Of a stretch of DNA of 64,000 bases, positions 1-64,000 are shown one piece after another. The position numbers were made by a program, and so were the translations under genes. The DNA comes from Candidatus Enterousia sp. (GTDB taxonomy: Bacteria > Pseudomonadota > Alphaproteobacteria > Rs-D84). A model generated the notes under the pieces. It saw only the letters and a program-made list of their open reading frames with translations, had not been told where the DNA came from and made no database searches. Within the stretch, counting starts at the first letter, position 1, and the number at the start of each line of letters is the position of its first letter. Where the stretch lies: NCBI GenBank assembly GCA_045613785.1, contig JAZLBQ010000004.1, positions 47,830 through 111,829 on the forward strand, given 5' to 3'.

Positions 1-8106: not shown

Positions 8107-11100
8107 ATGCTGAAATTTTTCGTTCGCCGACCAATTACCACACTGATGTTTGTTTTAGTGTGGGTTGTATTGGGGTTGGTTTCATTTCCGAATATGAACA
8201 TTGAACGCACGCCTGCGGTTGATTTTCCGATGGTAACTGCGACCTTTGTTTATCCTGGTGCAACACCTGCAGAAATTGAATCTCAGATTATTAAACGTGC
8301 CGAAGACGCAATGTCAGAAGTGTCAGAATTAAAGAAAATAACATCTCAGGCTTATGAAAACAGTGGTTATGTTATGGCTGAATTTAACCTAGGTGTTGAC
8401 GTAAATGACAAGGCGACAGAAATCAAAACAAAACTAGATTCACTGATATCCGAATTTCCCGAGGATATGAATCAGCCTGTTGTCGAGAAGTTAAATCCAT
8501 TGCAGCAGTCTGTTGTAGATATTGTTTTGCACGGTGCAGACGCACGTGATTTGGAAGAGTATGTTGATAATTTCCTTTCTACAAAAATTACATCAATCAG
8601 TGGTGTTTCCAGTGTGTCGATTTTTGGTGGTCGTGAACGTGCAATTCGTATTGCGATGAATCCGGATTTGATGGCTGCAAACGGTGTAACGATAATGGAC
8701 GTAGTCTCTGCACTGGGGTCGCATAACTTGAACGTTCCTGGGGGTAAAATTGAGACAACAGCAAATTCATCAAACGTCCGTTTTGTAGGTGAATTTGCAT
8801 CGGTTGAAGAAATTGCAAATCTGCGTTTAACAACTGTTGAAGGTAACAAGTTCAAATTATCTGACATTGCCCAGATTTCTGATGCTGCCCGTGATATTGA
8901 AAACGGTGCACGTTATAATGGTGAATCTGTTGTAATTGCATCTGTGGTCAAGGCGTCAGATGGAAATGCAATAAATATATCACGTGCCTTGCACGAACGT
9001 CTGCCTCAGTTGCAATCGGATTTGGAATCACGTTTTCCGGGTGCACAGATGCAGATTGTTTCAGACTCGTCAATAACGATTGCAGATGAAACAGACAGCA
9101 CAATCAATGGTATTGTTCTGGGGGTTGTTTTAACTATTTTGGTTTTGTTAGCGTTTACTCGTAATTGGCGTTCAACGGTTATCGCAGGTGTAGTGATTCC
9201 TGCGTCATTGCTGGCTGGATTCTTCTTTATGGACAAAGATGGCTTTACAATCAATGCTATGACCTTGCTGGCATATTCTTCGGCACTGGGGACGTTGGTA
9301 TCGAATGCGATTATTTTGATTGAATCTGCCTTGCAAGAAATGCGTTCTGGCAAAAATTCCGAAGATGCCGCCATTGACGGAACTAAAAAAGTTGCCGTTT
9401 CTGTTTTGGCAGGTGTTGGCACAAACGTCGTAGTGTTCTTGCCGTTGGCGTTTATGGGCGGTATTGTTGGTCAGTTCATGGTTCAGTTTGGTATGACCGT
9501 TGTTTACTTGACATTGTTATCGTTGATGTTCTCGTTTACATTGACTCCGATGATGATTGCCAAGTTCCTGCGTCTAGGCAATCACGGCCAGGCCAAAAAA
9601 GAAAAACAAACATATCCAAAGCCGACCAGCACAGGTTGGTTGCGTCGTTGCTATGATTATCAGGCATCGCATCCGTGGCGTGTATTAGGGATAGTGTTTG
9701 TGATATTTATTTCATCTACGATGTTGATGAAGTTTGTTGGAAATGAGTTTCAGCCATCAACTGATGCGAACGAAATAACAATCACAGCACGTGCACCGAT
9801 GGGGGCGACATTTGAAAAGTCTGAATCAATTGCCGTTGATATAGAACAGGCCTTGACCCAGTTCCCAGAGGTTAAATCAACAACAGTAAAAATCGGCGAA
9901 CGTGGTCTTCAGAATATAACTGTGACTGTTGAATTAGTCGATGCATCTGAACGTAAATTATCAGACAAGATTTTAGCACAAAAAATCCTACCGGCGATTG
10001 CGAATATTCCAGATGCAGAAATTCAAATCCGGGCAGGCGAAGCAATGTCATCTGGTGTTTCATCGGATTTGGTTTTAAATGTGTTTGGTGAAGATGATGC
10101 GACTCGTGAAGCGTATGCGGACAGAATTATTGAAATTGTAAACCGTATTCCCGAAGTTCAGTCTGCTGTTCGTGCTCAGCAAGCACCTGCCATGGAAACA
10201 CAGTTTATTCCAGACCAAGACAAGATGAATTTCTGGGGTGTTCAAAATTCCTATGCAGGAACGACCTTGCGAACAGCACTTTACGGTAATGACGAATTCA
10301 AATACAAAGAATCCGGCGAAGAATACCCAATCATCTTGGAATTCGCCAAGCCCTTCAAAAATGCATCTTTGTTTGATACGGTCTATGTAAATTCGCAAAA
10401 AGGTATGGTGCCACTGTCGTCCTTAGGAACGGTCAAGACAGAACCAGGCACACCTGATATCCGCCGTGAAGACAAAAACAGATACACCGAAATTGATATC
10501 AATATTGGAAAATCAACAATGGGGCCAGTCCAGGCAAAGATTCAATCTGAATTAAATAAAATTGATTGGCAAGCCGGCTATTTTACCAAGTTTGGTGGTA
10601 TGTCTGATACCCAGGCAGAATCTGCCAGTGAAATTGGTCGTGCCTTCTTGTTGGCGACAATCTTGACCTTTATGTTGTTGGCTGCGATATTGAATTCATT
10701 AGTTCATCCGTTTACGATTGCCACGTCGATTTTGACCAGTTTCACAGGCGTATTCGTTATGATGTTCTTGTCCGGGGCGACAATGAACGTTGGTGCGATG
10801 TTGGCGTTTGTTATGTTGGTTGGTTTGGTGGTAAATAACAATATTTTGGTTTTAGAGCCAACTATTGTCCGAATTTCTCAGGGACAAGACGCAAAAACAG
10901 CCTTGTGGGCAGAATTGACCGACAAACGCAATATGGTATTGATGACATCGATTGCCGTTATTGCTGGTATGGTTCCACAGTTATGGTCTATTGACGGTAT
11001 GAAGGTCGCAATGGGTGCTGTTATGATTGGTGGTATGTTGGCCAGTCTGATATTTACCTTTACACTGACGCCGGCTTTATTCTTGCTTATGGAGCGTTTA

Positions 11101-11130
11101 CGCACATGGCGAACACGGCTGAAAAAATAA
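8107..11130 (+). CDS. RND efflux transporter permease (AcrB/HAE1-like), 1007 aa
   Basis: Twelve transmembrane segments and two large periplasmic loops. Typical RND motifs, such as the LSLMFSFTLTP region. Confidence 0.95.
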   Translation: MLKFFVRRPITTLMFVLVWVVLGLVSFPNMNIERTPAVDFPMVTATFVYPGATPAEIESQIIKRAEDAMSEVSELKKITSQAYENSGYVMAEFNLGVDVNDKATEIKTKLDSLISEFPEDMNQPVVEKLNPLQQSVVDIVLHGADARDLEEYVDNFLSTKITSISGVSSVSIFGGRERAIRIAMNPDLMAANGVTIMDVVSALGSHNLNVPGGKIETTANSSNVRFVGEFASVEEIANLRLTTVEGNKFKLSDIAQISDAARDIENGARYNGESVVIASVVKASDGNAINISRALHERLPQLQSDLESRFPGAQMQIVSDSSITIADETDSTINGIVLGVVLTILVLLAFTRNWRSTVIAGVVIPASLLAGFFFMDKDGFTINAMTLLAYSSALGTLVSNAIILIESALQEMRSGKNSEDAAIDGTKKVAVSVLAGVGTNVVVFLPLAFMGGIVGQFMVQFGMTVVYLTLLSLMFSFTLTPMMIAKFLRLGNHGQAKKEKQTYPKPTSTGWLRRCYDYQASHPWRVLGIVFVIFISSTMLMKFVGNEFQPSTDANEITITARAPMGATFEKSESIAVDIEQALTQFPEVKSTTVKIGERGLQNITVTVELVDASERKLSDKILAQKILPAIANIPDAEIQIRAGEAMSSGVSSDLVLNVFGEDDATREAYADRIIEIVNRIPEVQSAVRAQQAPAMETQFIPDQDKMNFWGVQNSYAGTTLRTALYGNDEFKYKESGEEYPIILEFAKPFKNASLFDTVYVNSQKGMVPLSSLGTVKTEPGTPDIRREDKNRYTEIDINIGKSTMGPVQAKIQSELNKIDWQAGYFTKFGGMSDTQAESASEIGRAFLLATILTFMLLAAILNSLVHPFTIATSILTSFTGVFVMMFLSGATMNVGAMLAFVMLVGLVVNNNILVLEPTIVRISQGQDAKTALWAELTDKRNMVLMTSIAVIAGMVPQLWSIDGMKVAMGAVMIGGMLASLIFTFTLTPALFLLMERLRTWRTRLKK

Positions 11131-11133
11131 GCA

Positions 11134-11161
11134 CCGCCCCCATTATGGGGGCTTTTTTTTA
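11134..11161 (+). terminator. Rho-independent terminator after the RND operon
   Basis: GCCCCCATTATGGGGGC hairpin followed by TTTTTTTT. Confidence 0.65.
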
Positions 11162-11166
11162 ATAAC

Positions 11167-11194
11167 TTGCAATGGTGTAAATATGGTTTATAAT
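11167..11194 (+). promoter_or_regulatory. Candidate pnp promoter TTGCAA-16-TATAAT with a leader of about 100 nt
   Basis: -35 at 11167-11172 and -10 at 11189-11194. PNPase genes typically carry long, structured, autoregulated leaders. Confidence 0.4.
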
Positions 11195-11285
11195 TGCCAT
11201 GGCGAAGACTAAATTGTTCCTTTGTGTGTTTATCACAGAATGCACAAAAGAATGATTTTTCTTCGCAAAATCAGAACTAAATAAA

Positions 11286-13466
11286 ATGGAGAAAAAAATG
11301 GTATTTGGTTTATTCAAGAAAGACGAAAAAGTCCAATTAAACAACCCAGTTGCTGTTGAAATTCCATACGGCAATACAACATTGCGTCTGGAAACGGGTC
11401 GTATGGCGAAACAGGCGAATGGTTCAGTTTTGGCGACCATGGGTGAAACAATGGTTTTGGCAACTGTTTGTGCGGAAAAGTCTGCCGTCGAAGGGCAAGA
11501 TTTCTTTCCATTGACTGTTGACTACCAAGAAAAATTTGCATCTGCTGGTCGTATTCCAGGTTCACGTGATAGACGTGAAGGCAAAGCATCAACTGCTGAA
11601 ACATTGACAGCACGTTTGATTGATCGCCCAATCCGTCCTTTGTTCCCAGAAACATTCAAGAACAAAGTTCAGATTATTGCCCAGGTGTTTTCTTATGACA
11701 AAGTCAATCAGCCTGACATTTTGGCAATGATTGCATCATCTGCTGCATTGGCTTTAAGTGGCGTTCCTTTCCAGGGGCCAATTGGTGCTGCTCGTGTTGG
11801 CTATGCAGACGGTGAATACATTTTGAATCCTTCTAAAAAACAGGTCGAAGATTCAGAAATGGATTTGGTTGTTGCTGCAACAAACAACGGCGTTTTGATG
11901 GTAGAATCTGAAATTGGCGAACTGGACGAAAAGACAGTTCTGGGTGCAGTTAAATTTGGTTTTGATGCACAACAGGCCGTTATCAACGCAATCAACGAAT
12001 TGGCTGCCAAGGCTGGCAAAGAACGTTGGGCAACACCTGAAAAAACACCAGAACAGATTTTGATGGAATCTGATTTTGAACAGTTTGCACCTGCAATCGA
12101 AGCGGCTTTGCAAATCAAAGAAAAATTGGTTCGTTTGGAAACATTGTCAGACATTCATGCCCAGGCAAAAGCACGTATTCCAGAATTGTTCCCAGAAACA
12201 GAACGTGCCACATCTACGTTGGAATCATGGGCTGATGAAGTTATTGAAAATTTAACAGCACGTATTATGCGTGGCAACATCTTGGCTGGCAAACCACGTA
12301 TTGACGGCCGTGATAACAAGACAGTTCGTCCAATTGAAATTGAATTGGGTGTTCTGCCACGTGCACACGGTTCAGCATTGTTTACCCGTGGTGAAACCCA
12401 GGCTTTGGTATCATTGACATTGGGTGGTGGCAAAGACGCATTGCCAATTGAATCATTAGATGGTGCCGAAGAACGTGATTTCATCTTGAACTATAACTTC
12501 CCAGGTTATTCTGTTGGTGAATGCAAAGGTTTGAAATCTCCGGGTCGTCGTGAAATTGGTCACGGAAACTTGGCATGGCGTGCAGTTCATCCAATGGTTC
12601 CAACCCGCAGCGAATTTGATTATGTAATCCGTATTGTATCGGATATTTTGGAATCAAACGGTTCTTCATCAATGGCGACAACATGTGGTGCGACATTGGC
12701 GATGATGGACGGTGGTGTTCCAATGAAACGTCCGGTTGCAGGTATTGCAATGGGCTTGATTAAAGAAGGTGATGATTACGCTATCTTGACTGACATCTTG
12801 GGTGACGAAGATCACTTGGGTGATATGGACTTCAAGGTAACAGGAACAGACCAGGGTATCACAGCCTTGCAGATGGATATTAAAATCACATCTATCACAT
12901 TTGAAATTATGGAACATGCATTGGCTCAGGCCAAAGATGGTCGTATGCACATCTTGGGCAAGATTGAAAAGGCAATCAAAAAGCCACGCTGCAATGTTTC
13001 AGAATATGCTCCACAGGCATATACAATGAAAATCAACCCAGACAAAGTTCGTGAAGTAATCGGCAAGGGCGGTTCTGTAATTCAGGCTCTGGTTCGTGAA
13101 ACTAACACGATTATTGACTTGGAAGACGATGGATCAATTAAAATTATGGCAACAACCAAAGAAGATGCAGACGAAGCAATCCGTCGCATCAAAGACATTG
13201 TTGCAGAACCAGAAGTTGGCCAGATTTACAAAGGAACAGTTTCTGGTATGAAAGACTTTGGTCTGTTTGTTAAAATTATGAACGGATTCGAAGCAATGGT
13301 TCATATTTCTGAAATCACCGGCGAACGTATTGCAAAAATCGAAGATACAAAAATCAAAGAAGGTGATACAGTTTACGTTCGTTATCTGGGTGCTGACAAA
13401 CGTGGCAAAACACGTATGTCAATGGTTGGTATCGACCAGAAAACTGGTGAAGAAATCAAGAAATAA
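11286..13466 (+). CDS. pnp: Polynucleotide phosphorylase
   Basis: Two RNase PH domains plus KH and S1 domains (GKGGSVIQ, S1 at the C-terminus). An alternative start is the ATG at 11298 (MVFGLF), which has a GGAG RBS 6 nt upstream. Confidence 0.95.
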   Translation: MEKKMVFGLFKKDEKVQLNNPVAVEIPYGNTTLRLETGRMAKQANGSVLATMGETMVLATVCAEKSAVEGQDFFPLTVDYQEKFASAGRIPGSRDRREGKASTAETLTARLIDRPIRPLFPETFKNKVQIIAQVFSYDKVNQPDILAMIASSAALALSGVPFQGPIGAARVGYADGEYILNPSKKQVEDSEMDLVVAATNNGVLMVESEIGELDEKTVLGAVKFGFDAQQAVINAINELAAKAGKERWATPEKTPEQILMESDFEQFAPAIEAALQIKEKLVRLETLSDIHAQAKARIPELFPETERATSTLESWADEVIENLTARIMRGNILAGKPRIDGRDNKTVRPIEIELGVLPRAHGSALFTRGETQALVSLTLGGGKDALPIESLDGAEERDFILNYNFPGYSVGECKGLKSPGRREIGHGNLAWRAVHPMVPTRSEFDYVIRIVSDILESNGSSSMATTCGATLAMMDGGVPMKRPVAGIAMGLIKEGDDYAILTDILGDEDHLGDMDFKVTGTDQGITALQMDIKITSITFEIMEHALAQAKDGRMHILGKIEKAIKKPRCNVSEYAPQAYTMKINPDKVREVIGKGGSVIQALVRETNTIIDLEDDGSIKIMATTKEDADEAIRRIKDIVAEPEVGQIYKGTVSGMKDFGLFVKIMNGFEAMVHISEITGERIAKIEDTKIKEGDTVYVRYLGADKRGKTRMSMVGIDQKTGEEIKK

Positions 13467-13480
13467 GGACTGTAATTGAT

Positions 13481-13840
13481 ATGAAACCTGAACAGTTGAA
13501 TTGGTCGGACTTTAAATGGGCGGTGCATCTGGATTGCAAAGCCCACAAAGTTCCAGCAATCAAGAAATTTGTAACAGAAAACTATTTTCCATGTATCGTA
13601 AAAAACAAGGAAACAGGTAAATACGCTTTTCAGCTGTCCAGATTGGACAAAGCGCCGTCTGGGGCAGAACGTGTGTTGCCGATGATGACTGGAAAAACCG
13701 AGTTTGCAACAGAAGCAGAAGCAATCACAAACGCAAACGAAGTAATCATTCCAGACTTGGAATTTAGTCCGATTTTTGCGTGGACAAATGAAATTCCACG
13801 CCGTGCAATTCAAATGTTGCACATTGAAAAACAAAAATAA
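13481..13840 (+). CDS. Hypothetical protein, 119 aa
   Basis: ORF that fills the pnp-ybaB intergenic space. No recognisable motifs. Confidence 0.45.
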   Translation: MKPEQLNWSDFKWAVHLDCKAHKVPAIKKFVTENYFPCIVKNKETGKYAFQLSRLDKAPSGAERVLPMMTGKTEFATEAEAITNANEVIIPDLEFSPIFAWTNEIPRRAIQMLHIEKQK

Positions 13841-13858
13841 ATAACAGGGAGAGATTAA

Positions 13859-14155
13859 ATGGATATGGAAGCATTAATGGCTCAGGCTGCTGAATTACAG
13901 GCCAAGGTTGCCAATGCCCAGGAACAACTGGCAAAAACAACGGTCAAGGGTATTGCTGACGGTGGTGCATGCATCATCGATATGACTGGGAAATACGATA
14001 TGGTAAAATTGACAATCCGTCCAGACGTTTTATCTGGTGGTGCGGCGGCTGTTGAACAGGCTGTTATGGCTGCCTACCTTGACGCCAAGGAAAAGGCTGA
14101 TACAATAATCGACCAGGTTATGGGTGCGGCGACTGCTGGTGTTCCAATGCCATAA
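13859..14155 (+). CDS. ybaB: Nucleoid-associated protein YbaB/EbfC
   Basis: 98 aa. Typical YbaB sequence (MAQAAELQAKVANAQEQLAKTTVKG...). GGGAGAG RBS. Confidence 0.85.
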   Translation: MDMEALMAQAAELQAKVANAQEQLAKTTVKGIADGGACIIDMTGKYDMVKLTIRPDVLSGGAAAVEQAVMAAYLDAKEKADTIIDQVMGAATAGVPMP

Positions 14156-14169
14156 TGTATAAAATCGAT

Positions 14170-14204
14170 AAAAAAGAAATCCCCGATTTGGGGATTTTTT
14201 TATT
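14170..14204. terminator. Bidirectional terminator between ybaB (+) and the RNHCP gene (-)
   Basis: AAATCCCCGATTTGGGGATTT hairpin flanked by A-runs and T-runs. Confidence 0.55.
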
Positions 14205-14514
14205 TTCCAAAAATAAAAGATTTGTTTTGTGAAATCTCAATAATTGCATCAATGTTGTCGTTTTCTGCGGTTCGTTGGCGTTTAGTTTTTCCACAAACCT
14301 CACAAACGTGTGTTATTATAAATCTGTCGCCGTCTGGGCTAACAGAAACGGGCTTCATCATTCCGCCACATGTTGCCGCCCGATCGCCTGGATTGTTGTC
14401 AACGTGTTTTGACCACAGACAATTTGGACAATGGTTTGTATATCCGTTTCCACGAACAACTGCACCACAATGGGTGCAGTTAAAATCTTCGACTGTTTTT
14501 GTAAAGCCTTTCAT
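14200..14514 (-). CDS. RNHCP-domain zinc-ribbon protein, 104 aa
   Basis: Motif YTNHCPNC plus further CxxC pairs (CTHCG, CEVCG). Confidence 0.65.
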   Translation of the reverse strand: MKGFTKTVEDFNCTHCGAVVRGNGYTNHCPNCLWSKHVDNNPGDRAATCGGMMKPVSVSPDGDRFIITHVCEVCGKTKRQRTAENDNIDAIIEISQNKSFIFGK

Positions 14515-14762
14515 TATATCCCCAATGCATTACGATACATTTGTGTCAGTTCGTCGGCTTCGTCAATTTCATCTGGATCCAGTTTACGCAGACGAATCAT
14601 CTGGCGGATATATTTTGGGTCATAACCTGCAGATTTAGCCTCGGAATAAATTTCTTTGATGTCTGCTGCAATGGCGGCAGTTTCTTCATTTAACTTTTCA
14701 ATACGTTCAATAATACTCAACAACTGCTGGTTATCAAAAGCACCGTGATTTGCTTGTTTCAT
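14514..14762 (-). CDS. DUF2312 / GapR-like nucleoid-associated protein (alphaproteobacteria-specific family)
   Basis: 82 aa. KSAGYDPKYIRQMIRLRKLDPDEIDEADELTQMYRNALGI matches the conserved C-terminus of GapR-type proteins. Overlaps the downstream RNHCP gene by 1 nt. Confidence 0.75.
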   Translation of the reverse strand: MKQANHGAFDNQQLLSIIERIEKLNEETAAIAADIKEIYSEAKSAGYDPKYIRQMIRLRKLDPDEIDEADELTQMYRNALGI

Positions 14763-14858
14763 TTCTGTTTTCCCCTTGTTTATTTATAAAAGTTATGATA
14801 TATCATAAATCACAAAAATCAAGAAAAACAAAAATACGAAAAACACAAGGGATGTCAA

Positions 14859-16229
14859 ATGAACAAGTTTACCAAAATTACCGCATCAATTGGTCCAAAA
14901 TGCGAAGACCGTGAAACACTAACCCGTATGATTCAGGCTGGGGTAAATATGTGCCGTATGAATTTTAGTCATGACACAGGCGATGTCCAGGGACGTAAAA
15001 TAGATATGATTCGTGAAATATCAGCACAGTTAAATACACCTGTTGCAGTAATGATTGACTTGCAAGGGCCAAAACATCGCATTGGGAACTTTGCAACCGA
15101 AGATAAATATCCACTGGAAATCGGTCAGAAGTTTACATTTGACACAGATCAGACACCTGGCGATTCAACCCGTGTTCAGTTGCCAGATGCTGATGTCTTG
15201 GAGTCATTAAAGGTTGGTGATAGAATTCTGTTGAATGACGGTAAAATAGAAATGCGTGTTGATTTTGCATCTGCGACCCGTGTTGATGCAACTGTTATTC
15301 GTGGCACAGAAATTTGGTCACGTCGTGGTTTTAATTTGCCAGACACAGAAATCAACACATCTGTTTTGACAGCCAAGGATCGCAAAGACTTGGAATATGC
15401 GATTACCAAGAAACCAGATTGGGTTGCAATATCATTTGTGCAACGTCCAGAAGACATTGCCGAAGTTCGTGATTTTATCACCGAACGCACATCGCACCCA
15501 ATTAAAATTATTGCTAAAATCGAACGTCCAAATGCAGTTGAACGCATAACAGATATTGCGGCCATTGCAGACGGTATTATGATTGCACGAGGCGACTTGG
15601 CAGTTGAAGTTCCATATGCGTCTGTTCCTGCGATTTCACGTCATATTATTCGTGAATGTCGCAAAATGAACAAGCCTGTTATTGTTGCGACACAAATGTT
15701 GGGTTCAATGGTAAACAGTGAATTTCCAACCCGTGCTGAAATCACAGACGTTGCAAACACAGCATACTTGCGTGCGGATTCAACAATGACGTCCGAAGAA
15801 ACAACAATCGGTATGAATCCTGTAAATGTTATTGAAACAATGTATAATATTTTGGCAAATGCAGACAGTGATGCGATTGCAAATCCATTTGATTGGTCAC
15901 GTGTTGAAAATGTTCCAGAAAATGACTGGTCACGTTCTGTTGCGTCAATGGCGTATTTGAACCGTGCGTCTGCAATTGTTGTGTTTGCTCGTGATACGAT
16001 TACAGCGACTGAAATTTCTTGTCGTAAACCAGATATCCCAGTTATTGCGGTATGCAATGAATCTGTAATTGCGAACCAGTTGTGTTTAGCACGTGGTGTA
16101 TTCCCAATTTATGACAACGAATTGTTTGGGATGCGTGATGCGTTTAATGCGGCTCGTCGCTTTAACATAAATAATGGCAAGATAGTTATTGTGGACGAAG
16201 ACAAGATTAGCCTTCGCACATTGGACTAA
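14859..16229 (+). CDS. pyk: Pyruvate kinase
   Basis: 456 aa. N-terminal TKITASIGPKCEDRETLTRMIQAGVNMCRMNFSHD and MIARGDLAVE motifs. Confidence 0.92.
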   Translation: MNKFTKITASIGPKCEDRETLTRMIQAGVNMCRMNFSHDTGDVQGRKIDMIREISAQLNTPVAVMIDLQGPKHRIGNFATEDKYPLEIGQKFTFDTDQTPGDSTRVQLPDADVLESLKVGDRILLNDGKIEMRVDFASATRVDATVIRGTEIWSRRGFNLPDTEINTSVLTAKDRKDLEYAITKKPDWVAISFVQRPEDIAEVRDFITERTSHPIKIIAKIERPNAVERITDIAAIADGIMIARGDLAVEVPYASVPAISRHIIRECRKMNKPVIVATQMLGSMVNSEFPTRAEITDVANTAYLRADSTMTSEETTIGMNPVNVIETMYNILANADSDAIANPFDWSRVENVPENDWSRSVASMAYLNRASAIVVFARDTITATEISCRKPDIPVIAVCNESVIANQLCLARGVFPIYDNELFGMRDAFNAARRFNINNGKIVIVDEDKISLRTLD

Positions 16230-16260
16230 AAAACAATCCCCCGCTTTGGGGGATTTTTAA
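16229..16260 (+). terminator. Rho-independent terminator after pyk
   Basis: ATCCCCCGCTTTGGGGGAT hairpin plus TTTTT. Confidence 0.6.
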
Positions 16261-16300
16261 TTATTGACCCACATACAATTTTTTTACTAACATTTATTGT

Positions 16301-17518
16301 ATGAGAAGAATGTTCCCACTTTTTTTTGCATTGTTTTTTTGTGCAACTGCTAACGCAGCACAGTATCGTGCAGCATTGGTTGCAGATATGGACACAGGTC
16401 GTGTTTTATACCAAGAAAACGCAAATGAATTAAATTATCCAGCAAGTTTAACAAAAATAATGACATTGTATTTAACGTTTGATGCGCTGGAACATGGTCG
16501 TCTGGCATTAGACGATTATCTGATTGTATCACAGTCTGCCGCAAATGCAGAGCCTGTAAAACTAGGGCTTGCAGCTGGCTCTAAAATTCGGGTCGAAGAT
16601 GCGATAAAGGCATTGGCTGTTTACAGTGCAAATGACGTTGCACGTGTGTTGGCAGAAAATCTAAAAGGTGGTCAAGAAGAATCCTTTGCAGACTTGATGA
16701 CCCGTGTCGCACGTGAAATAGGACTGACGAATACGAATTTTGAAAATTCATCTGGTTTGCCAAATGATGACCATTTATCAACGGCACGTGATATTGCGCT
16801 GCTGTCAATGGCGGTATATAAACACTTTCCACAGTATTGGCACTTTTTTGGGATAAAGTCTTGGACATATAACGGTAAAACATATACAAATGGAAATCGC
16901 CTGTTGACGTCTTTTAATGGTTGCGATGGTATGAAGACTGGTTATACAAAGAAATCTAAATATTCACTTGTTGCGACTGCACATCGTAATGGTTCGCATT
17001 TGATGTCTGTGGTGTTGGGGGCAGAAAACAAAGACGTTCGTGCCAATGTCGCAGCCCAAATGTTAAATCGTGGTTTTACAATGTTGGGAAATGGTTCGCA
17101 GCCAATTGTCAAGAATACACCTGTTGCACCTGTGCAGACGTCGCATCAAACTCAGCCTGCACCGCAACCGTCATATAATCAGCCGGCGTATAATCAAACA
17201 GCGGCAAATCCAACAACATTTGCAGGTGCGTATAATTCTGCAACTGCAAACGCAATGCCAAAATATTCAGGTGCTGCAATAACCCAGACTGCAACATCGG
17301 CGGGTGGAACAGGTGTTCAGTTTGGTGCATTTTCATCTGAATCAGCGGCTCGTTCTCAGGTTGCAAATGTCAAAAATAAATTGGGTGCAACCGCAGTTGT
17401 TGAACCAACAGGCACTGGGCTTTACCGTGTGCGTGTCTATGGTTTGTCTGAATCTGCAGCCCAGAACTTAAAATCGTCTGCAACTGCAAACGGTATTGAC
17501 AGTTATGTTTTTCACTAG
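16301..17518 (+). CDS. D-alanyl-D-alanine carboxypeptidase (PBP5/6 family) fused to a C-terminal SPOR domain
   Basis: Signal peptide. SXXK (SLTKIMT), SGL-N and KTG motifs. A low-complexity P/Q/A linker. C-terminal SPOR-like segment (VQFGAFSSESAARSQVANV...GLYRVRVYGLSESAAQNL...DSYVF). Confidence 0.85.
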   Translation: MRRMFPLFFALFFCATANAAQYRAALVADMDTGRVLYQENANELNYPASLTKIMTLYLTFDALEHGRLALDDYLIVSQSAANAEPVKLGLAAGSKIRVEDAIKALAVYSANDVARVLAENLKGGQEESFADLMTRVAREIGLTNTNFENSSGLPNDDHLSTARDIALLSMAVYKHFPQYWHFFGIKSWTYNGKTYTNGNRLLTSFNGCDGMKTGYTKKSKYSLVATAHRNGSHLMSVVLGAENKDVRANVAAQMLNRGFTMLGNGSQPIVKNTPVAPVQTSHQTQPAPQPSYNQPAYNQTAANPTTFAGAYNSATANAMPKYSGAAITQTATSAGGTGVQFGAFSSESAARSQVANVKNKLGATAVVEPTGTGLYRVRVYGLSESAAQNLKSSATANGIDSYVFH

Positions 17519-17533
17519 TATTTTATATACGCT

Positions 17534-18133
17534 ATGAATCCAAAAATTGAAAAGTTGATAAAACTGTTCGCAAAATTACCACGTGTTGGCACACGTGGTG
17601 GTCAGCGTATTGCCCTTTGTTTATTACAAGATAAAACAGGTCGTGCAAATGCACTGGCATCAGCAATAATTGATGCTTCTGAAAATATTGCACCGTGTCC
17701 ACGTTGTGGTGTTTTAACTGATCGTGGGGCAGGGGTGTGTGAATACTGTCGTGATGCATCTCGTGCAAATGGTCAGTTGTGTATTGTTCGTGACCTGGCT
17801 GATGTTTGGACACTGGAAAAATCATCTGTGTTTCACGGTCGGTATCATATTATTGGTGGTTTGTTGTCTGGGGCGTCTGGCGTTTTGCCCCAAGATTTGA
17901 ATATCAACACTTTGACGGGGCGTATTAGCGATGAAAAAATCACAGAAGTTATATTTGCTCTGCCGAACACGGTCGAAGGTAAAACGACCCAGCATTACAT
18001 AATATCGGTTATTGGTGAAACAGACGGTGTTTCGTATTCAGAACTTGCCTCTGGCGTGCCATTGGGCGGTGATTTAGATTATTTAGACGAAGGAACGTTG
18101 ACATTAGCGTTTGGGGGGCGTAAATCATTATGA
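17534..18133 (+). CDS. recR: Recombination protein RecR
   Basis: C4 zinc finger (CPRCGVLTD...CEYC), Toprim domain and the typical RecR N-terminus. Confidence 0.9.
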   Translation: MNPKIEKLIKLFAKLPRVGTRGGQRIALCLLQDKTGRANALASAIIDASENIAPCPRCGVLTDRGAGVCEYCRDASRANGQLCIVRDLADVWTLEKSSVFHGRYHIIGGLLSGASGVLPQDLNINTLTGRISDEKITEVIFALPNTVEGKTTQHYIISVIGETDGVSYSELASGVPLGGDLDYLDEGTLTLAFGGRKSL

Positions 18134-18954
18134 CAGATTTAATTACATCTTTGCCACCTGTGTCTGCAATGATGATTGAATGTGGGCTAGAACCTAAAAA
18201 GCAGTTTGGTCAGAATTTTTTGTTTGATTTGAATTTAACAGGCCGTATTGCTAACAGTGTTCCTGATATAAAAAACACTAATGTTGTAGAAGTTGGACCT
18301 GGGCCAGGTGGTCTTACCCGTGCGATTTTATTAGCAGGTGCCAAGCAACTGATTGCGATTGAAAAGGACAAGACAACCGAGCCGATATTGTCGCAAATTA
18401 TTGATGCATCAAAAGGTCGCTTGTCTGTAATTTATGATGATGCATTGCGTGTAGATTTTTCAAGGTTGGGTTTTGATGAATATGCAGTATGTGCGAACTT
18501 GCCGTATAATGTTGGTACAGAGTTATTGATAGGTTGGTTAAAAAAGATTGCGACTGGTGAACGTATAACATCGCTGACCTTGATGTTCCAGCGAGAGGTT
18601 GCTCAGCGAATCACCGCCCGTCCTAGTGATGAACATTATGGTCGTCTGGCTGTTTTAACATCATTACTTGCCAACGCCAAGATTTTATTTGATGTTCCAA
18701 ACACAGCCTTTGTTCCACGTCCACGTGTTCAAAGTGCTGTTGTTCAAATAATTCCAGATGCTCAAAAGATTTCGCAAATTTCAGACATTACCAAGATTGA
18801 ACAAATCACCGCAAAACTGTTTGGGCAGCGTCGTAAAATGATACGTGGGATTATGCCTGGTGTTGATTGGTCTGCGTTTGGTCTTGACGGAACAGAGCGT
18901 GCTGAAAATCTTGCACCAGAAACATTTGCAATCTTGGCAAATAATTTGTTATAG
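18130..18954 (+). CDS. rsmA: 16S rRNA (adenine1518/1519-N6)-dimethyltransferase
   Basis: KKQFGQNFL...VVEVGPGPGGLT SAM-binding motif. 4-nt overlap with recR. Confidence 0.9.
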   Translation: MTDLITSLPPVSAMMIECGLEPKKQFGQNFLFDLNLTGRIANSVPDIKNTNVVEVGPGPGGLTRAILLAGAKQLIAIEKDKTTEPILSQIIDASKGRLSVIYDDALRVDFSRLGFDEYAVCANLPYNVGTELLIGWLKKIATGERITSLTLMFQREVAQRITARPSDEHYGRLAVLTSLLANAKILFDVPNTAFVPRPRVQSAVVQIIPDAQKISQISDITKIEQITAKLFGQRRKMIRGIMPGVDWSAFGLDGTERAENLAPETFAILANNLL

Positions 18955-18983
18955 TTTTTTATATCAGGGGAACGGGGGGGATA

Positions 18984-20693
18984 ATGTCGTTATCATTACT
19001 CGCATTTTTTGCAATTGTTTTTACATTGGTTTATACGCTACGTATGGCTAAAATCGGTTCTTTGGTTGCGTTTTTATTCGCAGGCGTTTTATCTGGGCCG
19101 TATGTTTTTAATCTGTTTGAATTATCAGATGCCTGGACGTTTCTGGGTGATATGGGAATATTATTTTTGTGGTTCAGTATTGGACTGGAAATAAATATCA
19201 AGCGTCTGTGGCGTATGAAACGCACGATATTTGGTTTTGGTGCTGCCCAGGTAATGATGGTTGCGGTCATGTTGTTCCCATTGTTGTTTGGACTGACAAC
19301 TTGGTCTATTCTTGGGTGCATAATGGTGTCGCTAATGTTAGCAATGTCCAGCACTTCTGTTGATTTGCAGTTGTTGACAGAACGTAATCAGTTAAATACA
19401 GAAATGGGGCGGCAAACATTTTCAATTCTTTTGTTCCAAGACCTATTGTCGATTCCGTTGTTGGCAATGCTACCTGCACTGGCAGGGCGAACATTTAACC
19501 TGGGGGCAACTGCAATAGATGTTGGTGTAATATCTGTTGTTCTGGTTTTATCTGTTGTCTTGATGGGGCGTTTTGTAATGACGCCATTATTCCGTCAGGT
19601 TGCAAAACTTAAATCCAAAGAAGCCTTTTTGCTTGCAGTAATGCTGAATATTGTTGTTTGGGCTGTTTTGGTTGACTTGATTGGTTTGCCAGCAGGTCTA
19701 GGTGCGTTTTTGGCAGGTATGTTGATGTCAGAAACAATTTATCGTCATCAAATTACCGCTGAAATTTCGCCTTATGCAACATTATTTCTGGCGTTTTTCT
19801 TTATCTCATTGGGTATGGGGCTAGACCTAAAACTGCTAGGACATTATTGGTATGTTGTTCTGTTTGGTGTTATAGGGTTGATTGCGTTAAAGTTTTTTGC
19901 AATATTCATTGTTGCACGTGTTCGTGGTATCAACGCACCTGATGCATTGATGATTTCTTTGATTCTAGCTCAGGGTGGTGAATTTGCATTATTGATGCTG
20001 CAAACAATGAAGACCAGTGGGATTTCTGCAATTCCATCTGGCCACAAAGAAATCTTGACGGCGATAATAATCCTATCGATTATGATAACTCCGCTATTGT
20101 TAGGCTTGCATGATTATTTGCAGCGAAATGGACGGTTGTTTCCTCAGCGTCAATCACGCAAAATAGAAATGAATAAATCAGAAGTTCAACCTGATGTGAT
20201 TGTTTGTGGTTTTGGTCGTGTTGGTCAAATTATATGCCAAATGCTGGACGCAAAAAAGATTCCATATGTTGCGATTGACCTAGATGTTAACGCTGTTATG
20301 ATGGGGCGTGAAATGGGCTTTAATGTAGTCTATGGAAATACGACCAGTCGTGATGTGTTATCTGAATTTGGTCTGCGTCCACGGCGTGTAAAATCAGTTG
20401 TTGTTGCATTGGATAATGCTACTACTGCCAAACGAACAATATTGACAGTCCGTTCGATTGCACCACGTGTAAAAATATTTGCCCGTGCTCGTAATCTGGC
20501 TGATTCACAGATGTTGATGACCCAAGGCGTTGAAACAGTAATGCCAGAAACCATAGAATCTTCATTTTTATTGGGCTTTGGTGTCTTGTCTGATTTAGGC
20601 GTATCTGAACGCAGTATAAATAACCTGCTAACCGAAATGCGTCAGGATAATTATGCAGTCTTATCGACTGTGATTTCGGACAAACGTGATTGA
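18984..20693 (+). CDS. CPA2-family cation:proton antiporter with C-terminal TrkA-N (RCK) domain (KefB/KefC-like)
   Basis: About 12 transmembrane segments followed by a Rossmann-type VIVCGFGRVGQ motif. Confidence 0.85.
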   Translation: MSLSLLAFFAIVFTLVYTLRMAKIGSLVAFLFAGVLSGPYVFNLFELSDAWTFLGDMGILFLWFSIGLEINIKRLWRMKRTIFGFGAAQVMMVAVMLFPLLFGLTTWSILGCIMVSLMLAMSSTSVDLQLLTERNQLNTEMGRQTFSILLFQDLLSIPLLAMLPALAGRTFNLGATAIDVGVISVVLVLSVVLMGRFVMTPLFRQVAKLKSKEAFLLAVMLNIVVWAVLVDLIGLPAGLGAFLAGMLMSETIYRHQITAEISPYATLFLAFFFISLGMGLDLKLLGHYWYVVLFGVIGLIALKFFAIFIVARVRGINAPDALMISLILAQGGEFALLMLQTMKTSGISAIPSGHKEILTAIIILSIMITPLLLGLHDYLQRNGRLFPQRQSRKIEMNKSEVQPDVIVCGFGRVGQIICQMLDAKKIPYVAIDLDVNAVMMGREMGFNVVYGNTTSRDVLSEFGLRPRRVKSVVVALDNATTAKRTILTVRSIAPRVKIFARARNLADSQMLMTQGVETVMPETIESSFLLGFGVLSDLGVSERSINNLLTEMRQDNYAVLSTVISDKRD

Positions 20694-20703
20694 TTGTTGG
20701 TTA

Positions 20704-20738
20704 CAAAAAAGTCCCCATTTTTTGGGGACATTTTATTT
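20704..20738 (+). terminator. Rho-independent terminator after the antiporter gene
   Basis: GTCCCCATTTTTTGGGGAC hairpin plus T-rich tail. Confidence 0.55.
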
Positions 20739-20793
20739 GCATTTCACCTTGCATATTGTTATATTTCAACCTATATAGAACGGAAAGGCAAAC

Positions 20794-21330
20794 ATGAAAA
20801 AAATAACATTGATTTTATCAGTCATTTTTGGTGTGTTGTTCTTGGATTTGGTGTCCAAGGGGGCATTGTTGTATTTAATCACGGGTGGCGTTCCCTTGTT
20901 TGGTGCTGCGTGGGACGTTGTTTCTGTGCCGTATTTAATGGCATTTGTGTGCGATTATTTTAATATTGTCTTTACATGGAATCCTGGTGCATCATTTTCA
21001 ATGTTTCGTGCCCTGGGCGAAGCGACTCCGATAATATTGATATTTGCAACTGGTGCAATAATTGGAATGATATTGCATTATTTGTTTACTCGTGCCAAGT
21101 CGTATGAATTGGTGCCATTGTCATTGATTGCTGGTGGTGCAATTGGTAATTTGATTGACCGCATCAGATTTGGTGCAGTGGTTGATTTTCTAGATTTTCA
21201 TATTGGTGGTTGGCATTGGCCTGCGTTCAATATTGCAGACATTTGTATTGTTGTCGGTGTTGGTTTGTATTTGTTAAATATGTTCCTTGCCCGTCGTCGT
21301 TGTTTAAAAAATATAAAGGATGGTAAATAA
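20794..21330 (+). CDS. lspA: Lipoprotein signal peptidase II
   Basis: NPGASFSMF and GGAIGNLIDR...FNIAD motifs. Confidence 0.9.
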   Translation: MKKITLILSVIFGVLFLDLVSKGALLYLITGGVPLFGAAWDVVSVPYLMAFVCDYFNIVFTWNPGASFSMFRALGEATPIILIFATGAIIGMILHYLFTRAKSYELVPLSLIAGGAIGNLIDRIRFGAVVDFLDFHIGGWHWPAFNIADICIVVGVGLYLLNMFLARRRCLKNIKDGK

Positions 21331-21332
21331 AA

Positions 21333-22892
21333 ATGGTTCAGTATATGGATAAAAATTCTGGTTTTAATCAGTGGAATGCGAACAAGAATGCAAGCCAACG
21401 CAAATCTCCATTTTCAGGCTTTTTGTGGTGGACATTGATGTTTATTGCTGCTTGGTGGGCAATTGGTGCGATTACATCGCCTCGGCAGACTGTGCAATCA
21501 GATGCCGTCATAACGACCAGCGAAGATTTATCAAGTGTTCCGACATCAACAATTTCGTCTGATAACATAACGGCAACGGTTCAAGGCTTGCGTATATCAG
21601 ATATTGCACTGACAAATTTTGCAGCCTCTCCAGATACTACCGAGCCAGTTGTTTTATTAGGCAAAGATGATAATTTTATCGAAGTAGGCTTACTTGCCAC
21701 TGGCACAACTGCTCCTGTTTCTACGACCGCTTGGTCTGGTCAAGAAGGAACATACACATGGCGTAATACAGACGGTATTGAATTTGTTCGCAGCATCGTT
21801 GCAGACGGTTATACAATAACAATTACAGATACTATCAATAATAAATCACGTTCAGATATATCTGTTGCACCTTATGCAAGAATTGTTCGTGAGAATGATA
21901 AAGCCTCTGCTGCTGGTGTGTCAAACGGTGCGATTGCGTATGTGAATTCTGACGTAGAAGACGTAGCCTGGTCAAAGCTAGATAAAAAATCATATGCCTA
22001 TTCAACAACAACTGGCTTTGCAGGATTTACAGATCAGTATTGGGAAACAGTTGCATCTGTTTCATCACCTGATCAAACAATCCGCATTAAAAAGTCAGGC
22101 GATAAATATGCATCTGACATTGCGGCGTCTGCTGTTCCTGTTGCTGCTGGCACAACTGCAACACTCACAACCAATCTGTTTACTGGTCCACGTGATCAGA
22201 CTGTTTTGGATTATGCGGAATCAAAGATTCCAGGAATTGCCGAAACGATTGATTATGGTTGGTTCTGGTTCTTGGCACGTCCAATGTTGTGGTTATTAAA
22301 TGCAATTCACAGTATTGTGATGAATTATGGTATTGCGATTATCATAATGACAATTTTACTGCGTATGCTGATGTGGCCTTTGACCCGCAAATCATATGTT
22401 TCAATGGCTGCGATGCAGAAAATGCAACCAGAAATGCAACGTATCCAGAAATTGTATGCAAATGATAAAATGCGTCTGCAAATGGAAATGATGAAACTGT
22501 ATCAAACGCACAAGACATCACCAATGTCAGGCTGCTTGCCAATGTTGATTCAGATTCCAATATTCTTCGCATTGTATAAGGCCTTGTTGGTATCTGTTGC
22601 GATGCGTAATGCACACTTTTTGTGGATATCTGATTTATCTGCGATGGATCCATACTTTATATTACCTATAATGATGGGTGCAACCATGTGGATTCAGCAA
22701 CGTTTACAGTCGCCAAAAACATCTGGTAATGGCAATGATGTTGCTGCCCAGACTCAACGAATGATGCGTTGGATGCCAATATTGTTTACGGTAATGTTTG
22801 CTTGGATGCCGGCAGGATTAGTTTTGTATTGGACGGTATCGAATATATTTGGGATAATCCAAATGGAAATGATAAAACAAAAAAACAAGTAA
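21333..22892 (+). CDS. yidC: Membrane protein insertase YidC
   Basis: Large periplasmic domain plus the conserved C-terminal five-transmembrane core (LLRMLMWPLTRKSYVSMAAMQKMQPEMQRIQKLY...). Confidence 0.9.
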   Translation: MVQYMDKNSGFNQWNANKNASQRKSPFSGFLWWTLMFIAAWWAIGAITSPRQTVQSDAVITTSEDLSSVPTSTISSDNITATVQGLRISDIALTNFAASPDTTEPVVLLGKDDNFIEVGLLATGTTAPVSTTAWSGQEGTYTWRNTDGIEFVRSIVADGYTITITDTINNKSRSDISVAPYARIVRENDKASAAGVSNGAIAYVNSDVEDVAWSKLDKKSYAYSTTTGFAGFTDQYWETVASVSSPDQTIRIKKSGDKYASDIAASAVPVAAGTTATLTTNLFTGPRDQTVLDYAESKIPGIAETIDYGWFWFLARPMLWLLNAIHSIVMNYGIAIIIMTILLRMLMWPLTRKSYVSMAAMQKMQPEMQRIQKLYANDKMRLQMEMMKLYQTHKTSPMSGCLPMLIQIPIFFALYKALLVSVAMRNAHFLWISDLSAMDPYFILPIMMGATMWIQQRLQSPKTSGNGNDVAAQTQRMMRWMPILFTVMFAWMPAGLVLYWTVSNIFGIIQMEMIKQKNK

Positions 22893-22926
22893 AAAAAAAT
22901 ACGCCACAAGGGCGGATTTTTATTTT
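22893..22926 (+). terminator. Rho-independent terminator after yidC
   Basis: CGCCACAAGGGCGG hairpin preceded by an A-run and followed by TTTTTATTTT. Confidence 0.55.
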
Positions 22927-23289
22927 AGGTTCAGTTTTTTATACAACGCCTCTGGCGTTTGAATCCATGGGGATTTTAGTTTTATCATTGTCTTGGTCAA
23001 CTGCACACAGGTAAAACATAATTCAGTATTTACTGCTGTGTTTAATTGGCCAGCAAAGACCAAGAACTGCCACCCGTGCTTTTGCAAGATAAATAAATCA
23101 CGCAATTTTAATTCTATTTTTTTAATGTTATTGTGCTTTACAAATTGATATAGAATCATTTTGTTTTTATGAACGTAAATAGGTGCGACGTGCTTAAAAT
23201 TCTTGCAGAACAGTTTTGCCAAAAATTTATTAGATTTATTTGAAAATGCAATTATAAACATTTTTTTTTGCCTGTTATTTTGTGTAAAA

Positions 23290-23315
23290 GCAAATCCCCA
23301 ATCGGGGATTTTGAT
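23290..23315. terminator. Hairpin terminator at the 3' end of the 114-aa minus-strand gene
   Basis: AAATCCCCAATCGGGGATTT. Confidence 0.4.
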
Positions 23316-23659
23316 TATTCAATCCAGCCACGCTGACGAGCATTTTGTTCCAGTTCACGCATTGCGTTTCGCCACTGTTCTGCTGCACGATTTTCTGCCC
23401 AAATATGTTGATGAGGAGCTCGTCTTTTGTCGCCAAATTTTTTCATTACTACTAATTGTTCTTCGGTCAATTTTCCTGCCAGATATAATTTTGTGATCAT
23501 TGATTCTACATCTAAAATTTCGCATGGTCTGCGTGTTTGAGACGAACGATTCCGCATAAAAGTATTGTTCTGAACAGCTTTTGAATACAAAAACCAAAAC
23601 CATAATTGTTCTGCATTTTGAAATTTTTCAGTCTGAATCATAGGCATTGTTTTGGTCAT
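23315..23659 (-). CDS. Hypothetical small protein, 114 aa, with a possible helix-turn-helix segment
   Basis: ORF MTKTMPMIQTEKFQNAEQLWFWFLYSKAV...ITKLYLAGKLTEEQLVVMKKFGDKRRAP.... It sits directly downstream of the virB10 terminators on the same strand, and a hairpin lies at its 3' end. Confidence 0.5.
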   Translation of the reverse strand: MTKTMPMIQTEKFQNAEQLWFWFLYSKAVQNNTFMRNRSSQTRRPCEILDVESMITKLYLAGKLTEEQLVVMKKFGDKRRAPHQHIWAENRAAEQWRNAMRELEQNARQRGWIE

Positions 23660-23835
23660 TTTTCTTTCTCCTTTTTTTTATATTTCCCACCTAGCACTAT
23701 CTATAGTATAAGAAAAGATTCCTGTAAAACACTACAACCAATGGTTGAAGTTCGAATCGAAAAACAGATTCGGTTCTGAAAATTGGATTGTGCTTTGCGA
23801 ATCGAATTTTTTCTTTGTTTCATATTTTTTATAAA

Positions 23836-23951
23836 AAAAAGTGTGCCAACTGGCACACGGTTTTCTATTTATCTTAATCAAAGTCTTATGTGAAATTTTT
23901 CTCCTTTGTAAATATTGTTAAATTAAAACCCGCCGATGGCGGGTTTGTTTA
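23836..23951 (-). terminator. Two tandem rho-independent terminators downstream of virB10 (minus strand)
   Basis: Hairpins AAACCCGCCGATGGCGGGTTT (23925-23945) and GTGTGCCAACTGGCACAC (23846-23863). On the minus strand each is followed by a U-run. Confidence 0.55.
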
Positions 23952-26354
23952 TTACAGAATTGGTGGGAAGCAATCACCGCCTGTTTCAGGGCAACAGTTA
24001 AATCCTTGTTCGCCCATATCGGTGTATATTTCTCCTGGACAGCAACCATTTGCATCTGGTGCAATATCGCCTTCGCACATTATTTGTTCAACGACTTCCT
24101 CGACCGCTGGTTTCTCAGGTTTCTCAAATGGATTTTCAATTGCACCTGTTTCTTCGTCGTATTTCAGGCCCAACACCTGTTCATTATATGCTTGCTGCCC
24201 CTGATCTGCAACATATGCAATACTGTTCTGATTGCTTGTTGATTGCTGATTTTGGAATACAGCTTCCTGCTTTGCATTATTTATTGCCTTATATTGACTA
24301 GACTGGCAATAGAACAACACTGTTCTGTAATCTAGGCCTGCGTTGTATATCTCTTCTGCACTTGCTGTAACCTTGCCTGTGCTTAAATCGCAATACTGTG
24401 CCAAATTAAATGAACGCACCTGACCAACCCATTCTTCCCCTGACTGGTCAATATTCACAGAGTTTGCAACGCTATTGTAATTAAACCTATTTTGTTGTAA
24501 TGATTTACTGTAATAACTTTCCATCTTACAGCTTTTGCCACCGTCTGGACACACAACAATCAAGTCCTCTGGGGAATAGACTGTGATACGTGTTCCTGCT
24601 GCGATTGTAAACGGTGGAACAGTGTTATCCATCATATCGACCAACAGCTTTTGTGCAACCTGATTCCAGGCAGTAATGATTTCATTTTTTGCCAGTTCTG
24701 ATGAACGCACAGTTCCACTTTGAACGACTGTGTTGTTGTCCAAATCGATTTGATTTACAAACGCATCGCTGACAGGAGCAATCAAATTCACCGCTGCTGG
24801 CACAATCGCTGTCAACATTGGCATAATAAATTGTTCCATATAATCAGTGCTGCCACGTCCTGGCACGCCAACACGTCCTTGGGCATCACCTGCAAAAGGC
24901 TGATTTCCTTGATTGTTAAAGTTAAATTCAACACCATCTGGTCGTATAAACTGATACCAGTTTATTTGCATACGTCCAATTGCCTTGTATGGGCCTGGCA
25001 AATCACCTGTCACATATCCCAGCATCAAAGTTCCTGTTGGGATAATAATATTACGTCCGTCGTCTGAATAAACGTTTCTATCAACAGTTGCACGAACGGG
25101 CAGGGGGCGTCCATTTTTGAAAACTTCTGCATCGGCTCGAACTTCAGATACAATAGTTGCAGGAATTGGCTTGTATTGACGCAAAATGAAACTGCGGTCA
25201 TACGGTTGTGATGCAACAACGCCATCACCCGAAGTGCCAAATATTACTTCCGTAGTTTCTTTTAGCTTTAGTCCACCAAAAGCTTCCATACCGTTTGCAG
25301 TCAGGCGACCTGCACCACGACTGTTCATTACGACTGCATTTGCTTCATCCGAGTCCAGTTGGCGTGCACGATTTACAACCTTTATTGCAGGTGCATTAGA
25401 CAGTTCTGGGATTTTGCCATCCCATGTTGCAGCAAAAACGATATGGTCTGCATCTGTTCCTATCTTTTTACCTTTGTTATCAGTGATAATACCATTGTCT
25501 GGATTGTATGTTCCTGTTGGTTTTTCGCAGTTTTTATCTGAAAATGGGTGAAATTTATATGTTCCACCATCGGGTTTTATCCAACCGATTTGGACGCCAA
25601 AATTATTATAACCTGGGAAAGCAAAGTCCGTGCATCCATCAGGGATTTCAATTTTTTCAGTTTTTGCTGTCTTTGTCACAGGTTTTTCAATCTTTACTGA
25701 CGGAGAAATTGTTTCGACGTTCTTTTTAATTTCTTCTTTGACAGGCTCTGGTTCTGGCTTTGCTTCAATCACAGGCTCTGGTTCTGGCTCTGGTTCTGGC
25801 ACGATGACAGGTTCTGGGATTGGCTCAGGTTTTTTTTCAACGACTGGTGAAACAGCCCCCAAGGTCAGAACAATTTTCGAAGTCTTTTTCATTGCATCAG
25901 TTTCATCTGCTTTGTGCCAGTCAACGAACACAGGAACTTGTTCTGTTGCCATTGGTGCAGTTGGTGCATATGAAACAATCACCCCACAGGCTAGATTTTC
26001 GTTTATCTGTCCCATTTCAGTGCAAGTTCCTTTGACATCAAATCCCTTGATGTCCTTGTGGCGACGAACAGAAATCACCTTAACAGGAGCTGTTGCAGAA
26101 ATCTTGATTGTTTCAGTTTTTTTCTGTCCGATTGTCGTTTCTGCCCAGTTTATCATATCAGGGGAAATGACAATATCTACTGATCCGCTATCAGTGCTAG
26201 AAATATCTGATTTGCTTGATTTTTTATTATTTCCACTCAGCAGCAAGGTCAACAATATCAGCACCACAACAAATGCAGCCGCCATCAACAACCACTGCAC
26301 CCGTTTTGGTGTATTTTGTCGCATTTCTGAAAACTGTTCTTTGAAACTAGCCAT
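23952..26354 (-). CDS. virB10: Type IV secretion VirB10/TrbI-family protein, enlarged to 800 aa
   Basis: Short cytoplasmic N-terminus, a transmembrane helix (LLMAAAFVVVLILLTLLLS), a Pro-rich PEPEPEP linker and a TrbI/VirB10 beta-barrel core (RLTANGMEAFGGL...IGRMQINWYQFIRPDGVEFNF...PPFTIAAGTRITVYSPEDL). In addition there is an extra domain of about 120 aa before the linker and a Cys-rich C-terminal extension of about 190 aa (...GCCPGEIYTDMGEQGFNCCPETGGDCFPPIL). Confidence 0.85.
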   Translation of the reverse strand: MASFKEQFSEMRQNTPKRVQWLLMAAAFVVVLILLTLLLSGNNKKSSKSDISSTDSGSVDIVISPDMINWAETTIGQKKTETIKISATAPVKVISVRRHKDIKGFDVKGTCTEMGQINENLACGVIVSYAPTAPMATEQVPVFVDWHKADETDAMKKTSKIVLTLGAVSPVVEKKPEPIPEPVIVPEPEPEPEPVIEAKPEPEPVKEEIKKNVETISPSVKIEKPVTKTAKTEKIEIPDGCTDFAFPGYNNFGVQIGWIKPDGGTYKFHPFSDKNCEKPTGTYNPDNGIITDNKGKKIGTDADHIVFAATWDGKIPELSNAPAIKVVNRARQLDSDEANAVVMNSRGAGRLTANGMEAFGGLKLKETTEVIFGTSGDGVVASQPYDRSFILRQYKPIPATIVSEVRADAEVFKNGRPLPVRATVDRNVYSDDGRNIIIPTGTLMLGYVTGDLPGPYKAIGRMQINWYQFIRPDGVEFNFNNQGNQPFAGDAQGRVGVPGRGSTDYMEQFIMPMLTAIVPAAVNLIAPVSDAFVNQIDLDNNTVVQSGTVRSSELAKNEIITAWNQVAQKLLVDMMDNTVPPFTIAAGTRITVYSPEDLIVVCPDGGKSCKMESYYSKSLQQNRFNYNSVANSVNIDQSGEEWVGQVRSFNLAQYCDLSTGKVTASAEEIYNAGLDYRTVLFYCQSSQYKAINNAKQEAVFQNQQSTSNQNSIAYVADQGQQAYNEQVLGLKYDEETGAIENPFEKPEKPAVEEVVEQIMCEGDIAPDANGCCPGEIYTDMGEQGFNCCPETGGDCFPPIL
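25745..25836 (-). repeat. Simple-sequence repeat (GGTTCTGGC/GGCTCTGGT)n encoding the PEPEPEP linker of VirB10
   Basis: Directly visible nonamer/hexamer periodicity on the plus strand. It encodes PEPEPEPEPV on the minus strand. Confidence 0.6.
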
Positions 26355-26372
26355 CCCTCAAATCCACTAATT

Positions 26373-35200: not shown

Positions 35201-36425
35201 GAAAATCGAAAAAATCAACAAAGACCGTGAAGAAGAAATTGCAATTATCGAAAAGGGCTTTGCTGATCAGATTTTCCAAATCGCAGAAAACCTGGAAATC
35301 GAAGCAGGCACTGGCAGTTTGAAACCATTTGTTGGCAAGAAACTGACAGGCGAAGTCTTTGAAGGTGTCCGTGCATCTGATATCAAGAAATTGGTTGTCA
35401 AGGACAAAGAAGCCCAGGAAAAAATCGAAGAACTGCGTGAACAGCACGTTCAGAAATTAAAGATGCTGAACGACAAGGCTGATGCGGAAGTTGCCAAAGC
35501 GACTGAAAGCAATTCATTGAATGCTGGCGTTTTGAAGGAAGTGAAAGTTTACATTGCACACAAGATGAAATTACAGCCAGGTGATAAAATGGCGGGTCGT
35601 CACGGAAACAAGGGTATTGTATCCAAGGTTGTCCCTGTCGAAGATATGCCACACTTGGCGGACGGAACACCTGTTGATTTAGTTTTGAATCCGTTGGGTG
35701 TGCCATCACGTATGAACATCGGTCAGATTTTGGAAACTCACCTTGGTATGGCTGCCCGCACATTGGGTGCTCAGATTGGTGCAGTTTTGGACGAAGTCAA
35801 GGCCAAGCGTGCTGTAACTGACGATTTACGCAAAGAAATGGGCAAGGTATATGGTGCTGACGTTGCTGAAAAACTGGAAAAAATGACAGACACAGACGTT
35901 CGTGCCCAGGCTGCATTATTGCGTGACGGTGTTCCAATGGCGACACCAACATTTGACGGTGCGACATCCGAAGACATTCGTGGAATGTTGAAATTAGCAG
36001 GTCTGCCAGAAACAGGTCAGTTTGATTTGTATGACGGTATGACAGGTGAAAAGTTTGCCCGTCCAGTGACAGTTGGTATTATGTATATGCTGAAACTGCA
36101 TCACTTTGTTGATGAAAAGATTCACGCACGTTCAATCGGTAATTATTCATTAGTTACCCAGCAGCCATTGTCAGGTAAGGCCCACATGGGTGGTCAGCGT
36201 TTGGGTGAAATGGAAGTGTGGGCACTAGAAGCCCACGGTGCAGCCCACTTGCTGCGTGAAATGTTGACGGTAAAATCTGACGATATCACCGGCCGTAACA
36301 AGATGTATGAATCCATCATCAGCGGCAGTGATGATATCCAGACCGGCACACCAGAAGCGTTCAACGTATTTGTGCGTGAACTGCGTGGGCTTGGGTTAGC
36401 GATGACCCCAAAAAAAATTGATTAG
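32292..36425 (+). CDS. rpoB: DNA-directed RNA polymerase subunit beta
   Basis: Full-length RpoB with all conserved regions. Start placed at the ATG at 32292 (MAVIQKLRKSFGK), which follows an AAAAGGA RBS. The ORF-track start at 32226 is a TTG over-extension. Confidence 0.95.
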   Translation: MAVIQKLRKSFGKSFLQTPLPDLVEIQYNSYKNFLQADVAPESRKDMGLQNVFKSMFPIKDYAGIAELKFVEYTLDKPVYNVKECMLRNMTYSSKLKLKLSLTLWDVAEDGTKSLRDIKEQEIFMGEVPLMTERGSFIASGVERVIVSQMHRAQGVVFATTKESKVAGNPTTYTARIIPEHGSWIDFEEAKGIIYVRIDRRRKVPATVLLRCLPSAQDEKKWAEDPRKPTIQGMSDTEILGVFYNRIPLAFDGKNWVGETASFQGLDKFSLNFDLLSTKGNKTILAKGDRLNGKNTKKLMAEQNFEIESEALEGEYLFDPVISGDEVIFPAGTEITEEVLKTLDELAIKEISLIAIDNKTVSAHIRNTLLADKTTNREEALIEIYNIIRPGERPTLEAAINLFMRQGFEPAYYDLSAVGRFKMNKRLKIDSGKKPEDERLLTKSDFLAVLKTLTNIIDRKDTVDDIDNLSNRRVRTVGELLEQNFRTGMVRIERLVREALSSQNIANMQPQDVINVKPLMSLVSEFLGTSQLSQFMDAYNPLSELEHKRRISALGPGGLNRDRAGIDVRDVHPTHYGRLCPIHTPEGANIGLINHLSTYARVNPYGFIETPYYVVKDGKVTSEMKYLTADEELGHKIAQGNTPTAKDGTFTEDTVTARVDGEFTMVSKDEIDLIDVEPRQVVSIATGLIPFVENDDANRALMGSNMQRQAVPLLRVQAPLVGTGIEREVARDSRTGKVAKHSGVVESVDANRIVVKCMNSRNVVTGVDIYNLEKFERSNSETIIHQKPLVKVGDRISMGDIIADGSSMNYGELALGRNVLVAFMPWRGYNYEDSIVISERISRDDVFTSVKIVEKEFKVRDTQLGPEALTRDIPNVGEEALKNLDESGIIYVGARVKQGDILVGRVTPKSETLLTPEEALLRNIFGEKALNVKDTSLRVGPNEEGTVIGVNVLTRHGVKKDERTQMIELQKIEKINKDREEEIAIIEKGFADQIFQIAENLEIEAGTGSLKPFVGKKLTGEVFEGVRASDIKKLVVKDKEAQEKIEELREQHVQKLKMLNDKADAEVAKATESNSLNAGVLKEVKVYIAHKMKLQPGDKMAGRHGNKGIVSKVVPVEDMPHLADGTPVDLVLNPLGVPSRMNIGQILETHLGMAARTLGAQIGAVLDEVKAKRAVTDDLRKEMGKVYGADVAEKLEKMTDTDVRAQAALLRDGVPMATPTFDGATSEDIRGMLKLAGLPETGQFDLYDGMTGEKFARPVTVGIMYMLKLHHFVDEKIHARSIGNYSLVTQQPLSGKAHMGGQRLGEMEVWALEAHGAAHLLREMLTVKSDDITGRNKMYESIISGSDDIQTGTPEAFNVFVRELRGLGLAMTPKKID

Positions 36426-36492
36426 TGGTTAGGCTTGGTTGCCACATTTTGTGGCAACCAAACTGACAACACTAATGACTAACCACTAACAA
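36423..36492 (+). promoter_or_regulatory. Nested stem-loop in the rpoB-rpoC spacer: an outer 11-bp stem TTAGTGGTTAG/CTAACCACTAA encloses an inner 10-bp hairpin GGTTGCCACA-TTTT-GTGGCAACC. Candidate RNase III processing or attenuation site.
   Basis: Read directly from the sequence. An RNase III site between rpoB and rpoC is established in E. coli. Confidence 0.35.
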
Positions 36493-36524
36493 ACTCTTTA
36501 AGCGACTGAAAGGAGCGAAATATA

Positions 36525-39500
36525 ATGAGCAATATGTTGCAAAAGATATTTGGACAAATTGAAACCAAGGAACAGTTTGATGCACTTCGCATTACAATTG
36601 CGTCTCCCGAAGAAATTTTGTCCTGGTCCCATGGTGAAGTTAAGAAACCAGAAACAATTAACTATCATTCAATGAAACCAGAAGCCGAAGGTCTGTTCTG
36701 TCAGCAGATTTTTGGTCCTGTCAAAGACTATGAATGTGCCTGTGGGAAGTATAAAAGAATTAAATTCCGTGGCGTTGTTTGTGAAAAGTGCGGTGTAGAA
36801 GTTGGGTCTTCATCTGTTCGTCGTGAACGCATGGGGCATATTAAATTGGCGATGCCAGTTGCCCACACATGGTTCTTGCGTGAAGGCAAGATTGCAACAC
36901 TGTTGAACAATCTGCCACAAAAGAAACTGGAACAGGTTATTTCATACGATGCATATATCGTAATTGAACCAGGTTTAACAAATCTGAAATTGTATGACGT
37001 TACCAGCGAAGACGAATACCAGGCAGCAGTTGAAGAATTTGGTGCTGACGCATTCCGTGTTGGCATTGGTGCCGAAGGTGTTCGTGAAATCATCAGTGGC
37101 TTGGATATGGGCGACGAACGCACACGTCTGCGTACAGAATTGGCTGAAACAAAATCAGAAACAAAACGTCGTGCACTGATTAAACAGTTAAAATTGGTCG
37201 AAGCGTTCTTGGATTCCAAGACAGAACCAGCATGGATGATGCCGGATATTATCCCTGTTATCCCACCTGATATGCGTCCATTGGTGACATTGGATGCAGG
37301 ACACGTTGCTGCGTCTGACTTAAATGACTTGTATCGTCGTGTTATTATCCGTAACAATCGTCTGAAAAAGTTTATGGAAATGCACGCCCCAGACATTATT
37401 ATCCGCAACGAAAAACGTATGTTGCAGGAAGCGGTTGATTCATTGTTTGATAATGGCCACAAGGCACGTCCAATGGTATCTCAGAACCGTCGTCCATTGA
37501 AATCATTGTCTGATTCATTGCGTGGTAAATCTGGTCGTTTCCGTATGAACATGTTGGGTAAACGTGTTGACTATTCTGGTCGTTCGGTTATCGTATCTGG
37601 TCCAACATTGAAATTGCACCAGGTTGGTTTGCCAAAGACAATGGCATTGGAATTGTTCAAACCATTTGTATATTCACGTTTGTTGTCTGGCGATCATGCT
37701 AATACATTAAAGACAGCACGTAAGATGGTTGAAAACGGCGAAGATATTGTATGGGATATTCTGGAAAAGGTTATTTATCAGCATCCTGTATTGTTGAACC
37801 GTGCACCAACATTGCACCGTTTGTCATTGCTGGCATTTGAACCAGTTTTGATTGAAGGCAAGGCAATCCGTCTGCATCCATTGGTATGTAAGGGCTTTAA
37901 TGCTGACTTTGACGGTGACCAGATGTCTGTTCACGTTCCAATTTCACTAGAAGCACAATTAGAAGCACGCACATTGATGTTGGCATCGAATAATGTATTG
38001 TCGCCTGCAAATGGTAAGCCAATGATTGTTCCATCTCAAGACATGGTTTTGGGTGTTTACTACATCTCGTTGATAAACGGCAAACACGATGAAAAGTCTC
38101 CACGTTTTGCCAATATGGACGAAGTGAAGTTGGCATTGGATAAAAAGGCAATTACACTGCACACACCAATTGTTGCACGTATCAACGGCAAGCGTTATGA
38201 AACAACAGCAGGTCGTATGATTTTGGGTGAATTATTGCCAAAATCAGAAAATATGCCATTTGACCTGGTGAACAAGACAATGCCAGTAAAAGAAATCGAA
38301 GCATTGTTGGCAACGACTTATGAACGTTGTGGCGACAAGGCGATGATTTTGTTGGCTGATGCATTAAAGAACACTGGTTTTGAACAGGCTGCACGCAGTG
38401 GTATTTCAATTGGTTATGACGACATTGTTATTCCTGCAGAAAAGAAGAACATGATTGAAAGTTCCGAAAAGACAGCCAAGGAAATCGAAGAACAGTATCA
38501 GAACGGTTTGTTATCAGGCAACGAACGTCACAATAAATTGATTGACTTGTGGCAGAAGACAACTGATGAACTGGCTGACAAAGCATATGATGCATTGTCA
38601 AAAAGCGAAGGCGACAACTGGAATTCTGTTCACATGATGGCGTTGTCTGGGGCTCGTGGTTCAAAGCGTCAGATTCAGCAGTTGGCAGGTATGCGTGGTA
38701 TGATGCAGAAGCCAGACGGCTCGATTATCGAAGTTCCAATTATTTCGAACTTTAAAGAAGGTTTGACCATGTCTGAATACTTTACGTCAACCCACGGTGC
38801 ACGTAAGGGTATGTCGGATACGGCTTTGAAGACAGCTGACGCTGGTTATTTGACACGTCGTTTGGTTGAATTGGCACAGAACACTGTCATCACAGAACAT
38901 GACTGTGGCACAGATGAATACATTACAGCAAAACCAGTTTACACAGGTTCTGTATTGTCTGTTCCATTGGGTGATGTGGTCTTAGGACGCACAGCCGCCA
39001 AGGATATTATCCACCCAGACACCGAAGAAGTGATTGTTCCAAAGGGCGAATTGATTACCAAGGCAGCGTCCAAGATAATCAATGAATCTGGTTTACCATC
39101 TGTTGATGTTCGCAGCGTTTTGACATGTTGTTCAGACGGTCTGTGTGCAAAATGTTATGGTATGGACTTGTCACGTAATTCATTGGTTCACGTTGGCGAA
39201 GCAGTTGCTGTTATCGCTGGTCAGTCTATTGGTGAACCTGGAACACAGTTGACACTGCGAACCTTCCACATTGGTGGTATTGCTGCTGGTGGTGCAGACA
39301 GTCACTATATCGAAGTTCCAGTTGCTGGTAAGATTAAATTGTCAGATGTGAATACGATCAAGAACAGTGCGGGTCGCATTGTTGTGGTCAACCGCAATGG
39401 GAAACTGGCGGTCACAGATGACGAAGGCAAAGAATTGTATAGTGCATCATTGCCATACGCAGCTGTTTTGATTGCAAAAGACGGTGATATAGTCGAAAAG

Positions 39501-40640
39501 AAGGCCAAGGTTGCTGAATGGGATCCATACTCAAACACAATCATCGCTGAAAAAGACGGTAAAGTATGCTATAACGACTTGATTGAAAATGTATCATATC
39601 AAGAAAATGTTGATGCGATGACAGGTATTACATCACGCAAGGTTATCAAATGGAATGATAACACAAAGAAGTCTTTGAAACCTGCAATCACACTGGTTGA
39701 TGACAAAGGCGAAATCATTTCATTGGGTGGCAAAAAGATTGCTGAATACCTGTTGCCAACATACTCTGTTTTGAACGTCAAAGATGGCGATAAGGTTCAG
39801 GCTGGTGATATTATTGCACGTATTCCTGTCCAGACAAAACGAACAGGCGACATTACTGGTGGTTTGCCACGTGTTAATGAATTGCTGGAAGTTCGTCGTC
39901 CAACAAATCCTGCTATTTTGGCAGAAGTTGACGGAACAGTTGATTTGGAAGAAGCCAAGAACAAAAGCAAGATTATTGTTCGAATCAATCCTGCTGATGG
40001 TTCAGAACCAGTTGAATACATTGTTCCAAAGGGTGCAAACTTATTGGTCAGAACAGGTGATGAAGTTAAAAAGGCTGACAAATTGGTTGACGGTGATCCA
40101 GTGCCACAGGATATTTTGCGTATCTCTGGCCAGAAAGCATTGGCAACCTTTATGGCAGACCAGATTCAACAGGTTTACCGCTTACAAGGTGTGACCATCA
40201 ATGACAAGCACATTGAAATCTTGATACGTGAAATGACACGCCGTGTTGAAATCACCAACCCAGGCGACACCAGCTTCTTGATGGGGCAGGTTGTTGACCG
40301 TGTTGATTTCGAAGAAGAAAACGCACGTGTTGCACGTGACGGTGGTCGCCAGGCAGAACGTTCAGAAGTTTTGGTTGGTTTGACCCGTGCATCATTGACA
40401 TCACGTTCATTTATTTCGAACGCATCGTTCCAACAGACGACCAAAGTTTTGGTTGACGCTGCAATCAGTGGTTCAACAGACAAATTGGTTGGTATAAACG
40501 AAAACTTGATTGTTGGTCGTTTGATACCGATTGGAACGGGGGCATATGTCCGTCGTGTTCGTGAAATTGCCCGTGAAGAAGAAAAAGCGGAAAAATTGGC
40601 TCGTGAAGGCAATGCCCAGCAGCAATTGATGGACATTTAA
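36525..40640 (+). CDS. rpoC: DNA-directed RNA polymerase subunit beta'
   Basis: Zn-binding CxxC...CxxC N-terminus and the NADFDGD catalytic motif. Full length (1371 aa). AGGAG RBS. Confidence 0.97.
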   Translation: MSNMLQKIFGQIETKEQFDALRITIASPEEILSWSHGEVKKPETINYHSMKPEAEGLFCQQIFGPVKDYECACGKYKRIKFRGVVCEKCGVEVGSSSVRRERMGHIKLAMPVAHTWFLREGKIATLLNNLPQKKLEQVISYDAYIVIEPGLTNLKLYDVTSEDEYQAAVEEFGADAFRVGIGAEGVREIISGLDMGDERTRLRTELAETKSETKRRALIKQLKLVEAFLDSKTEPAWMMPDIIPVIPPDMRPLVTLDAGHVAASDLNDLYRRVIIRNNRLKKFMEMHAPDIIIRNEKRMLQEAVDSLFDNGHKARPMVSQNRRPLKSLSDSLRGKSGRFRMNMLGKRVDYSGRSVIVSGPTLKLHQVGLPKTMALELFKPFVYSRLLSGDHANTLKTARKMVENGEDIVWDILEKVIYQHPVLLNRAPTLHRLSLLAFEPVLIEGKAIRLHPLVCKGFNADFDGDQMSVHVPISLEAQLEARTLMLASNNVLSPANGKPMIVPSQDMVLGVYYISLINGKHDEKSPRFANMDEVKLALDKKAITLHTPIVARINGKRYETTAGRMILGELLPKSENMPFDLVNKTMPVKEIEALLATTYERCGDKAMILLADALKNTGFEQAARSGISIGYDDIVIPAEKKNMIESSEKTAKEIEEQYQNGLLSGNERHNKLIDLWQKTTDELADKAYDALSKSEGDNWNSVHMMALSGARGSKRQIQQLAGMRGMMQKPDGSIIEVPIISNFKEGLTMSEYFTSTHGARKGMSDTALKTADAGYLTRRLVELAQNTVITEHDCGTDEYITAKPVYTGSVLSVPLGDVVLGRTAAKDIIHPDTEEVIVPKGELITKAASKIINESGLPSVDVRSVLTCCSDGLCAKCYGMDLSRNSLVHVGEAVAVIAGQSIGEPGTQLTLRTFHIGGIAAGGADSHYIEVPVAGKIKLSDVNTIKNSAGRIVVVNRNGKLAVTDDEGKELYSASLPYAAVLIAKDGDIVEKKAKVAEWDPYSNTIIAEKDGKVCYNDLIENVSYQENVDAMTGITSRKVIKWNDNTKKSLKPAITLVDDKGEIISLGGKKIAEYLLPTYSVLNVKDGDKVQAGDIIARIPVQTKRTGDITGGLPRVNELLEVRRPTNPAILAEVDGTVDLEEAKNKSKIIVRINPADGSEPVEYIVPKGANLLVRTGDEVKKADKLVDGDPVPQDILRISGQKALATFMADQIQQVYRLQGVTINDKHIEILIREMTRRVEITNPGDTSFLMGQVVDRVDFEEENARVARDGGRQAERSEVLVGLTRASLTSRSFISNASFQQTTKVLVDAAISGSTDKLVGINENLIVGRLIPIGTGAYVRRVREIAREEEKAEKLAREGNAQQQLMDI

Positions 40641-40644
40641 TAAA

Positions 40645-40680
40645 AAATCCCGGGGGCAACCCCGGGGATAAAACTTTTTC
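40645..40680 (+). terminator. Rho-independent terminator after rpoC
   Basis: GC-rich hairpin ATCCCGGGGGCAACCCCGGGGAT followed by AAAACTTTTTC. Confidence 0.6.
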
Positions 40681-40739
40681 TTGCAAATCGTAATGATTTG
40701 AATAAAATAGGACAGTTATAACATAAAAAGGATAAAAAA

Positions 40740-40889
40740 ATGGCAACGCCAAAAAGTAAAACAAGTAAAGCCCGCAGTGCCCAGCGTCGTTCACACGATG
40801 CATTGTCTGTAATGCCTTGTGGTGTATGCAAAACATGTGGCGAAAAGAAACGTCCACATCACGTTTGTTCTGCATGCGGTGCGAAATAA
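40740..40889 (+). CDS. rpmF: 50S ribosomal protein L32 (49 aa; below the ORF-track length cutoff)
   Basis: MATPKSKTSKARSAQRRSHDALSVMPCGVCKTCGEKKRPHHVCSACGAK. Canonical rpmF-plsX linkage. Confidence 0.85.
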   Translation: MATPKSKTSKARSAQRRSHDALSVMPCGVCKTCGEKKRPHHVCSACGAK

Positions 40890-40960
40890 TATAACTAACA
40901 ACAAAAATACAAGGCAGGATTCTGGGTGCATGTATGTGCCCGTTCTGCCTTTTTTAAACT

Positions 40961-42025
40961 ATGTCACACGAAAAAAAAATTATTGCTATTGATGCCATGG
41001 GCGGCGACAAAGGACCAAATGCTGTTCTTGGTGGAATGAATCAATATTTATACCAGCACGGCGAAAATGAAGTTTCATTTCGTCTGTTTGGTGATGAAAA
41101 GAAGTTGCGTAAATTATTGGCAAAATACCCCCGTGTTTCCCGAAATGTAGAGGTTATACACGCTCCGAATGTTATTCGTGGCACGGACAAGGTTATGGAT
41201 GTTTTGCGTCATGCCCAGGACACATCGATGTATATGGCGATTAAGGATGTCCGTGAAGGAAAATCTACTGCCGTTATCAGTGCCGGCAATACTGGCATTT
41301 TGATGTCTTTGTCAAAATTGGCATTAAAGACGATTGATGGAATTTCACGTCCTGCGATTACAACGATGTTGCCATCTGGTGCTGGAGACAGCCGTGTAGT
41401 TGTTCTTGATTTAGGTGCAAACGTTCATTGTGATGAAACTATTTTGTTTGATTTTGCCATATTAGGCAGTGTCTATGCCGAAGTAGTAGGAAAAATGCCA
41501 AAACCAAAATTGGGCATATTGAATATCGGTTCCGAAGAAACCAAAGGCAATGAAACTCTGGTTCACTTGAACAAAATTCTGACGGCTAACAAAGACACAT
41601 TACCATACGACTACATCGGTTTTGTCGAAGGGAATGACATCAGTGCAGGTCGTGTTCAGGTTGTTGTAACAGATGGGTTTACTGGCAATATTGTTCTTAA
41701 AACCGTCGAAGGGACTGCAAAATTGATAAAGCGGGTTATTGTTGAAAACTTCAAGAAATCAATTCTGGCAATAATCGGTGCGTTTTTCTTGGTTCACGTA
41801 TTCAAGCGGCTTAAAAACAAGATTGATCCACGCTCGTATGCTGGTGCTACATTCTTGGGCTTGCGTGGGTTTGCGGTCAAGACGCACGGTAACAGTGATG
41901 CCTTGGCGTTTGCAAATTCAATCCATTACACAGCCAAACTAACAAGTGCGAACTTAAATGGTTTGATTGCAGAACGGGCTCGTGCATTGGCTGATGTTCG
42001 TGCTACAATCAAGAACGAAGAATAA
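40961..42025 (+). CDS. plsX: Phosphate acyltransferase PlsX
   Basis: MSHEKKIIAIDAMGGDKGPNAVLGG. Confidence 0.92.
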   Translation: MSHEKKIIAIDAMGGDKGPNAVLGGMNQYLYQHGENEVSFRLFGDEKKLRKLLAKYPRVSRNVEVIHAPNVIRGTDKVMDVLRHAQDTSMYMAIKDVREGKSTAVISAGNTGILMSLSKLALKTIDGISRPAITTMLPSGAGDSRVVVLDLGANVHCDETILFDFAILGSVYAEVVGKMPKPKLGILNIGSEETKGNETLVHLNKILTANKDTLPYDYIGFVEGNDISAGRVQVVVTDGFTGNIVLKTVEGTAKLIKRVIVENFKKSILAIIGAFFLVHVFKRLKNKIDPRSYAGATFLGLRGFAVKTHGNSDALAFANSIHYTAKLTSANLNGLIAERARALADVRATIKNEE

Positions 42026-42051
42026 TTATAAACATACAAGGAAGAATATAT

Positions 42052-42648
42052 ATGTTGAAAAAAACAGACGTTGTTTTGTTTGATTTTGATGGAACTCTTT
42101 CTGCGCTGGATTCAAATATTGAATTTGCGAAATATTGTTTTCGTCGCAGCCTTCGTCCCTGGCTTTTTTTACCATTGATGGGGATTAGTGGAATTTGCCG
42201 TTGGGTTCGTCCAAATGGTGTTTGGTGGCGTGAAAACATCCGTCGTTTTATGACACCTGAAATGGTTCGTCGTTTTGCACCTGGTTTTATAAAGCAGCAC
42301 AAACGTGAACGTTTTGGTTGGGCCAAAGAACGTGTTCAGTCCGAACGTGATGCTGGTCGCAAAGTATTGCTAATATCTGCTAGCACAGATTATTTAATCC
42401 CAGGGCTTGTTCGTGATATGAAATTTGATGCGGTATTTTGTTCAAAAATGGACGCAAAAAAACCATGGCGTTATAAGTTCTTGTGTTGGGGCGAAAACAA
42501 AGTTATCGCAATGGATGAATGGGCGAAAGAAAACAAAATTATTCCAAATGTTGTTCGTGCCTATTCGGACAGTAAATCAGACTTGCCGATGATGGAATTG
42601 GCTCAAGAACAGGTCTGGATTGACAAGAAAACAGGTCTAAGAAAATAA
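42052..42648 (+). CDS. HAD-superfamily hydrolase (HAD-IB / phosphoserine-phosphatase-like)
   Basis: N-terminal FDFDGTL motif I and a downstream S/T motif. 198 aa. Confidence 0.8.
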   Translation: MLKKTDVVLFDFDGTLSALDSNIEFAKYCFRRSLRPWLFLPLMGISGICRWVRPNGVWWRENIRRFMTPEMVRRFAPGFIKQHKRERFGWAKERVQSERDAGRKVLLISASTDYLIPGLVRDMKFDAVFCSKMDAKKPWRYKFLCWGENKVIAMDEWAKENKIIPNVVRAYSDSKSDLPMMELAQEQVWIDKKTGLRK

Positions 42649-42679
42649 GCCTGGTGCATTATTGCTAAAACAATGTTAA

Positions 42680-42712
42680 AGTGTTTCTATGGTCTTGGTA
42701 GAAACACTTTTT
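42680..42712 (+). terminator. Rho-independent terminator after the HAD gene (AGTGTTTCTA-TGGTCTTGG-TAGAAACACT + TTTTT)
   Basis: Perfect 10-bp stem plus a T-run. The ATG of the predicted ORF 42689..42994 lies in the loop. Confidence 0.45.
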
Positions 42713-42994
42713 GATTTACTTAGTGCATCTTTTGGTGCGATTTGTGGTGCTGTATTTGCGTTTTTTCTAAATCGCAAGCGTAACAAGTCGATGGCAACCC
42801 AGTTGGTTGTCAGCCGTCAGGCACTGGAAAAGATAAAGCTTGAAAACCAAGATTTGTTGCATCAGGTTCAAGACAAAGAGAATTTGATTCTGCAACTGCA
42901 ACTGCAAATTTTGGGCAAGCATACAAATCCGCCAGATGGTTCGCAGGACGAAAAACAAAAATCTAAACCCAGAAAAAATAAAAAGAAAAAATAA
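42689..42994 (+). CDS. Doubtful small membrane/coiled-coil protein (101 aa)
   Basis: An ORF with one hydrophobic segment and a Lys-rich tail. However, its start codon is embedded in a terminator hairpin, so the call is weak. Confidence 0.3.
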   Translation: MVLVETLFDLLSASFGAICGAVFAFFLNRKRNKSMATQLVVSRQALEKIKLENQDLLHQVQDKENLILQLQLQILGKHTNPPDGSQDEKQKSKPRKNKKKK

Positions 42995-43022
42995 CCGGCA
43001 TATTTGCCGGTTTTTCATTATT
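42990..43022. terminator. Bidirectional terminator (CCGGCATATTTGCCGG) between the small ORF (+) and rmuC (-)
   Basis: Hairpin flanked by an A-run upstream and a T-run downstream. Confidence 0.5.
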
Positions 43023-43896
43023 CTTCACCGAAATCCATATTACGCAGTTTTTCTGCCCGTGGGGCGATTTTGCCAACAGAAATTTGAATTTTATCCAGGT
43101 CTGCATTAGCCAGTGCAAAGTGTTTTTCAATATCGTTTGCCCGCTCGTTCAGACGGGTTAAATCGCCCAACAGTGCGTCTAGTTCTGTTTTTATCTTTGC
43201 GGCAACACGTTTTATCTTGATATCAGACAATACTGCCCTGATTGTGTTTAACGTTGCCCACAGTGTTGCAGGTGATACAATAAATACTTTCTGGTGTGCT
43301 GCATAATCAATTGTTGCTGGAAAGTTTCTGTGCAGCAATTCGAAAATAGATTCCGATGCGATAAACATCATTGCGGATTCTGCAGTTTGACCAGGGATAA
43401 TATATTTTTCTGCGATTGCATCAATATGTCTTCGAACATCTTGTTCGAATTGTTTTTTTGCCAAGGCATCATTACCGTCTGCCATCATACGGTTATAACT
43501 TTCAAGTGGGAACTTGCTGTCAATTACCATGTCGCCGGGTGGATAGGGCAATCTGATAACACAGTCTGGTCGCACGCCGCCTGGCAAAACGTGTTGAAAT
43601 GCGTATGTTTCAGGTGGCATAATATCCCGCACCAAATCTTCCAGTTGACGTTCGCCAAATGTTCCACGTGCTTGTTTGTTTCCCATCAATATATTTTTAA
43701 AGTTTGCGATGTCGGCACTTATATTTTTCAGTTCAATAGCATTTTGGTTCAAAGCCCCCAATCGTTCTGCCAATCTTTCACGCAGGCGTGCATTATCTTC
43801 ACGCAGTGGCGAAAAGTCTAACACAGGGCGTCGCATTAAAATAGCCAGCAACAATAAAATAATAATGAATAACAATACAAAAATATAAGTTGTCAT
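43018..43896 (-). CDS. rmuC: DNA recombination protein RmuC
   Basis: N-terminal transmembrane segment, coiled coil and the RmuC core (RGTFGERQLEDLVRDIMPPETYAFQ). Confidence 0.85.
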   Translation of the reverse strand: MTTYIFVLLFIIILLLLAILMRRPVLDFSPLREDNARLRERLAERLGALNQNAIELKNISADIANFKNILMGNKQARGTFGERQLEDLVRDIMPPETYAFQHVLPGGVRPDCVIRLPYPPGDMVIDSKFPLESYNRMMADGNDALAKKQFEQDVRRHIDAIAEKYIIPGQTAESAMMFIASESIFELLHRNFPATIDYAAHQKVFIVSPATLWATLNTIRAVLSDIKIKRVAAKIKTELDALLGDLTRLNERANDIEKHFALANADLDKIQISVGKIAPRAEKLRNMDFGEE

Positions 43897-43937
43897 TTCC
43901 TAATCCTTTGCTATGATTATTATAAGAGGTTTTAATA

Positions 43938-44438
43938 ATGTTGCAAATGAAACTTTGTGGTGATTTAGTTTTACGAACAGTTTGTTCGCCTGTTGAATCC
44001 ATAACGCCTGATTTATTGGCGACAATGGACGAAATGGTTGAAATGATGCGTGAACAGAACGGGGTCGGCTTAGCGGCACCCCAGGTTGGTATTCTTTCAC
44101 GTTTTTTGGTAATGATGGATCCGGACAGTGAAACGGTTTATCGCATGATAAATCCACGTATTTTATCACACAGTTCTTCGACTTGCACAATGGAAGAAGG
44201 TTGCTTGTCTGTTTTGGGGATGGACGGTTTGCCAGTTTATGCAAATGTTACACGTCCTGACAGTGTTATCGTTGAATGGACAGATGAAGCAGGTGAAACA
44301 AAGACTGCTCAGATGTCTGGTGTTCCTGCTAGGATTGTTCAGCACGAAACAGACCATTTGGACGGAAAGTTGTTTGTTGATTATTTATCTCCTTTGCGTC
44401 GTGAAATGGTTATGCGTAAAGTAAAAAAACGGAAATAA
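43938..44438 (+). CDS. def: Peptide deformylase
   Basis: GVGLAAPQVG, EGCLS and QHETDHLDG motifs. Confidence 0.92.
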   Translation: MLQMKLCGDLVLRTVCSPVESITPDLLATMDEMVEMMREQNGVGLAAPQVGILSRFLVMMDPDSETVYRMINPRILSHSSSTCTMEEGCLSVLGMDGLPVYANVTRPDSVIVEWTDEAGETKTAQMSGVPARIVQHETDHLDGKLFVDYLSPLRREMVMRKVKKRK

Positions 44439-44439
44439 A

Positions 44440-45246
44440 ATGAAGTTAGTTTTAATGGGAACAAACGCATTTGTCGTCCCTATTTTTGACGCTATATTAA
44501 AAGCAGGCCATGAAATAGAGGCTGTATTTACTCGTGCTCCAAAACCAACAGGACGCAAGCGGATTTTAACACCATCACCGGTTCACACCTGGGCAAATGA
44601 AAACGGCTTGCAGGTTCACACAAGTATCAAGGAATATAATTATACCCCAGATATGGTTGTTGTTATATCATACGGTGTTATTTTGCGTGAAAATGTTCTA
44701 GGGTCTGCACCGTGTGTAAATCTGCACCCTAGCTTACTGCCAGCGTATCGTGGACCGTCGCCAATACGCACAGCGATTTATAGCGGGGATAAAAAGTCGG
44801 GTGTATGCCTGATGACAATGACACCAGAACTTGATGCAGGCGATGTCTTTGCGTGCCGTGAATTTGAAATCGGTATTGATGACACTAATGATGACATAGA
44901 ACATCGTGTTTCCGAAATAGGCTCGCAAATGTTGGTTGAATACTTGTCGTCGCCATCAGCCTATGTTGCAGAACCTCAGGTTGGTAATCCTACGTTTACA
45001 TGCAAGTGGACTGGCGATGATGAAATAATAGATTGGTCGAAATCTGCCAGTCAAATTCATAACCAGATTCGTGCGCTGGGTTGTGGTCGCACGACTATAA
45101 ACGGTATTGAAGTCAAAATCTTAAAGACCAAGTTAAATGGCGGCACATTGGAAATAGTGCAATTGCAACCTGCTGGTAAGAAACCGATGGACTGGAAAAG
45201 TTTTGTAAATGGTCTGCATGGTGCACCGACAAAATTAGGGGAATAG
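44440..45246 (+). CDS. fmt: Methionyl-tRNA formyltransferase (compact, 268 aa)
   Basis: Formyltransferase N-domain (SLLPAYRGPSPI) plus a C-terminal domain. Immediately follows def. Confidence 0.9.
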   Translation: MKLVLMGTNAFVVPIFDAILKAGHEIEAVFTRAPKPTGRKRILTPSPVHTWANENGLQVHTSIKEYNYTPDMVVVISYGVILRENVLGSAPCVNLHPSLLPAYRGPSPIRTAIYSGDKKSGVCLMTMTPELDAGDVFACREFEIGIDDTNDDIEHRVSEIGSQMLVEYLSSPSAYVAEPQVGNPTFTCKWTGDDEIIDWSKSASQIHNQIRALGCGRTTINGIEVKILKTKLNGGTLEIVQLQPAGKKPMDWKSFVNGLHGAPTKLGE

Positions 45247-45251
45247 AAAAA

Positions 45252-45458
45252 ATGGCAAATGAAAGTGATTTAAAGAACACAGAAAAAATATGCAGAAATT
45301 GCGAACATATGCGTGAACACACAGATAAAAAAGGCGAAAAGCATTTTTTGTGTTATCAGGCTGGTGAATTAAATGTGTTTTTCTTTGGTCCGCTTCGGGT
45401 CAGCACGCAAGACACCTGCAAGGATTTTCTTTATAAAGCAACTCAAAACACACGCTAG
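45252..45458 (+). CDS. Small hypothetical protein with four cysteines (zinc-ribbon-like), 68 aa
   Basis: CRNCEH...C...C. Fills the fmt-truA spacer exactly. GGGGA RBS. Confidence 0.4.
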   Translation: MANESDLKNTEKICRNCEHMREHTDKKGEKHFLCYQAGELNVFFFGPLRVSTQDTCKDFLYKATQNTR

Positions 45459-45464
45459 GCACAA

Positions 45465-46196
45465 ATGACACGATACAAAGTTATTTTAGAATATGATGGC
45501 ACAGATTTAATTGGCTGGCAGGAAAATCGCCAAGGGGATTCTGTTCAATCATTAGTCAAAGATGCGATTGAAAAATTCTGTGGTGCTCGTCCTGATGTTG
45601 TTGGTGCTGGTCGCACAGATTCAGGCGTTCACGCTGTTGCGATGACTGCGCATTTTGACATAGACGGCACACATTCTGCCCAAACTGTTATGCATGCCTT
45701 AAATTTTTATCTGGTTCAAAGTCCTGTTCGGGTTTTGTGTTGTGAAATTGTTCCTGATGATTTTAATGCACGCTTTGATTGTGTTGCACGTCATTATAAA
45801 TACATTGTTCTAAATCGTGGTGCATCACCAGTATTGCAAAAGAACCGTGTGTATTGGGTGCCACGACCATTGAATGTTGATGCAATGCGAAGTGCGGTGG
45901 CACGTCTAATTGGTAATCATGATTTTACCAGTTTTCGTGCATCAGAATGTCAGGCAAAATCCCCTGTTAAAACATTAGATAAAATTGAAATCACGCAACA
46001 CGGCGATGAAATAATATTTGAGTTTTCTGCCCGTTCATTTTTGCATCACATGGTTCGCAACATTGTTGGCACGTTGATTGAAATAGGACTGGGCAAGTCT
46101 TTGGATATTGATGAAATATTGGCTGCAAAAAATCGTTCTGCGGCAGGTCCAACCGCCCCCGCATCAGGCTTGTATTTTATCCGTGCAGATTATTAG
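45465..46196 (+). CDS. truA: tRNA pseudouridine(38-40) synthase TruA
   Basis: GAGRTDSGVHA catalytic motif. Confidence 0.9.
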   Translation: MTRYKVILEYDGTDLIGWQENRQGDSVQSLVKDAIEKFCGARPDVVGAGRTDSGVHAVAMTAHFDIDGTHSAQTVMHALNFYLVQSPVRVLCCEIVPDDFNARFDCVARHYKYIVLNRGASPVLQKNRVYWVPRPLNVDAMRSAVARLIGNHDFTSFRASECQAKSPVKTLDKIEITQHGDEIIFEFSARSFLHHMVRNIVGTLIEIGLGKSLDIDEILAAKNRSAAGPTAPASGLYFIRADY

Positions 46197-48148
46197 TTCC
46201 AGCGGCGTTTTGTAGTTGTGTATTTAACACGTCCGCCAGGATAAATTACAAATCCGCCTCGCAGAATTTTATGACCGCAATTTTCTGATTTTATATCAAA
46301 GTATGACACAATATATCTGACGCTGTCGTCATTGCATAACGATTTAATGTTGTTCATCAGTGGAACAAACTTTTGAATATATACGATATCGTTATATCGA
46401 TAGACGCCTTTGTTGTGCTTGTATCGTTTGTTTGGTGTGTTTGTGGCTTCTCCGTTAAATTTCTTCCAGGTTTCAAATGCAAAATAGTGATTTGATGAAC
46501 GGGATTTATTAAATTCTAGTTTGCCGTTATCATCGACAAACGCAACCAGTTCATTATCGTCAGTCGTCCAGAAAATTGGCTTTGGATTTGTCTGGACTAA
46601 AACAATTCCGATTCCAACAAACAGTGCAAATAAAACGCAGTTTATTTTCATCTTTATATTTCGAATTAAAATCAGACACATAAAACCGACAATAAAGCAA
46701 ATCATTGCATTGTTTGGAATGTGTGGCATATCTATGTTTGTCAATGGTAATTCTGAAATGCTGCGTGCGATATTCAGTGTTGTATCGTAAATCAAATGAG
46801 CCAGTTTTATTGGGGATAATATTCCAAACATTCCTGTAATTGTTCCAATCATAACCAGTGGCATAATTGCAACCGAAAATACAGGCAGTAAAATCAGGTT
46901 GCCAATCAAACTGTATGTTGGCAATGTTCCAAAGTGTGCCGCCACAAATGGGGCGGTAAACAGTGTGGCCACCAGTGAAGTCAAAAGCATTGCATAAATT
47001 ATTTTCAAGATTTTGTTTTCTGGCATCTTTGGTTTGATTTCATAATACAGCCAAATCAATCCGAATACTGCAGCAAACGACAGTTGAAATCCTGCCTGCA
47101 TAACATAGTGTGGGTTTATCAAGAAAGTTGCACAAAATGCCAGTGCTATATTTCGCATTGAAAACGCACTGCGTCCAAATATAAAGGCCATAAATACCAA
47201 TGTTGTCATCAAGAAAGCACGAATTGTTGCGACATCACAGCCGGACAAAAATAAATATCCAACCAGCCCAATCCACGCACATAATATTCCTGGAATTTTA
47301 GCCGGCACCCGTCGCACAATCCATGGCACAGCCCGAAACAAGGAAACGAAAATCAAAAACAACCAACCACCAACCAATGTCATGTGAAATCCACTGATTG
47401 ACCAAACGTGGCCAATGCCACTGCTAACCCAGATAGCAGCATCGTTTTCTGGAATTACGTTTTTATAGCCTAATACTAAACTGTCAACCAGAAAAGAATT
47501 TGTGTTGTTGTGAATATTGTTTCTGAACTTGTTCAGACTGTATTTAGTGTTATTTTCAATTACCTGAATGTTGTTTGCGTATCCTGTCGCACTTAAATTA
47601 TTAAAATATGCCCAGCGTGCATAGTCAAATGTTTCAGGTGCTGTTGCGGCTGATGGTTTGAATAATCCAACATTTGCACTAACTACGTCACCAATCTGGG
47701 GCAGGGCAATATTATCACCAACAGAAACTCGCACGATTGCATCGCCAGTTCCAGCTTTGATATCTTCTGCATTGGTGCTCAGATAAATTCTGCTTTTATC
47801 ATCTGTAAAATCAATTTTCTGAACTGTTCCAGTGATGTCCAGATTATGTAAGTTGCGTTTTATAACAGGTGTGTTGACAAGATTTGTATAAGCATTCGCA
47901 TAACAAAAACCGAAAGCAAAAATAAATATTGCCCGAACCAGGGTTGGAATTTTATTTACGGTCGCAAGTGTGATTAAAATCAGTGATAAAATTCCGGGGC
48001 AAAATAAACCAGGTTCTGTTGTCAGTGAAAAATACAAAGCCGCCCCTGCGGCCATCAGAAATGGCACGAACAGAAATCTGTTTTGTTGTTGAAGATTCAA
48101 CCATTTTCGCATGGAAAAAGTATAGGAATTTATTAGATTGCATATCAA
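46193..48148 (-). CDS. comEC: ComEC/Rec2-family DNA internalisation channel protein (651 aa)
   Basis: N-terminal DUF4131-like transmembrane region and the competence domain (SGFHMTLVGGWLF). It lacks an obvious C-terminal metallo-beta-lactamase domain. Convergent with truA, 4-nt overlap. Confidence 0.85.
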   Translation of the reverse strand: MICNLINSYTFSMRKWLNLQQQNRFLFVPFLMAAGAALYFSLTTEPGLFCPGILSLILITLATVNKIPTLVRAIFIFAFGFCYANAYTNLVNTPVIKRNLHNLDITGTVQKIDFTDDKSRIYLSTNAEDIKAGTGDAIVRVSVGDNIALPQIGDVVSANVGLFKPSAATAPETFDYARWAYFNNLSATGYANNIQVIENNTKYSLNKFRNNIHNNTNSFLVDSLVLGYKNVIPENDAAIWVSSGIGHVWSISGFHMTLVGGWLFLIFVSLFRAVPWIVRRVPAKIPGILCAWIGLVGYLFLSGCDVATIRAFLMTTLVFMAFIFGRSAFSMRNIALAFCATFLINPHYVMQAGFQLSFAAVFGLIWLYYEIKPKMPENKILKIIYAMLLTSLVATLFTAPFVAAHFGTLPTYSLIGNLILLPVFSVAIMPLVMIGTITGMFGILSPIKLAHLIYDTTLNIARSISELPLTNIDMPHIPNNAMICFIVGFMCLILIRNIKMKINCVLFALFVGIGIVLVQTNPKPIFWTTDDNELVAFVDDNGKLEFNKSRSSNHYFAFETWKKFNGEATNTPNKRYKHNKGVYRYNDIVYIQKFVPLMNNIKSLCNDDSVRYIVSYFDIKSENCGHKILRGGFVIYPGGRVKYTTTKRRWN

Positions 48149-48189
48149 TGAAATTTTTCGTATGATGAAAGTCCATAAGGGGGCAGCTT

Positions 48190-49764
48190 ATGGCAAAATA
48201 TATATTTATTACTGGTGGGGTTGTATCAAGTTTAGGCAAGGGCGTCGCAGCGGCAGGTTGCGGTGCCCTTCTTCAATCACGGGGTTACAGTGTTCATGCA
48301 CGAAAATTTGACCCGTATTTGAATGTTGATCCGGGGACTATGTCGCCGTTTCAGCATGGCGAAGTTTATGTTACAAACGATGGTTATGAAACAGACCTTG
48401 ATTTAGGTTATTACGAGCGTTTTCTAGGGGTAAAGTTATCACGTTGTGATTCTGTATCTGGGGGTCGAATTTACTGGGATGTTTTGAATGCAGAACGTCA
48501 TGGCACATATTTAGGATCTACGGTTCAAATGATTCCGCATGTGTCAAATAAAATCAAAGAATATATATCTGCACCAACTGACACTGATTTTGTAGTTTGT
48601 GAAATTGGTGGCACTGTTGGCGATATCGAAGGTAAAATATTCCTAGAATCTATTCGTCAGTTTGCGAACGATGTTGGGCGACGCAATGTAATGTTTGTTC
48701 ATTTGACGCTTGCACCTTATTTGGAAAAGTCGGGGGAATTAAAGACAAAGCCTACTCAGATGTCTGTTCGTCAGTTGTTAGAGCATGGGATTCAGGCGGA
48801 TATGTTAGTCGTTCGAACACCACGTATGCTAACGCCTTCTGAACGAGATAAGATAGGTATGTTTTGTAATTTGCCATCAAAAAATGTAATCAGTGGCATA
48901 GATGTTGATAACATATACAAGATTCCATTGGCGTATGAATCTCAGCATGTTTTTGATATTATTGCAGACCACTTTGGATTACCAAATGCCCGTGGCGACA
49001 ACGCGCGCTTTGAACGCATAGAACGGTATTTGTCGGCGGATTTGCCAACGATAACTATTGGGGTTGTTGGTAAGTATTTTAATGTTCCCGATGCTTATAA
49101 ATCGCTAAACGAAGCATTGTTTCATGCGGGGATACAAAATAATGTTCATGTAAAATTAAAAAAGATAGATGCCGAAACTTTTTCGCCCGAAGACTGTCGT
49201 GATGTTGACGGTATTTTAGTTCCTGGTGGTTTTGGTGTTCGTGGTGTTTCTGGCAAGATAGCGGCTGCAAAATACGCTCGTGAAAATAATGTTCCATATA
49301 TGGGGATATGCTTGGGGATGCAGGTTGCGGTTTTAGAATTTGCGCGAAATGTTTTGGGAATAAGCAATGCGGATTCGACTGAATTTACCAAGGATTGCAC
49401 TCCGGTCATAGATATTATTGCGGCACATGATAAGGAAGACCTAGGTGGAACGTTGCGTCTTGGGGCATATCCTTGTGAAATTACACCGGGAACGTTAGCA
49501 CATCGTGTGTTTGGTGCGACAAGTATATCAGAGCGTCATCGTCATCGCTATGAAATGGATATTAGTCTTGAAAAGCGTTTTGCAGATGCCGGTCTGATAA
49601 TATCAGGACGCAGTCCAGATGGCAAATTGCCAGAGATAATTGAATTAAAAAATCATCCGTTTTTTATTGCAGGACAATTCCATCCTGAATTTCAATCAAG
49701 TCCATACACTGGTCATTCGATGTTCAATGCTTTCATAGGGGCGGCGATGCGTCGCAGTGAATAG
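48190..49764 (+). CDS. pyrG: CTP synthase
   Basis: MAKYIFITGGVVSSLGKG... ending in a glutamine amidotransferase domain (GICLGMQ). Confidence 0.97.
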   Translation: MAKYIFITGGVVSSLGKGVAAAGCGALLQSRGYSVHARKFDPYLNVDPGTMSPFQHGEVYVTNDGYETDLDLGYYERFLGVKLSRCDSVSGGRIYWDVLNAERHGTYLGSTVQMIPHVSNKIKEYISAPTDTDFVVCEIGGTVGDIEGKIFLESIRQFANDVGRRNVMFVHLTLAPYLEKSGELKTKPTQMSVRQLLEHGIQADMLVVRTPRMLTPSERDKIGMFCNLPSKNVISGIDVDNIYKIPLAYESQHVFDIIADHFGLPNARGDNARFERIERYLSADLPTITIGVVGKYFNVPDAYKSLNEALFHAGIQNNVHVKLKKIDAETFSPEDCRDVDGILVPGGFGVRGVSGKIAAAKYARENNVPYMGICLGMQVAVLEFARNVLGISNADSTEFTKDCTPVIDIIAAHDKEDLGGTLRLGAYPCEITPGTLAHRVFGATSISERHRHRYEMDISLEKRFADAGLIISGRSPDGKLPEIIELKNHPFFIAGQFHPEFQSSPYTGHSMFNAFIGAAMRRSE

Positions 49765-49789
49765 TTGGATGATAAGAACTTAAAACTGG

Positions 49790-49828
49790 GTAAAAATGCA
49801 CCGTCGGCAATTACTTGCCGACGGCTGC
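49790..49828 (-). terminator. Terminator downstream of the 111-aa minus-strand gene (CCGTCGGCAA-TTAC-TTGCCGACGG, U-run on the minus strand)
   Basis: Perfect 10-bp stem. On the minus strand it is followed by TTTTT. Confidence 0.5.
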
Positions 49829-49885
49829 TCCCTTCCTTCCGGTTGTCCGGAAACTGTTTGTCCTGTTTCGCGCAATGTTTTGTTA

Positions 49886-50221
49886 TTATGCGGCCATTGC
49901 GATGTTGGACTTTGAATTGTTGTCTGCTGCGTCCATGATTTTCTTGGCTTCTGCGAAAACCATTTCTTTTACACGCAGTGCTAATGTTTTTGTATCCATT
50001 GTTTCTGCAGCGATATCAAAATTGTCTGTGCGAATCTGTAAAGAAACATAAGCACCAACCAATGAAGCACGTGCCAAATCTTCGATAGAACGAGGTGCGT
50101 TGTTGTGTCCGATTTTTAATTCGTCTGCCAAAGAGATAATTTGACGATCTTCGTTGACCCAAACTGTGGTTGTCAGGACTTGGTTCAGGGCTATCATAAT
50201 TTCTTTAATGTTCTGTGTCAT
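49886..50221 (-). CDS. Hypothetical protein, 111 aa
   Basis: ORF with its own downstream terminator. No recognised motifs. Confidence 0.5.
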   Translation of the reverse strand: MTQNIKEIMIALNQVLTTTVWVNEDRQIISLADELKIGHNNAPRSIEDLARASLVGAYVSLQIRTDNFDIAAETMDTKTLALRVKEMVFAEAKKIMDAADNNSKSNIAMAA

Positions 50222-50522
50222 GCGCGTTTCCCCTCCTTTCTGGGCGTATGTTGTAAAAATTATCTTGTTTTTTGTGTAAATACGTTGGTATTTACAAAAC
50301 TGTCAGACAATTTTTAATTTTGTTTTTATGTTTTCCTAAAATACTGCGGTTTCTAGCGGTTTTTCAGGGTTTTTATTTCTTCTTCTCTTGTCTATACAAA
50401 CATCTTAGAACAAAAACGAATCGGAGGTCAAGCACAAAATATAATTATTTTCATTTTATTTAAAATTTTTTTAATTTTGCTTTCTGTGGCATAAAATACC
50501 ATAAAATATTTATAAAATGTCA

Positions 50523-50551
50523 TTGACAACCATGAAATGCCGTGCTAGATT
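50523..50551 (+). promoter_or_regulatory. Candidate mraZ promoter TTGACA-17-TAGATT
   Basis: -35 at 50523-50528 and -10 at 50546-50551. It lies inside the ORF-track extension (50517..), which argues that the true mraZ start is the ATG at 50610. Confidence 0.45.
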
Positions 50552-50609
50552 CCTTATGAAGTCAAGAAAGGATGGTGGGACAATCTCCCGAATTAAAGAA
50601 GATCATAAA

Positions 50610-51059
50610 ATGTCATTGTTTCTCTCATCTTATGAAAATCGTTTGGATACCAAGGGGCGGATTTCTGTTCCAGCGTCCTTTCGGGCTTCGGTTTCTGATG
50701 AAAAATTTGCAGGCATTGTTTTATATCGTTCCTTTACTAATAATTGTATCGAAGGTTTAACGCTGTCTCGTATGGAGCAGATGGCAGCAGCAACTGATAA
50801 AATGGGTGTTTTTGACAGTGAATTAGACGATTTGACTGCGTTGTTATTTGCTGATGCACGCCAGTTGGCATTTGATGTGACGGGGCGTGTTGTTATTCCA
50901 GCGGATTTGTTGGCACATGCTGGTATAACTGATACTGCGGTATTTGTTGGTCGTGGTAACAGTTTTCAGATATGGAATCCTGATGCGTTTCGTGCTGCCC
51001 AGACTAAATCTTTGGAAAATCTGCGTCGCACTCGTCCGAATATTAAAATAGGCGACTAA
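50610..51059 (+). CDS. mraZ: Transcriptional regulator MraZ
   Basis: MSLFLSSYENRLDTKGRISVPASFRAS... with duplicated SpoVT/AbrB-like halves. 149 aa from the ATG at 50610. Confidence 0.85.
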   Translation: MSLFLSSYENRLDTKGRISVPASFRASVSDEKFAGIVLYRSFTNNCIEGLTLSRMEQMAAATDKMGVFDSELDDLTALLFADARQLAFDVTGRVVIPADLLAHAGITDTAVFVGRGNSFQIWNPDAFRAAQTKSLENLRRTRPNIKIGD

Positions 51060-51173
51060 AAATCGGTTTGTTTTCTTTCTTGAAATAAAAATATCCCATT
51101 GGGGGTTCTTTTTTATGTTTGCGTGCAAGGGTGCAAAATGGTATAATAAATCAAAAGGAATAATGGGAAAGGT

Positions 51174-52268
51174 ATGAAGAAATTTAGTTTTTCTGCCGTG
51201 TTTGCTGGTGTTTTATGTTCGTTGCCAATGGTGGCGGGGGCGGCTTATCCTGCATATCCGTCGTATCAAGCGGCCGGTGCTAATAATCAGATGATGTATT
51301 TGCCGTCTGTGAACAGTCGTGTTGTGTCGACTGCGGCAGCTATGCCTGGGTATAATTCTGTTGCTGCGGCTCAGCCTACACGTGTAACTGGTGCATTACC
51401 TCGTGTTGGGACATCACAAACTTCGGCTGGTCGTCAATATTATCAGCCTGCAGATTATGATAGGTTGGCAGACAGTGGTTTGTATGTTGGTTTGTCTGTT
51501 GGTTATACTGCATCAGTAATGGGGTCGATTTCGTCTGATTACACTGGCGAAGAAGATGCTTATACTGTTCCTGGTGCGTTCAAGGCAGCAGATTTTCAAT
51601 CAGATACAATGATTCCGCTTCAGGTTTCTGTTGGTGCGGCATTAAATAATGATGTTCGTGTTGACTTTTCTTATTTGCGTTATTCTGGTTTGTCTTATCC
51701 AAACACTGTTCAGACGGACGATGGTGCCGGTGGTTATGTTGAGGCACAGGTTGATGGTGGTGCGATAACAGCTAACGCAACAATGTTGAACGTTTATTAT
51801 AATATTGACTCGTATACAGGCTTTTTGGCTGGTGGTTCATTGCGGCCATATATTGGTGCCGGTGTTGGTATTTCATTAAATACGATTGCGGACTATGTTG
51901 TTTATGACAAAACCTTTTATTCTGTTATGGATCCAGCCTATGCAAATGCAGGTCAGTTGACGGGTATTTCTGATATTTATGCATATCACAACGGTGGCAC
52001 AAATGAACAGTTGGCCTTTATGTTAGAGGCTGGTATTACAACAGAACTAGAAGGTGGTATAAAAATGGACTTTTTTGCCCGTTATGCAAATCTTGGAACT
52101 GTAAAAACATCAGGCAGTATTGTTCTAAGTCAAATTGAATGGCTGGGTGATGGTGCAGGTGGTGAATACGAAGCACCGTATGACAGTGTATTTCATTATA
52201 CGAATTGGTATGAAAGCGGCCGCCTTGGGTTGGTTGATGTTGGTGTTCGTTTAAGATTGCAGTTCTAA
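51174..52268 (+). CDS. Outer-membrane beta-barrel protein (porin / OMP_b-brl-like), 364 aa
   Basis: Signal peptide MKKFSFSAVFAGVLCSLPMVAGAA. Alternating amphipathic Gly/Tyr-rich strands. C-terminal ...VGVRLRLQF ending in Phe. Confidence 0.75.
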   Translation: MKKFSFSAVFAGVLCSLPMVAGAAYPAYPSYQAAGANNQMMYLPSVNSRVVSTAAAMPGYNSVAAAQPTRVTGALPRVGTSQTSAGRQYYQPADYDRLADSGLYVGLSVGYTASVMGSISSDYTGEEDAYTVPGAFKAADFQSDTMIPLQVSVGAALNNDVRVDFSYLRYSGLSYPNTVQTDDGAGGYVEAQVDGGAITANATMLNVYYNIDSYTGFLAGGSLRPYIGAGVGISLNTIADYVVYDKTFYSVMDPAYANAGQLTGISDIYAYHNGGTNEQLAFMLEAGITTELEGGIKMDFFARYANLGTVKTSGSIVLSQIEWLGDGAGGEYEAPYDSVFHYTNWYESGRLGLVDVGVRLRLQF

Positions 52269-52331
52269 AAGAAATAATCGCACCGGGCTGATGCCCGGTT
52301 GTGTTGATTTGTTGCGGCAGGGGGCAATATA

Positions 52332-53975
52332 GTGATGAGACGCAAAAATTCAATCTTTTACTATTCTTTATTGGCGGCATTAGTGCCGTCTGTTGCTGGT
52401 GCTGGAATTCGTGTTGGGAATTTGTCTCGCAATAATGCCCAGGGCTATCAACAGGTAAACGAGGCACGTTATAACTCGGAACTTGCGACCCAGGCAGCGG
52501 TTGCTGCAATTCCTGCTGATTTGCCAACAACTGTTGCAAAGTCTGCGACAGATGACACGACTGTTGCATCCAAGGCACAGCGTTGTTCGATGATTTATCC
52601 CGAAGGTGAATTTGCCTGGGGTAAGCCTACGCTTGGGGCTGGTTCTGGCGGTGCGTCAACTTGCACGGCTGTTGTTGAATTGCGTGCGATTGGGGCTGGT
52701 GAAAATGGTAATGATGCAATCTTGGCACGTGCAAACCTGGCAGCAGGAGATAGTTTTAATTGCAATATTTCTGAATTTAACGAGGTGTCATTGTTGCCTG
52801 CTGCTGGCACGATTGAATTTCCGGCAGATCGTGAGCCAACGGTTGATGATGTTGTGTCTGTTCTGAATCAAGAGCAGCGTCAAAATGCAGGAATTAAAAT
52901 TGCTGCAGGAACTGTGTTGTTTGGTTTAGCAGGAAACATTGCTGGTGAAAACGAGCCTGGCAAGGATGGATTATTGGGCGGTGGTCGCTCTAAAACCCAG
53001 GGGACGATTATTGGTGCATTGGGTGGTGCGGCATTGATGGCAGGTAATGCTTATTCGGGCAAGGTTGCTGGCGATATGATACTGTCAACTGGTGTAAATG
53101 CTGCGGCTGGCGGATTAGTTGGGAATATTGTTGCCAGTGGTGATTCTGTTTTGCGTATTGAACCATGTCAGGTTGCGGGCTGGGATACAAAGTGCCTTTG
53201 GGGTGTTATCGAAGAAGTTTCGTCCATAGACGGCACTGCGTATGTTTCTGCGAATGATATCAATGACTTTCGTGTTTGCTCAGGCACTACATGTGGACGT
53301 GCGGATTTGACGTCTGCTGTGGTTGCGGAATATAACGGCAAAAAGCGTGCATCTGACGGCAAAAAAATGGAATTGTCCGATATGCAGACTGAAAATTGGT
53401 CGTTGGTTCAAAGTATGTATTGTTATGATGCTGCCTACGGTATGGTTCAGGGGGCTAGTTGCACAGATGGTCCGTGGATAAAACTGGATTCTGCTCAGCG
53501 TGTGGCAAATCGCACGGCGGCAATGGTTGTTGATGTCCGGGACAAGGCCTTTGGTTGGCATAAAGATGAATGGTCGGACTTTAAGGCTAGTCATAATGGT
53601 AATTTGATTGTTGGTCGTTCTGGTAATGGTATTGCAACGAATTTGAATCCACGGGATGTAATATCGGATGCGACTGATGATACCGAGATAAAATTGTCGG
53701 CTGTAAATTTCCGTCCTGTATATCAGGATTCTGATGATGGTGGTGTTATTGATTTGAATAACAAGGCACGCCTGAAAAGCACATTGACTGGTGCCGGTGT
53801 TGGTGGTGCTATGGGGGCATTTACTGGATATCAGGGTGCACAAAGTGATATTGATGAACGTTGGGTATCTGCTGTGCGTGAGTATAAGGATAGTTCGCAA
53901 AAGTTTTATTGTGCAACAGGTAAACGTTTCTTGTCGTATTACAATGATGTGGTTATGATTCCAAGTCTGGATTAA
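52332..53975 (+). CDS. Secreted Gly-rich hypothetical protein, 547 aa, with signal peptide
   Basis: MMRRKNSIFYYSLLAALVPSVAGAG signal. About 10 Cys. Gly/Ala-rich segments. No recognised domain. Confidence 0.7.
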   Translation: MMRRKNSIFYYSLLAALVPSVAGAGIRVGNLSRNNAQGYQQVNEARYNSELATQAAVAAIPADLPTTVAKSATDDTTVASKAQRCSMIYPEGEFAWGKPTLGAGSGGASTCTAVVELRAIGAGENGNDAILARANLAAGDSFNCNISEFNEVSLLPAAGTIEFPADREPTVDDVVSVLNQEQRQNAGIKIAAGTVLFGLAGNIAGENEPGKDGLLGGGRSKTQGTIIGALGGAALMAGNAYSGKVAGDMILSTGVNAAAGGLVGNIVASGDSVLRIEPCQVAGWDTKCLWGVIEEVSSIDGTAYVSANDINDFRVCSGTTCGRADLTSAVVAEYNGKKRASDGKKMELSDMQTENWSLVQSMYCYDAAYGMVQGASCTDGPWIKLDSAQRVANRTAAMVVDVRDKAFGWHKDEWSDFKASHNGNLIVGRSGNGIATNLNPRDVISDATDDTEIKLSAVNFRPVYQDSDDGGVIDLNNKARLKSTLTGAGVGGAMGAFTGYQGAQSDIDERWVSAVREYKDSSQKFYCATGKRFLSYYNDVVMIPSLD

Positions 53976-54005
53976 AAAAATGCCCAAACGGGCATTTTTT
54001 TTTAT
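53976..54005. terminator. Bidirectional terminator (ATGCCCAAACGGGCAT) between convergent genes
   Basis: A-run, hairpin, then T-run. Confidence 0.6.
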
Positions 54006-54007
54006 TA

Positions 54008-55672
54008 TTAAACGAATTTTTCAGGAACCAGATTGCAAATGTTTTTCCAGATTCTGCGTAATATCCCAGTGTCTGGTGCGTGTTTGTAAACGCGTGGTTT
54101 TTCGTCGCCTGGTCGTTTGCCTGTCCATACTGGGTCGTTGTTTGCGTTTAGGCTGACCTGCCAAGATGTTTGTGTGTCTTTGATGATCATTTCACGCAGT
54201 TTGTTTGCAAAATCACGACTTTCAAAGATTGCTACGTTTTCGGTATTGTAATACGCGCTTCTTGGGTCCAGGTTGAAACTGCCAATCCAAGAAATGTCGT
54301 CGTCGAACACCATAGTTTTGCTGTGCAGGACAGAAAAACTGGATTGTTTACGCTCACGGTCATGTTCTTTGCCACGCAGATTTTCAGCAGAAACCATAAA
54401 TTCATAAACGTCTGCACCTGATTCAATCAAGTGTTTTCTGTATTTTTCCCACTTTGCATATACGGTTGGTGCATTGGTTGAAGCCAATGAGTTTGTCACA
54501 ATGGTCAAATGAACGCCTGATTTTTCTTCGTTTAACATATGTTCCAATCCACCTTGTCCTGGAACAAAATAAGCAGCGGACATATAGACTGATTTGTTTG
54601 TTCTGTCCCACAGGTGTTGTAATGCACGAACAATTTCGCCACGATATTGTTCTTTTTCTTCCATAGACATTTCGACTTTTTGTGGTGGGTCAGCCAAGAA
54701 TTTTCCATGTCCCCAACTAAAATCAAGTCTTTTTTGCTTAAAATCACGTTGTGCTAGTGAAATAATAGTATTGTATCTGCGAACATCTTCGGCACTTCGT
54801 TTTTCGATATCTTCGAATGTTCGTTCCAGTTTACGCATTGCCTTTTTAGATTTTGCCTTTGGGAAAACGGCGGCGGGTATTGACAGGTGATGATTCCAGT
54901 ATTCGTTAAAACTGTCGGTGGCATAGTGTGTCATGTCTCCGATAAACAGCACGTCGGTATCAGAAAAGTTTGATGCTGTTTCTGGATAGAAATAGTTGCT
55001 GCCAACGTTTCGTCCACCTGTGATATATGCGATATTGTCAACGATGAACAGTTTGTTGTGCATGCGTGAGTTTAATCGATTAAAGTCTGTTAAGAATTGA
55101 GGGTAATATAATAATCTAGAACGGTTTCGAACAGTATTAAAAACTTTAACTTCTATATTAGGGTGTTGGTTTAGCAGCATAACATCGACGATGTCTGACT
55201 TTGTTCCATAGTCATCAACCAGTATTCGAACCTTGACGCCACGGTCTGCGGCGTTTTTTAGTTCGCCAATCAGAACTTTTGAAGAAAAGTCGTTACTGTA
55301 AATGTATGTCTGTAAATCAATTGTCTTAGTCGCCATTCTGGCAAACGCTGAACGTATTACAAATGCAGACAATCCGTCTTCGATAAGTGTTGCACCAGAT
55401 ATGTCGGGGCTTTGGCTAAGTTCATCGTCATAGCACATTGCGATTGGAGTTTTGTATGGGTCATAGTCAAAGTCAGATGACGTAATTTTTGCCTGATAGT
55501 TATCCAGTCTTGCGTCATTTGTTGTTGTTGGGACGGTTGTGCATCCCATCAAGGGTAGAGCTAAAATCCACATCGAAACTTTTTTAAGAATGTTCAACGC
55601 TAGTTTCCTTTGCCTAAAAATAATACAGTTGCGATTATAGTTAAATAAAAACGTTCCTGCAAGTAAATTCAT
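54008..55672 (-). CDS. Phospholipase D / cardiolipin-synthase-family lipoprotein with two HKD motifs
   Basis: HNKLFIVD and LHSKTMVFDD HKD motifs. Probable true start is the ATG at 55573 (MWILALPLMGC, lipobox LMGC). The ORF-track start at 55672 would add 33 aa. Confidence 0.85.
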   Translation of the reverse strand: MNLLAGTFLFNYNRNCIIFRQRKLALNILKKVSMWILALPLMGCTTVPTTTNDARLDNYQAKITSSDFDYDPYKTPIAMCYDDELSQSPDISGATLIEDGLSAFVIRSAFARMATKTIDLQTYIYSNDFSSKVLIGELKNAADRGVKVRILVDDYGTKSDIVDVMLLNQHPNIEVKVFNTVRNRSRLLYYPQFLTDFNRLNSRMHNKLFIVDNIAYITGGRNVGSNYFYPETASNFSDTDVLFIGDMTHYATDSFNEYWNHHLSIPAAVFPKAKSKKAMRKLERTFEDIEKRSAEDVRRYNTIISLAQRDFKQKRLDFSWGHGKFLADPPQKVEMSMEEKEQYRGEIVRALQHLWDRTNKSVYMSAAYFVPGQGGLEHMLNEEKSGVHLTIVTNSLASTNAPTVYAKWEKYRKHLIESGADVYEFMVSAENLRGKEHDRERKQSSFSVLHSKTMVFDDDISWIGSFNLDPRSAYYNTENVAIFESRDFANKLREMIIKDTQTSWQVSLNANNDPVWTGKRPGDEKPRVYKHAPDTGILRRIWKNICNLVPEKFV

Positions 55673-55777
55673 TATATTTTTTAATGATTTAGGAACGTGT
55701 TCTTAGTATTTGTGATTTTTGTGTTAATTTTTATTTTCTGTTATGGTAAAATAATAAAATAGGAAGGGTTGTTTTTT

Positions 55778-58072
55778 ATGAAAAGATTTGTTGCAGTTCT
55801 TAGTGGTCTTTTATTTTTGCCAGCATATGCCCAGGCTGTGCCTGTTTATAGCGAGGCTGATGTCGATACGTTGGTTGGTGATTTGCCTGGTAAAAACGAA
55901 GTAGAGGTTGATGATATTGATGCTGCTGCATTTGTAGTTCCTGTGGCACAGGCGTCTTCTCGTAATCCACGTGCAAGTGCTGCGTCTGCATCACGTGCTG
56001 TTCCTGCTGGGGCGGGGACGACGCCTAATACACGTTCTGCTTCGACACGTGCGACAATTGGTTCCAGAAATGTTTCAAGTTCTACGATTGCACGCAGTGC
56101 GGCTGCGAATTCGATTGCTCGTTCGACTGGTCGTTCTGTTGTTTCTACTGCGGGGCGTAATGCATCACGGGTGGCACGCAATTCAACAGTCCCTGTTGCT
56201 CAGTCTGTTACAGAGCGTCGTTCAGGTGTATCTGTAAATTCTGCTACGAATACTGCACGTTCGGTCAGTGCACGTGTTCCGACGATTGCCACAACGGTCG
56301 GGACTTCTTCTGCAACCACTAAATCAGAGCCTGTAGCTGTTGCGGATGTTGTGTCAAAAATGGACGAAGTTGCGAACTTGACTGCAACATGCAAGACACA
56401 ATATACAGAATGTATGGATAATTTCTGCAATGTTCTGGATGATAACCAGGGGCGTTGCTCTTGCTCAAAAAATATCAAGAACTACGAGAAAACAGAAAAT
56501 GCCTTAAAAGAAGCGACCGAGGCATTAAAGGATATTGCACAGCAGATTCAGTATATTGGTCTGACAGGTGAAGAGATTGAGATTTTGTTTTCCCAGACCG
56601 AGGCTGAAGCACAAATGCAGCAAACAAATGACAGTTCTCGTCTGAAAAACGACTTGGATAAAATTAAAAAACTGTTGGTTGAAGTCAAGGGGTCAACAGC
56701 CTCATCGTCTGAGGTGAATATAAGTTTTGACTTGTCTGGTTTGCTAGATTTTAGTGTGGATAGCAGTGGGTTTGATTTGGCGTCGTTGTTTGGTAGCACG
56801 TCTGCGAATACGTCCAGTATCAGCAATCAGCGTGGTGAACAGTTGTATAAGACTGCTGCGGCTCGTTGTAAAAAGGCGGTTTTAGAAGAATGTGATACTA
56901 TGGGTGTTGATGTATCTGTTATATCTAATGCCTATGACATGGAAATTGATAAGCAGTGTGTTGCGTATGAGCGTCGATTGACTGACACGAACGAAGAAAT
57001 GGTTCAGACAGTTCGTAATGCGAAAAATGTGTTGCAACGTGCTCGTTTGATGGTTGCTCAGAATAAAAATACATATGATTTACGTGGTTGTGTAAACGCA
57101 CTTGATTCTTGTATGCAGGATGACTTTGTTTGTGGTTCTGATTATGAGTATTGCCTGGATCCGACGGGTAAGTATATTGTGAACGGTGAAATTGTTGTTG
57201 GGTCGATGCCAGGTTATGTTATCGATGCTAACCAAACGCCGGCACCATCGACTGATTATCCTAAGGAAACTCTGTATGGCACATGGTATTATGATGAAAA
57301 TGTCTATGCCTGGGGGATGTCTGGTAATATATCAGACTATATAGATAAAAACAACACTTCTTCGGCTGTGACCAAGACTGATGCAAATATGGCGAAATAT
57401 CTGCAATATAAAATTGGGTATAATGATGGCGGCAAGAATTATGGAATGTGTATGTCTGTCTTGAACAAGTGTCAAGATATCACATACAGTAATGGTAAAT
57501 ATCAACCAGATAACCAAGTTGTTCGTGAATACCTGCGTCGCACATTGGTTCAGATAAAGGCCAGTCAAGATGCAGTTTTGCGTGATTATGCATCAAGCTG
57601 CATAGCTGATGTTTCAACTTGTTTGTCGTCAAATAATTACGAAGCCGGCAATACAACTAAAAGCAATATCGCAATCAATGCATGTCGTGCGGAAATTGTA
57701 ACGTGTATGTCTGTAAATGGTGATACGACCAAGACCCCAACCCCAAGTAGTATGAAACAATGGGTTGATGCAATCAATTCAGTTTCATCAGGCGATTCTG
57801 GCACAACGAGTTCTCCTGTTCCTGTTGGTTGCTCTCAAGAATATTTTTATTATAATGGTTCGACCTGTGTTTCGTGCAAGAATGGAACATGGGACGACGT
57901 GCAAAAAGGATGTAAATGTACCACATATTATAATGGGGCGATAACAGAGTATACGGTGGGCGGTGGGTGCTCATGCACAGGTGATACCCGTGAAGAAGCT
58001 GATTATTGCACGGGTGAAATATATGGTTATCACCTGTTTACATCTGGTGGTAGTTATCAACCTGATAAATAA
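55778..58072 (+). CDS. Secreted Cys-rich protein, paralog A (about 764 aa)
   Basis: Signal peptide MKRFVAVLSGLLFLPAYAQA after an AGGAAGGG RBS. Acidic stretch, then an Arg/Ser/Ala/Thr-rich low-complexity region of about 130 aa. Conserved Cys-rich core (CKTQYTECMDNFCNVLDDNQGRCSCSKNIKNYEKTE...). Divergent Cys-rich tail (CVSCKNGTWDD...). Confidence 0.8.
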   Translation: MKRFVAVLSGLLFLPAYAQAVPVYSEADVDTLVGDLPGKNEVEVDDIDAAAFVVPVAQASSRNPRASAASASRAVPAGAGTTPNTRSASTRATIGSRNVSSSTIARSAAANSIARSTGRSVVSTAGRNASRVARNSTVPVAQSVTERRSGVSVNSATNTARSVSARVPTIATTVGTSSATTKSEPVAVADVVSKMDEVANLTATCKTQYTECMDNFCNVLDDNQGRCSCSKNIKNYEKTENALKEATEALKDIAQQIQYIGLTGEEIEILFSQTEAEAQMQQTNDSSRLKNDLDKIKKLLVEVKGSTASSSEVNISFDLSGLLDFSVDSSGFDLASLFGSTSANTSSISNQRGEQLYKTAAARCKKAVLEECDTMGVDVSVISNAYDMEIDKQCVAYERRLTDTNEEMVQTVRNAKNVLQRARLMVAQNKNTYDLRGCVNALDSCMQDDFVCGSDYEYCLDPTGKYIVNGEIVVGSMPGYVIDANQTPAPSTDYPKETLYGTWYYDENVYAWGMSGNISDYIDKNNTSSAVTKTDANMAKYLQYKIGYNDGGKNYGMCMSVLNKCQDITYSNGKYQPDNQVVREYLRRTLVQIKASQDAVLRDYASSCIADVSTCLSSNNYEAGNTTKSNIAINACRAEIVTCMSVNGDTTKTPTPSSMKQWVDAINSVSSGDSGTTSSPVPVGCSQEYFYYNGSTCVSCKNGTWDDVQKGCKCTTYYNGAITEYTVGGGCSCTGDTREEADYCTGEIYGYHLFTSGGSYQPDK
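56390..57230 (+). repeat. Direct repeat copy 1 (conserved core of the tandem paralogs)
   Basis: Aligns to 58807..59640 with mostly synonymous or conservative differences. Confidence 0.8.
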
Positions 58073-58170
58073 ACCTCTTATCATCATTTGTCCTAAAACT
58101 CAATTTTTTCAATTGCGTTGCATTGCGTAATGTGATAAAATGAAACATAATTAGAGGGAAGGATTAAGCC

Positions 58171-60375
58171 GTGAAAAGATTTTTAGCTGTCTTAAGTGGG
58201 TTACTTGTATTGCCTGCATATGCCGAAATTGCACCTGTTTATTATGAAATAGACAGTGATTATGAATCGGTCGATGTCGCTGGTGACAGTGAACAGGATG
58301 TTGATGAAATTGATGTCGCTGCTGTTGCTGTGCCGGTTTCTCAGACAACTGCTCGTGCGTTGCGTGCATCAAATGCGGCGTCGTCACGTGCAATGCCAAC
58401 AGGTGCCAGGGCGGTAAATTCTCGTTCTGCAGCGACCCGTGCAACGACTTCTCGTAATGTTTCGAATTCAAATGTGGCACGCACTGCTACAAATACGGCA
58501 ATGGCACGTTCTGGTGCATCACGTGTTGCGTCTCGTTCAATGGCACGTTCTGGTGCGACACAGATTGCCACAACACGTCAGGCAATGCAGAATAATGGAA
58601 CAACTGCACGTGCAGCGATTGTTCAAACTGATACGGTTCGCACCCCATTATATACCGGTCGGGTCAGTTCACGTGCCAGTGCTGTTCGTGCACGTATCCC
58701 AACAATTACATCTGTTTCTGGTAACGTTTCAACAACAACTGGCGGCACGGTTGATGCAGCTACAGCTGCGGCTGAAATGGACGAATTGGCACAGTTGACT
58801 GATTTCTGCAAGGCACAATACACAGATTGTATGGATAACTTCTGTAATGTTCTGGACGATAACCAGGGGCGTTGTTCTTGTTCAAAGAATATCAAAAATT
58901 ATGAAAAGACAGAAACTGCGTTAAAAGAAGCGACCGAAGCATTAAAAGACGTCGCGCAACAAATTCAGTATATTGGTCTGACCAGTGATGAAATTGAAAC
59001 ATTGTTTACTCAGACAGAAGCTGAACTTGAAATGCAACAAACAACAGACAGTTCACGTCTGAAAAACGATTTGGATAAAATTAAAAAGCTGTTGGTTGAT
59101 GTAAAAGGTTCGGCTGCATCTTCGTCCGAAGTGGATATGAGTTTTGATTTGTCTGGTCTATTGGACTTCAGTGTGAACAGCACGGGCTTTGATTTGACAT
59201 CATTATTTGGTGGCACAACAACAAATACATCCAGTATCAGTAACCAACGTGGTGAACAGTTGTATAAAACAGCAGCCTCACGTTGCAAAAAGGCAGTTTT
59301 GGAAAATTGTCAGAACCAAGGCGTTGATATTTCAATTATCTCAAACGCATATGACCTGGAAATCGACAAGCAGTGTGTGGCATATGAACGTCAGTTGACA
59401 GATACTAACGAAGAAATGTCGCAAACTGTCCGCAATGCTAAGGGGGTTTTGCAGCGTGCACGTTTGATGGTTGCCCAGAACAAGAATTCGTATGACTTGC
59501 GTGGCTGTGTAAATGCACTGGATTCATGTATGCAGGACGATTTTGTCTGCGGAACAGATTATGAATACTGTCTGGATCCAACCGGCAAGTATATCGTAAA
59601 CGGCGAAGTTGTTGTTGGGTCAACGCCTGGCTTTATGGTCAAAAAGGACGAGGGATCTTCTGCAGTATTCCCAGATGAATCTGATAAGGACGCTAAGGGT
59701 AAAAATACCCTGTTGGCTGGCTGGTATTATGGCGAAAAATATGCTTGGGCTGATACAAGTGCTAATGGTGATTTGATGGGGTATATTGAAAACTATACCA
59801 AAACATCAGCTGTAGAAAAGCCAACGTCTGTATATGCTGAATATCTGCAATATAAAATTGGATATAACGACGGAACAAAAAATCACGGTATGTGTATGTC
59901 TGTTCTGAACAAATGTCAAGACCTTTCCTATGAAAAGGGAAAGTATAAGCCTAATAATAATGTAGTTAAGGAATATTTGACCCGGACACTGACCCAAATT
60001 AAGGCGGCTCAGGACGAAATATTGGCAGAATATGCATCAAATTGTTTGTCTGACGTGTCATCGTGTTTGTCATCAAATAACTATGTTGCAGAAAACACGA
60101 CCAAAGCAAACATTGCAATCAATGCGTGTCGTTCTGAAATTGTCACGTGTATGTCTGTAAATGGTAATGCAGCGGCTACTCCAAATCCGGAAGAAATGAA
60201 GAATTGGGTTGCGGGAATGGTTGGTTGCACCAAGGAAGGCTTTGAATGGGATTCAAGTAATAAGAAATGTGTGTCCTGTGTTGGTGGCAGCTGGGATGCA
60301 ACTGATAACACGTGTGATTGCCCATCCGGTGCTTCTTATGATGTAGTCAATGGGTGCGTAAAAGCAGCAAGCTAA
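58171..60375 (+). CDS. Secreted Cys-rich protein, paralog B (734 aa; GTG start)
   Basis: MKRFLAVLSGLLVLPAYAEIAP. GTG start preceded by an AGAGGGAAGGA RBS. Same architecture as paralog A. The conserved core is roughly 85 percent identical at nucleotide level by eye. The C-terminal tail retains CVSCVGGSWDA. Confidence 0.8.
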   Translation: MKRFLAVLSGLLVLPAYAEIAPVYYEIDSDYESVDVAGDSEQDVDEIDVAAVAVPVSQTTARALRASNAASSRAMPTGARAVNSRSAATRATTSRNVSNSNVARTATNTAMARSGASRVASRSMARSGATQIATTRQAMQNNGTTARAAIVQTDTVRTPLYTGRVSSRASAVRARIPTITSVSGNVSTTTGGTVDAATAAAEMDELAQLTDFCKAQYTDCMDNFCNVLDDNQGRCSCSKNIKNYEKTETALKEATEALKDVAQQIQYIGLTSDEIETLFTQTEAELEMQQTTDSSRLKNDLDKIKKLLVDVKGSAASSSEVDMSFDLSGLLDFSVNSTGFDLTSLFGGTTTNTSSISNQRGEQLYKTAASRCKKAVLENCQNQGVDISIISNAYDLEIDKQCVAYERQLTDTNEEMSQTVRNAKGVLQRARLMVAQNKNSYDLRGCVNALDSCMQDDFVCGTDYEYCLDPTGKYIVNGEVVVGSTPGFMVKKDEGSSAVFPDESDKDAKGKNTLLAGWYYGEKYAWADTSANGDLMGYIENYTKTSAVEKPTSVYAEYLQYKIGYNDGTKNHGMCMSVLNKCQDLSYEKGKYKPNNNVVKEYLTRTLTQIKAAQDEILAEYASNCLSDVSSCLSSNNYVAENTTKANIAINACRSEIVTCMSVNGNAAATPNPEEMKNWVAGMVGCTKEGFEWDSSNKKCVSCVGGSWDATDNTCDCPSGASYDVVNGCVKAAS
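58807..59640 (+). repeat. Direct repeat copy 2 (conserved core of the tandem paralogs)
   Basis: See copy 1. Confidence 0.8.
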
Positions 60376-60396
60376 ATAAAGTCGTTTAAAGGCTAA

Positions 60397-60440
60397 ATTA
60401 AATCCCCTGCAATCGCAGGGGATTTAATTTGGTATGTCAT
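60397..60440 (+). terminator. Rho-independent terminator after paralog B (AAATCCCCTGCAATCGCAGGGGATTT)
   Basis: 10-bp GC-rich stem and T-rich tail. Confidence 0.55.
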
Positions 60441-60503
60441 TTGTAAAATCAGAAACGGTAAATTATTCTGTTTTGTTCTTGCTAAATCCAGCAATAGGAT
60501 AAC

Positions 60504-60533
60504 AAAAAAACGCCCAAATGGGCGTTTTGTGTT
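60504..60533 (-). terminator. Terminator for the minus-strand pepO gene (ACGCCCAAATGGGCGT, U-run on the minus strand)
   Basis: On the minus strand the hairpin is followed by TTTTTTT. Confidence 0.55.
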
Positions 60534-62515
60534 TACCACAGTTTTACACGTTCTCCAGGTAATACATACAACCCATCGCCTGATTTTATGTCAAATACAC
60601 TATACCATGCGTTGATGTGTGGCAGTATTCCGTTTACACGATTTTTGCCCAAAGAATGCTCGTCAACCTTGGTCAGGCGTAATTCTTCGTCTGGGCGAAT
60701 GTTCTGTGCCCACGCCCCTGCGTATGCGATAAAGAAGCGTCTGTCTGCACTGATGCTTTCTGCATCACCAGATGGTGTGCCAAAGTTTTTATATGCGTCA
60801 AATGCAATTGTTACGCCACCATAGTCTGCCAGATTTTCGCCCAGTGTAAATTCGCCATTTGCAAAGACTTCGTCGTTTATTTTGATTTTATCGAAATATT
60901 CCTTCATTGTGCTGGCACGTTCATTGAATTTTTCTGCATCTTCGCTGGTCCACCAGTCTTTCATATTGCCATCTTTGTCAAAGTGGCGACCAGAATCATC
61001 GAATCCATGGGTCATTTCATGACCAATAACAGCACCGATAGCACCATAGTTAAATGCGTCATCTGCCTCCATATCAAAGAACGGATATTGCAAGATTCCT
61101 GCAGGGAAACAGATTTCGTTTGTTGAAGGGTCGTAGTATGCGTTGACTTCGTGTGCATTCATATACCAGATTGTAGGGTCTTTTTCCTGGCCTATTTTTT
61201 CAATCCAGAATGCGTCTTCAAATTCTGAAACACGCATCATATTTTCCCACAACGAATCATTTTTGATTTCCAGTTTTGAATAATCACGCCATTTATCTGG
61301 ATATCCAATTTTTGCTGTAAATCCTGCCAGTTTTTCCAGTGCTTTTACTTTAGTTTTATCCGACATCCATTCCAGTTTTTCGATACGCATTGCGTATGCA
61401 CGTTGCAGGTTTTTTACCAATGTCTGCATGCGTTCTTTGGCGTCTGAAGAAAAGTATTTTTCAACATACAGGCGGCCAATTTCTTCGCCCAGCGAACCGT
61501 CCAACATTGCGACTGCACGTTTCCAACGTGGCTTTTGTTCTTTTTGTCCAGCCATTGTTCGGTTATAGAAATCAAAAGATATGTCATATGTCTTGTCGTC
61601 CAAGACAGTGTCTGCTGCACTGACAATTCTGTATTTTAAATACGTTTTAACCAATTCGAAATCGGTGTCGTTCATAATTGCGATTGATTCTGCAATCGCT
61701 TCAGGTTGTGCGATGTTGATAAATTTCGCTGCCTTTGCACCACGTGTGTCCAAGAAAGTGTCCCAATCAAATCCCGGAAATTTTTCTTTTATTTGTTCAA
61801 TGCTCATCTTGTGATAGTTTGCATGAGGATCACGTAATTTTTCTTTGGGATAGAACGATTTTGCCATTCTTTCTTCCATTGCATACAACTTATCGACATC
61901 AACTTCTATGCCAAAGTTCTTCATCTGCTTTTCGATAAATTCACGGTATTTTTTGCGAACTTCAACTGTTTTAGCGTCTGTGTCAAAATAATAATCACGG
62001 GACAACCCCAGACCGCCCTGACCAATATTATACAGATAGTGTTCGCTGTCCATTTCGTCCAGTGCAACACCGTCGCCCCAAAAAGCAGACGTAAACTTGT
62101 GCATTTGCCCCAGGTATTTTTCTAGGTCTTTGCGTTCCAGTTTGTCGATTTGGGCAAACAGTGGCGACACAGGTTGAATGCCGTCTTGATTTAATTTCTT
62201 TTCGTTCATTGCAATGCTATACAACTGGCCAATTTTGCCATTATCGTTTTCTGCGATTTCACGTGTGCGTTCCAGATTGGTGTTGCGTAATACTTCAAAA
62301 GCACCGTATCTTGAATAGTCGTCTGGGATTGGATTGTGTTTCTGCCAACCTGCGTTTGCGTATGCATAGAAATCGTCGCCTGGTTTGACTGACATATCCA
62401 TATTTTCGATTTTGATACCTGCACTCACCACTTTCTCCTTTGTTGCATTGTGTGCCCAAACGATTGCAGTCAACACCGCAACCACGCCTATAAAGTTCCA
62501 AAATTTACTTTCCAT
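60533..62515 (-). CDS. pepO: M13-family zinc metallopeptidase (PepO / neprilysin-like), 660 aa
   Basis: HEMTHGFDD (HExxH), ENLADYGG and NAYY motifs. N-terminal signal anchor. Confidence 0.9.
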   Translation of the reverse strand: MESKFWNFIGVVAVLTAIVWAHNATKEKVVSAGIKIENMDMSVKPGDDFYAYANAGWQKHNPIPDDYSRYGAFEVLRNTNLERTREIAENDNGKIGQLYSIAMNEKKLNQDGIQPVSPLFAQIDKLERKDLEKYLGQMHKFTSAFWGDGVALDEMDSEHYLYNIGQGGLGLSRDYYFDTDAKTVEVRKKYREFIEKQMKNFGIEVDVDKLYAMEERMAKSFYPKEKLRDPHANYHKMSIEQIKEKFPGFDWDTFLDTRGAKAAKFINIAQPEAIAESIAIMNDTDFELVKTYLKYRIVSAADTVLDDKTYDISFDFYNRTMAGQKEQKPRWKRAVAMLDGSLGEEIGRLYVEKYFSSDAKERMQTLVKNLQRAYAMRIEKLEWMSDKTKVKALEKLAGFTAKIGYPDKWRDYSKLEIKNDSLWENMMRVSEFEDAFWIEKIGQEKDPTIWYMNAHEVNAYYDPSTNEICFPAGILQYPFFDMEADDAFNYGAIGAVIGHEMTHGFDDSGRHFDKDGNMKDWWTSEDAEKFNERASTMKEYFDKIKINDEVFANGEFTLGENLADYGGVTIAFDAYKNFGTPSGDAESISADRRFFIAYAGAWAQNIRPDEELRLTKVDEHSLGKNRVNGILPHINAWYSVFDIKSGDGLYVLPGERVKLW

Positions 62516-62516
62516 T

Positions 62517-63599
62517 TCATTTCACCAAATTTACTGTTACATCGTCCAGAATCAATAATCCATTTGGGGTTGCACGAATGCGACCGTCTTGAATCTGAAC
62601 CAGTTCAGGGTTGTTTTTGACCCAGTCTATATCAATAACCTTTTTTACATCGTCTGTCAATTGGCAACCGCACACAGTCCGCATTCCCATCAAGACTTTT
62701 TCAATTGCTCGTGTTTCATTATCGATTGCGACAAATTTTTGATTTGCACCCATTTGTTCATACCAAATGCCATCAATACAAACTCTGCCTGCTGCACCAC
62801 GTCCGATGCCGATGTATGCACCGCCGTCCCATATGTTTAAATTATGCTGGCATTCGTTCCCTGGGGTTGCATAGTTTGAAACCTCATATCGGGGCAGGGT
62901 CAGTGTTTTTTCTATCGCCATATACATATCTGCCATTATTTCATTGTCTGGCATATTTAAATTCATTTTTCCAAAAGGTGTGTTCGGCTCTATTGTCAGT
63001 TCGTATAAAGAACAGTGTTCAATTCCGATTTGGTTTATTTGTTCGCACGTTAAAATAACATCATTTACTGTTTCGTTTGGCAGTCCATAAATAAAGTCAG
63101 CCGATGTTCGCAAATTTAACTTTTTTGCAGATTGAATCAATTTGATTGTATCGTTTGCACTGTGTCTGCGTCCCAAAAATTTTAGTTTTTCATCACTTAA
63201 ACTTTGAACGCCGATTGAAATACGGTTGATTCCAGCTTGGACAAAGTCTTTTAATTTGTCTTCGTCAATCGTTCCAGGGTTAGCCTCTATGGTGATTTCT
63301 GCGTCTTTGGGTAAAATAAAGTTTTGTTTTAATATCTGGATAATTTTTTCAAAGCAATCAACTGGCATCAGCGAAGGTGTGCCACCACCAAAGAATACAG
63401 TTGGCACGATTATGTCAGGCATTTTTTCAGCCCACTGCAAGATTTCCTTGCAAATACCATCTGAGTATTCTGTCCAGTCTGGGTTTGCACATGCCCACGA
63501 CATAAAAGCACAATAATTGCACTTTGATTTGCAAAAAGGCACATGAATATAAATATTGTGTGGCATATTTTTCATTTCATCGGACAGTTTACAACACAA
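62517..63599 (-). CDS. hemW: Radical-SAM HemW-like heme chaperone / coproporphyrinogen-III-oxidase-like protein
   Basis: YIHVPFCKSKCNYCAF gives a CxxxCxxC motif. HemN-family C-domain. Probable start at the internal MKNMPHN or MPHN. Overlaps the pepO start. Confidence 0.85.
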   Translation of the reverse strand: MCCKLSDEMKNMPHNIYIHVPFCKSKCNYCAFMSWACANPDWTEYSDGICKEILQWAEKMPDIIVPTVFFGGGTPSLMPVDCFEKIIQILKQNFILPKDAEITIEANPGTIDEDKLKDFVQAGINRISIGVQSLSDEKLKFLGRRHSANDTIKLIQSAKKLNLRTSADFIYGLPNETVNDVILTCEQINQIGIEHCSLYELTIEPNTPFGKMNLNMPDNEIMADMYMAIEKTLTLPRYEVSNYATPGNECQHNLNIWDGGAYIGIGRGAAGRVCIDGIWYEQMGANQKFVAIDNETRAIEKVLMGMRTVCGCQLTDDVKKVIDIDWVKNNPELVQIQDGRIRATPNGLLILDDVTVNLVK

Positions 63600-63676
63600 A
63601 ATAATCGGTGCAAGGGATAAATTAAAATACTTTTCACAGTTTCAAAATTATGTTATAATACGAACAACGTTATACG

Positions 63677-64000: not shown

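Follow-up and report, generated by a model that had tools for sequence, protein, structure and literature searches.

We have analyzed the virB10 gene of Candidatus Enterousia, which lies in a 64-kb window (the whole stretch of DNA under study). [quoted passage not shown] The protein retains the canonical parts of VirB10, namely a cytoplasmic tail, one transmembrane (TM) helix, a Pro-rich periplasmic linker and the beta-barrel of the outer-membrane core complex. Three modules are added to these: a putative Ig-like domain of the ASH/PapD type, placed directly outside the inner membrane, a beta module of ~65-80 aa preceding the barrel, and a C-terminal tail of ~200 aa with a 45-aa six-Cys knot at its end. 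An enlarged 800-aa VirB10 had already been proposed by a sequence-only reading of this DNA. The ORF is confirmed here, and reference VirB10s measure 395-481 aa (395 and 406 aa for the TrwE and X. citri VirB10 chains in the PDB; 481 aa for R. typhi VirB10, PMC2653234). All the peptides quoted in that reading were found where it had placed them, the TM helix (aa 21-40), a beta-rich region and the PEPEPEP linker follow one another in the order described, and the tail does contain a stretch rich in Gln and Asn and, at its end, a cluster of six Cys. Its account of the additions was right for the N-terminal region and the tail, which are real, and overlooked a third module at aa 238-320.

The coordinates of the features are collected in Table 1. 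The genes virB8, virB9 and virB10 are tightly packed, with intergenic gaps of 13 and 18 bp. They were compared with the corresponding loci of 80 species genomes, which comprise Ca. Enterousia and allied gut alphaproteobacterial MAGs; alignments therefore contain 81 sequences, including the query. The gene order is kept in 75-79 of the 80 loci (virB8 is syntenic in 75 of them) within a shared synteny of rplA-rplK-nusG / virB8-9-10 / yidC-lspA-kefB. The operon probably ends at the terminator-like hairpin ~95 nt 3' of the virB10 stop codon, and two small unrelated ORFs follow. At 518 aa, VirB9 is about twice the usual size (R. typhi VirB9a has 247 aa). Its residues 201-320 are 97-99% identical across 76 species and its SPOR-like C-terminal region is conserved as well; since aa 478-516 score 19.2 bits against Pfam SPOR, below the cut-off of 21, the SPOR assignment is tentative. 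VirB2-6, VirB11 and VirD4 were not seen in the window or within 10 kb on either side of the 80 loci, which within that scope weighs against the T4SS reading.

Table 1. Features of the virB8-virB9-virB10 operon and of the modules encoded by virB10 (positions in the window; aa, residues of the 800-aa protein)
Feature	Position	Strand	Basis
virB8 (223 aa), which opens the operon	27943..28614	-	Pfam VirB8 E = 8e-11
virB9, 518 aa	26373..27929	-	Pfam CagX E = 5e-22; shares the virB10 operon
virB10 ORF, 800 aa + stop codon	23952..26354	-	ORF list; Pfam TrbI E = 2.2e-17; orthologs in 80 species
Predicted cytoplasmic N-terminus (aa 1-20) followed by the one TM helix (aa 21-40, WLLMAAAFVVVLILLTLLLS)	26235..26354	-	sequence reading
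Extra module 1, putative Ig-like beta domain, aa ~58-167, Cys pair C111/C123	25854..26183	-	ASH matches in orthologs
Pro/Glu-rich linker, aa 168-237	25644..25853	-	P 21%, E 23%
Sole perfect repeat within the linker DNA, GGCTCTGGTTCT x 2.2	25774..25800	.	Tandem Repeats Finder
Extra module 2, predicted small all-beta, aa 238-320, invariant Cys pair C241/C276	25395..25643	-	
Variable connector into the barrel, aa 321-380	25215..25394	-	identity 0.27-0.40 with gaps
VirB10/TrbI beta-barrel domain, aa 381-600	24555..25214	-	Pfam TrbI; NCBIfam VirB10, ComB10; PDB matches
Extra module 3a, C-terminal tail, aa 601-755	24090..24554	-	
Extra module 3b, six-Cys knot at the C-terminus, aa 756-800	23955..24089	-	conservation, model, non-VirB10 occurrences
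Terminator-like hairpin, then T8	23841..23858	-	consensus scan, pattern match only

The identification as VirB10 comes from the barrel. The Pfam TrbI profile (PF03743) matches aa 392-598 with 64 bits against a cut-off of 35, and it also matches 56 of 56 full-length relatives. Matches to VirB10/TrbI profiles are limited to aa 381-600 of the ORF; because TrbI spans so little of it, the recognisable VirB10 domain leaves out ~340 aa between the TM helix and the barrel and a further ~200 aa that follow the barrel. Sequence and profile searches of the PDB matched the barrel to CagY, which was the best hit, and to ComB10, TrwE, X. citri VirB10 and TraF. When the full-length family profile was used, only the barrel region was matched, the CagY match beginning at about profile position 330. 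The NCBIfam T4SS_VirB10 model (NF038091) gives 59.4 bits (E = 3e-16), well under its cut-off of 220, and the ComB10 model is likewise below its cut-off (E = 7e-12). On these scores the protein is best classed as a divergent member of the VirB10 family and not as a close equivalent of the characterised VirB10s. Matches to Pfam, NCBIfam and PDB profiles all stay within aa ~330-600, and the additions are thus not ordinary VirB10 subdomains, in agreement with the sequence-only reading. Identity within the barrel ranges from 0.60 to 0.96 over the 81 sequences. It is 0.87-0.96 at aa ~503-575, a region that contains a nearly invariant 22-aa loop and presumably corresponds to the two-helix antenna, to judge from the ComB10 alignment, which spans the helical insert. 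The N-terminal tail and TM region, with identities of 0.55-0.75 and no Cys across the same sequences, complete what reads as a bitopic VirB10 layout: a short cytoplasmic N-terminus, one TM segment and a Pro-rich periplasmic region.

Module 1 is a putative ASH/PapD-type Ig-like domain, an assignment that rests on the orthologs. The Pfam ASH profile (PF15780) matches aa ~60-140 in 6 of 57 relatives at E <= 0.01, in one of them above the cut-off (P0086, 28.6 bits against 27), and Cep192_D4 matches over the same module in two relatives; a Pfam scan of the query VirB10 itself gave no ASH match. Module 2 (~65-80 aa) is more conserved than the Ig-like domain. Its AlphaFold2 model is of moderate quality overall (mean pLDDT 71), as is that of the tail (mean pLDDT 72), with confident sub-domains within both. 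Neither this module nor the tail has a Pfam or PDB match, and for neither was there a fold match that points to a particular function. The first part of the tail holds a C602/C609 loop and a helical sub-domain around C655/C683, together with a variable Gln/Asn-rich stretch, the motif AYNEQVLGLxY..NPF and an acidic/Pro spacer. The 45-aa knot that ends it follows the pattern C-x10-CC-x14-CC-x6-C (PDANGCCxGEIYTDMGxxGFNCCPxxGGDCFPP). Its identity is 0.72-0.88 over the 81 sequences, with all six Cys invariant, and its model, with a pLDDT of 83-87, includes a beta-hairpin.

The same layout is present in one continuous ORF of 771-846 aa in each of the 80 species genomes, with the orthologs aligning over query residues 1-800. 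The continuous ORF is found in more than 120 protein clusters as well, and even the divergent proteins of 'Rickettsiales bacterium' MAGs (P0139, P0142 and P0199) retain the whole layout. Compared with its nearest species (89% identical), the query shows dN/dS values of 0.014 in the barrel, 0.016 in the knot, 0.022 in the middle module, 0.053 in the Ig-like domain, 0.12 in the tail and 0.21 in the linker, far below 1 in every region. The knot and the middle module are under purifying selection close to that of the barrel. It follows from the 80 independent species assemblies, the clusters and the low dN/dS that an assembly, frameshift or gene-fusion artefact is effectively ruled out as the source of the 800-aa ORF; nothing was found in its favour. 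The N- and C-terminal additions are genuine, as the sequence-only reading had held, and in the 80 species they never occur as separate genes.

The knot is also found outside VirB10. A knot HMM matched 253 clusters at E <= 1e-3, and among the best 150 of these, 30 are VirB10-like, 32 are bitopic but not VirB10, and 46 are small secreted proteins. It forms the C-terminal end of a non-VirB10 family of Pro-rich bitopic membrane proteins, and small signal-peptide proteins carry one to three copies. By this distribution the knot is a portable module, which the lineage appears to have reused on unrelated envelope proteins. No other knot-bearing gene was found near virB10 with the HMM, either in the window or in the 80 loci of 22 kb. 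A T4SS link for the knot-bearing bitopic family was considered and rejected, its gene adjoining gcrA and a prepilin peptidase gene and not T4SS genes; the contig that carries this gene has a GC content of 44% and a tetranucleotide correlation of r = 0.84, values that are compatible with the lineage and constitute weak evidence. An earlier suggestion of a shared disulfide-rich periplasmic module is borne out to the extent that the knot recurs in other protein families. The partner then proposed, 'paralog A' (ORF 55769-58072), proved to be a chance match: its GEIY link covers 9 of 18 residues (pairwise E = 0.22), it has no knot-HMM match at E <= 10, and the GEIY motif is absent from its tandem paralog. 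Nor is 'paralog A' a paralog of VirB10, being instead one of two tandem Cys-rich secreted proteins without a Pfam match. Like the small disulfide-rich modules of the EGF-like, granulin and inhibitor-cystine-knot (ICK) types, the knot has ~40 aa, six Cys, two CC pairs, a 'CCP' and a predicted beta-hairpin. This likeness is a lead only. Foldseek gave no significant match (all E >4), and no significant sequence or fold match to granulin, EGF-like or knottin modules was obtained.

Fourteen cysteines are conserved, 12 of them invariant and two present in 98-99% of the 81 sequences. The successive regions contain 2, 2, 0 or 2, 4 or 6, and 6 Cys across all 81 sequences, never an odd number, and the cytoplasmic, TM and linker parts contain none. 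We infer that these cysteines form periplasmic disulfides. If the organism is taken as a strict anaerobe that has no respiratory chain, it is also conceivable that a metal (Zn or Fe-S) is bound instead by the invariant cysteines, and in particular by those of the knot, six in number. Respiratory chains are reportedly absent from Enterousia (PMC12306168), and the usual way of making disulfides, through quinone-dependent DsbB, may therefore be missing; no Dsb gene was found among the scanned ORFs of the 64-kb window, and the top Foldseek neighbour of the knot, itself non-significant, is a RING-like domain. Metal binding is nevertheless improbable, given that the Cys count per region is even in every ortholog, extra Cys having been gained in pairs only, and that all Cys lie in the predicted periplasmic part. 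Furthermore, no His/Asp ligand pattern is conserved alongside the CC pairs, and most of the other weak Foldseek neighbours are disulfide-rich EGF, granulin and ICK modules.

Another alternative concerns the machine as a whole: instead of belonging to a T4SS that secretes effectors or conjugates, VirB8-9-10 might be part of a DNA-uptake system of the ComB type, or an orphan scaffold in the envelope. In the ComB-like version the enlarged VirB10 would be an outer-membrane entry port feeding ComEC, which would suit a bacterium unable to make nucleotides, and Rs-D84 is indeed reported to be without nucleotide biosynthesis (PMC12306168). Genes for virB4, virB11 and virD4 adjoin the operon in none of the 80 species, ComB10 is among the best matches (the NCBIfam model cited above and PDB 2bhv), and comEC is present in the window (46193-48148; Pfam Competence, E = 3e-51). 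We nonetheless consider this alternative unlikely. The VirB10 model beats the ComB10 model (3e-16 against 7e-12), both being far under their cut-offs, while comEC is a widespread gene and is unlinked to the operon here. Moreover, the T4SS genes of Rickettsia are scattered round the chromosome in three genomic locales (PMC2653234), so that the missing neighbouring T4SS genes say little. The tail, for its part, might not be fixed in the core. It might instead act as an adhesin or ligand, either exposed (for example by reaching the surface) or released (for example by cleavage after residue ~600). Two of its segments, aa 601-645 and aa 701-759, show variable and in part low-complexity sequence, like flexible tethers, and the knot occurs in small signal-peptide proteins that could act alone. 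However, the junction of barrel and tail shows no evident conserved motif for cleavage, the last barrel strand leads directly into the C602/C609 loop, and we know of no route that would take the C-terminus of VirB10 across the outer membrane; release of the tail is accordingly very improbable.

Considered as a T4SS subunit, the reading that we prefer, the protein can be compared with several known systems. It resembles canonical VirB10/TrbI proteins (A. tumefaciens VirB10, pKM101 TraF, R388 TrwE and X. citri VirB10) in its N-terminal tail, TM helix, Pro-rich linker and TrbI barrel, and in the position of its gene directly after virB8 and virB9. It differs from them in being about twice as long, in its 14 conserved cysteines, and in the Ig-like domain between TM helix and linker, the beta module between linker and barrel and the ~200 aa after the barrel. 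In the literature consulted, the N-terminal region of VirB10 is called variable, and C-terminal extensions are reported for VirB7, VirB8 and VirB2 and not for VirB10 (PMC6536674). The rvh T4SS of the Rickettsiales (RvhB10), compared by gene order and features, likewise lies on the chromosome of an alphaproteobacterium with a reduced genome, is inherited vertically and has the same virB8-virB9-virB10 order. The Rickettsia cluster continues with virB11 and virD4, where the operon here is followed by the terminator-like hairpin and the two small ORFs. Lineage-specific insertions have been reported in Rickettsia VirB10 (PMC2653234); these flank a barrel helix, whereas the additions described here are whole domains that lie outside the barrel. 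CagY of H. pylori and DotG of L. pneumophila, from which enlarged core complexes are built, are much larger proteins that carry a VirB10-like C-terminal domain. In both, the extra mass consists of N-terminal repeats and the VirB10 domain stands at the very C-terminus, while the protein described here is extended at its C-terminus too, and its added parts appear to be discrete Cys-paired domains and not repeats.

We infer the function of the added modules and can only conjecture their placement within the assembled machine. Solved systems contain 14 copies of VirB10 per machine, so that the additions would form extra periplasmic rings or decorations, which would compare with the additional components of the Cag, Dot/Icm and Xanthomonas systems. 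The knot would serve beneath the outer membrane as a shared unit for envelope docking or ligand binding. That VirB10 tolerates an added domain is shown in X. citri, where a VirB10-msfGFP chimera continues to form foci and to kill (PMC7286519, PMC6536674). A bolder proposal, which we think doubtful, is that the knot, as a domain not described before, serves envelope targeting or ligand binding and is specific to gut Alphaproteobacteria of the Rs-D84 type. It would be arrayed in ~14 copies round an enlarged T4SS core and be carried as well by a PodJ-like Pro-rich stalk and by small multi-knot proteins, and the elaborated T4SS would be the device with which these bacteria attach to a partner cell and draw on it.

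Ca. Enterousia (order Rs-D84) is common in the guts of ruminants, horse, birds and humans; a paper on colonisation factors in the cervid gut names Enterousia only as a prevalent genus. Rs-D84/Enterousia genomes are smaller than 1 Mb, most biosynthetic pathways are absent, and dependence on other cells has been proposed, in an account of the lifestyle that mentions no secretion system (PMC12306168). A search for 'Rs-D84' together with 'type IV secretion' found no literature. The strongly conserved and structurally elaborated VirB8-9-10 operon, kept in so small a genome, is a plausible candidate for interaction machinery. For the study of T4SSs, the points of interest are the domain-sized C-terminal extension of VirB10, the putative Ig-like domain at its inner-membrane end and the doubled size of VirB9, and we suggest that the core complex has been enlarged by the growth of conserved subunits and not by new ones. 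The six-Cys knot, a small, mobile domain without a Pfam model, could be defined as a new family.

The Pro/Glu-rich linker contains an embedded conserved motif, EIKxEIExIAP, at aa ~207-218, as well as weak, sub-threshold TonB and PARP matches. TonB-type transducers are likewise bitopic inner-membrane proteins with a Pro/Glu/Lys-rich linker that spans the periplasm, but the NCBIfam TonB matches cover only the low-complexity linker (aa 159-234; 18-20 bits against cut-offs of 265-315) and the protein lacks a TonB C-terminal domain. The DNA at 25745-25836 had been taken for a perfect (GGTTCTGGC)n-like repeat. It is in fact perfect for 27 bp only (25774-25800), with a 12-bp unit that encodes PEPEPEPEP (aa 186-194); the remainder is imperfect, Tandem Repeats Finder reporting an array of 36-bp period with 76% matches at 25739-25831, which encloses the perfect repeat. 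The strain-level variation in repeat length that had been predicted is not evidenced. In the nearest species the linker has the same length, with substitutions and no indels, and between species its length varies from 49 to 110 aa.

The virB10 gene encodes a divergent yet genuine VirB10, in what looks like an operon with virB8 and virB9, and the protein bears three additions, all conserved, lineage-specific and with paired cysteines: a putative Ig-like domain, a middle module and a C-terminal tail ending in a six-cysteine knot. The TrbI/VirB10 domain is limited to residues 392-598 (Pfam; E = 2.2e-17; 64 bits against a cut-off of 35). Matches in Pfam, NCBIfam and PDB sequences, the last by single-sequence and family-profile searches, are restricted to residues ~330-600, where the PDB sequences were CagY, ComB10, TrwE, X. 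citri VirB10 and TraF; no match was found outside this range. The additions are thus not ordinary VirB10 parts, as the sequence-only reading had proposed for the N- and C-terminal ones, and each VirB10 peptide that it quoted was found in its place. The operon is suggested by the common strand, by intergenic gaps of 13 and 18 bp, and by a terminator-like hairpin followed by T8 ~95 nt past the virB10 stop codon. The operon is set among housekeeping genes: one flank has nusG-rplK-rplA...rpoBC, the other yidC-lspA with a K+/H+ exchanger.

Scanning a single genome for each species gave 99 relatives, of which the best 80 were retained. These are named Candidatus Enterousia, unclassified Alphaproteobacteria or 'Rickettsiales' MAGs and come from rumen, caecum, colon, faeces and termite gut. 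All 80 have the VirB10 homolog as a single uninterrupted ORF (771-846 aa once trimmed to where the alignment starts). In 76 of them one alignment spans query residues 1-7 to 799-800; the other four diverge more in the N-terminal part, so that their best single match starts at about residue 240. The protein database holds more than 120 full-length clusters of 54-81% identity, and the gene order in the 80 loci is constant: rplA-rplK-nusG / virB8-virB9-virB10-two small ORFs / yidC-lspA-kefB. Frameshift, fusion and assembly artefact are therefore excluded as explanations of the enlarged ORF; virB10 is chromosomal and inherited vertically.

Features of the window and regions of VirB10. Regions are from an 81-sequence alignment; dN/dS compares the query with the nearest species (89% identical).
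Feature	Position	Strand	Characteristics	dN/dS
virB10	23952-26354	-	800-codon ORF (window ORF list)	
CagX/VirB9 homolog	26373-27929	-	518 aa, directly upstream of virB10	
VirB8 homolog	27943-28614	-	223 aa, upstream of virB9	
Cytoplasmic tail, TM helix	aa 1-20, 21-40		no Cys	0.041
Beta-rich domain	aa ~58-167		pair C111/C123; Pfam ASH (PF15780) at aa ~60-140 of orthologs	0.053
Pro/Glu/Lys-rich linker	aa 168-237		49-110 aa across species; motif EIKxEIExIAP kept	0.21
Linker motif (K/Q)EEIKxEIExIAP	25701-25736 (aa ~207-218)	-	conserved in most species	
Wider linker array	25739-25831		36-bp period, 76% matches	
Perfect repeat	25774-25800		27 bp; 12-bp unit x 2.2, encodes PEPEPEPEP	
All-beta middle module	aa 238-320		invariant pair C241/C276; identity 0.54-0.81; pLDDT 82-92	0.022
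Variable connector	aa 321-380		identity 0.27-0.40	0.071
VirB10 barrel	aa 381-600		identity 0.60-0.96	0.014
Presumed antenna with its loop	~24630-24845 (aa ~503-575)	-	loop of ~22 aa; loop identity 0.89-0.96 (81 species)	
Tail	aa 601-755			0.12
Six-Cys knot	aa 756-800		identity 0.72-0.88	0.016
Small ORF	23315-23659	-	114 aa, downstream of virB10	
Small ORF	22920-23261	-	113 aa, downstream of virB10	
Tandem paralogs	55769-58072, 58171-60375	+	767 and 734 aa, 61% identical	
comEC	46193-48148	-	DNA-uptake channel	
mraZ	50517-51059	+	followed by ORFs of 364 and 547 aa (range 50517-53975)	
673-aa ORF	1347-3368	-		

Profile matches suggest, with moderate confidence, that residues ~58-167 form a PapD/ASH-type Ig-like sandwich. 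Six of 57 relatives match ASH at E <= 0.01, with one exceeding the gathering score, and a further two match the related Cep192_D4 model; the query itself has no match. The middle module, overlooked by the sequence-only reading, is predicted to contain six short strands (AlphaFold2, 57-sequence alignment). Within the barrel, the loop joining the presumed antenna helices, SDAFVNQIDLDNNTVVQSGTVR, is nearly invariant; in X. citri a VirB10-msfGFP chimera still works in part when the equivalent loop lacks 11 residues (PMC6536674). The tail consists of a C602/C609 loop, a helical part confidently predicted around C655/C683 (pLDDT 82-90), a Gln/Asn-rich variable stretch, an AYNEQVLGLxY..NPF motif and an acidic spacer. 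The knot has the pattern C-x10-CC-x14-CC-x6-C and is predicted to include a beta-hairpin (pLDDT 83-87). For the tail, no Foldseek hit in the PDB had an E-value below 4; the non-significant neighbours were mostly small disulfide-rich modules (EGF, granulin, psalmotoxin). The linker is variable apart from its one conserved motif, which another subunit may bind. The repeat that encodes the linker had been called perfect, a description that fits only the 27-bp core of the array. Linker length does vary between species, some of which have long (PE)n runs, but the nearest species has a linker of equal length with substitutions only; rapid length variation between strains is possible.

Of the 14 cysteines, 12 are invariant in the 81-sequence alignment and two are found in 98-99% of its sequences. 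Every sequence has two cysteines in the Ig-like domain, two in the middle module, none or two in residues 331-600, four or six in the tail and six in the knot, with none in the cytoplasmic, transmembrane and linker parts; the total is 14, 16 or 18, never odd. Gains solely in pairs are the pattern expected of disulfides and make it less likely that the cysteines bind metal instead. Metal binding is kept as a minor alternative because Enterousia (order Rs-D84; genomes of ~0.75-1.0 Mb) is reported to lack respiration, which puts the oxidising system in question; it also lacks amino-acid, nucleotide and lipid biosynthesis, and is proposed to depend on other cells as an obligate symbiont or parasite (PMC12306168).

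Among 1.84 billion cluster representatives, a tail profile matched 253 clusters at E <= 1e-3. The complete tail is confined to VirB10-like proteins of ~770-850 aa, and divergent VirB10-like proteins from 'Rickettsiales bacterium' MAGs retain the Ig-like domain, middle module, barrel and knot. The final ~45 residues, the knot, also occur outside VirB10-like proteins and are thus a portable domain. Among the best 150 of the 253 representatives, 30 are VirB10-like (barrel, middle module or tail present), 32 are bitopic non-VirB10 proteins ('family A', ~680-850 aa when full-length), 46 are small signal-peptide proteins and 42 are fragments or other. 'Family A' proteins combine a conserved cytoplasmic coiled-coil-like N-domain and a TM helix with a long Pro/Glu-rich periplasmic stalk; they also have the motif EEEILASKPAYNVSQNEKMFVA and a terminal knot (representatives P0155, P0157, P0160, P0165, P0176 and P0184; P0179 has two knots), a layout that we take to recall polar organisers such as PodJ. 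At one locus outside the window (L081, 10001-12397, +; representative P0286) the 'family A' gene follows gcrA beside a prepilin peptidase and several unannotated genes, with no adjoining T4SS genes. The small proteins, of ~180-270 aa and from gut Alphaproteobacteria MAGs, have the N-terminal motif R-x-x-C-x-D...YRRDC-x-K-x-A-x-GR in common and carry 1-3 tandem knots (P0137, P0146, P0148, P0152, P0161, P0162, P0174, P0178, P0182, P0183). A shared disulfide-rich module had been suspected earlier and the knot bears this out, but the partner then named, ORF 55769-58072, is not a carrier: its GEIY match covers 9 of 18 residues (E = 0.22) and is absent from its tandem paralog, and the knot HMM misses it. 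These two paralogs, neither of which matches Pfam, have signal-peptide-like N-termini and many cysteines (e.g. CMDNFCNVLDDNQGRCSCSKN) and are unrelated to VirB10.

We propose that the additions would be periplasmic domains, stabilised by disulfides, and would make the core complex larger; solved systems have 14 VirB10 copies per machine (PMC7286519). The Ig-like domain would be close to the inner membrane and the middle module beneath the barrel, and the tail and knot would lie under the outer membrane rather than, as seems less likely, be released or exposed at the surface. The X. citri VirB10-msfGFP chimera keeps function, so VirB10 is able to carry an added domain (PMC7286519, PMC6536674). 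Since the knot ends Pro-rich stalks and occurs in tandem in small secreted proteins, it may serve in the envelope for docking or ligand binding. VirB9 has roughly double its usual length (R. typhi VirB9a has 247 aa; PMC2653234). Its residues 201-320 are 97-99% identical in 76 species whose VirB10 proteins are 46-89% identical, and its conserved C-terminal region (residues 401-518) has a cysteine pair, C501/C512, and a borderline match to the peptidoglycan-binding SPOR domain (19.2 bits against a cut-off of 21). The core may thus have been enlarged through growth of conserved subunits.

VirB4, VirB6, VirB11 and VirD4 were found neither in the window nor within 10 kb of the operon in any of the best 80 of 99 relatives. 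This leaves room for VirB8-9-10 as an orphan scaffold or for a ComB-like role in DNA uptake, the latter also favoured by ComB10 among the best matches and by the comEC gene that this very small genome has in the window. However, the T4SS genes of Rickettsia are scattered over three genomic locales (PMC2653234), so the missing neighbours are not decisive. Secretion systems go unmentioned in the description of Enterousia (PMC12306168), and our literature search found no paper connecting Rs-D84 with type IV secretion.

Databases label these proteins 'TrbI/VirB10 family protein' or 'hypothetical', and we found no description of this VirB10 architecture or of the knot. The N-terminal region of VirB10 has been noted as variable, and C-terminal extensions are described for VirB7, VirB8 and VirB2 but not for VirB10 (PMC6536674); in contrast, the Enterousia VirB10 has a tail and knot after the barrel.

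Elsewhere in the window, the two ORFs after mraZ and the 673-aa ORF have no Pfam match at E <= 1e-3. The 114-aa and 113-aa ORFs that lie downstream of virB10 show synteny in 74 and 69, respectively, of the best 80 of 99 relatives and have no significant family match, with weak matches only to DIRP, DUF1374 and AcrID1. Both sit beyond the terminator-like hairpin, and they are therefore probably transcribed separately from virB10.

Follow-up and report, generated by a model that had tools for sequence, protein, structure and literature searches.

Does a run of six consecutive genes for exported proteins, found in a gut Alphaproteobacterium with a reduced genome, constitute one functional locus, or have genes with separate associations merely come to lie side by side? 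The run occupies positions 51174-62515 of a 64,000-nt stretch of DNA (the window, in its entirety the sequence analysed) from Candidatus Enterousia, a member of the order Rs-D84 with genomes <1 Mb. A previous sequence-only reading had interpreted the run, which follows an orphan mraZ, as one surface-remodelling or host-interaction locus whose clustering exceeds random placement, and had considered its phospholipase D (PLD)-family lipoprotein and its M13 peptidase as enzymes that could act on host lipids or peptides.

Gene content and transcription units

All six open reading frames of the run are present, and inspection of the N-termini bears out an export signal for each product. The family assignments, a PLD protein with two HKD motifs and a lipobox, an M13 peptidase, Cys-rich paralogues and an outer-membrane protein (OMP)-like protein, equally hold, while two gene starts required correction. 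As PLD orthologues are 529 aa long, the true start is TTG 55597 with an AAGGAA ribosome-binding site ahead of it, and the long frame from 55672 is over-extended; for CysA, ATG 55778 is the most likely start. The features are as follows.

49886-50221, minus strand: orf111, 111-aa protein of unknown function, not exported; divergent partner of mraZ
50610-51059, plus strand: mraZ, true start ATG 50610 (Pfam MraZ, E 4e-20), not linked to rsmH or the dcw genes
51093-51106: terminator-like hairpin after mraZ
51119-51147, plus strand: predicted sigma-70 promoter of the OMP operon (TTGCGT, 17 nt, TGgTATAAT), read from the sequence
51174-52268, plus strand: lineage-specific OMP, 364 aa, with signal peptide and C-terminal ...VGVRLRLQF
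52282-52299, plus strand: GC-rich hairpin between the OMP and glycine-zipper genes, read as a putative intra-operon attenuator or mRNA stabiliser
52332-53975, plus strand: putative glycine-zipper (Gly-rich) exported protein, 547 aa, with an SPase I signal and without lipobox
53974-54001, both strands: bidirectional terminator-like hairpin between the convergent glycine-zipper and PLD genes
54008-55597, minus strand: PLD, ClsO-type (ClsC-like) lipoprotein, 529 aa, two PLDc_2 domains, predicted outer-membrane cardiolipin synthase
55778-58072, plus strand: CysA, 764 aa; of the two tandem Arg/Cys-rich exported proteins the diverged copy
58113-58141, plus strand: promoter copy of CysB as read from the sequence (TTGCGT, 17 nt, TGaTAAAAT), with the motif of the family-wide Cys promoter
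58171-60375, plus strand: CysB, 734 aa; Arg/Cys-rich exported protein orthologous to that found genus-wide
60392-60433, plus strand: terminator-like hairpin after CysB, 19-bp stem
60507-60528, minus strand: terminator-like hairpin after the M13 gene
60533-62515, minus strand: M13 (PepO/neprilysin-like) zinc metallopeptidase, second gene of a hemW-M13 operon
62517-63599, minus strand: hemW-like radical-SAM gene; precedes the M13 gene in their operon, at a 1-nt gap

The description of mraZ as an orphan stands, as a search with E. coli RsmH gave no match in the window or in ~170 related loci, including all 36 with MraZ, and mraZ is followed by the OMP gene and not, as the leader of a dcw cluster would be, by rsmH, ftsL and ftsI. 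The protein scores 149.5 bits against an NCBIfam cut-off of 162. Its divergent neighbour orf111, found in this arrangement in 34 of 36 loci, belongs to no family in Pfam, NCBIfam or PHROGs and shows just a weak FtsK_gamma match in Pfam. Inspection by eye upstream of mraZ, upstream of the OMP gene and in the ClsO/Cys region revealed no convincing array of MraZ-type direct repeats, and therefore no MraZ regulon is claimed.

The M13 protein matches Peptidase_M13_N and Peptidase_M13 (Pfam, E 3e-104 and 3e-64) and with its zinc motifs, HEMTH at residue 499 and ENLAD at 560, belongs to family M13. At the N-terminus, the hydrophobic segment FWNFIGVVAVLTAIVWA, which lacks a lipobox, could serve either as a cleaved signal or as a signal anchor, so that the hemW-pepO (M13) operon would deliver an exported or membrane-anchored peptidase. 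The gene lies directly downstream of hemW in 35 of 38 loci and thus travels with hemW and not with the Cys genes.

A succession of export genes does not exceed what chance provides, because about one third of the window ORFs possess signal-like N-termini (~14 of 39, ~36%, with signal- or transmembrane-like starts in a crude scan). Counted as independent units, the six genes amount to just four (an operon, a tandem duplicate and two single genes), and with p ~0.35 such runs are expected several times per ~850-gene genome. Comparison with 80 species-level loci recovered the six-gene order only once, in the sister MAG L008, the closest relative; orthologues of the set are otherwise scattered, which contradicts a single co-inherited locus or island. 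What is conserved in related loci are, separately, the OMP-glycine-zipper, PLD/Cys-rich, hemW-M13 and orf111/mraZ units. The OMP/Gly-rich pair lies ≤10 kb from a Cys-rich gene in five of the 80 loci and usually elsewhere in the genome, while a loose regional synteny is indicated by MraZ/orf111 and hemW/M13, which in ~45% of species loci lie no more than 10 kb from the Cys gene. The context of the Cys-rich gene was taken from homologues, with exact-sequence contig look-ups for CysA and CysB matching nothing; as all synteny data derive from one genus-level clade, some gene linkage could be inherited order rather than the outcome of selection.

One surface-remodelling or host-interaction island, with PLD and the M13 peptidase directed against host lipids and peptides, would be in line with the export signals of all six products, the association of a genome-reduced organism with the host gut, T4SS genes (virB8-10) within the window and the loose regional synteny. 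Against the restriction of the full order to a single relative, the terminator-like hairpins that separate the transcription units, the membership of the M13 gene in a hemW operon, the abundance of signal-like N-termini in the window and a ClsC-like PLD which, with 74-87% identity across species, does not resemble a fast-evolving effector, this interpretation is nevertheless very improbable. Probably, though by no means certainly, four transcription units, each conserved independently of the others, have come together by chance in this species and in the relative closest to it. Within the stretch, two conserved pairings are probably functional, the OMP gene followed by the glycine-zipper gene and the ClsO gene divergent from the Cys-rich gene.

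The OMP and glycine-zipper operon

With a signal peptide, MKKFSFSAVFAGVLCSLPMVAGA cleaved before AY (MKK...VAGA/AY), and an aromatic C-terminal end as in a beta-signal, the 364-aa protein is probably a small outer-membrane beta-barrel. Its final RLQF (R361, L362, Q363, F364) is invariant in 31 sequences. Identity across species amounts to 70-96%, and all of the 776 homologues are annotated as 'hypothetical'. The family reaches no Pfam gathering threshold, with Surface_Ag_2 at 16.5 bits versus a threshold of 22 and weak matches to this family in 23 of 31 members, and a profile search of the PDB was empty. In Brucella, an Ala-Asp motif is the site of covalent peptidoglycan attachment at the mature N-terminus of OMPs; as the mature end reads AYPAYP here, such an attachment was rejected.

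The second gene, located directly downstream of the OMP gene in 12 of 12 loci, encodes a protein of 11.3% Gly and 13% Ala with the signal peptide ...VPSVAGA/G (...SVAGA/GIRV), devoid of a Cys as lipoprotein anchor. No family was found for it in Pfam (at threshold), NCBIfam or PHROGs; sequence and profile searches of the PDB gave nothing meaningful and Foldseek of the model against the PDB no match at E<0.1. The operon would combine a lineage-specific small OMP with an exported protein bearing predicted central and C-terminal glycine-zipper helices, whose hairpins may insert in the outer membrane beside the OMP, like those of SlyB, YfgH and TraT. The hairpin between the two genes, which recurs at the equivalent position with different sequence in eight of ten related loci, may reduce expression of the second gene. 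For the emerging idea that OMPs are organised by glycine-zipper proteins, the operon offers a second case open to testing.

The PLD lipoprotein and its Cys-rich neighbour

ClsO, a surface-exposed outer-membrane cardiolipin synthase lipoprotein, has been described just in 2026 in Acinetobacter baumannii and other Proteobacteria (Herrera et al., PNAS 2026, PMC12846801). Homologues are reported in alpha-proteobacteria, all those tested so far made cardiolipin, and readings of ClsO-like proteins as 'secreted PLD virulence factor' are called misannotation by its discoverers (PMC12846801). The PLD protein contains two PLDc_2 domains (E 8e-34), HxKxxxxD motifs at residues 180 (HNKLFIVD) and 425 (HSKTMVFD) and a signal peptide with a pattern-based lipobox, MNILKKVSMWILALPLMG before CTTV. 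Among 57 full-length orthologues, all match the lipobox pattern [LFMI]xGC plus 'TTV' and all contain at least two HxKxxxxD motifs (two in 56, three in one). It aligns over residues 61-529, the full length, with E. coli ClsC (31% identity, 216 bits, E 2e-68), versus 67.8 bits for ClsB and 43.1 bits for ClsA, and no 19-residue hydrophobic window anywhere exceeds the transmembrane cut-off (mean hydropathy 1.6). With ClsC-type similarity, two HxKxxxxD motifs and a lipobox, it therefore combines the sequence features of ClsO, and PLD is most likely a cardiolipin synthase of this outer-membrane lipoprotein type. The possibility that it is an inner-membrane cardiolipin synthase is thereby right as to the enzyme, most likely, and wrong as to its type; an action on host lipids is unlikely. 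Weak NCBIfam matches to Nuc-like nucleases and to DISARM DrmC were dismissed because of the full-length ClsC alignment. By homology, the protein would be exported by Sec, processed by LspA (encoded within the window at 20794-21330) and sorted by Lol, and would condense phosphatidylethanolamine and phosphatidylglycerol to cardiolipin at the outer membrane, as housekeeping maintenance of the envelope and not as an attack directed at the lipids of a host. A PLD-peptidase combination need not signify enzymes that attack the host.

Divergent from this gene, the Cys-rich gene, duplicated here, encodes an exported protein of ~700 aa. CysA and CysB are 61% identical over 756 columns, and tandem copies occur in just eight of 80 species loci. 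Both paralogues follow one layout; CysB consists of a signal peptide (1-18), an acidic segment (19-55), a basic segment with Arg as its only basic residue (56-200; 19 Arg, 0 Lys, net +17), a helical core with Cx6C spacing (201-490 and 561-680) and a Cys-repeat tail (681-734). Family members differ mainly in the count of C-terminal Cys repeats; giant relatives reach 2,338 aa with arrays of GGTW-CxC repeats and have no Pfam match. Single-sequence and profile searches found no relative of the family in Pfam, NCBIfam, PHROG or the PDB. Cx6C spacing and predicted helices suggest that the core is disulfide-stapled and helical, while no fold is claimed since the AF2 model of the CysB core is poor (pLDDT 52.7) and Foldseek against the PDB gave merely generic coiled coils at E>1. 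The Arg-only segment would suit binding to the head groups of anionic lipids, for instance cardiolipin or the phosphates of lipid A. As the proteins carry Sec signal peptides, they were rejected as substrates of the T4SS.

The gene of the predicted outer-membrane-type cardiolipin synthase lipoprotein and that of the uncharacterised Arg/Cys-rich protein almost always occur as a pair. PLD is divergent from the Cys-rich gene in 69 of 77 Cys-centred loci, 51 times directly adjacent (gap 128-289 bp) and 18 times with one inserted gene; reciprocally, all 13 PLD-centred metagenome loci with ≥67% identity and enough flank contain the Cys-rich partner. The sequence, together with an alignment of 41 orthologous intergenic regions, delineated the elements between the two genes.

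55598-55777: shared PLD/Cys control region, 180 bp
55662-55657 and 55639-55634, minus strand: predicted PLD promoter, -35 TTGCAG and -10 TATAAT
55669-55674 and 55682-55687: conserved inverted repeat, TCATTA, 7 nt, TAATGA
55693-55702: GAAC-GT-GTTC within the shared control region
55744-55752: predicted Cys promoter, extended -10 TGgTAAAAT

TGnTAnAAT is present in 37 of the 41 regions, in 36 of these 25-35 nt ahead of the ATG. This tight reciprocal linkage suggests that ClsO and the Cys-rich protein are co-regulated and share a role at the outer membrane.

Phylogenetic inertia, by which functionally unrelated neighbours have remained unseparated in a young clade, has to be taken seriously although we consider it unlikely. 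Pairing is confined to loci of Enterousia or Rs-D84 relatives whose PLD is at least 67% identical, none of 60 distant PLD relatives (30-38% identity) has a Cys neighbour, distant Cys-family members (33% identity, L089-L091) and the giant paralogue L092 lack a PLD neighbour, and neither gene encodes a regulator, which is what usually explains the conservation of divergent pairs. The pair persists, however, while its flanks vary, with 30 or more distinct neighbour clusters on each side; it is separated just by a single inserted gene of ~1 kb (an epimerase where annotated, L001/L002), with the divergent orientation kept; positioned promoter elements and inverted repeats are retained across 41 species; and Cys-centred loci without PLD may represent second paralogues, as L025 and L057 derive from one MAG. 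If the linkages are merely inherited gene order, the region is ordinary.

In a dedicated two-part outer-membrane system, ClsO-made cardiolipin would dock the Arg-only segment while a disulfide-stapled helical Cx6C stalk displays the variable Cys-repeat tails, a speculative model to which we assign a low probability. If true, a gut symbiont with a reduced genome would anchor a surface protein by way of a lipid synthase, and ClsO would have its first dedicated protein partner. Improbable as well are Cys-rich proteins that act independently of cardiolipin as adhesin-like surface proteins or as a periplasmic scaffold, with PLD as a periplasmic phospholipase or another transphosphatidylase. Members of up to 2,338 aa with long Cys-repeat arrays are typical of displayed, variable proteins, and one giant paralogue adjoins prophage genes, but no device for translocation across the outer membrane (autotransporter barrel, TPS or T1SS partner) was found adjoining the Cys genes. 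PLD-family enzymes are catalytically versatile and PLD stays below the NCBIfam equivalog cut-offs for cardiolipin synthases (TIGR04265, 98.9 vs 290 bits; ClsB NF008427, 78.2 vs 281), while its full-length similarity specifically to ClsC and the cardiolipin made by every ClsO homologue tested to date (PMC12846801) argue for a synthase. Locked to a single secreted-protein gene, a ClsO-type gene points to a candidate purpose of surface cardiolipin beyond barrier repair. Three abundant unannotated families, with ~600-1,200 public relatives each, are herewith placed, by prediction, in the envelope of an uncultured, widespread animal-gut lineage.

Comparison with known systems

Like ClsO, to which it was matched by the published criteria, PLD is a ClsC-like protein of ~60 kDa that combines a lipoprotein signal peptide with two HxKxxxxD motifs. 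Unlike ClsO as published, it is fixed beside the gene of a Cys-rich secreted protein, in an uncultured host with a genome <1 Mb; the text on ClsO mentions no operons or neighbouring genes and names no protein partners (PMC12846801). Activity and localisation, predicted for PLD, derive for ClsO from experiment (fractionation, biotinylation and complementation of delta-clsABC; PMC12846801). The PLD proteins of this clade share 30-38% identity with their closest environmental relatives. With E. coli ClsC (YmdC), PLD shares the two-domain architecture, but ClsC in its annotated form has no clear lipoprotein signal peptide and is encoded in an operon with ymdB, whereas PLD possesses a conserved lipobox and no YmdB neighbour.

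The OMP resembles small alphaproteobacterial OMPs (Surface_Ag_2/OMP_b-brl; Rickettsia Adr) in its signal peptide, strands of alternating hydrophobicity, C-terminal ...LRLQF and recurrent weak Surface_Ag_2 matches. It differs from Surface_Ag_2/OMP_b-brl proteins by falling below every curated threshold, by a conserved N-terminal extension of ~95 residues (AYPAYP...AGRQYYQPADYDRLADSG) and by unusually conserved loops (mean column identity 68%). Compared to the lipoproteins SlyB, YfgH and TraT of ~150-230 residues, the glycine-zipper protein is with 547 aa considerably longer, carries an SPase I signal instead of a lipoprotein signal and contains an extra beta-rich domain (residues 276-470) without structural match; in Pfam, where Gly-zipper_Omp, Gly-zipper_YMGG and Rick_17kDa_Anti represent such lipoproteins, it attains no threshold. 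The M13 protein, finally, shares with PepO and neprilysin both M13 domains and the motifs HExxH and ExxxD, but reaches a score of just 303 in the NCBIfam PepO equivalog versus a cut-off of 1000 and, unlike either, is encoded in a conserved operon with hemW.

Gene content and conservation of the stretch

The six exported-protein genes lie exactly where a sequence-only reading had placed them in the window, and its anatomy of the stretch is correct, with export-type N-termini and family assignments that hold. Together with their neighbours, these genes are:

49886-50221 (-), orf111, a 111-aa ORF divergent from mraZ
50610-51059 (+), mraZ
51174-52268 (+), predicted outer-membrane protein (OMP)
52332-53975 (+), Gly-rich, putative glycine-zipper protein
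54008-55597 (-), phospholipase D-family lipoprotein (PLD)
55778-58072 (+), CysA, Arg/Cys-rich protein
58171-60375 (+), CysB, its paralogue
60533-62515 (-), M13 peptidase
62517-63599 (-), hemW

Upon inspection of the N-termini, signals of the SPase I type were recognized in the OMP (MKKFSFSAVFAGVLCSLPMVAGA/AY; the slash marks cleavage), the Gly-rich protein (…LVPSVAGA/G) and CysA and CysB (MKRF[VL]AVLSGLL.LPAYA/), a lipobox in PLD and a hydrophobic segment in the M13 peptidase, which may act as a signal anchor or be cleaved as a signal. The PLD ORF had been over-extended; the cluster representative and the orthologues have 529 aa, and the corrected start, TTG 55597 with AAGGAA ahead of it, gives the N-terminus MNILKKVSMWILALPLMG/CTTV. 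CysA most likely starts at ATG 55778 and mraZ, most likely, at ATG 50610. Pfam-type domains are PLDc_2, present twice in PLD, both M13 domains in the peptidase and MraZ in mraZ; catalytic motifs are HNKLFIVD and HSKTMVFD in PLD and HEMTH and ENLAD in the peptidase. CysA and CysB are 61% identical.

The further proposal, that the six genes exceed random placement and form a single surface-remodelling or host-interaction locus, is not supported. Such a run is statistically unremarkable, as in a crude scan approximately 14 of the 39 window ORFs possess signal- or TM-like N-termini and the six genes reduce to four independent units. Terminator-like hairpins are located 3' of mraZ, in the OMP/Gly-rich gap, at the convergent Gly-rich/PLD junction, 3' of CysB and 3' of M13. 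Synteny, the test suggested by that reading itself, also speaks against a single locus: among 80 loci with a Cys-rich relative, one genome per species, searched with all window proteins, the gene order is repeated in L008 only, the locus of a sister MAG whose proteins show 82-98% identity. The M13 gene directly follows hemW in the same orientation in 35/38 loci, and mraZ lies opposite orf111 (window 49886-51059) in 34 of 36, with neither an rsmH homologue beside mraZ in the related mraZ-bearing loci nor adjacent dcw genes. In about 45% of the species, the mraZ/orf111 pair is found within 10 kb of the PLD/Cys pair, in varying order and orientation. OMP and Gly-rich genes occur near the Cys gene in only 5/80 loci. 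What retains interest is a ClsO-type enzyme (ClsO being an outer-membrane cardiolipin synthase lipoprotein) whose gene stays tightly linked to that of an uncharacterised secreted protein rich in Arg and Cys, together with the conserved operon of the OMP and the putative glycine-zipper protein.

The window has a GC content of approximately 41%. Homologues carry the label 'MAG: Alphaproteobacteria bacterium' or 'Candidatus Enterousia'. Enterousia, a member of the uncultured order Rs-D84, inhabits animal guts and has genomes below 1 Mb without TCA cycle and respiratory chains (PMC12306168). The other window genes are ordinary core content and envelope machinery, among them a TolC-like protein, an AcrB pump, LspA, YidC, VirB8/9/10, rpoBC, PlsX, ComEC and PyrG. 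At 20794-22892 (+), yidC directly follows lspA, which encodes signal peptidase II; the lipoprotein-processing step required by a ClsO-type protein is thus encoded in the window. Type IV secretion is represented at 23952-28614 (-) by three consecutive genes, TrbI/VirB10-like (800 aa), CagX/VirB9-like (518 aa) and VirB8-like (223 aa), which adjoin tRNA-Trp and nusG in a genome of <1 Mb. A second three-gene envelope run at 6152-11130 (+) consists of a TolC-like OEP, a 202-aa ORF without Pfam match in the position expected for a membrane-fusion protein, and an AcrB-type RND pump. Two APH-like phosphotransferase-family ORFs, 564-1304 (+) and 3492-4430 (-), lie on either side of a 673-aa ORF without Pfam match, with tRNA-Glu and tRNA-Gln nearby.

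A ClsO-type enzyme and its Cys-rich neighbour

In BLASTP, PLD aligns with E. coli ClsC over residues 61-529 (216 bits, 31% identity, E 2e-68) as compared with 68 bits for ClsB and 43 bits for ClsA, and it falls far short of the NCBIfam ClsA and ClsB equivalog cut-offs. In all 57 full-length orthologues, [LFMI]xGC is present with TTV after it, and HxKxxxxD occurs twice or more; a lipobox is present in 40/59 distant environmental relatives. Herrera et al. recognize ClsO by ClsC likeness, a lipoprotein signal and two HKD motifs, and consider earlier 'secreted phospholipase' readings of clsO a misannotation (PMC12846801). Because PLD is ClsC-like and possesses a lipobox and two HKD motifs, it is classified by sequence as a ClsO-type enzyme, with predicted activity and localisation. 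Few proteins of the region are conserved as strongly as PLD (74-87% identity across loci versus 49-64% for the Cys-rich protein), and this fits a housekeeping role.

In 69 of the 77 loci with sufficient flank, PLD lies upstream of the Cys-rich gene in divergent orientation; the gap is 128-289 bp in 51, and in 18 of the paired loci a single putative gene of ~1 kb stands in between. On L001:8893-9915 and L002:5408-6430, a gene on the Cys strand for an NAD-dependent epimerase/dehydratase (~340 aa) is annotated at this place; the gap amounts to 1,242-1,282 bp in the 18/69 paired species loci (L008-L087), the epimerase identity deriving from the L001/L002 annotation. If all 18 gaps hold this gene, no other gene has been observed to interrupt the pair. 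Grouping the largest ORF that flanks the pair on either side gives at least 30 different clusters; therefore the pair has outlived many rearrangements.

Reciprocally, in a search of metagenome contigs with a PLD profile, the Cys gene stands beside 13/13 close PLD relatives (≥67% identity) whose upstream sequence extends over 2 kb or more, and beside 0/60 distant ones (30-38% identity). Likewise, distant Cys-family members (33% identity) and one giant paralogue lack the PLD neighbour. Cys-centred loci without PLD may represent second paralogues; two Cys-centred loci, L025 and L057, belong to one MAG.

The 180-bp PLD/Cys spacer is alignable across 41 species and contains back-to-back promoters, with TGnTAnAAT on the Cys side in 37/41 spacers, 25-35 nt ahead of the ATG in 36 of these 37, and a -10 element on the PLD side in 40/41. 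Between the promoters, a conserved block combines the inverted repeat TCATTA-N7-TAATGA with a GAA…TTC repeat, and a separate copy of the Cys promoter precedes CysB. Gene order and composition lead us to infer a functional link between the ClsO-type enzyme and the Arg/Cys-rich secreted protein.

Architecture of the Cys-rich family

A word-indexed search recovered more than 1,200 relatives of the Cys-rich protein (613 representatives at 50% clustering), among which no name, Pfam domain or solved structural relative was found. Of the two paralogues, CysB is orthologous to the gene that other species possess in single copy, and CysA is the diverged duplicate; tandem copies occur in 8/80 loci.

Segments of CysB
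Residues 1-18: signal peptide
Residues 19-55: acidic segment, net -12
Residues 56-200: basic segment, 19 Arg, 0 Lys, net +17, 59% S/T/A/N
Residues 201-490 and 561-680: core blocks, nearly invariant
Residues 491-560: variable loop
Residues 681-734: Cys-rich tail

Eighteen Cys are invariant, and seven of the spacings are Cx6C. In the second core block, these spacings (residues 575-660) lie inside predicted helices or where they begin, which suggests disulfide-stapled helix pairs. The AF2 model of the CysB core is poor (pLDDT 52.7) and a fold search with it was empty.

In relatives of 1,400-2,338 aa, the tail is lengthened into arrays of 'C..GGTW….C.C' repeats, of which CysB has one. Giant paralogues (P0371, P0372, P0378, P0384 and L092:8001-15017) carry long 'C..GGTW....C.C..G..W' arrays without Pfam match, and one is found in a prophage-like context, beside terminase, ParB-methylase and Fic genes. 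Tandem arrays of several large paralogues (33% identity to CysB) on L089:5716-10232 and 14426-18232, with no PLD nearby, indicate that the family expanded independently in this distant lineage.

The OMP and the putative glycine-zipper protein

The OMP directly adjoins the Gly-rich gene in 12/12 loci where either was found, with unrelated surrounding genes. A separate promoter, with an extended -10 element, is predicted for the OMP; the hairpin between both genes keeps its position and differs in sequence in 8/10 loci, which fits an attenuator or mRNA stabiliser.

All 776 relatives of the OMP are 'hypothetical'. Family members possess amphipathic strands, eight to ten in number, and end in …RLRLQF, which is almost invariant; Surface_Ag_2 matches are sub-threshold only (23/31 members). 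The mature protein begins with a conserved non-barrel extension of ~75-95 residues (AYPAYP...TRVTGALPRVG...AGRQYYQPADYDRLADSG; window 51174-51460, residues 24-100), which may act as a tether or plug in the periplasm. Just upstream of the gene pair, L093:2536-3687, L094:2571-3689 and L004:5673-6704 encode a second protein of ~340-385 aa, absent from the window, with a faint OMP_b-brl match in one and no similarity to the OMP detectable by tblastn.

The Gly-rich protein has 763 relatives. Its AF2 model (pLDDT 70.5) displays G/A/S-rich helices at 186-267, a beta-rich domain at 276-470 and a long helix at 478-522 which includes LTGAGVGGAMGAFTGYQGA. Gene order and composition point to a functional link with the OMP, and the favoured, plausible reading, by analogy with SlyB and YfgH, is that its zipper hairpins lie next to the OMP in the outer membrane. 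In contrast to SlyB, the Gly-rich protein is a non-lipoprotein and three times the size, and is therefore placed outside the SlyB family; YfgH has a stabilising effect on OMPs and on domains rich in cardiolipin (bioRxiv 10.64898/2025.12.22.696046).

Follow-up and report, generated by a model that had tools for sequence, protein, structure and literature searches.

Candidatus Enterousia carries a tandem pair of predicted exported, disulfide-rich paralogs from a new, lineage-restricted protein family

Introduction

What kind of protein does a reduced-genome gut bacterium make in two large, Cys-rich copies that are encoded side by side? The question is raised by two neighbouring genes, here called A and B, in a window of 64,000 nt (the whole stretch of DNA that was analysed) on contig JAZLBQ010000004.1 of Candidatus Enterousia. 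The genomes of its order, Rs-D84, measure 0.75-1.0 Mb and encode neither a TCA cycle nor respiration nor standard transporters, and the bacteria have been proposed to be partner-dependent (PMC12306168). Candidatus Enterousia is a reduced-genome gut bacterium with possibly a partner-dependent lifestyle. A sequence-only reading had likened the two proteins to surface antigens or adhesins of obligate intracellular bacteria; the intracellular part of this likeness does not fit a gut bacterium that is not known to be obligately intracellular. The literature on Enterousia and Rs-D84 consists of genome surveys in which the family is not mentioned.

Two intact paralogs with separate promoters

The two genes occupy the following positions:

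55778-58072, + strand: gene A, 764 aa, intact open reading frame, the faster-evolving paralog
58171-60375, + strand: gene B, 734 aa, GTG start, intact open reading frame, the ortholog-like copy

BLASTP aligns both proteins over 756 columns with 61% identity (E=0), and the view of two adjacent same-strand paralogs that share one architecture is borne out. A tblastn search of the window for further copies returned only A and B and no third copy. The best start of gene A is the ATG at 55778, which is preceded by the ribosome binding site (RBS) AGGAAGGG at 55761-55768, while the mechanical reading frame opens at TTG 55769. Gene B starts with GTG at 58171, and GTG is also used by its ortholog in a second species, where both genes are kept in synteny. 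Intact reading frames, together with orthologs of both genes at dN/dS values far below 1, rule out that one of the copies is a pseudogene. B is 100% identical to the database protein P0007 and retains the family-wide N-terminal motif IVQTDTV.TPLYTGRVSSRASAVRARIPTI; A is 95% identical to P0001 and 75% to P0002, and forms the longer branch in a neighbour-joining tree. It is strongly indicated that B is the conserved, ortholog-like copy and that A is a younger duplicate, which evolves faster but remains under purifying selection. Overall, A and B are almost certainly real, selected, exported and disulfide-rich paralogs of a new lineage-restricted family.

The transcription and translation signals assigned to the pair are:

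55744-55768, + strand: putative promoter and RBS of gene A, with extended -10 TGgTAAAAT (55744-55752) and Shine-Dalgarno sequence AGGAAGGG (55761-55768)
58105-58170, + strand: promoter and 5' leader of gene B, with TTGCGT (58113-58118), 17 nt and extended -10 TGaTAAAAT (58133-58141)
58153-58163, + strand: RBS of gene B, AGAGGGAAGGA, within the conserved leader
60392-60433, + strand: terminator-like hairpin after gene B, 19-bp stem

Both promoters were judged by interspecies footprinting in place of a generic promoter scan, which picked up neither of them and whose count equalled the shuffled expectation. Between the window species and the species of the ortholog locus L001, synonymous sites have diverged to a dS of 0.5-0.9. 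Nevertheless, 75 of the last 77 nt upstream of the gene B start are identical to L001, while the 45 nt past the gene A stop codon have diverged. This footprint includes TTGCGT-17-TGaTAAAAT and upholds the earlier proposal of a separate promoter and a GTG start for B. The block upstream of gene A, including TGxTAAAAT, is likewise conserved in L001; the promoter placed there is a candidate that was assigned by reading the sequence and was missed by the generic sigma-70 scan. An own extended -10 promoter for each gene is strongly indicated by these sequence comparisons. A terminator-like hairpin was not found between A and B, and Rfam and tRNA scans revealed no RNA elements near the pair.

Architecture of the proteins

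The N-terminal parts consist of a signal peptide, an acidic stretch and a basic disordered region:

55778-55831, + strand: signal peptide of A, aa 1-18, MKRFVAVLSGLLFLPAYA, predicted cleavage after AYA
58171-58224, + strand: signal peptide of B, aa 1-18
55853-55921, + strand: acidic block of A, aa 26-48, nine D/E
55955-56347, + strand: basic Arg/Ser/Thr/Ala-rich disordered region of A, aa 60-190, net charge +15
58348-58764, + strand: basic disordered region of B, aa 60-198, net charge +16, Lys absent after K2

The only hydrophobic segment of A and B is N-terminal, reads MKRF(V/L)AVLSGLL(F/V)LPAYA with an A-x-A cleavage site, and provides in A the sole Kyte-Doolittle window above 1.6. As this motif is conserved throughout the family, a cleavable Sec-type signal peptide is strongly indicated for each protein by sequence prediction. 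A lipobox with a Cys at position +1 after the signal peptide was found in neither protein, and the first 200 residues of both lack Cys. The acidic region carries a net charge of -8 in A (aa 19-59) and -12 in B. The basic region of both is rich in S, A, T, V, R and N and essentially devoid of Lys (Arg 10.5%, Lys 1.8% of the disordered region), with five residues as the most frequent Arg-Arg spacing. It is predicted to be disordered: its pLDDT in A is 24-36 (AlphaFold model 1), and the N-terminal 198 residues stay below 40 in the full-length model. All N-terminal elements described earlier, i.e., signal peptide, acidic stretch, basic low-complexity region and the SRNVS(S/N) island, are present in the alignment of A and B.

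The remaining parts of both proteins are divided as follows:

56360-57217, + strand: core block 1 of A, aa 195-480, long helices, 12 invariant Cys, net charge -17
57218-57397, + strand: variable segment of A, aa 481-540, defined by alignment, low-pLDDT loop or hairpin region
57398-57772, + strand: core block 2 of A, aa 541-665, helices, 6 invariant Cys in three CX6C pairs
57773-58069, + strand: optional Cys-rich tail of A, aa 666-764, 8 Cys
58777-59634, + strand: core block 1 of B, aa 203-488
59635-59841, + strand: variable segment of B, aa 489-557
59842-60216, + strand: core block 2 of B, aa 558-682
60217-60372, + strand: Cys-rich tail of B, aa 683-734, 6 Cys, modelled as six short beta strands

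The conserved core was previously estimated at about 330 aa; its conservation stands but its length does not, because two blocks (aa 195-480 and 541-665 in A) flank about 60 variable residues, and the truly optional tail is confined to the final 50-100 aa. The Cys motifs that had been quoted are seen in the A/B alignment, as is the tail pattern CVSC-x-G-x-WD ... CxC. Core block 1 has a net charge of -17/-18, which is complementary to the +15/+16 of the disordered region.

With 17 sequences, AlphaFold modelled full-length A at a pLDDT of only 46, which was too low, and we turned to a model of the B body instead, which was calculated by AlphaFold2 with 94 diverse sequences (pLDDT 84.4, pTM 0.71). 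It displays an elongated bundle with helices of 30-50 residues and a beta-knot tail; core block 1 is helical in both models. The tail of B (residues 502-542 of model 2) has a pLDDT of 78-87 and contains the motif CVSCVGGSWDATDNTCDC, which is similar to the C..GG.W...C.C repeats in the long members of the family. A tail like that of A occurs in only some members of the family, and the tails of A and B gave no Pfam match even at E<=10. It is strongly indicated that the body of about 470 aa is an elongated long-helix bundle with 18 conserved Cys, largely in CX6C pairs, and that a short, optional and predicted disulfide-rich beta knot closes the protein.

The body contains seven CX6C spacings. Of 170 members, 154 have exactly 18 Cys in the body, and the disordered region is devoid of Cys. 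The C-terminal tail is free of Cys in 110 of these 170, and among the 60 tails with at least two Cys the count is even in 56. The constancy of the body Cys and the nearly always even number in the tails indicate disulfides, and the 18 body Cys are best read as nine predicted disulfide bonds. Signal peptide and conserved even-numbered Cys in combination indicate, at the level of sequence, that A and B are disulfide-bonded extracytoplasmic proteins. The seven CX6C spacings could be explained by the logic of the twin-CXnC hairpins (CX3C/CX9C) of the mitochondrial intermembrane space, in which Cys one fixed helical repeat apart pair two helices; those proteins differ, however, in being small single hairpins with another spacing in another compartment.

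A family restricted to Rs-D84

Database searches at 90% clustering returned more than 1,268 matches, 604 clusters were counted at 50% identity, and 196 family loci were confirmed in species-representative genomes. Nearly all of the 80 loci listed bear the title Enterousia or uncultured Alphaproteobacteria/Rickettsiales, and all named members are annotated as hypothetical protein. The family is hence undescribed and so far known only from the uncultured alphaproteobacterial lineage Rs-D84/Candidatus Enterousia. Each locus holds one to three copies, and tandem duplication has recurred in at least three to four lineages. The commonest form has about 687 aa and ends soon after the body, and C-terminal extensions range from 0 to 1,671 aa across the family, built of C..GG.W...C.C repeats or Listeria-Bacteroides repeats (PF09479). 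Three PF09479 repeats are present in the distant member P0229 (E=4e-15, 56 bits at a cut-off of 27), which suggests that the C-terminus is extracellular.

The earlier statement that no described domain family is recognisable holds after Pfam, NCBIfam, PDB and fold searches. Pfam-A gave no match for A and only FTA4 for B (18.7 bits at a cut-off of 24.8), and the best NCBIfam result for the pair had an E-value of 0.04, far below the cut-off. Pfam and NCBIfam searches with both proteins, with their tails and with five very long relatives yielded nothing usable except Flg_new in P0229. No relative in the PDB was found by sequence or profile, nor by a body-wide fold match. Structure searches with the AlphaFold model of the core gave no significant match to a known family and only generic helical bundles, so the structure gives no functional pointer.

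The top Foldseek matches in the PDB were helical-bundle coat proteins of trypanosomes, namely the T. brucei metacyclic invariant surface protein (5vtl) and the haptoglobin-haemoglobin receptor (4e40/4x0j). Like A and B, they are secreted and consist of long helices in an elongated bundle, which is stabilised by disulfides and bears variable loops at its distal end. Unlike them, A and B have no GPI anchor; sequence similarity is nil, the organisms are unrelated and the matches are non-significant (E 0.97-8, TM 0.14), which limits the comparison to an analogy of shape. Surface proteins with Listeria-Bacteroides repeats (PF09479, Flg_new) are linked to the family via the P0229 extension, but A and B carry no PF09479 repeat, and no Flg_new protein is related to the conserved body. 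The tails and long arrays are also reminiscent of EGF-like and ephrin-receptor-like modules, which are likewise small, disulfide-rich and beta-stranded with the C..GG.W...C.C pattern; the Pfam scores for these modules are far below threshold, however (best E 0.005-0.3; the tails of A and B gave no match at E<=10).

Selection and divergence

The cores of A and B differ at saturated synonymous sites (dS ~2.2) with a dN of 0.08, and the resulting dN/dS of 0.037 confirms that the core is under strong purifying selection. Compared with its ortholog A2, A shows a dN/dS of 0.155 overall and 0.038 in the core; the corresponding values for B and B2 are 0.14 and 0.021, with 0.047 in the basic region. 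The basic region of A has values of 0.35 against the ortholog and 0.48 against B, its core block 2 one of 0.14 against the ortholog, and the variable segment of A has a pN of 0.41 against B. The termini are therefore more variable, as had been claimed, but a general relaxation of the basic region is contradicted by its strong constraint in B. The proposed diversifying evolution of the termini lacks support and positive selection is rejected at the present resolution, because dN/dS exceeds 1 in no segment.

A different mode of change is suggested for the variable segment of B. In comparison to the L004 ortholog, core block 1 of B is 95% identical, and the neighbouring genes 93-98%, whereas the variable segment reaches only 42%; together with a saturated pS of 0.78, this suggests a replacement of the segment. 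Across Enterousia, core block 1 has a median identity of 75%, which is in the range of neighbouring housekeeping genes (58-80%). Among 95 near-identical variants of 687 aa, probably from one species, the median identity is 97%, and high strain-level variability is therefore rejected.

Genomic neighbourhood

Upstream of the pair lies a divergently transcribed gene:

54008-55672, - strand: gene for a PLD-superfamily protein and predicted lipoprotein, with PLDc_2 and PLDc matches

The PLD protein scores below the cut-off of the cardiolipin synthase models, and its lipobox LPL[MVIA]GC is conserved among orthologs. In 70 of 80 Enterousia loci the PLD gene is found upstream of the family gene, while the genes for an M13 peptidase, a radical-SAM protein and MraZ (mraZ) shift their position. 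The adjacency is lost in the distant members L084 and L085 and in second copies elsewhere in the genome; a family-wide linkage is thus rejected, and it holds within Enterousia only. A VirB-type type IV system is encoded 27 kb from the pair, and a separate gene at 51174-52268 shows a weak, sub-threshold match to Surface_Ag_2. The presence of TolC/AcrB-type, LspA, YidC and penicillin-binding-protein genes indicates that the organism is probably diderm.

Possible functions

We give an even chance to the reading that A and B act as an extracytoplasmic stalk of the envelope or cell surface. In this model, the rigid and acidic helical body would serve as a spacer, and the variable segment, together with the C-terminal arrays that extend other members to about 1,700 aa, would form the distal end that faces interaction partners. 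The disordered, Arg-rich N-terminus might anchor each stalk to an anionic component of the envelope (LPS, phospholipid or peptidoglycan, for example) or to the acidic bodies of adjacent molecules. In an organism that is predicted to rely on others for metabolites, the likely role would be to make contact with a partner cell or host material. This stalk model is favoured by the C-terminal extensions of 0-1,671 aa with Cys-rich or Listeria-Bacteroides repeats, the rapid change of the variable segment next to highly conserved genes, the recurrent tandem duplication, the charge complementarity of disordered region and core block 1, and the partner-dependent lifestyle proposed for Rs-D84 (PMC12306168).

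Several observations fit the stalk model less well. A probably diderm cell requires a route across the outer membrane, but an autotransporter barrel, a lipobox, a C-terminal sorting signal or an adjacent secretion gene was not found for A and B. With 110 of 170 members devoid of tail Cys and the form of about 687 aa being the commonest, the body rather than a displayed tip must carry the main function. In addition, the lineage is anaerobic and non-respiring, but would have to form and keep nine or more disulfides, and the fold searches provided generic helical-bundle matches only. Finally, core block 1 is as conserved as the housekeeping neighbours and the 687-aa variants hardly differ, and a periplasmic structural protein would fit these two findings as well.

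Such a periplasmic scaffold, i.e., a housekeeping element that acts, for example, as a spacer or tether of inner membrane, peptidoglycan and outer membrane and whose Arg-rich region binds peptidoglycan or phospholipid head groups, is the strongest competitor of the stalk, although we regard it as unlikely. It would account for a Sec signal without any outer-membrane targeting feature, for the dN/dS of 0.02-0.04 and housekeeping-like conservation of the core, for the 196 loci in species-representative genomes of the lineage, for the low diversity among the 95 variants, and for elongated rigid helices that are shaped like those of periplasm-spanning proteins. However, some members carry C-terminal arrays, among them Listeria-Bacteroides repeats, that reach about 1,700 aa; arrays of this kind are typically seen in extracellular proteins and would hardly find room in a periplasm, and neither the fast turnover of variable segment and tail between close species nor the recurrent duplication into two to three divergent copies is expected of it.

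The persistent neighbourhood of the lipobox-bearing PLD protein in Enterousia leads to another, clearly improbable model, in which A and B bind or present anionic phospholipids, e.g., phosphatidic acid released by PLD, and cooperate with the PLD lipoprotein so that lipids are attacked in, or harvested from, the membranes of a partner or host cell, in functional analogy to saposin-type activator proteins. Arg-rich sequences bind phosphomonoester lipids well, which would suit the disordered region. The proposal that Rs-D84 bacteria, devoid of standard transporters, take metabolites from partners (PMC12306168) points in the same direction. Nevertheless, the loss of adjacency in distant members means that it may be inherited synteny, and the PLD protein scores as a generic two-HKD enzyme close to cardiolipin synthases that could serve ordinary membrane biogenesis. 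Neither sequence nor fold searches matched A and B to a saposin or lipid-binding family, with no SapB profile and no saposin fold with three conserved disulfides.

It is very unlikely that A and B belong to a family of variable surface antigens that evolves under diversifying selection like those of Anaplasma, Ehrlichia or Rickettsia. The comparison to surface antigens or adhesins is reasonable as an analogy: A and B are secreted, Cys-rich tandem paralogs with a conserved scaffold and variable ends, and their top, though non-significant, Foldseek match (5vtl, E=0.97) is an invariant surface protein bundle. Surface antigens of Rickettsiales, such as the Sca autotransporters and Msp2/OMP-1 (PF01617), are likewise lineage-specific, secreted, sometimes tandem and found in Alphaproteobacteria with reduced genomes. 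A and B differ from them by their helical fold and by the absence of an autotransporter or beta-barrel domain: they match neither an autotransporter in Pfam nor the Surface_Ag_2 profile (PF01617), and they end in a Cys-rich knot of 50-100 aa. Two copies in the window, one to three per locus elsewhere and 97% median identity among the variants are unlike a multigene family for antigenic variation; furthermore, dN/dS stays below 1 in all segments, pseudogene cassettes are absent and the bacterium is not a known intracellular pathogen.

Comparably slim are the chances of a far-reaching version of the stalk model, in which a new fold, exported by Sec and oxidised in the periplasm, would cross the outer membrane from a periplasmic intermediate via the VirB-type type IV system, as pertussis toxin does, self-assemble through its +15 arm and -17 body into a surface coat, dock on partner membranes and harvest lipids with the PLD lipoprotein, thus acting as the main contact organ of a hitherto unrecognised, partner-dependent (epibiotic or parasitic) lifestyle in gut Alphaproteobacteria. 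A polymorphic toxin or bacteriocin, in which a conserved N-terminal module would deliver C-terminal toxin domains that vary, would match the constant body and highly variable extensions, but is scarcely credible, as the tails examined are repetitive Cys-rich modules devoid of toxin, nuclease, peptidase or deaminase domains, most members have no extension, and the next gene downstream is a paralog, an M13 peptidase or unrelated, depending on the locus, and not a small immunity-like gene.

Conclusions

Rs-D84 and Candidatus Enterousia are uncultured and widespread in the guts of humans, livestock, birds and termites, and the family described here is among the largest conserved secreted proteins of Rs-D84 genomes. 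It offers a confidently modelled, helical and disulfide-braced fold without detectable relatives in the PDB. It also raises the question how proteins with as many as about 120 Cys, apparently almost all of them paired in disulfides, are made by an anaerobe that does not respire. If A and B were only periplasmic structural proteins, the interest would be confined to the envelope biology of this lineage. As a lineage-restricted, strongly selected, repeatedly duplicated and array-extended family, however, they provide a concrete candidate for a molecule by which these bacteria may interact with a partner or host.

Two tandem paralogs with their own predicted expression signals

The genes under study, A and B, are adjacent open reading frames on the forward strand of the window and follow a divergently oriented PLD-superfamily gene:

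54008-55672, minus strand: PLD-superfamily two-HKD gene
55778-58072, plus strand: gene A, 764 aa, ATG 55778 as preferred start
58171-60375, plus strand: gene B, 734 aa, GTG start

The encoded proteins share 61% identity over 756 columns (BLASTP), which confirms the adjacent same-strand paralogs described in the sequence-only reading. The start of A assigned by the ORF finder is TTG 55769, three codons upstream of ATG 55778, which is itself preceded at ten bases by the Shine-Dalgarno sequence AGGAAGGG; the GTG start proposed for B is found at 58171 behind AGAGGGAAGGA. A search for further copies, which that reading proposed for the rest of the genome, revealed no third copy by tblastn within the 64 kb window.

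A separate promoter had been suggested for B, and the element in question is part of a 77 nt block preceding the gene that is identical at 75 of 77 positions between two species and contains TTGCGT-17-TGaTAAAAT with an extended -10; the 45 nt 3' of the A stop codon have diverged. Gene A has a similar TGgTAAAAT within a conserved upstream block. No terminator-like hairpin was seen between A and B, and a 19-bp hairpin is located 3' of B. A generic promoter scan of the window was uninformative, and the promoter assignments rest on interspecies conservation.

Each protein has a single hydrophobic window, the N-terminal segment with a PAYA cleavage site. This is followed by an acidic block (net charge -8 in A, -12 in B) and a basic low-complexity region (+15 and +16, respectively), which is rich in S, A, T, V, R and N and nearly devoid of Lys. 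The conserved body and the CVSC..G.WD...CxC tail complete the architecture, and all features listed for the pair beforehand, including the Cys motifs, were recovered from reading frames, alignment, charge and hydrophobicity.

An undescribed family in a genome-reduced lineage

Sequence and profile searches of A and B against Pfam, NCBIfam and the PDB were empty, in agreement with the earlier view that no described domain family is present. The family comprises more than 1,268 matches among 90% clusters, every one unnamed or annotated as 'hypothetical'; at the 50% level there are 604 cluster representatives, and 181 of these lie below E=1e-30. In species-representative genomes, 196 loci were confirmed, and nearly all of the 80 listed bear the title Candidatus Enterousia or uncultured Alphaproteobacteria/Rickettsiales. 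Three of these 80 have anomalous titles (Muribaculaceae, Bacteroides fragilis and an unclassified 'bacterium'), which probably reflects mis-binning or mis-labelling of MAG contigs. The more distant members, too, are 'hypothetical protein' entries from Alphaproteobacteria or Rickettsiales MAGs. The family is undescribed and, in every source naming an organism, has turned up only in this alphaproteobacterial lineage.

Enterousia belongs to the order Rs-D84, has genomes of 0.75-1.0 Mb without TCA cycle, respiration and standard transporters, and has been proposed to be partner-dependent or scavenging (PMC12306168); Rs-D84 is also present in termite guts (PMC11257099). The window encodes TolC/AcrB-type efflux, LspA, YidC, a SPOR-domain carboxypeptidase and VirB8/9/10-like proteins, and because of this gene content the source organism is probably diderm with a type IV system. 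The minus-strand cluster at 23952-28614 comprises VirB10-like (800 aa), VirB9/CagX-like (518 aa) and VirB8-like (223 aa) genes, so that a genome of less than 1 Mb has kept a type IV secretion system. The VirB10-like protein is of unusual length and weakly resembles TonB in its N-terminal part. In the RND efflux operon (6152-11130, plus strand), a TolC-like OEP gene and AcrB are accompanied by an unusually short adaptor-like gene (202 aa) with only a weak RND_mfp match.

Two further genes encode hypothetical proteins with a signal peptide (51174-52268, 364 aa, and 52332-53975, 547 aa, both plus strand). Neither matches a family, the 364-aa protein having a sub-threshold Surface_Ag_2 match and the 547-aa protein Gly-rich zipper-like stretches; they occur at 5/80 and 2/80 related loci, respectively. 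A 673-aa ORF (1347-3368, minus strand) between two APH-like phosphotransferase genes (564-1304 and 3492-4430) is without match in Pfam/NCBIfam.

Cysteine pattern, extensions and predicted fold

Alignment of 134 diverse members revealed 18 invariant or nearly invariant Cys in the body of ~470 aa, which consists of two core blocks separated by a variable segment. Of 170 complete members, 154 have exactly 18 Cys in the body and a further 15 have 20; in 169 members the disordered region is free of Cys, and 56 of the 60 tails that contain at least two Cys contain an even number. Such parity is the pattern of fully disulfide-bonded extracytoplasmic proteins. Seven Cys pairs show CX6C spacing. The composition of the disordered region is conserved family-wide (Arg 10.5%, Lys 1.8%, S+T 27%, A 17%), with an Arg-Arg spacing of most often 5 residues.

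The extension C-terminal to the body varies from 0 to 1,671 aa and is built of C..GG.W...C.C repeats or, in the long member P0229, of Listeria-Bacteroides repeats. The tails of A and B correspond to one or two C..GG.W...C.C-type Cys modules, for which Pfam gave no match even at E<=10. Two long members, P0122 and P0128, contain 111-121 Cys in 1,600-2,300 aa; respiratory chains are reported to be absent from the lineage. In another Enterousia species, a 113-aa protein with a weak Ephrin_rec_like (Cys-rich) match is encoded a few kb upstream of a single-copy family gene (L002 3939-4280, L003 454-795).

A full-length model of A from 17 sequences was poor (pLDDT 46), with residues 1-198 below 40 and thus disordered. 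The body and tail of B, modelled with 94 diverse sequences, reached pLDDT 84.4 and pTM 0.71. This model shows helices of 30, 28, 21, 50 and 39 residues and a tail that forms a six-strand beta knot; body residues 123-160 are a disordered loop, and the variable segment contains short hairpins. The fold comparison recommended in the sequence-only reading gave nothing below E=0.9 (Foldseek against PDB and BFVD), and the modelled fold therefore has no detectable solved relative in these databases; its resemblance to helical-bundle surface proteins is generic. The claim of a novel family stands, and both family and fold are new, although a lineage-specific secreted disulfide-rich protein is a familiar general kind.

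Selection, segment replacement and duplication

Nei-Gojobori estimates on codon alignments of A and B support the proposed purifying selection on the core, with dN 0.08, saturated dS of ~2.2 and dN/dS 0.037 in core block 1 (A aa 195-480). Values were 0.48 in the basic region, 0.21 in the variable segment and 0.26 in the tail; no segment reaches 1, so the suggested diversifying evolution of the termini is not supported. The same pair in the same synteny is found in Candidatus Enterousia sp. GCA_045637165.1 (loci L001/L004). In comparison with these orthologs, the relaxation proposed for the termini holds for the basic region of A (dN/dS 0.35) but not for that of B (0.047), which is constrained like the core (0.021). 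The family-wide motif IVQTDTV.TPLYTGRVSSRASAVRARIPTI is kept in B and largely lost in A, and A has the longer branch in a neighbour-joining tree. Because of these rates, motif retention and branch length, it is B that is ortholog-like, and A is a diverging yet functional duplicate. Neither is a pseudogene; both are real, selected tandem paralogs of the family.

Median identity to the window across 23 Enterousia loci that also carry neighbouring genes
PLD: 80%
Core block 1: 75%
M13 peptidase: 72%
Core block 2: 61%
Radical-SAM: 58%
Basic region: 38%
Variable segment: mostly unalignable

The variable segment of B (59635-59841, aa 489-557) is only 42% identical to the L004 ortholog of the closest species, with 95% identity in the flanking core and 93-98% in neighbouring genes. 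Since its synonymous sites are also saturated, this suggests cassette replacement by recombination and not positive selection acting in place. The 95 near-identical variants of 687 aa, which probably come from one species, have a median identity of 97%, and thus there is no strain-level hypervariation.

Tandem pairs occur at 8 of the 80 listed loci, and the tree indicates that the gene was duplicated independently on at least three or four occasions. In the related species, the lower core dS between paralogs A2 and B2 (L001 10001-14461; 0.56 versus ~2.2 for A/B) suggests gene conversion. Three Cys-rich genes stand in tandem in a distant lineage (L085 5733-12289). Two of them encode family members of 689 and 711 aa with 47% mutual identity. 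The 722-aa product of the third, upstream gene has nothing more in common with the family than the N-terminal disordered region and the first Cys-helix, which hints that this N-terminal module may be reused on other bodies.

Putative function

The A and B proteins combine a signal peptide, an even conserved Cys set, a disordered arm rich in Arg and a helical body that was modelled with confidence. We infer that they are extracytoplasmic, disulfide-bonded and form a rigid envelope or surface stalk, in which the variable segment and the optional C-terminal arrays would be turned outward. The Arg-rich arm (+15) could bind an anionic component of the envelope or, in neighbouring molecules, the acidic body (-17).

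The main alternative is a purely periplasmic scaffold. A core conserved at housekeeping level and a missing route across the outer membrane speak for it, whereas the very long extensions of extracellular type and the fast evolution of one segment speak against it. The PLD protein may be a functional partner, a view that rests on synteny: its gene is divergently upstream in 70 of the 80 Enterousia loci listed, sometimes with an intervening epimerase gene, and M13, radical-SAM and mraZ genes occupy shifting positions in the same loci. However, this synteny is confined to one genus and is absent at the distant members L084 and L085. The PLD protein is a predicted lipoprotein because of its conserved lipobox LPL[MVIA]GC, its true start is probably ~25 codons downstream of the longest-ORF start, and it scores under the cut-offs of cardiolipin synthase models. 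Antigenic variation and a polymorphic toxin both failed their defining tests, and surface antigens of obligate intracellular bacteria offer no more than an analogy.

For this uncultured lineage, which is widespread in the gut, the family offers a good, testable candidate for the interaction machinery.
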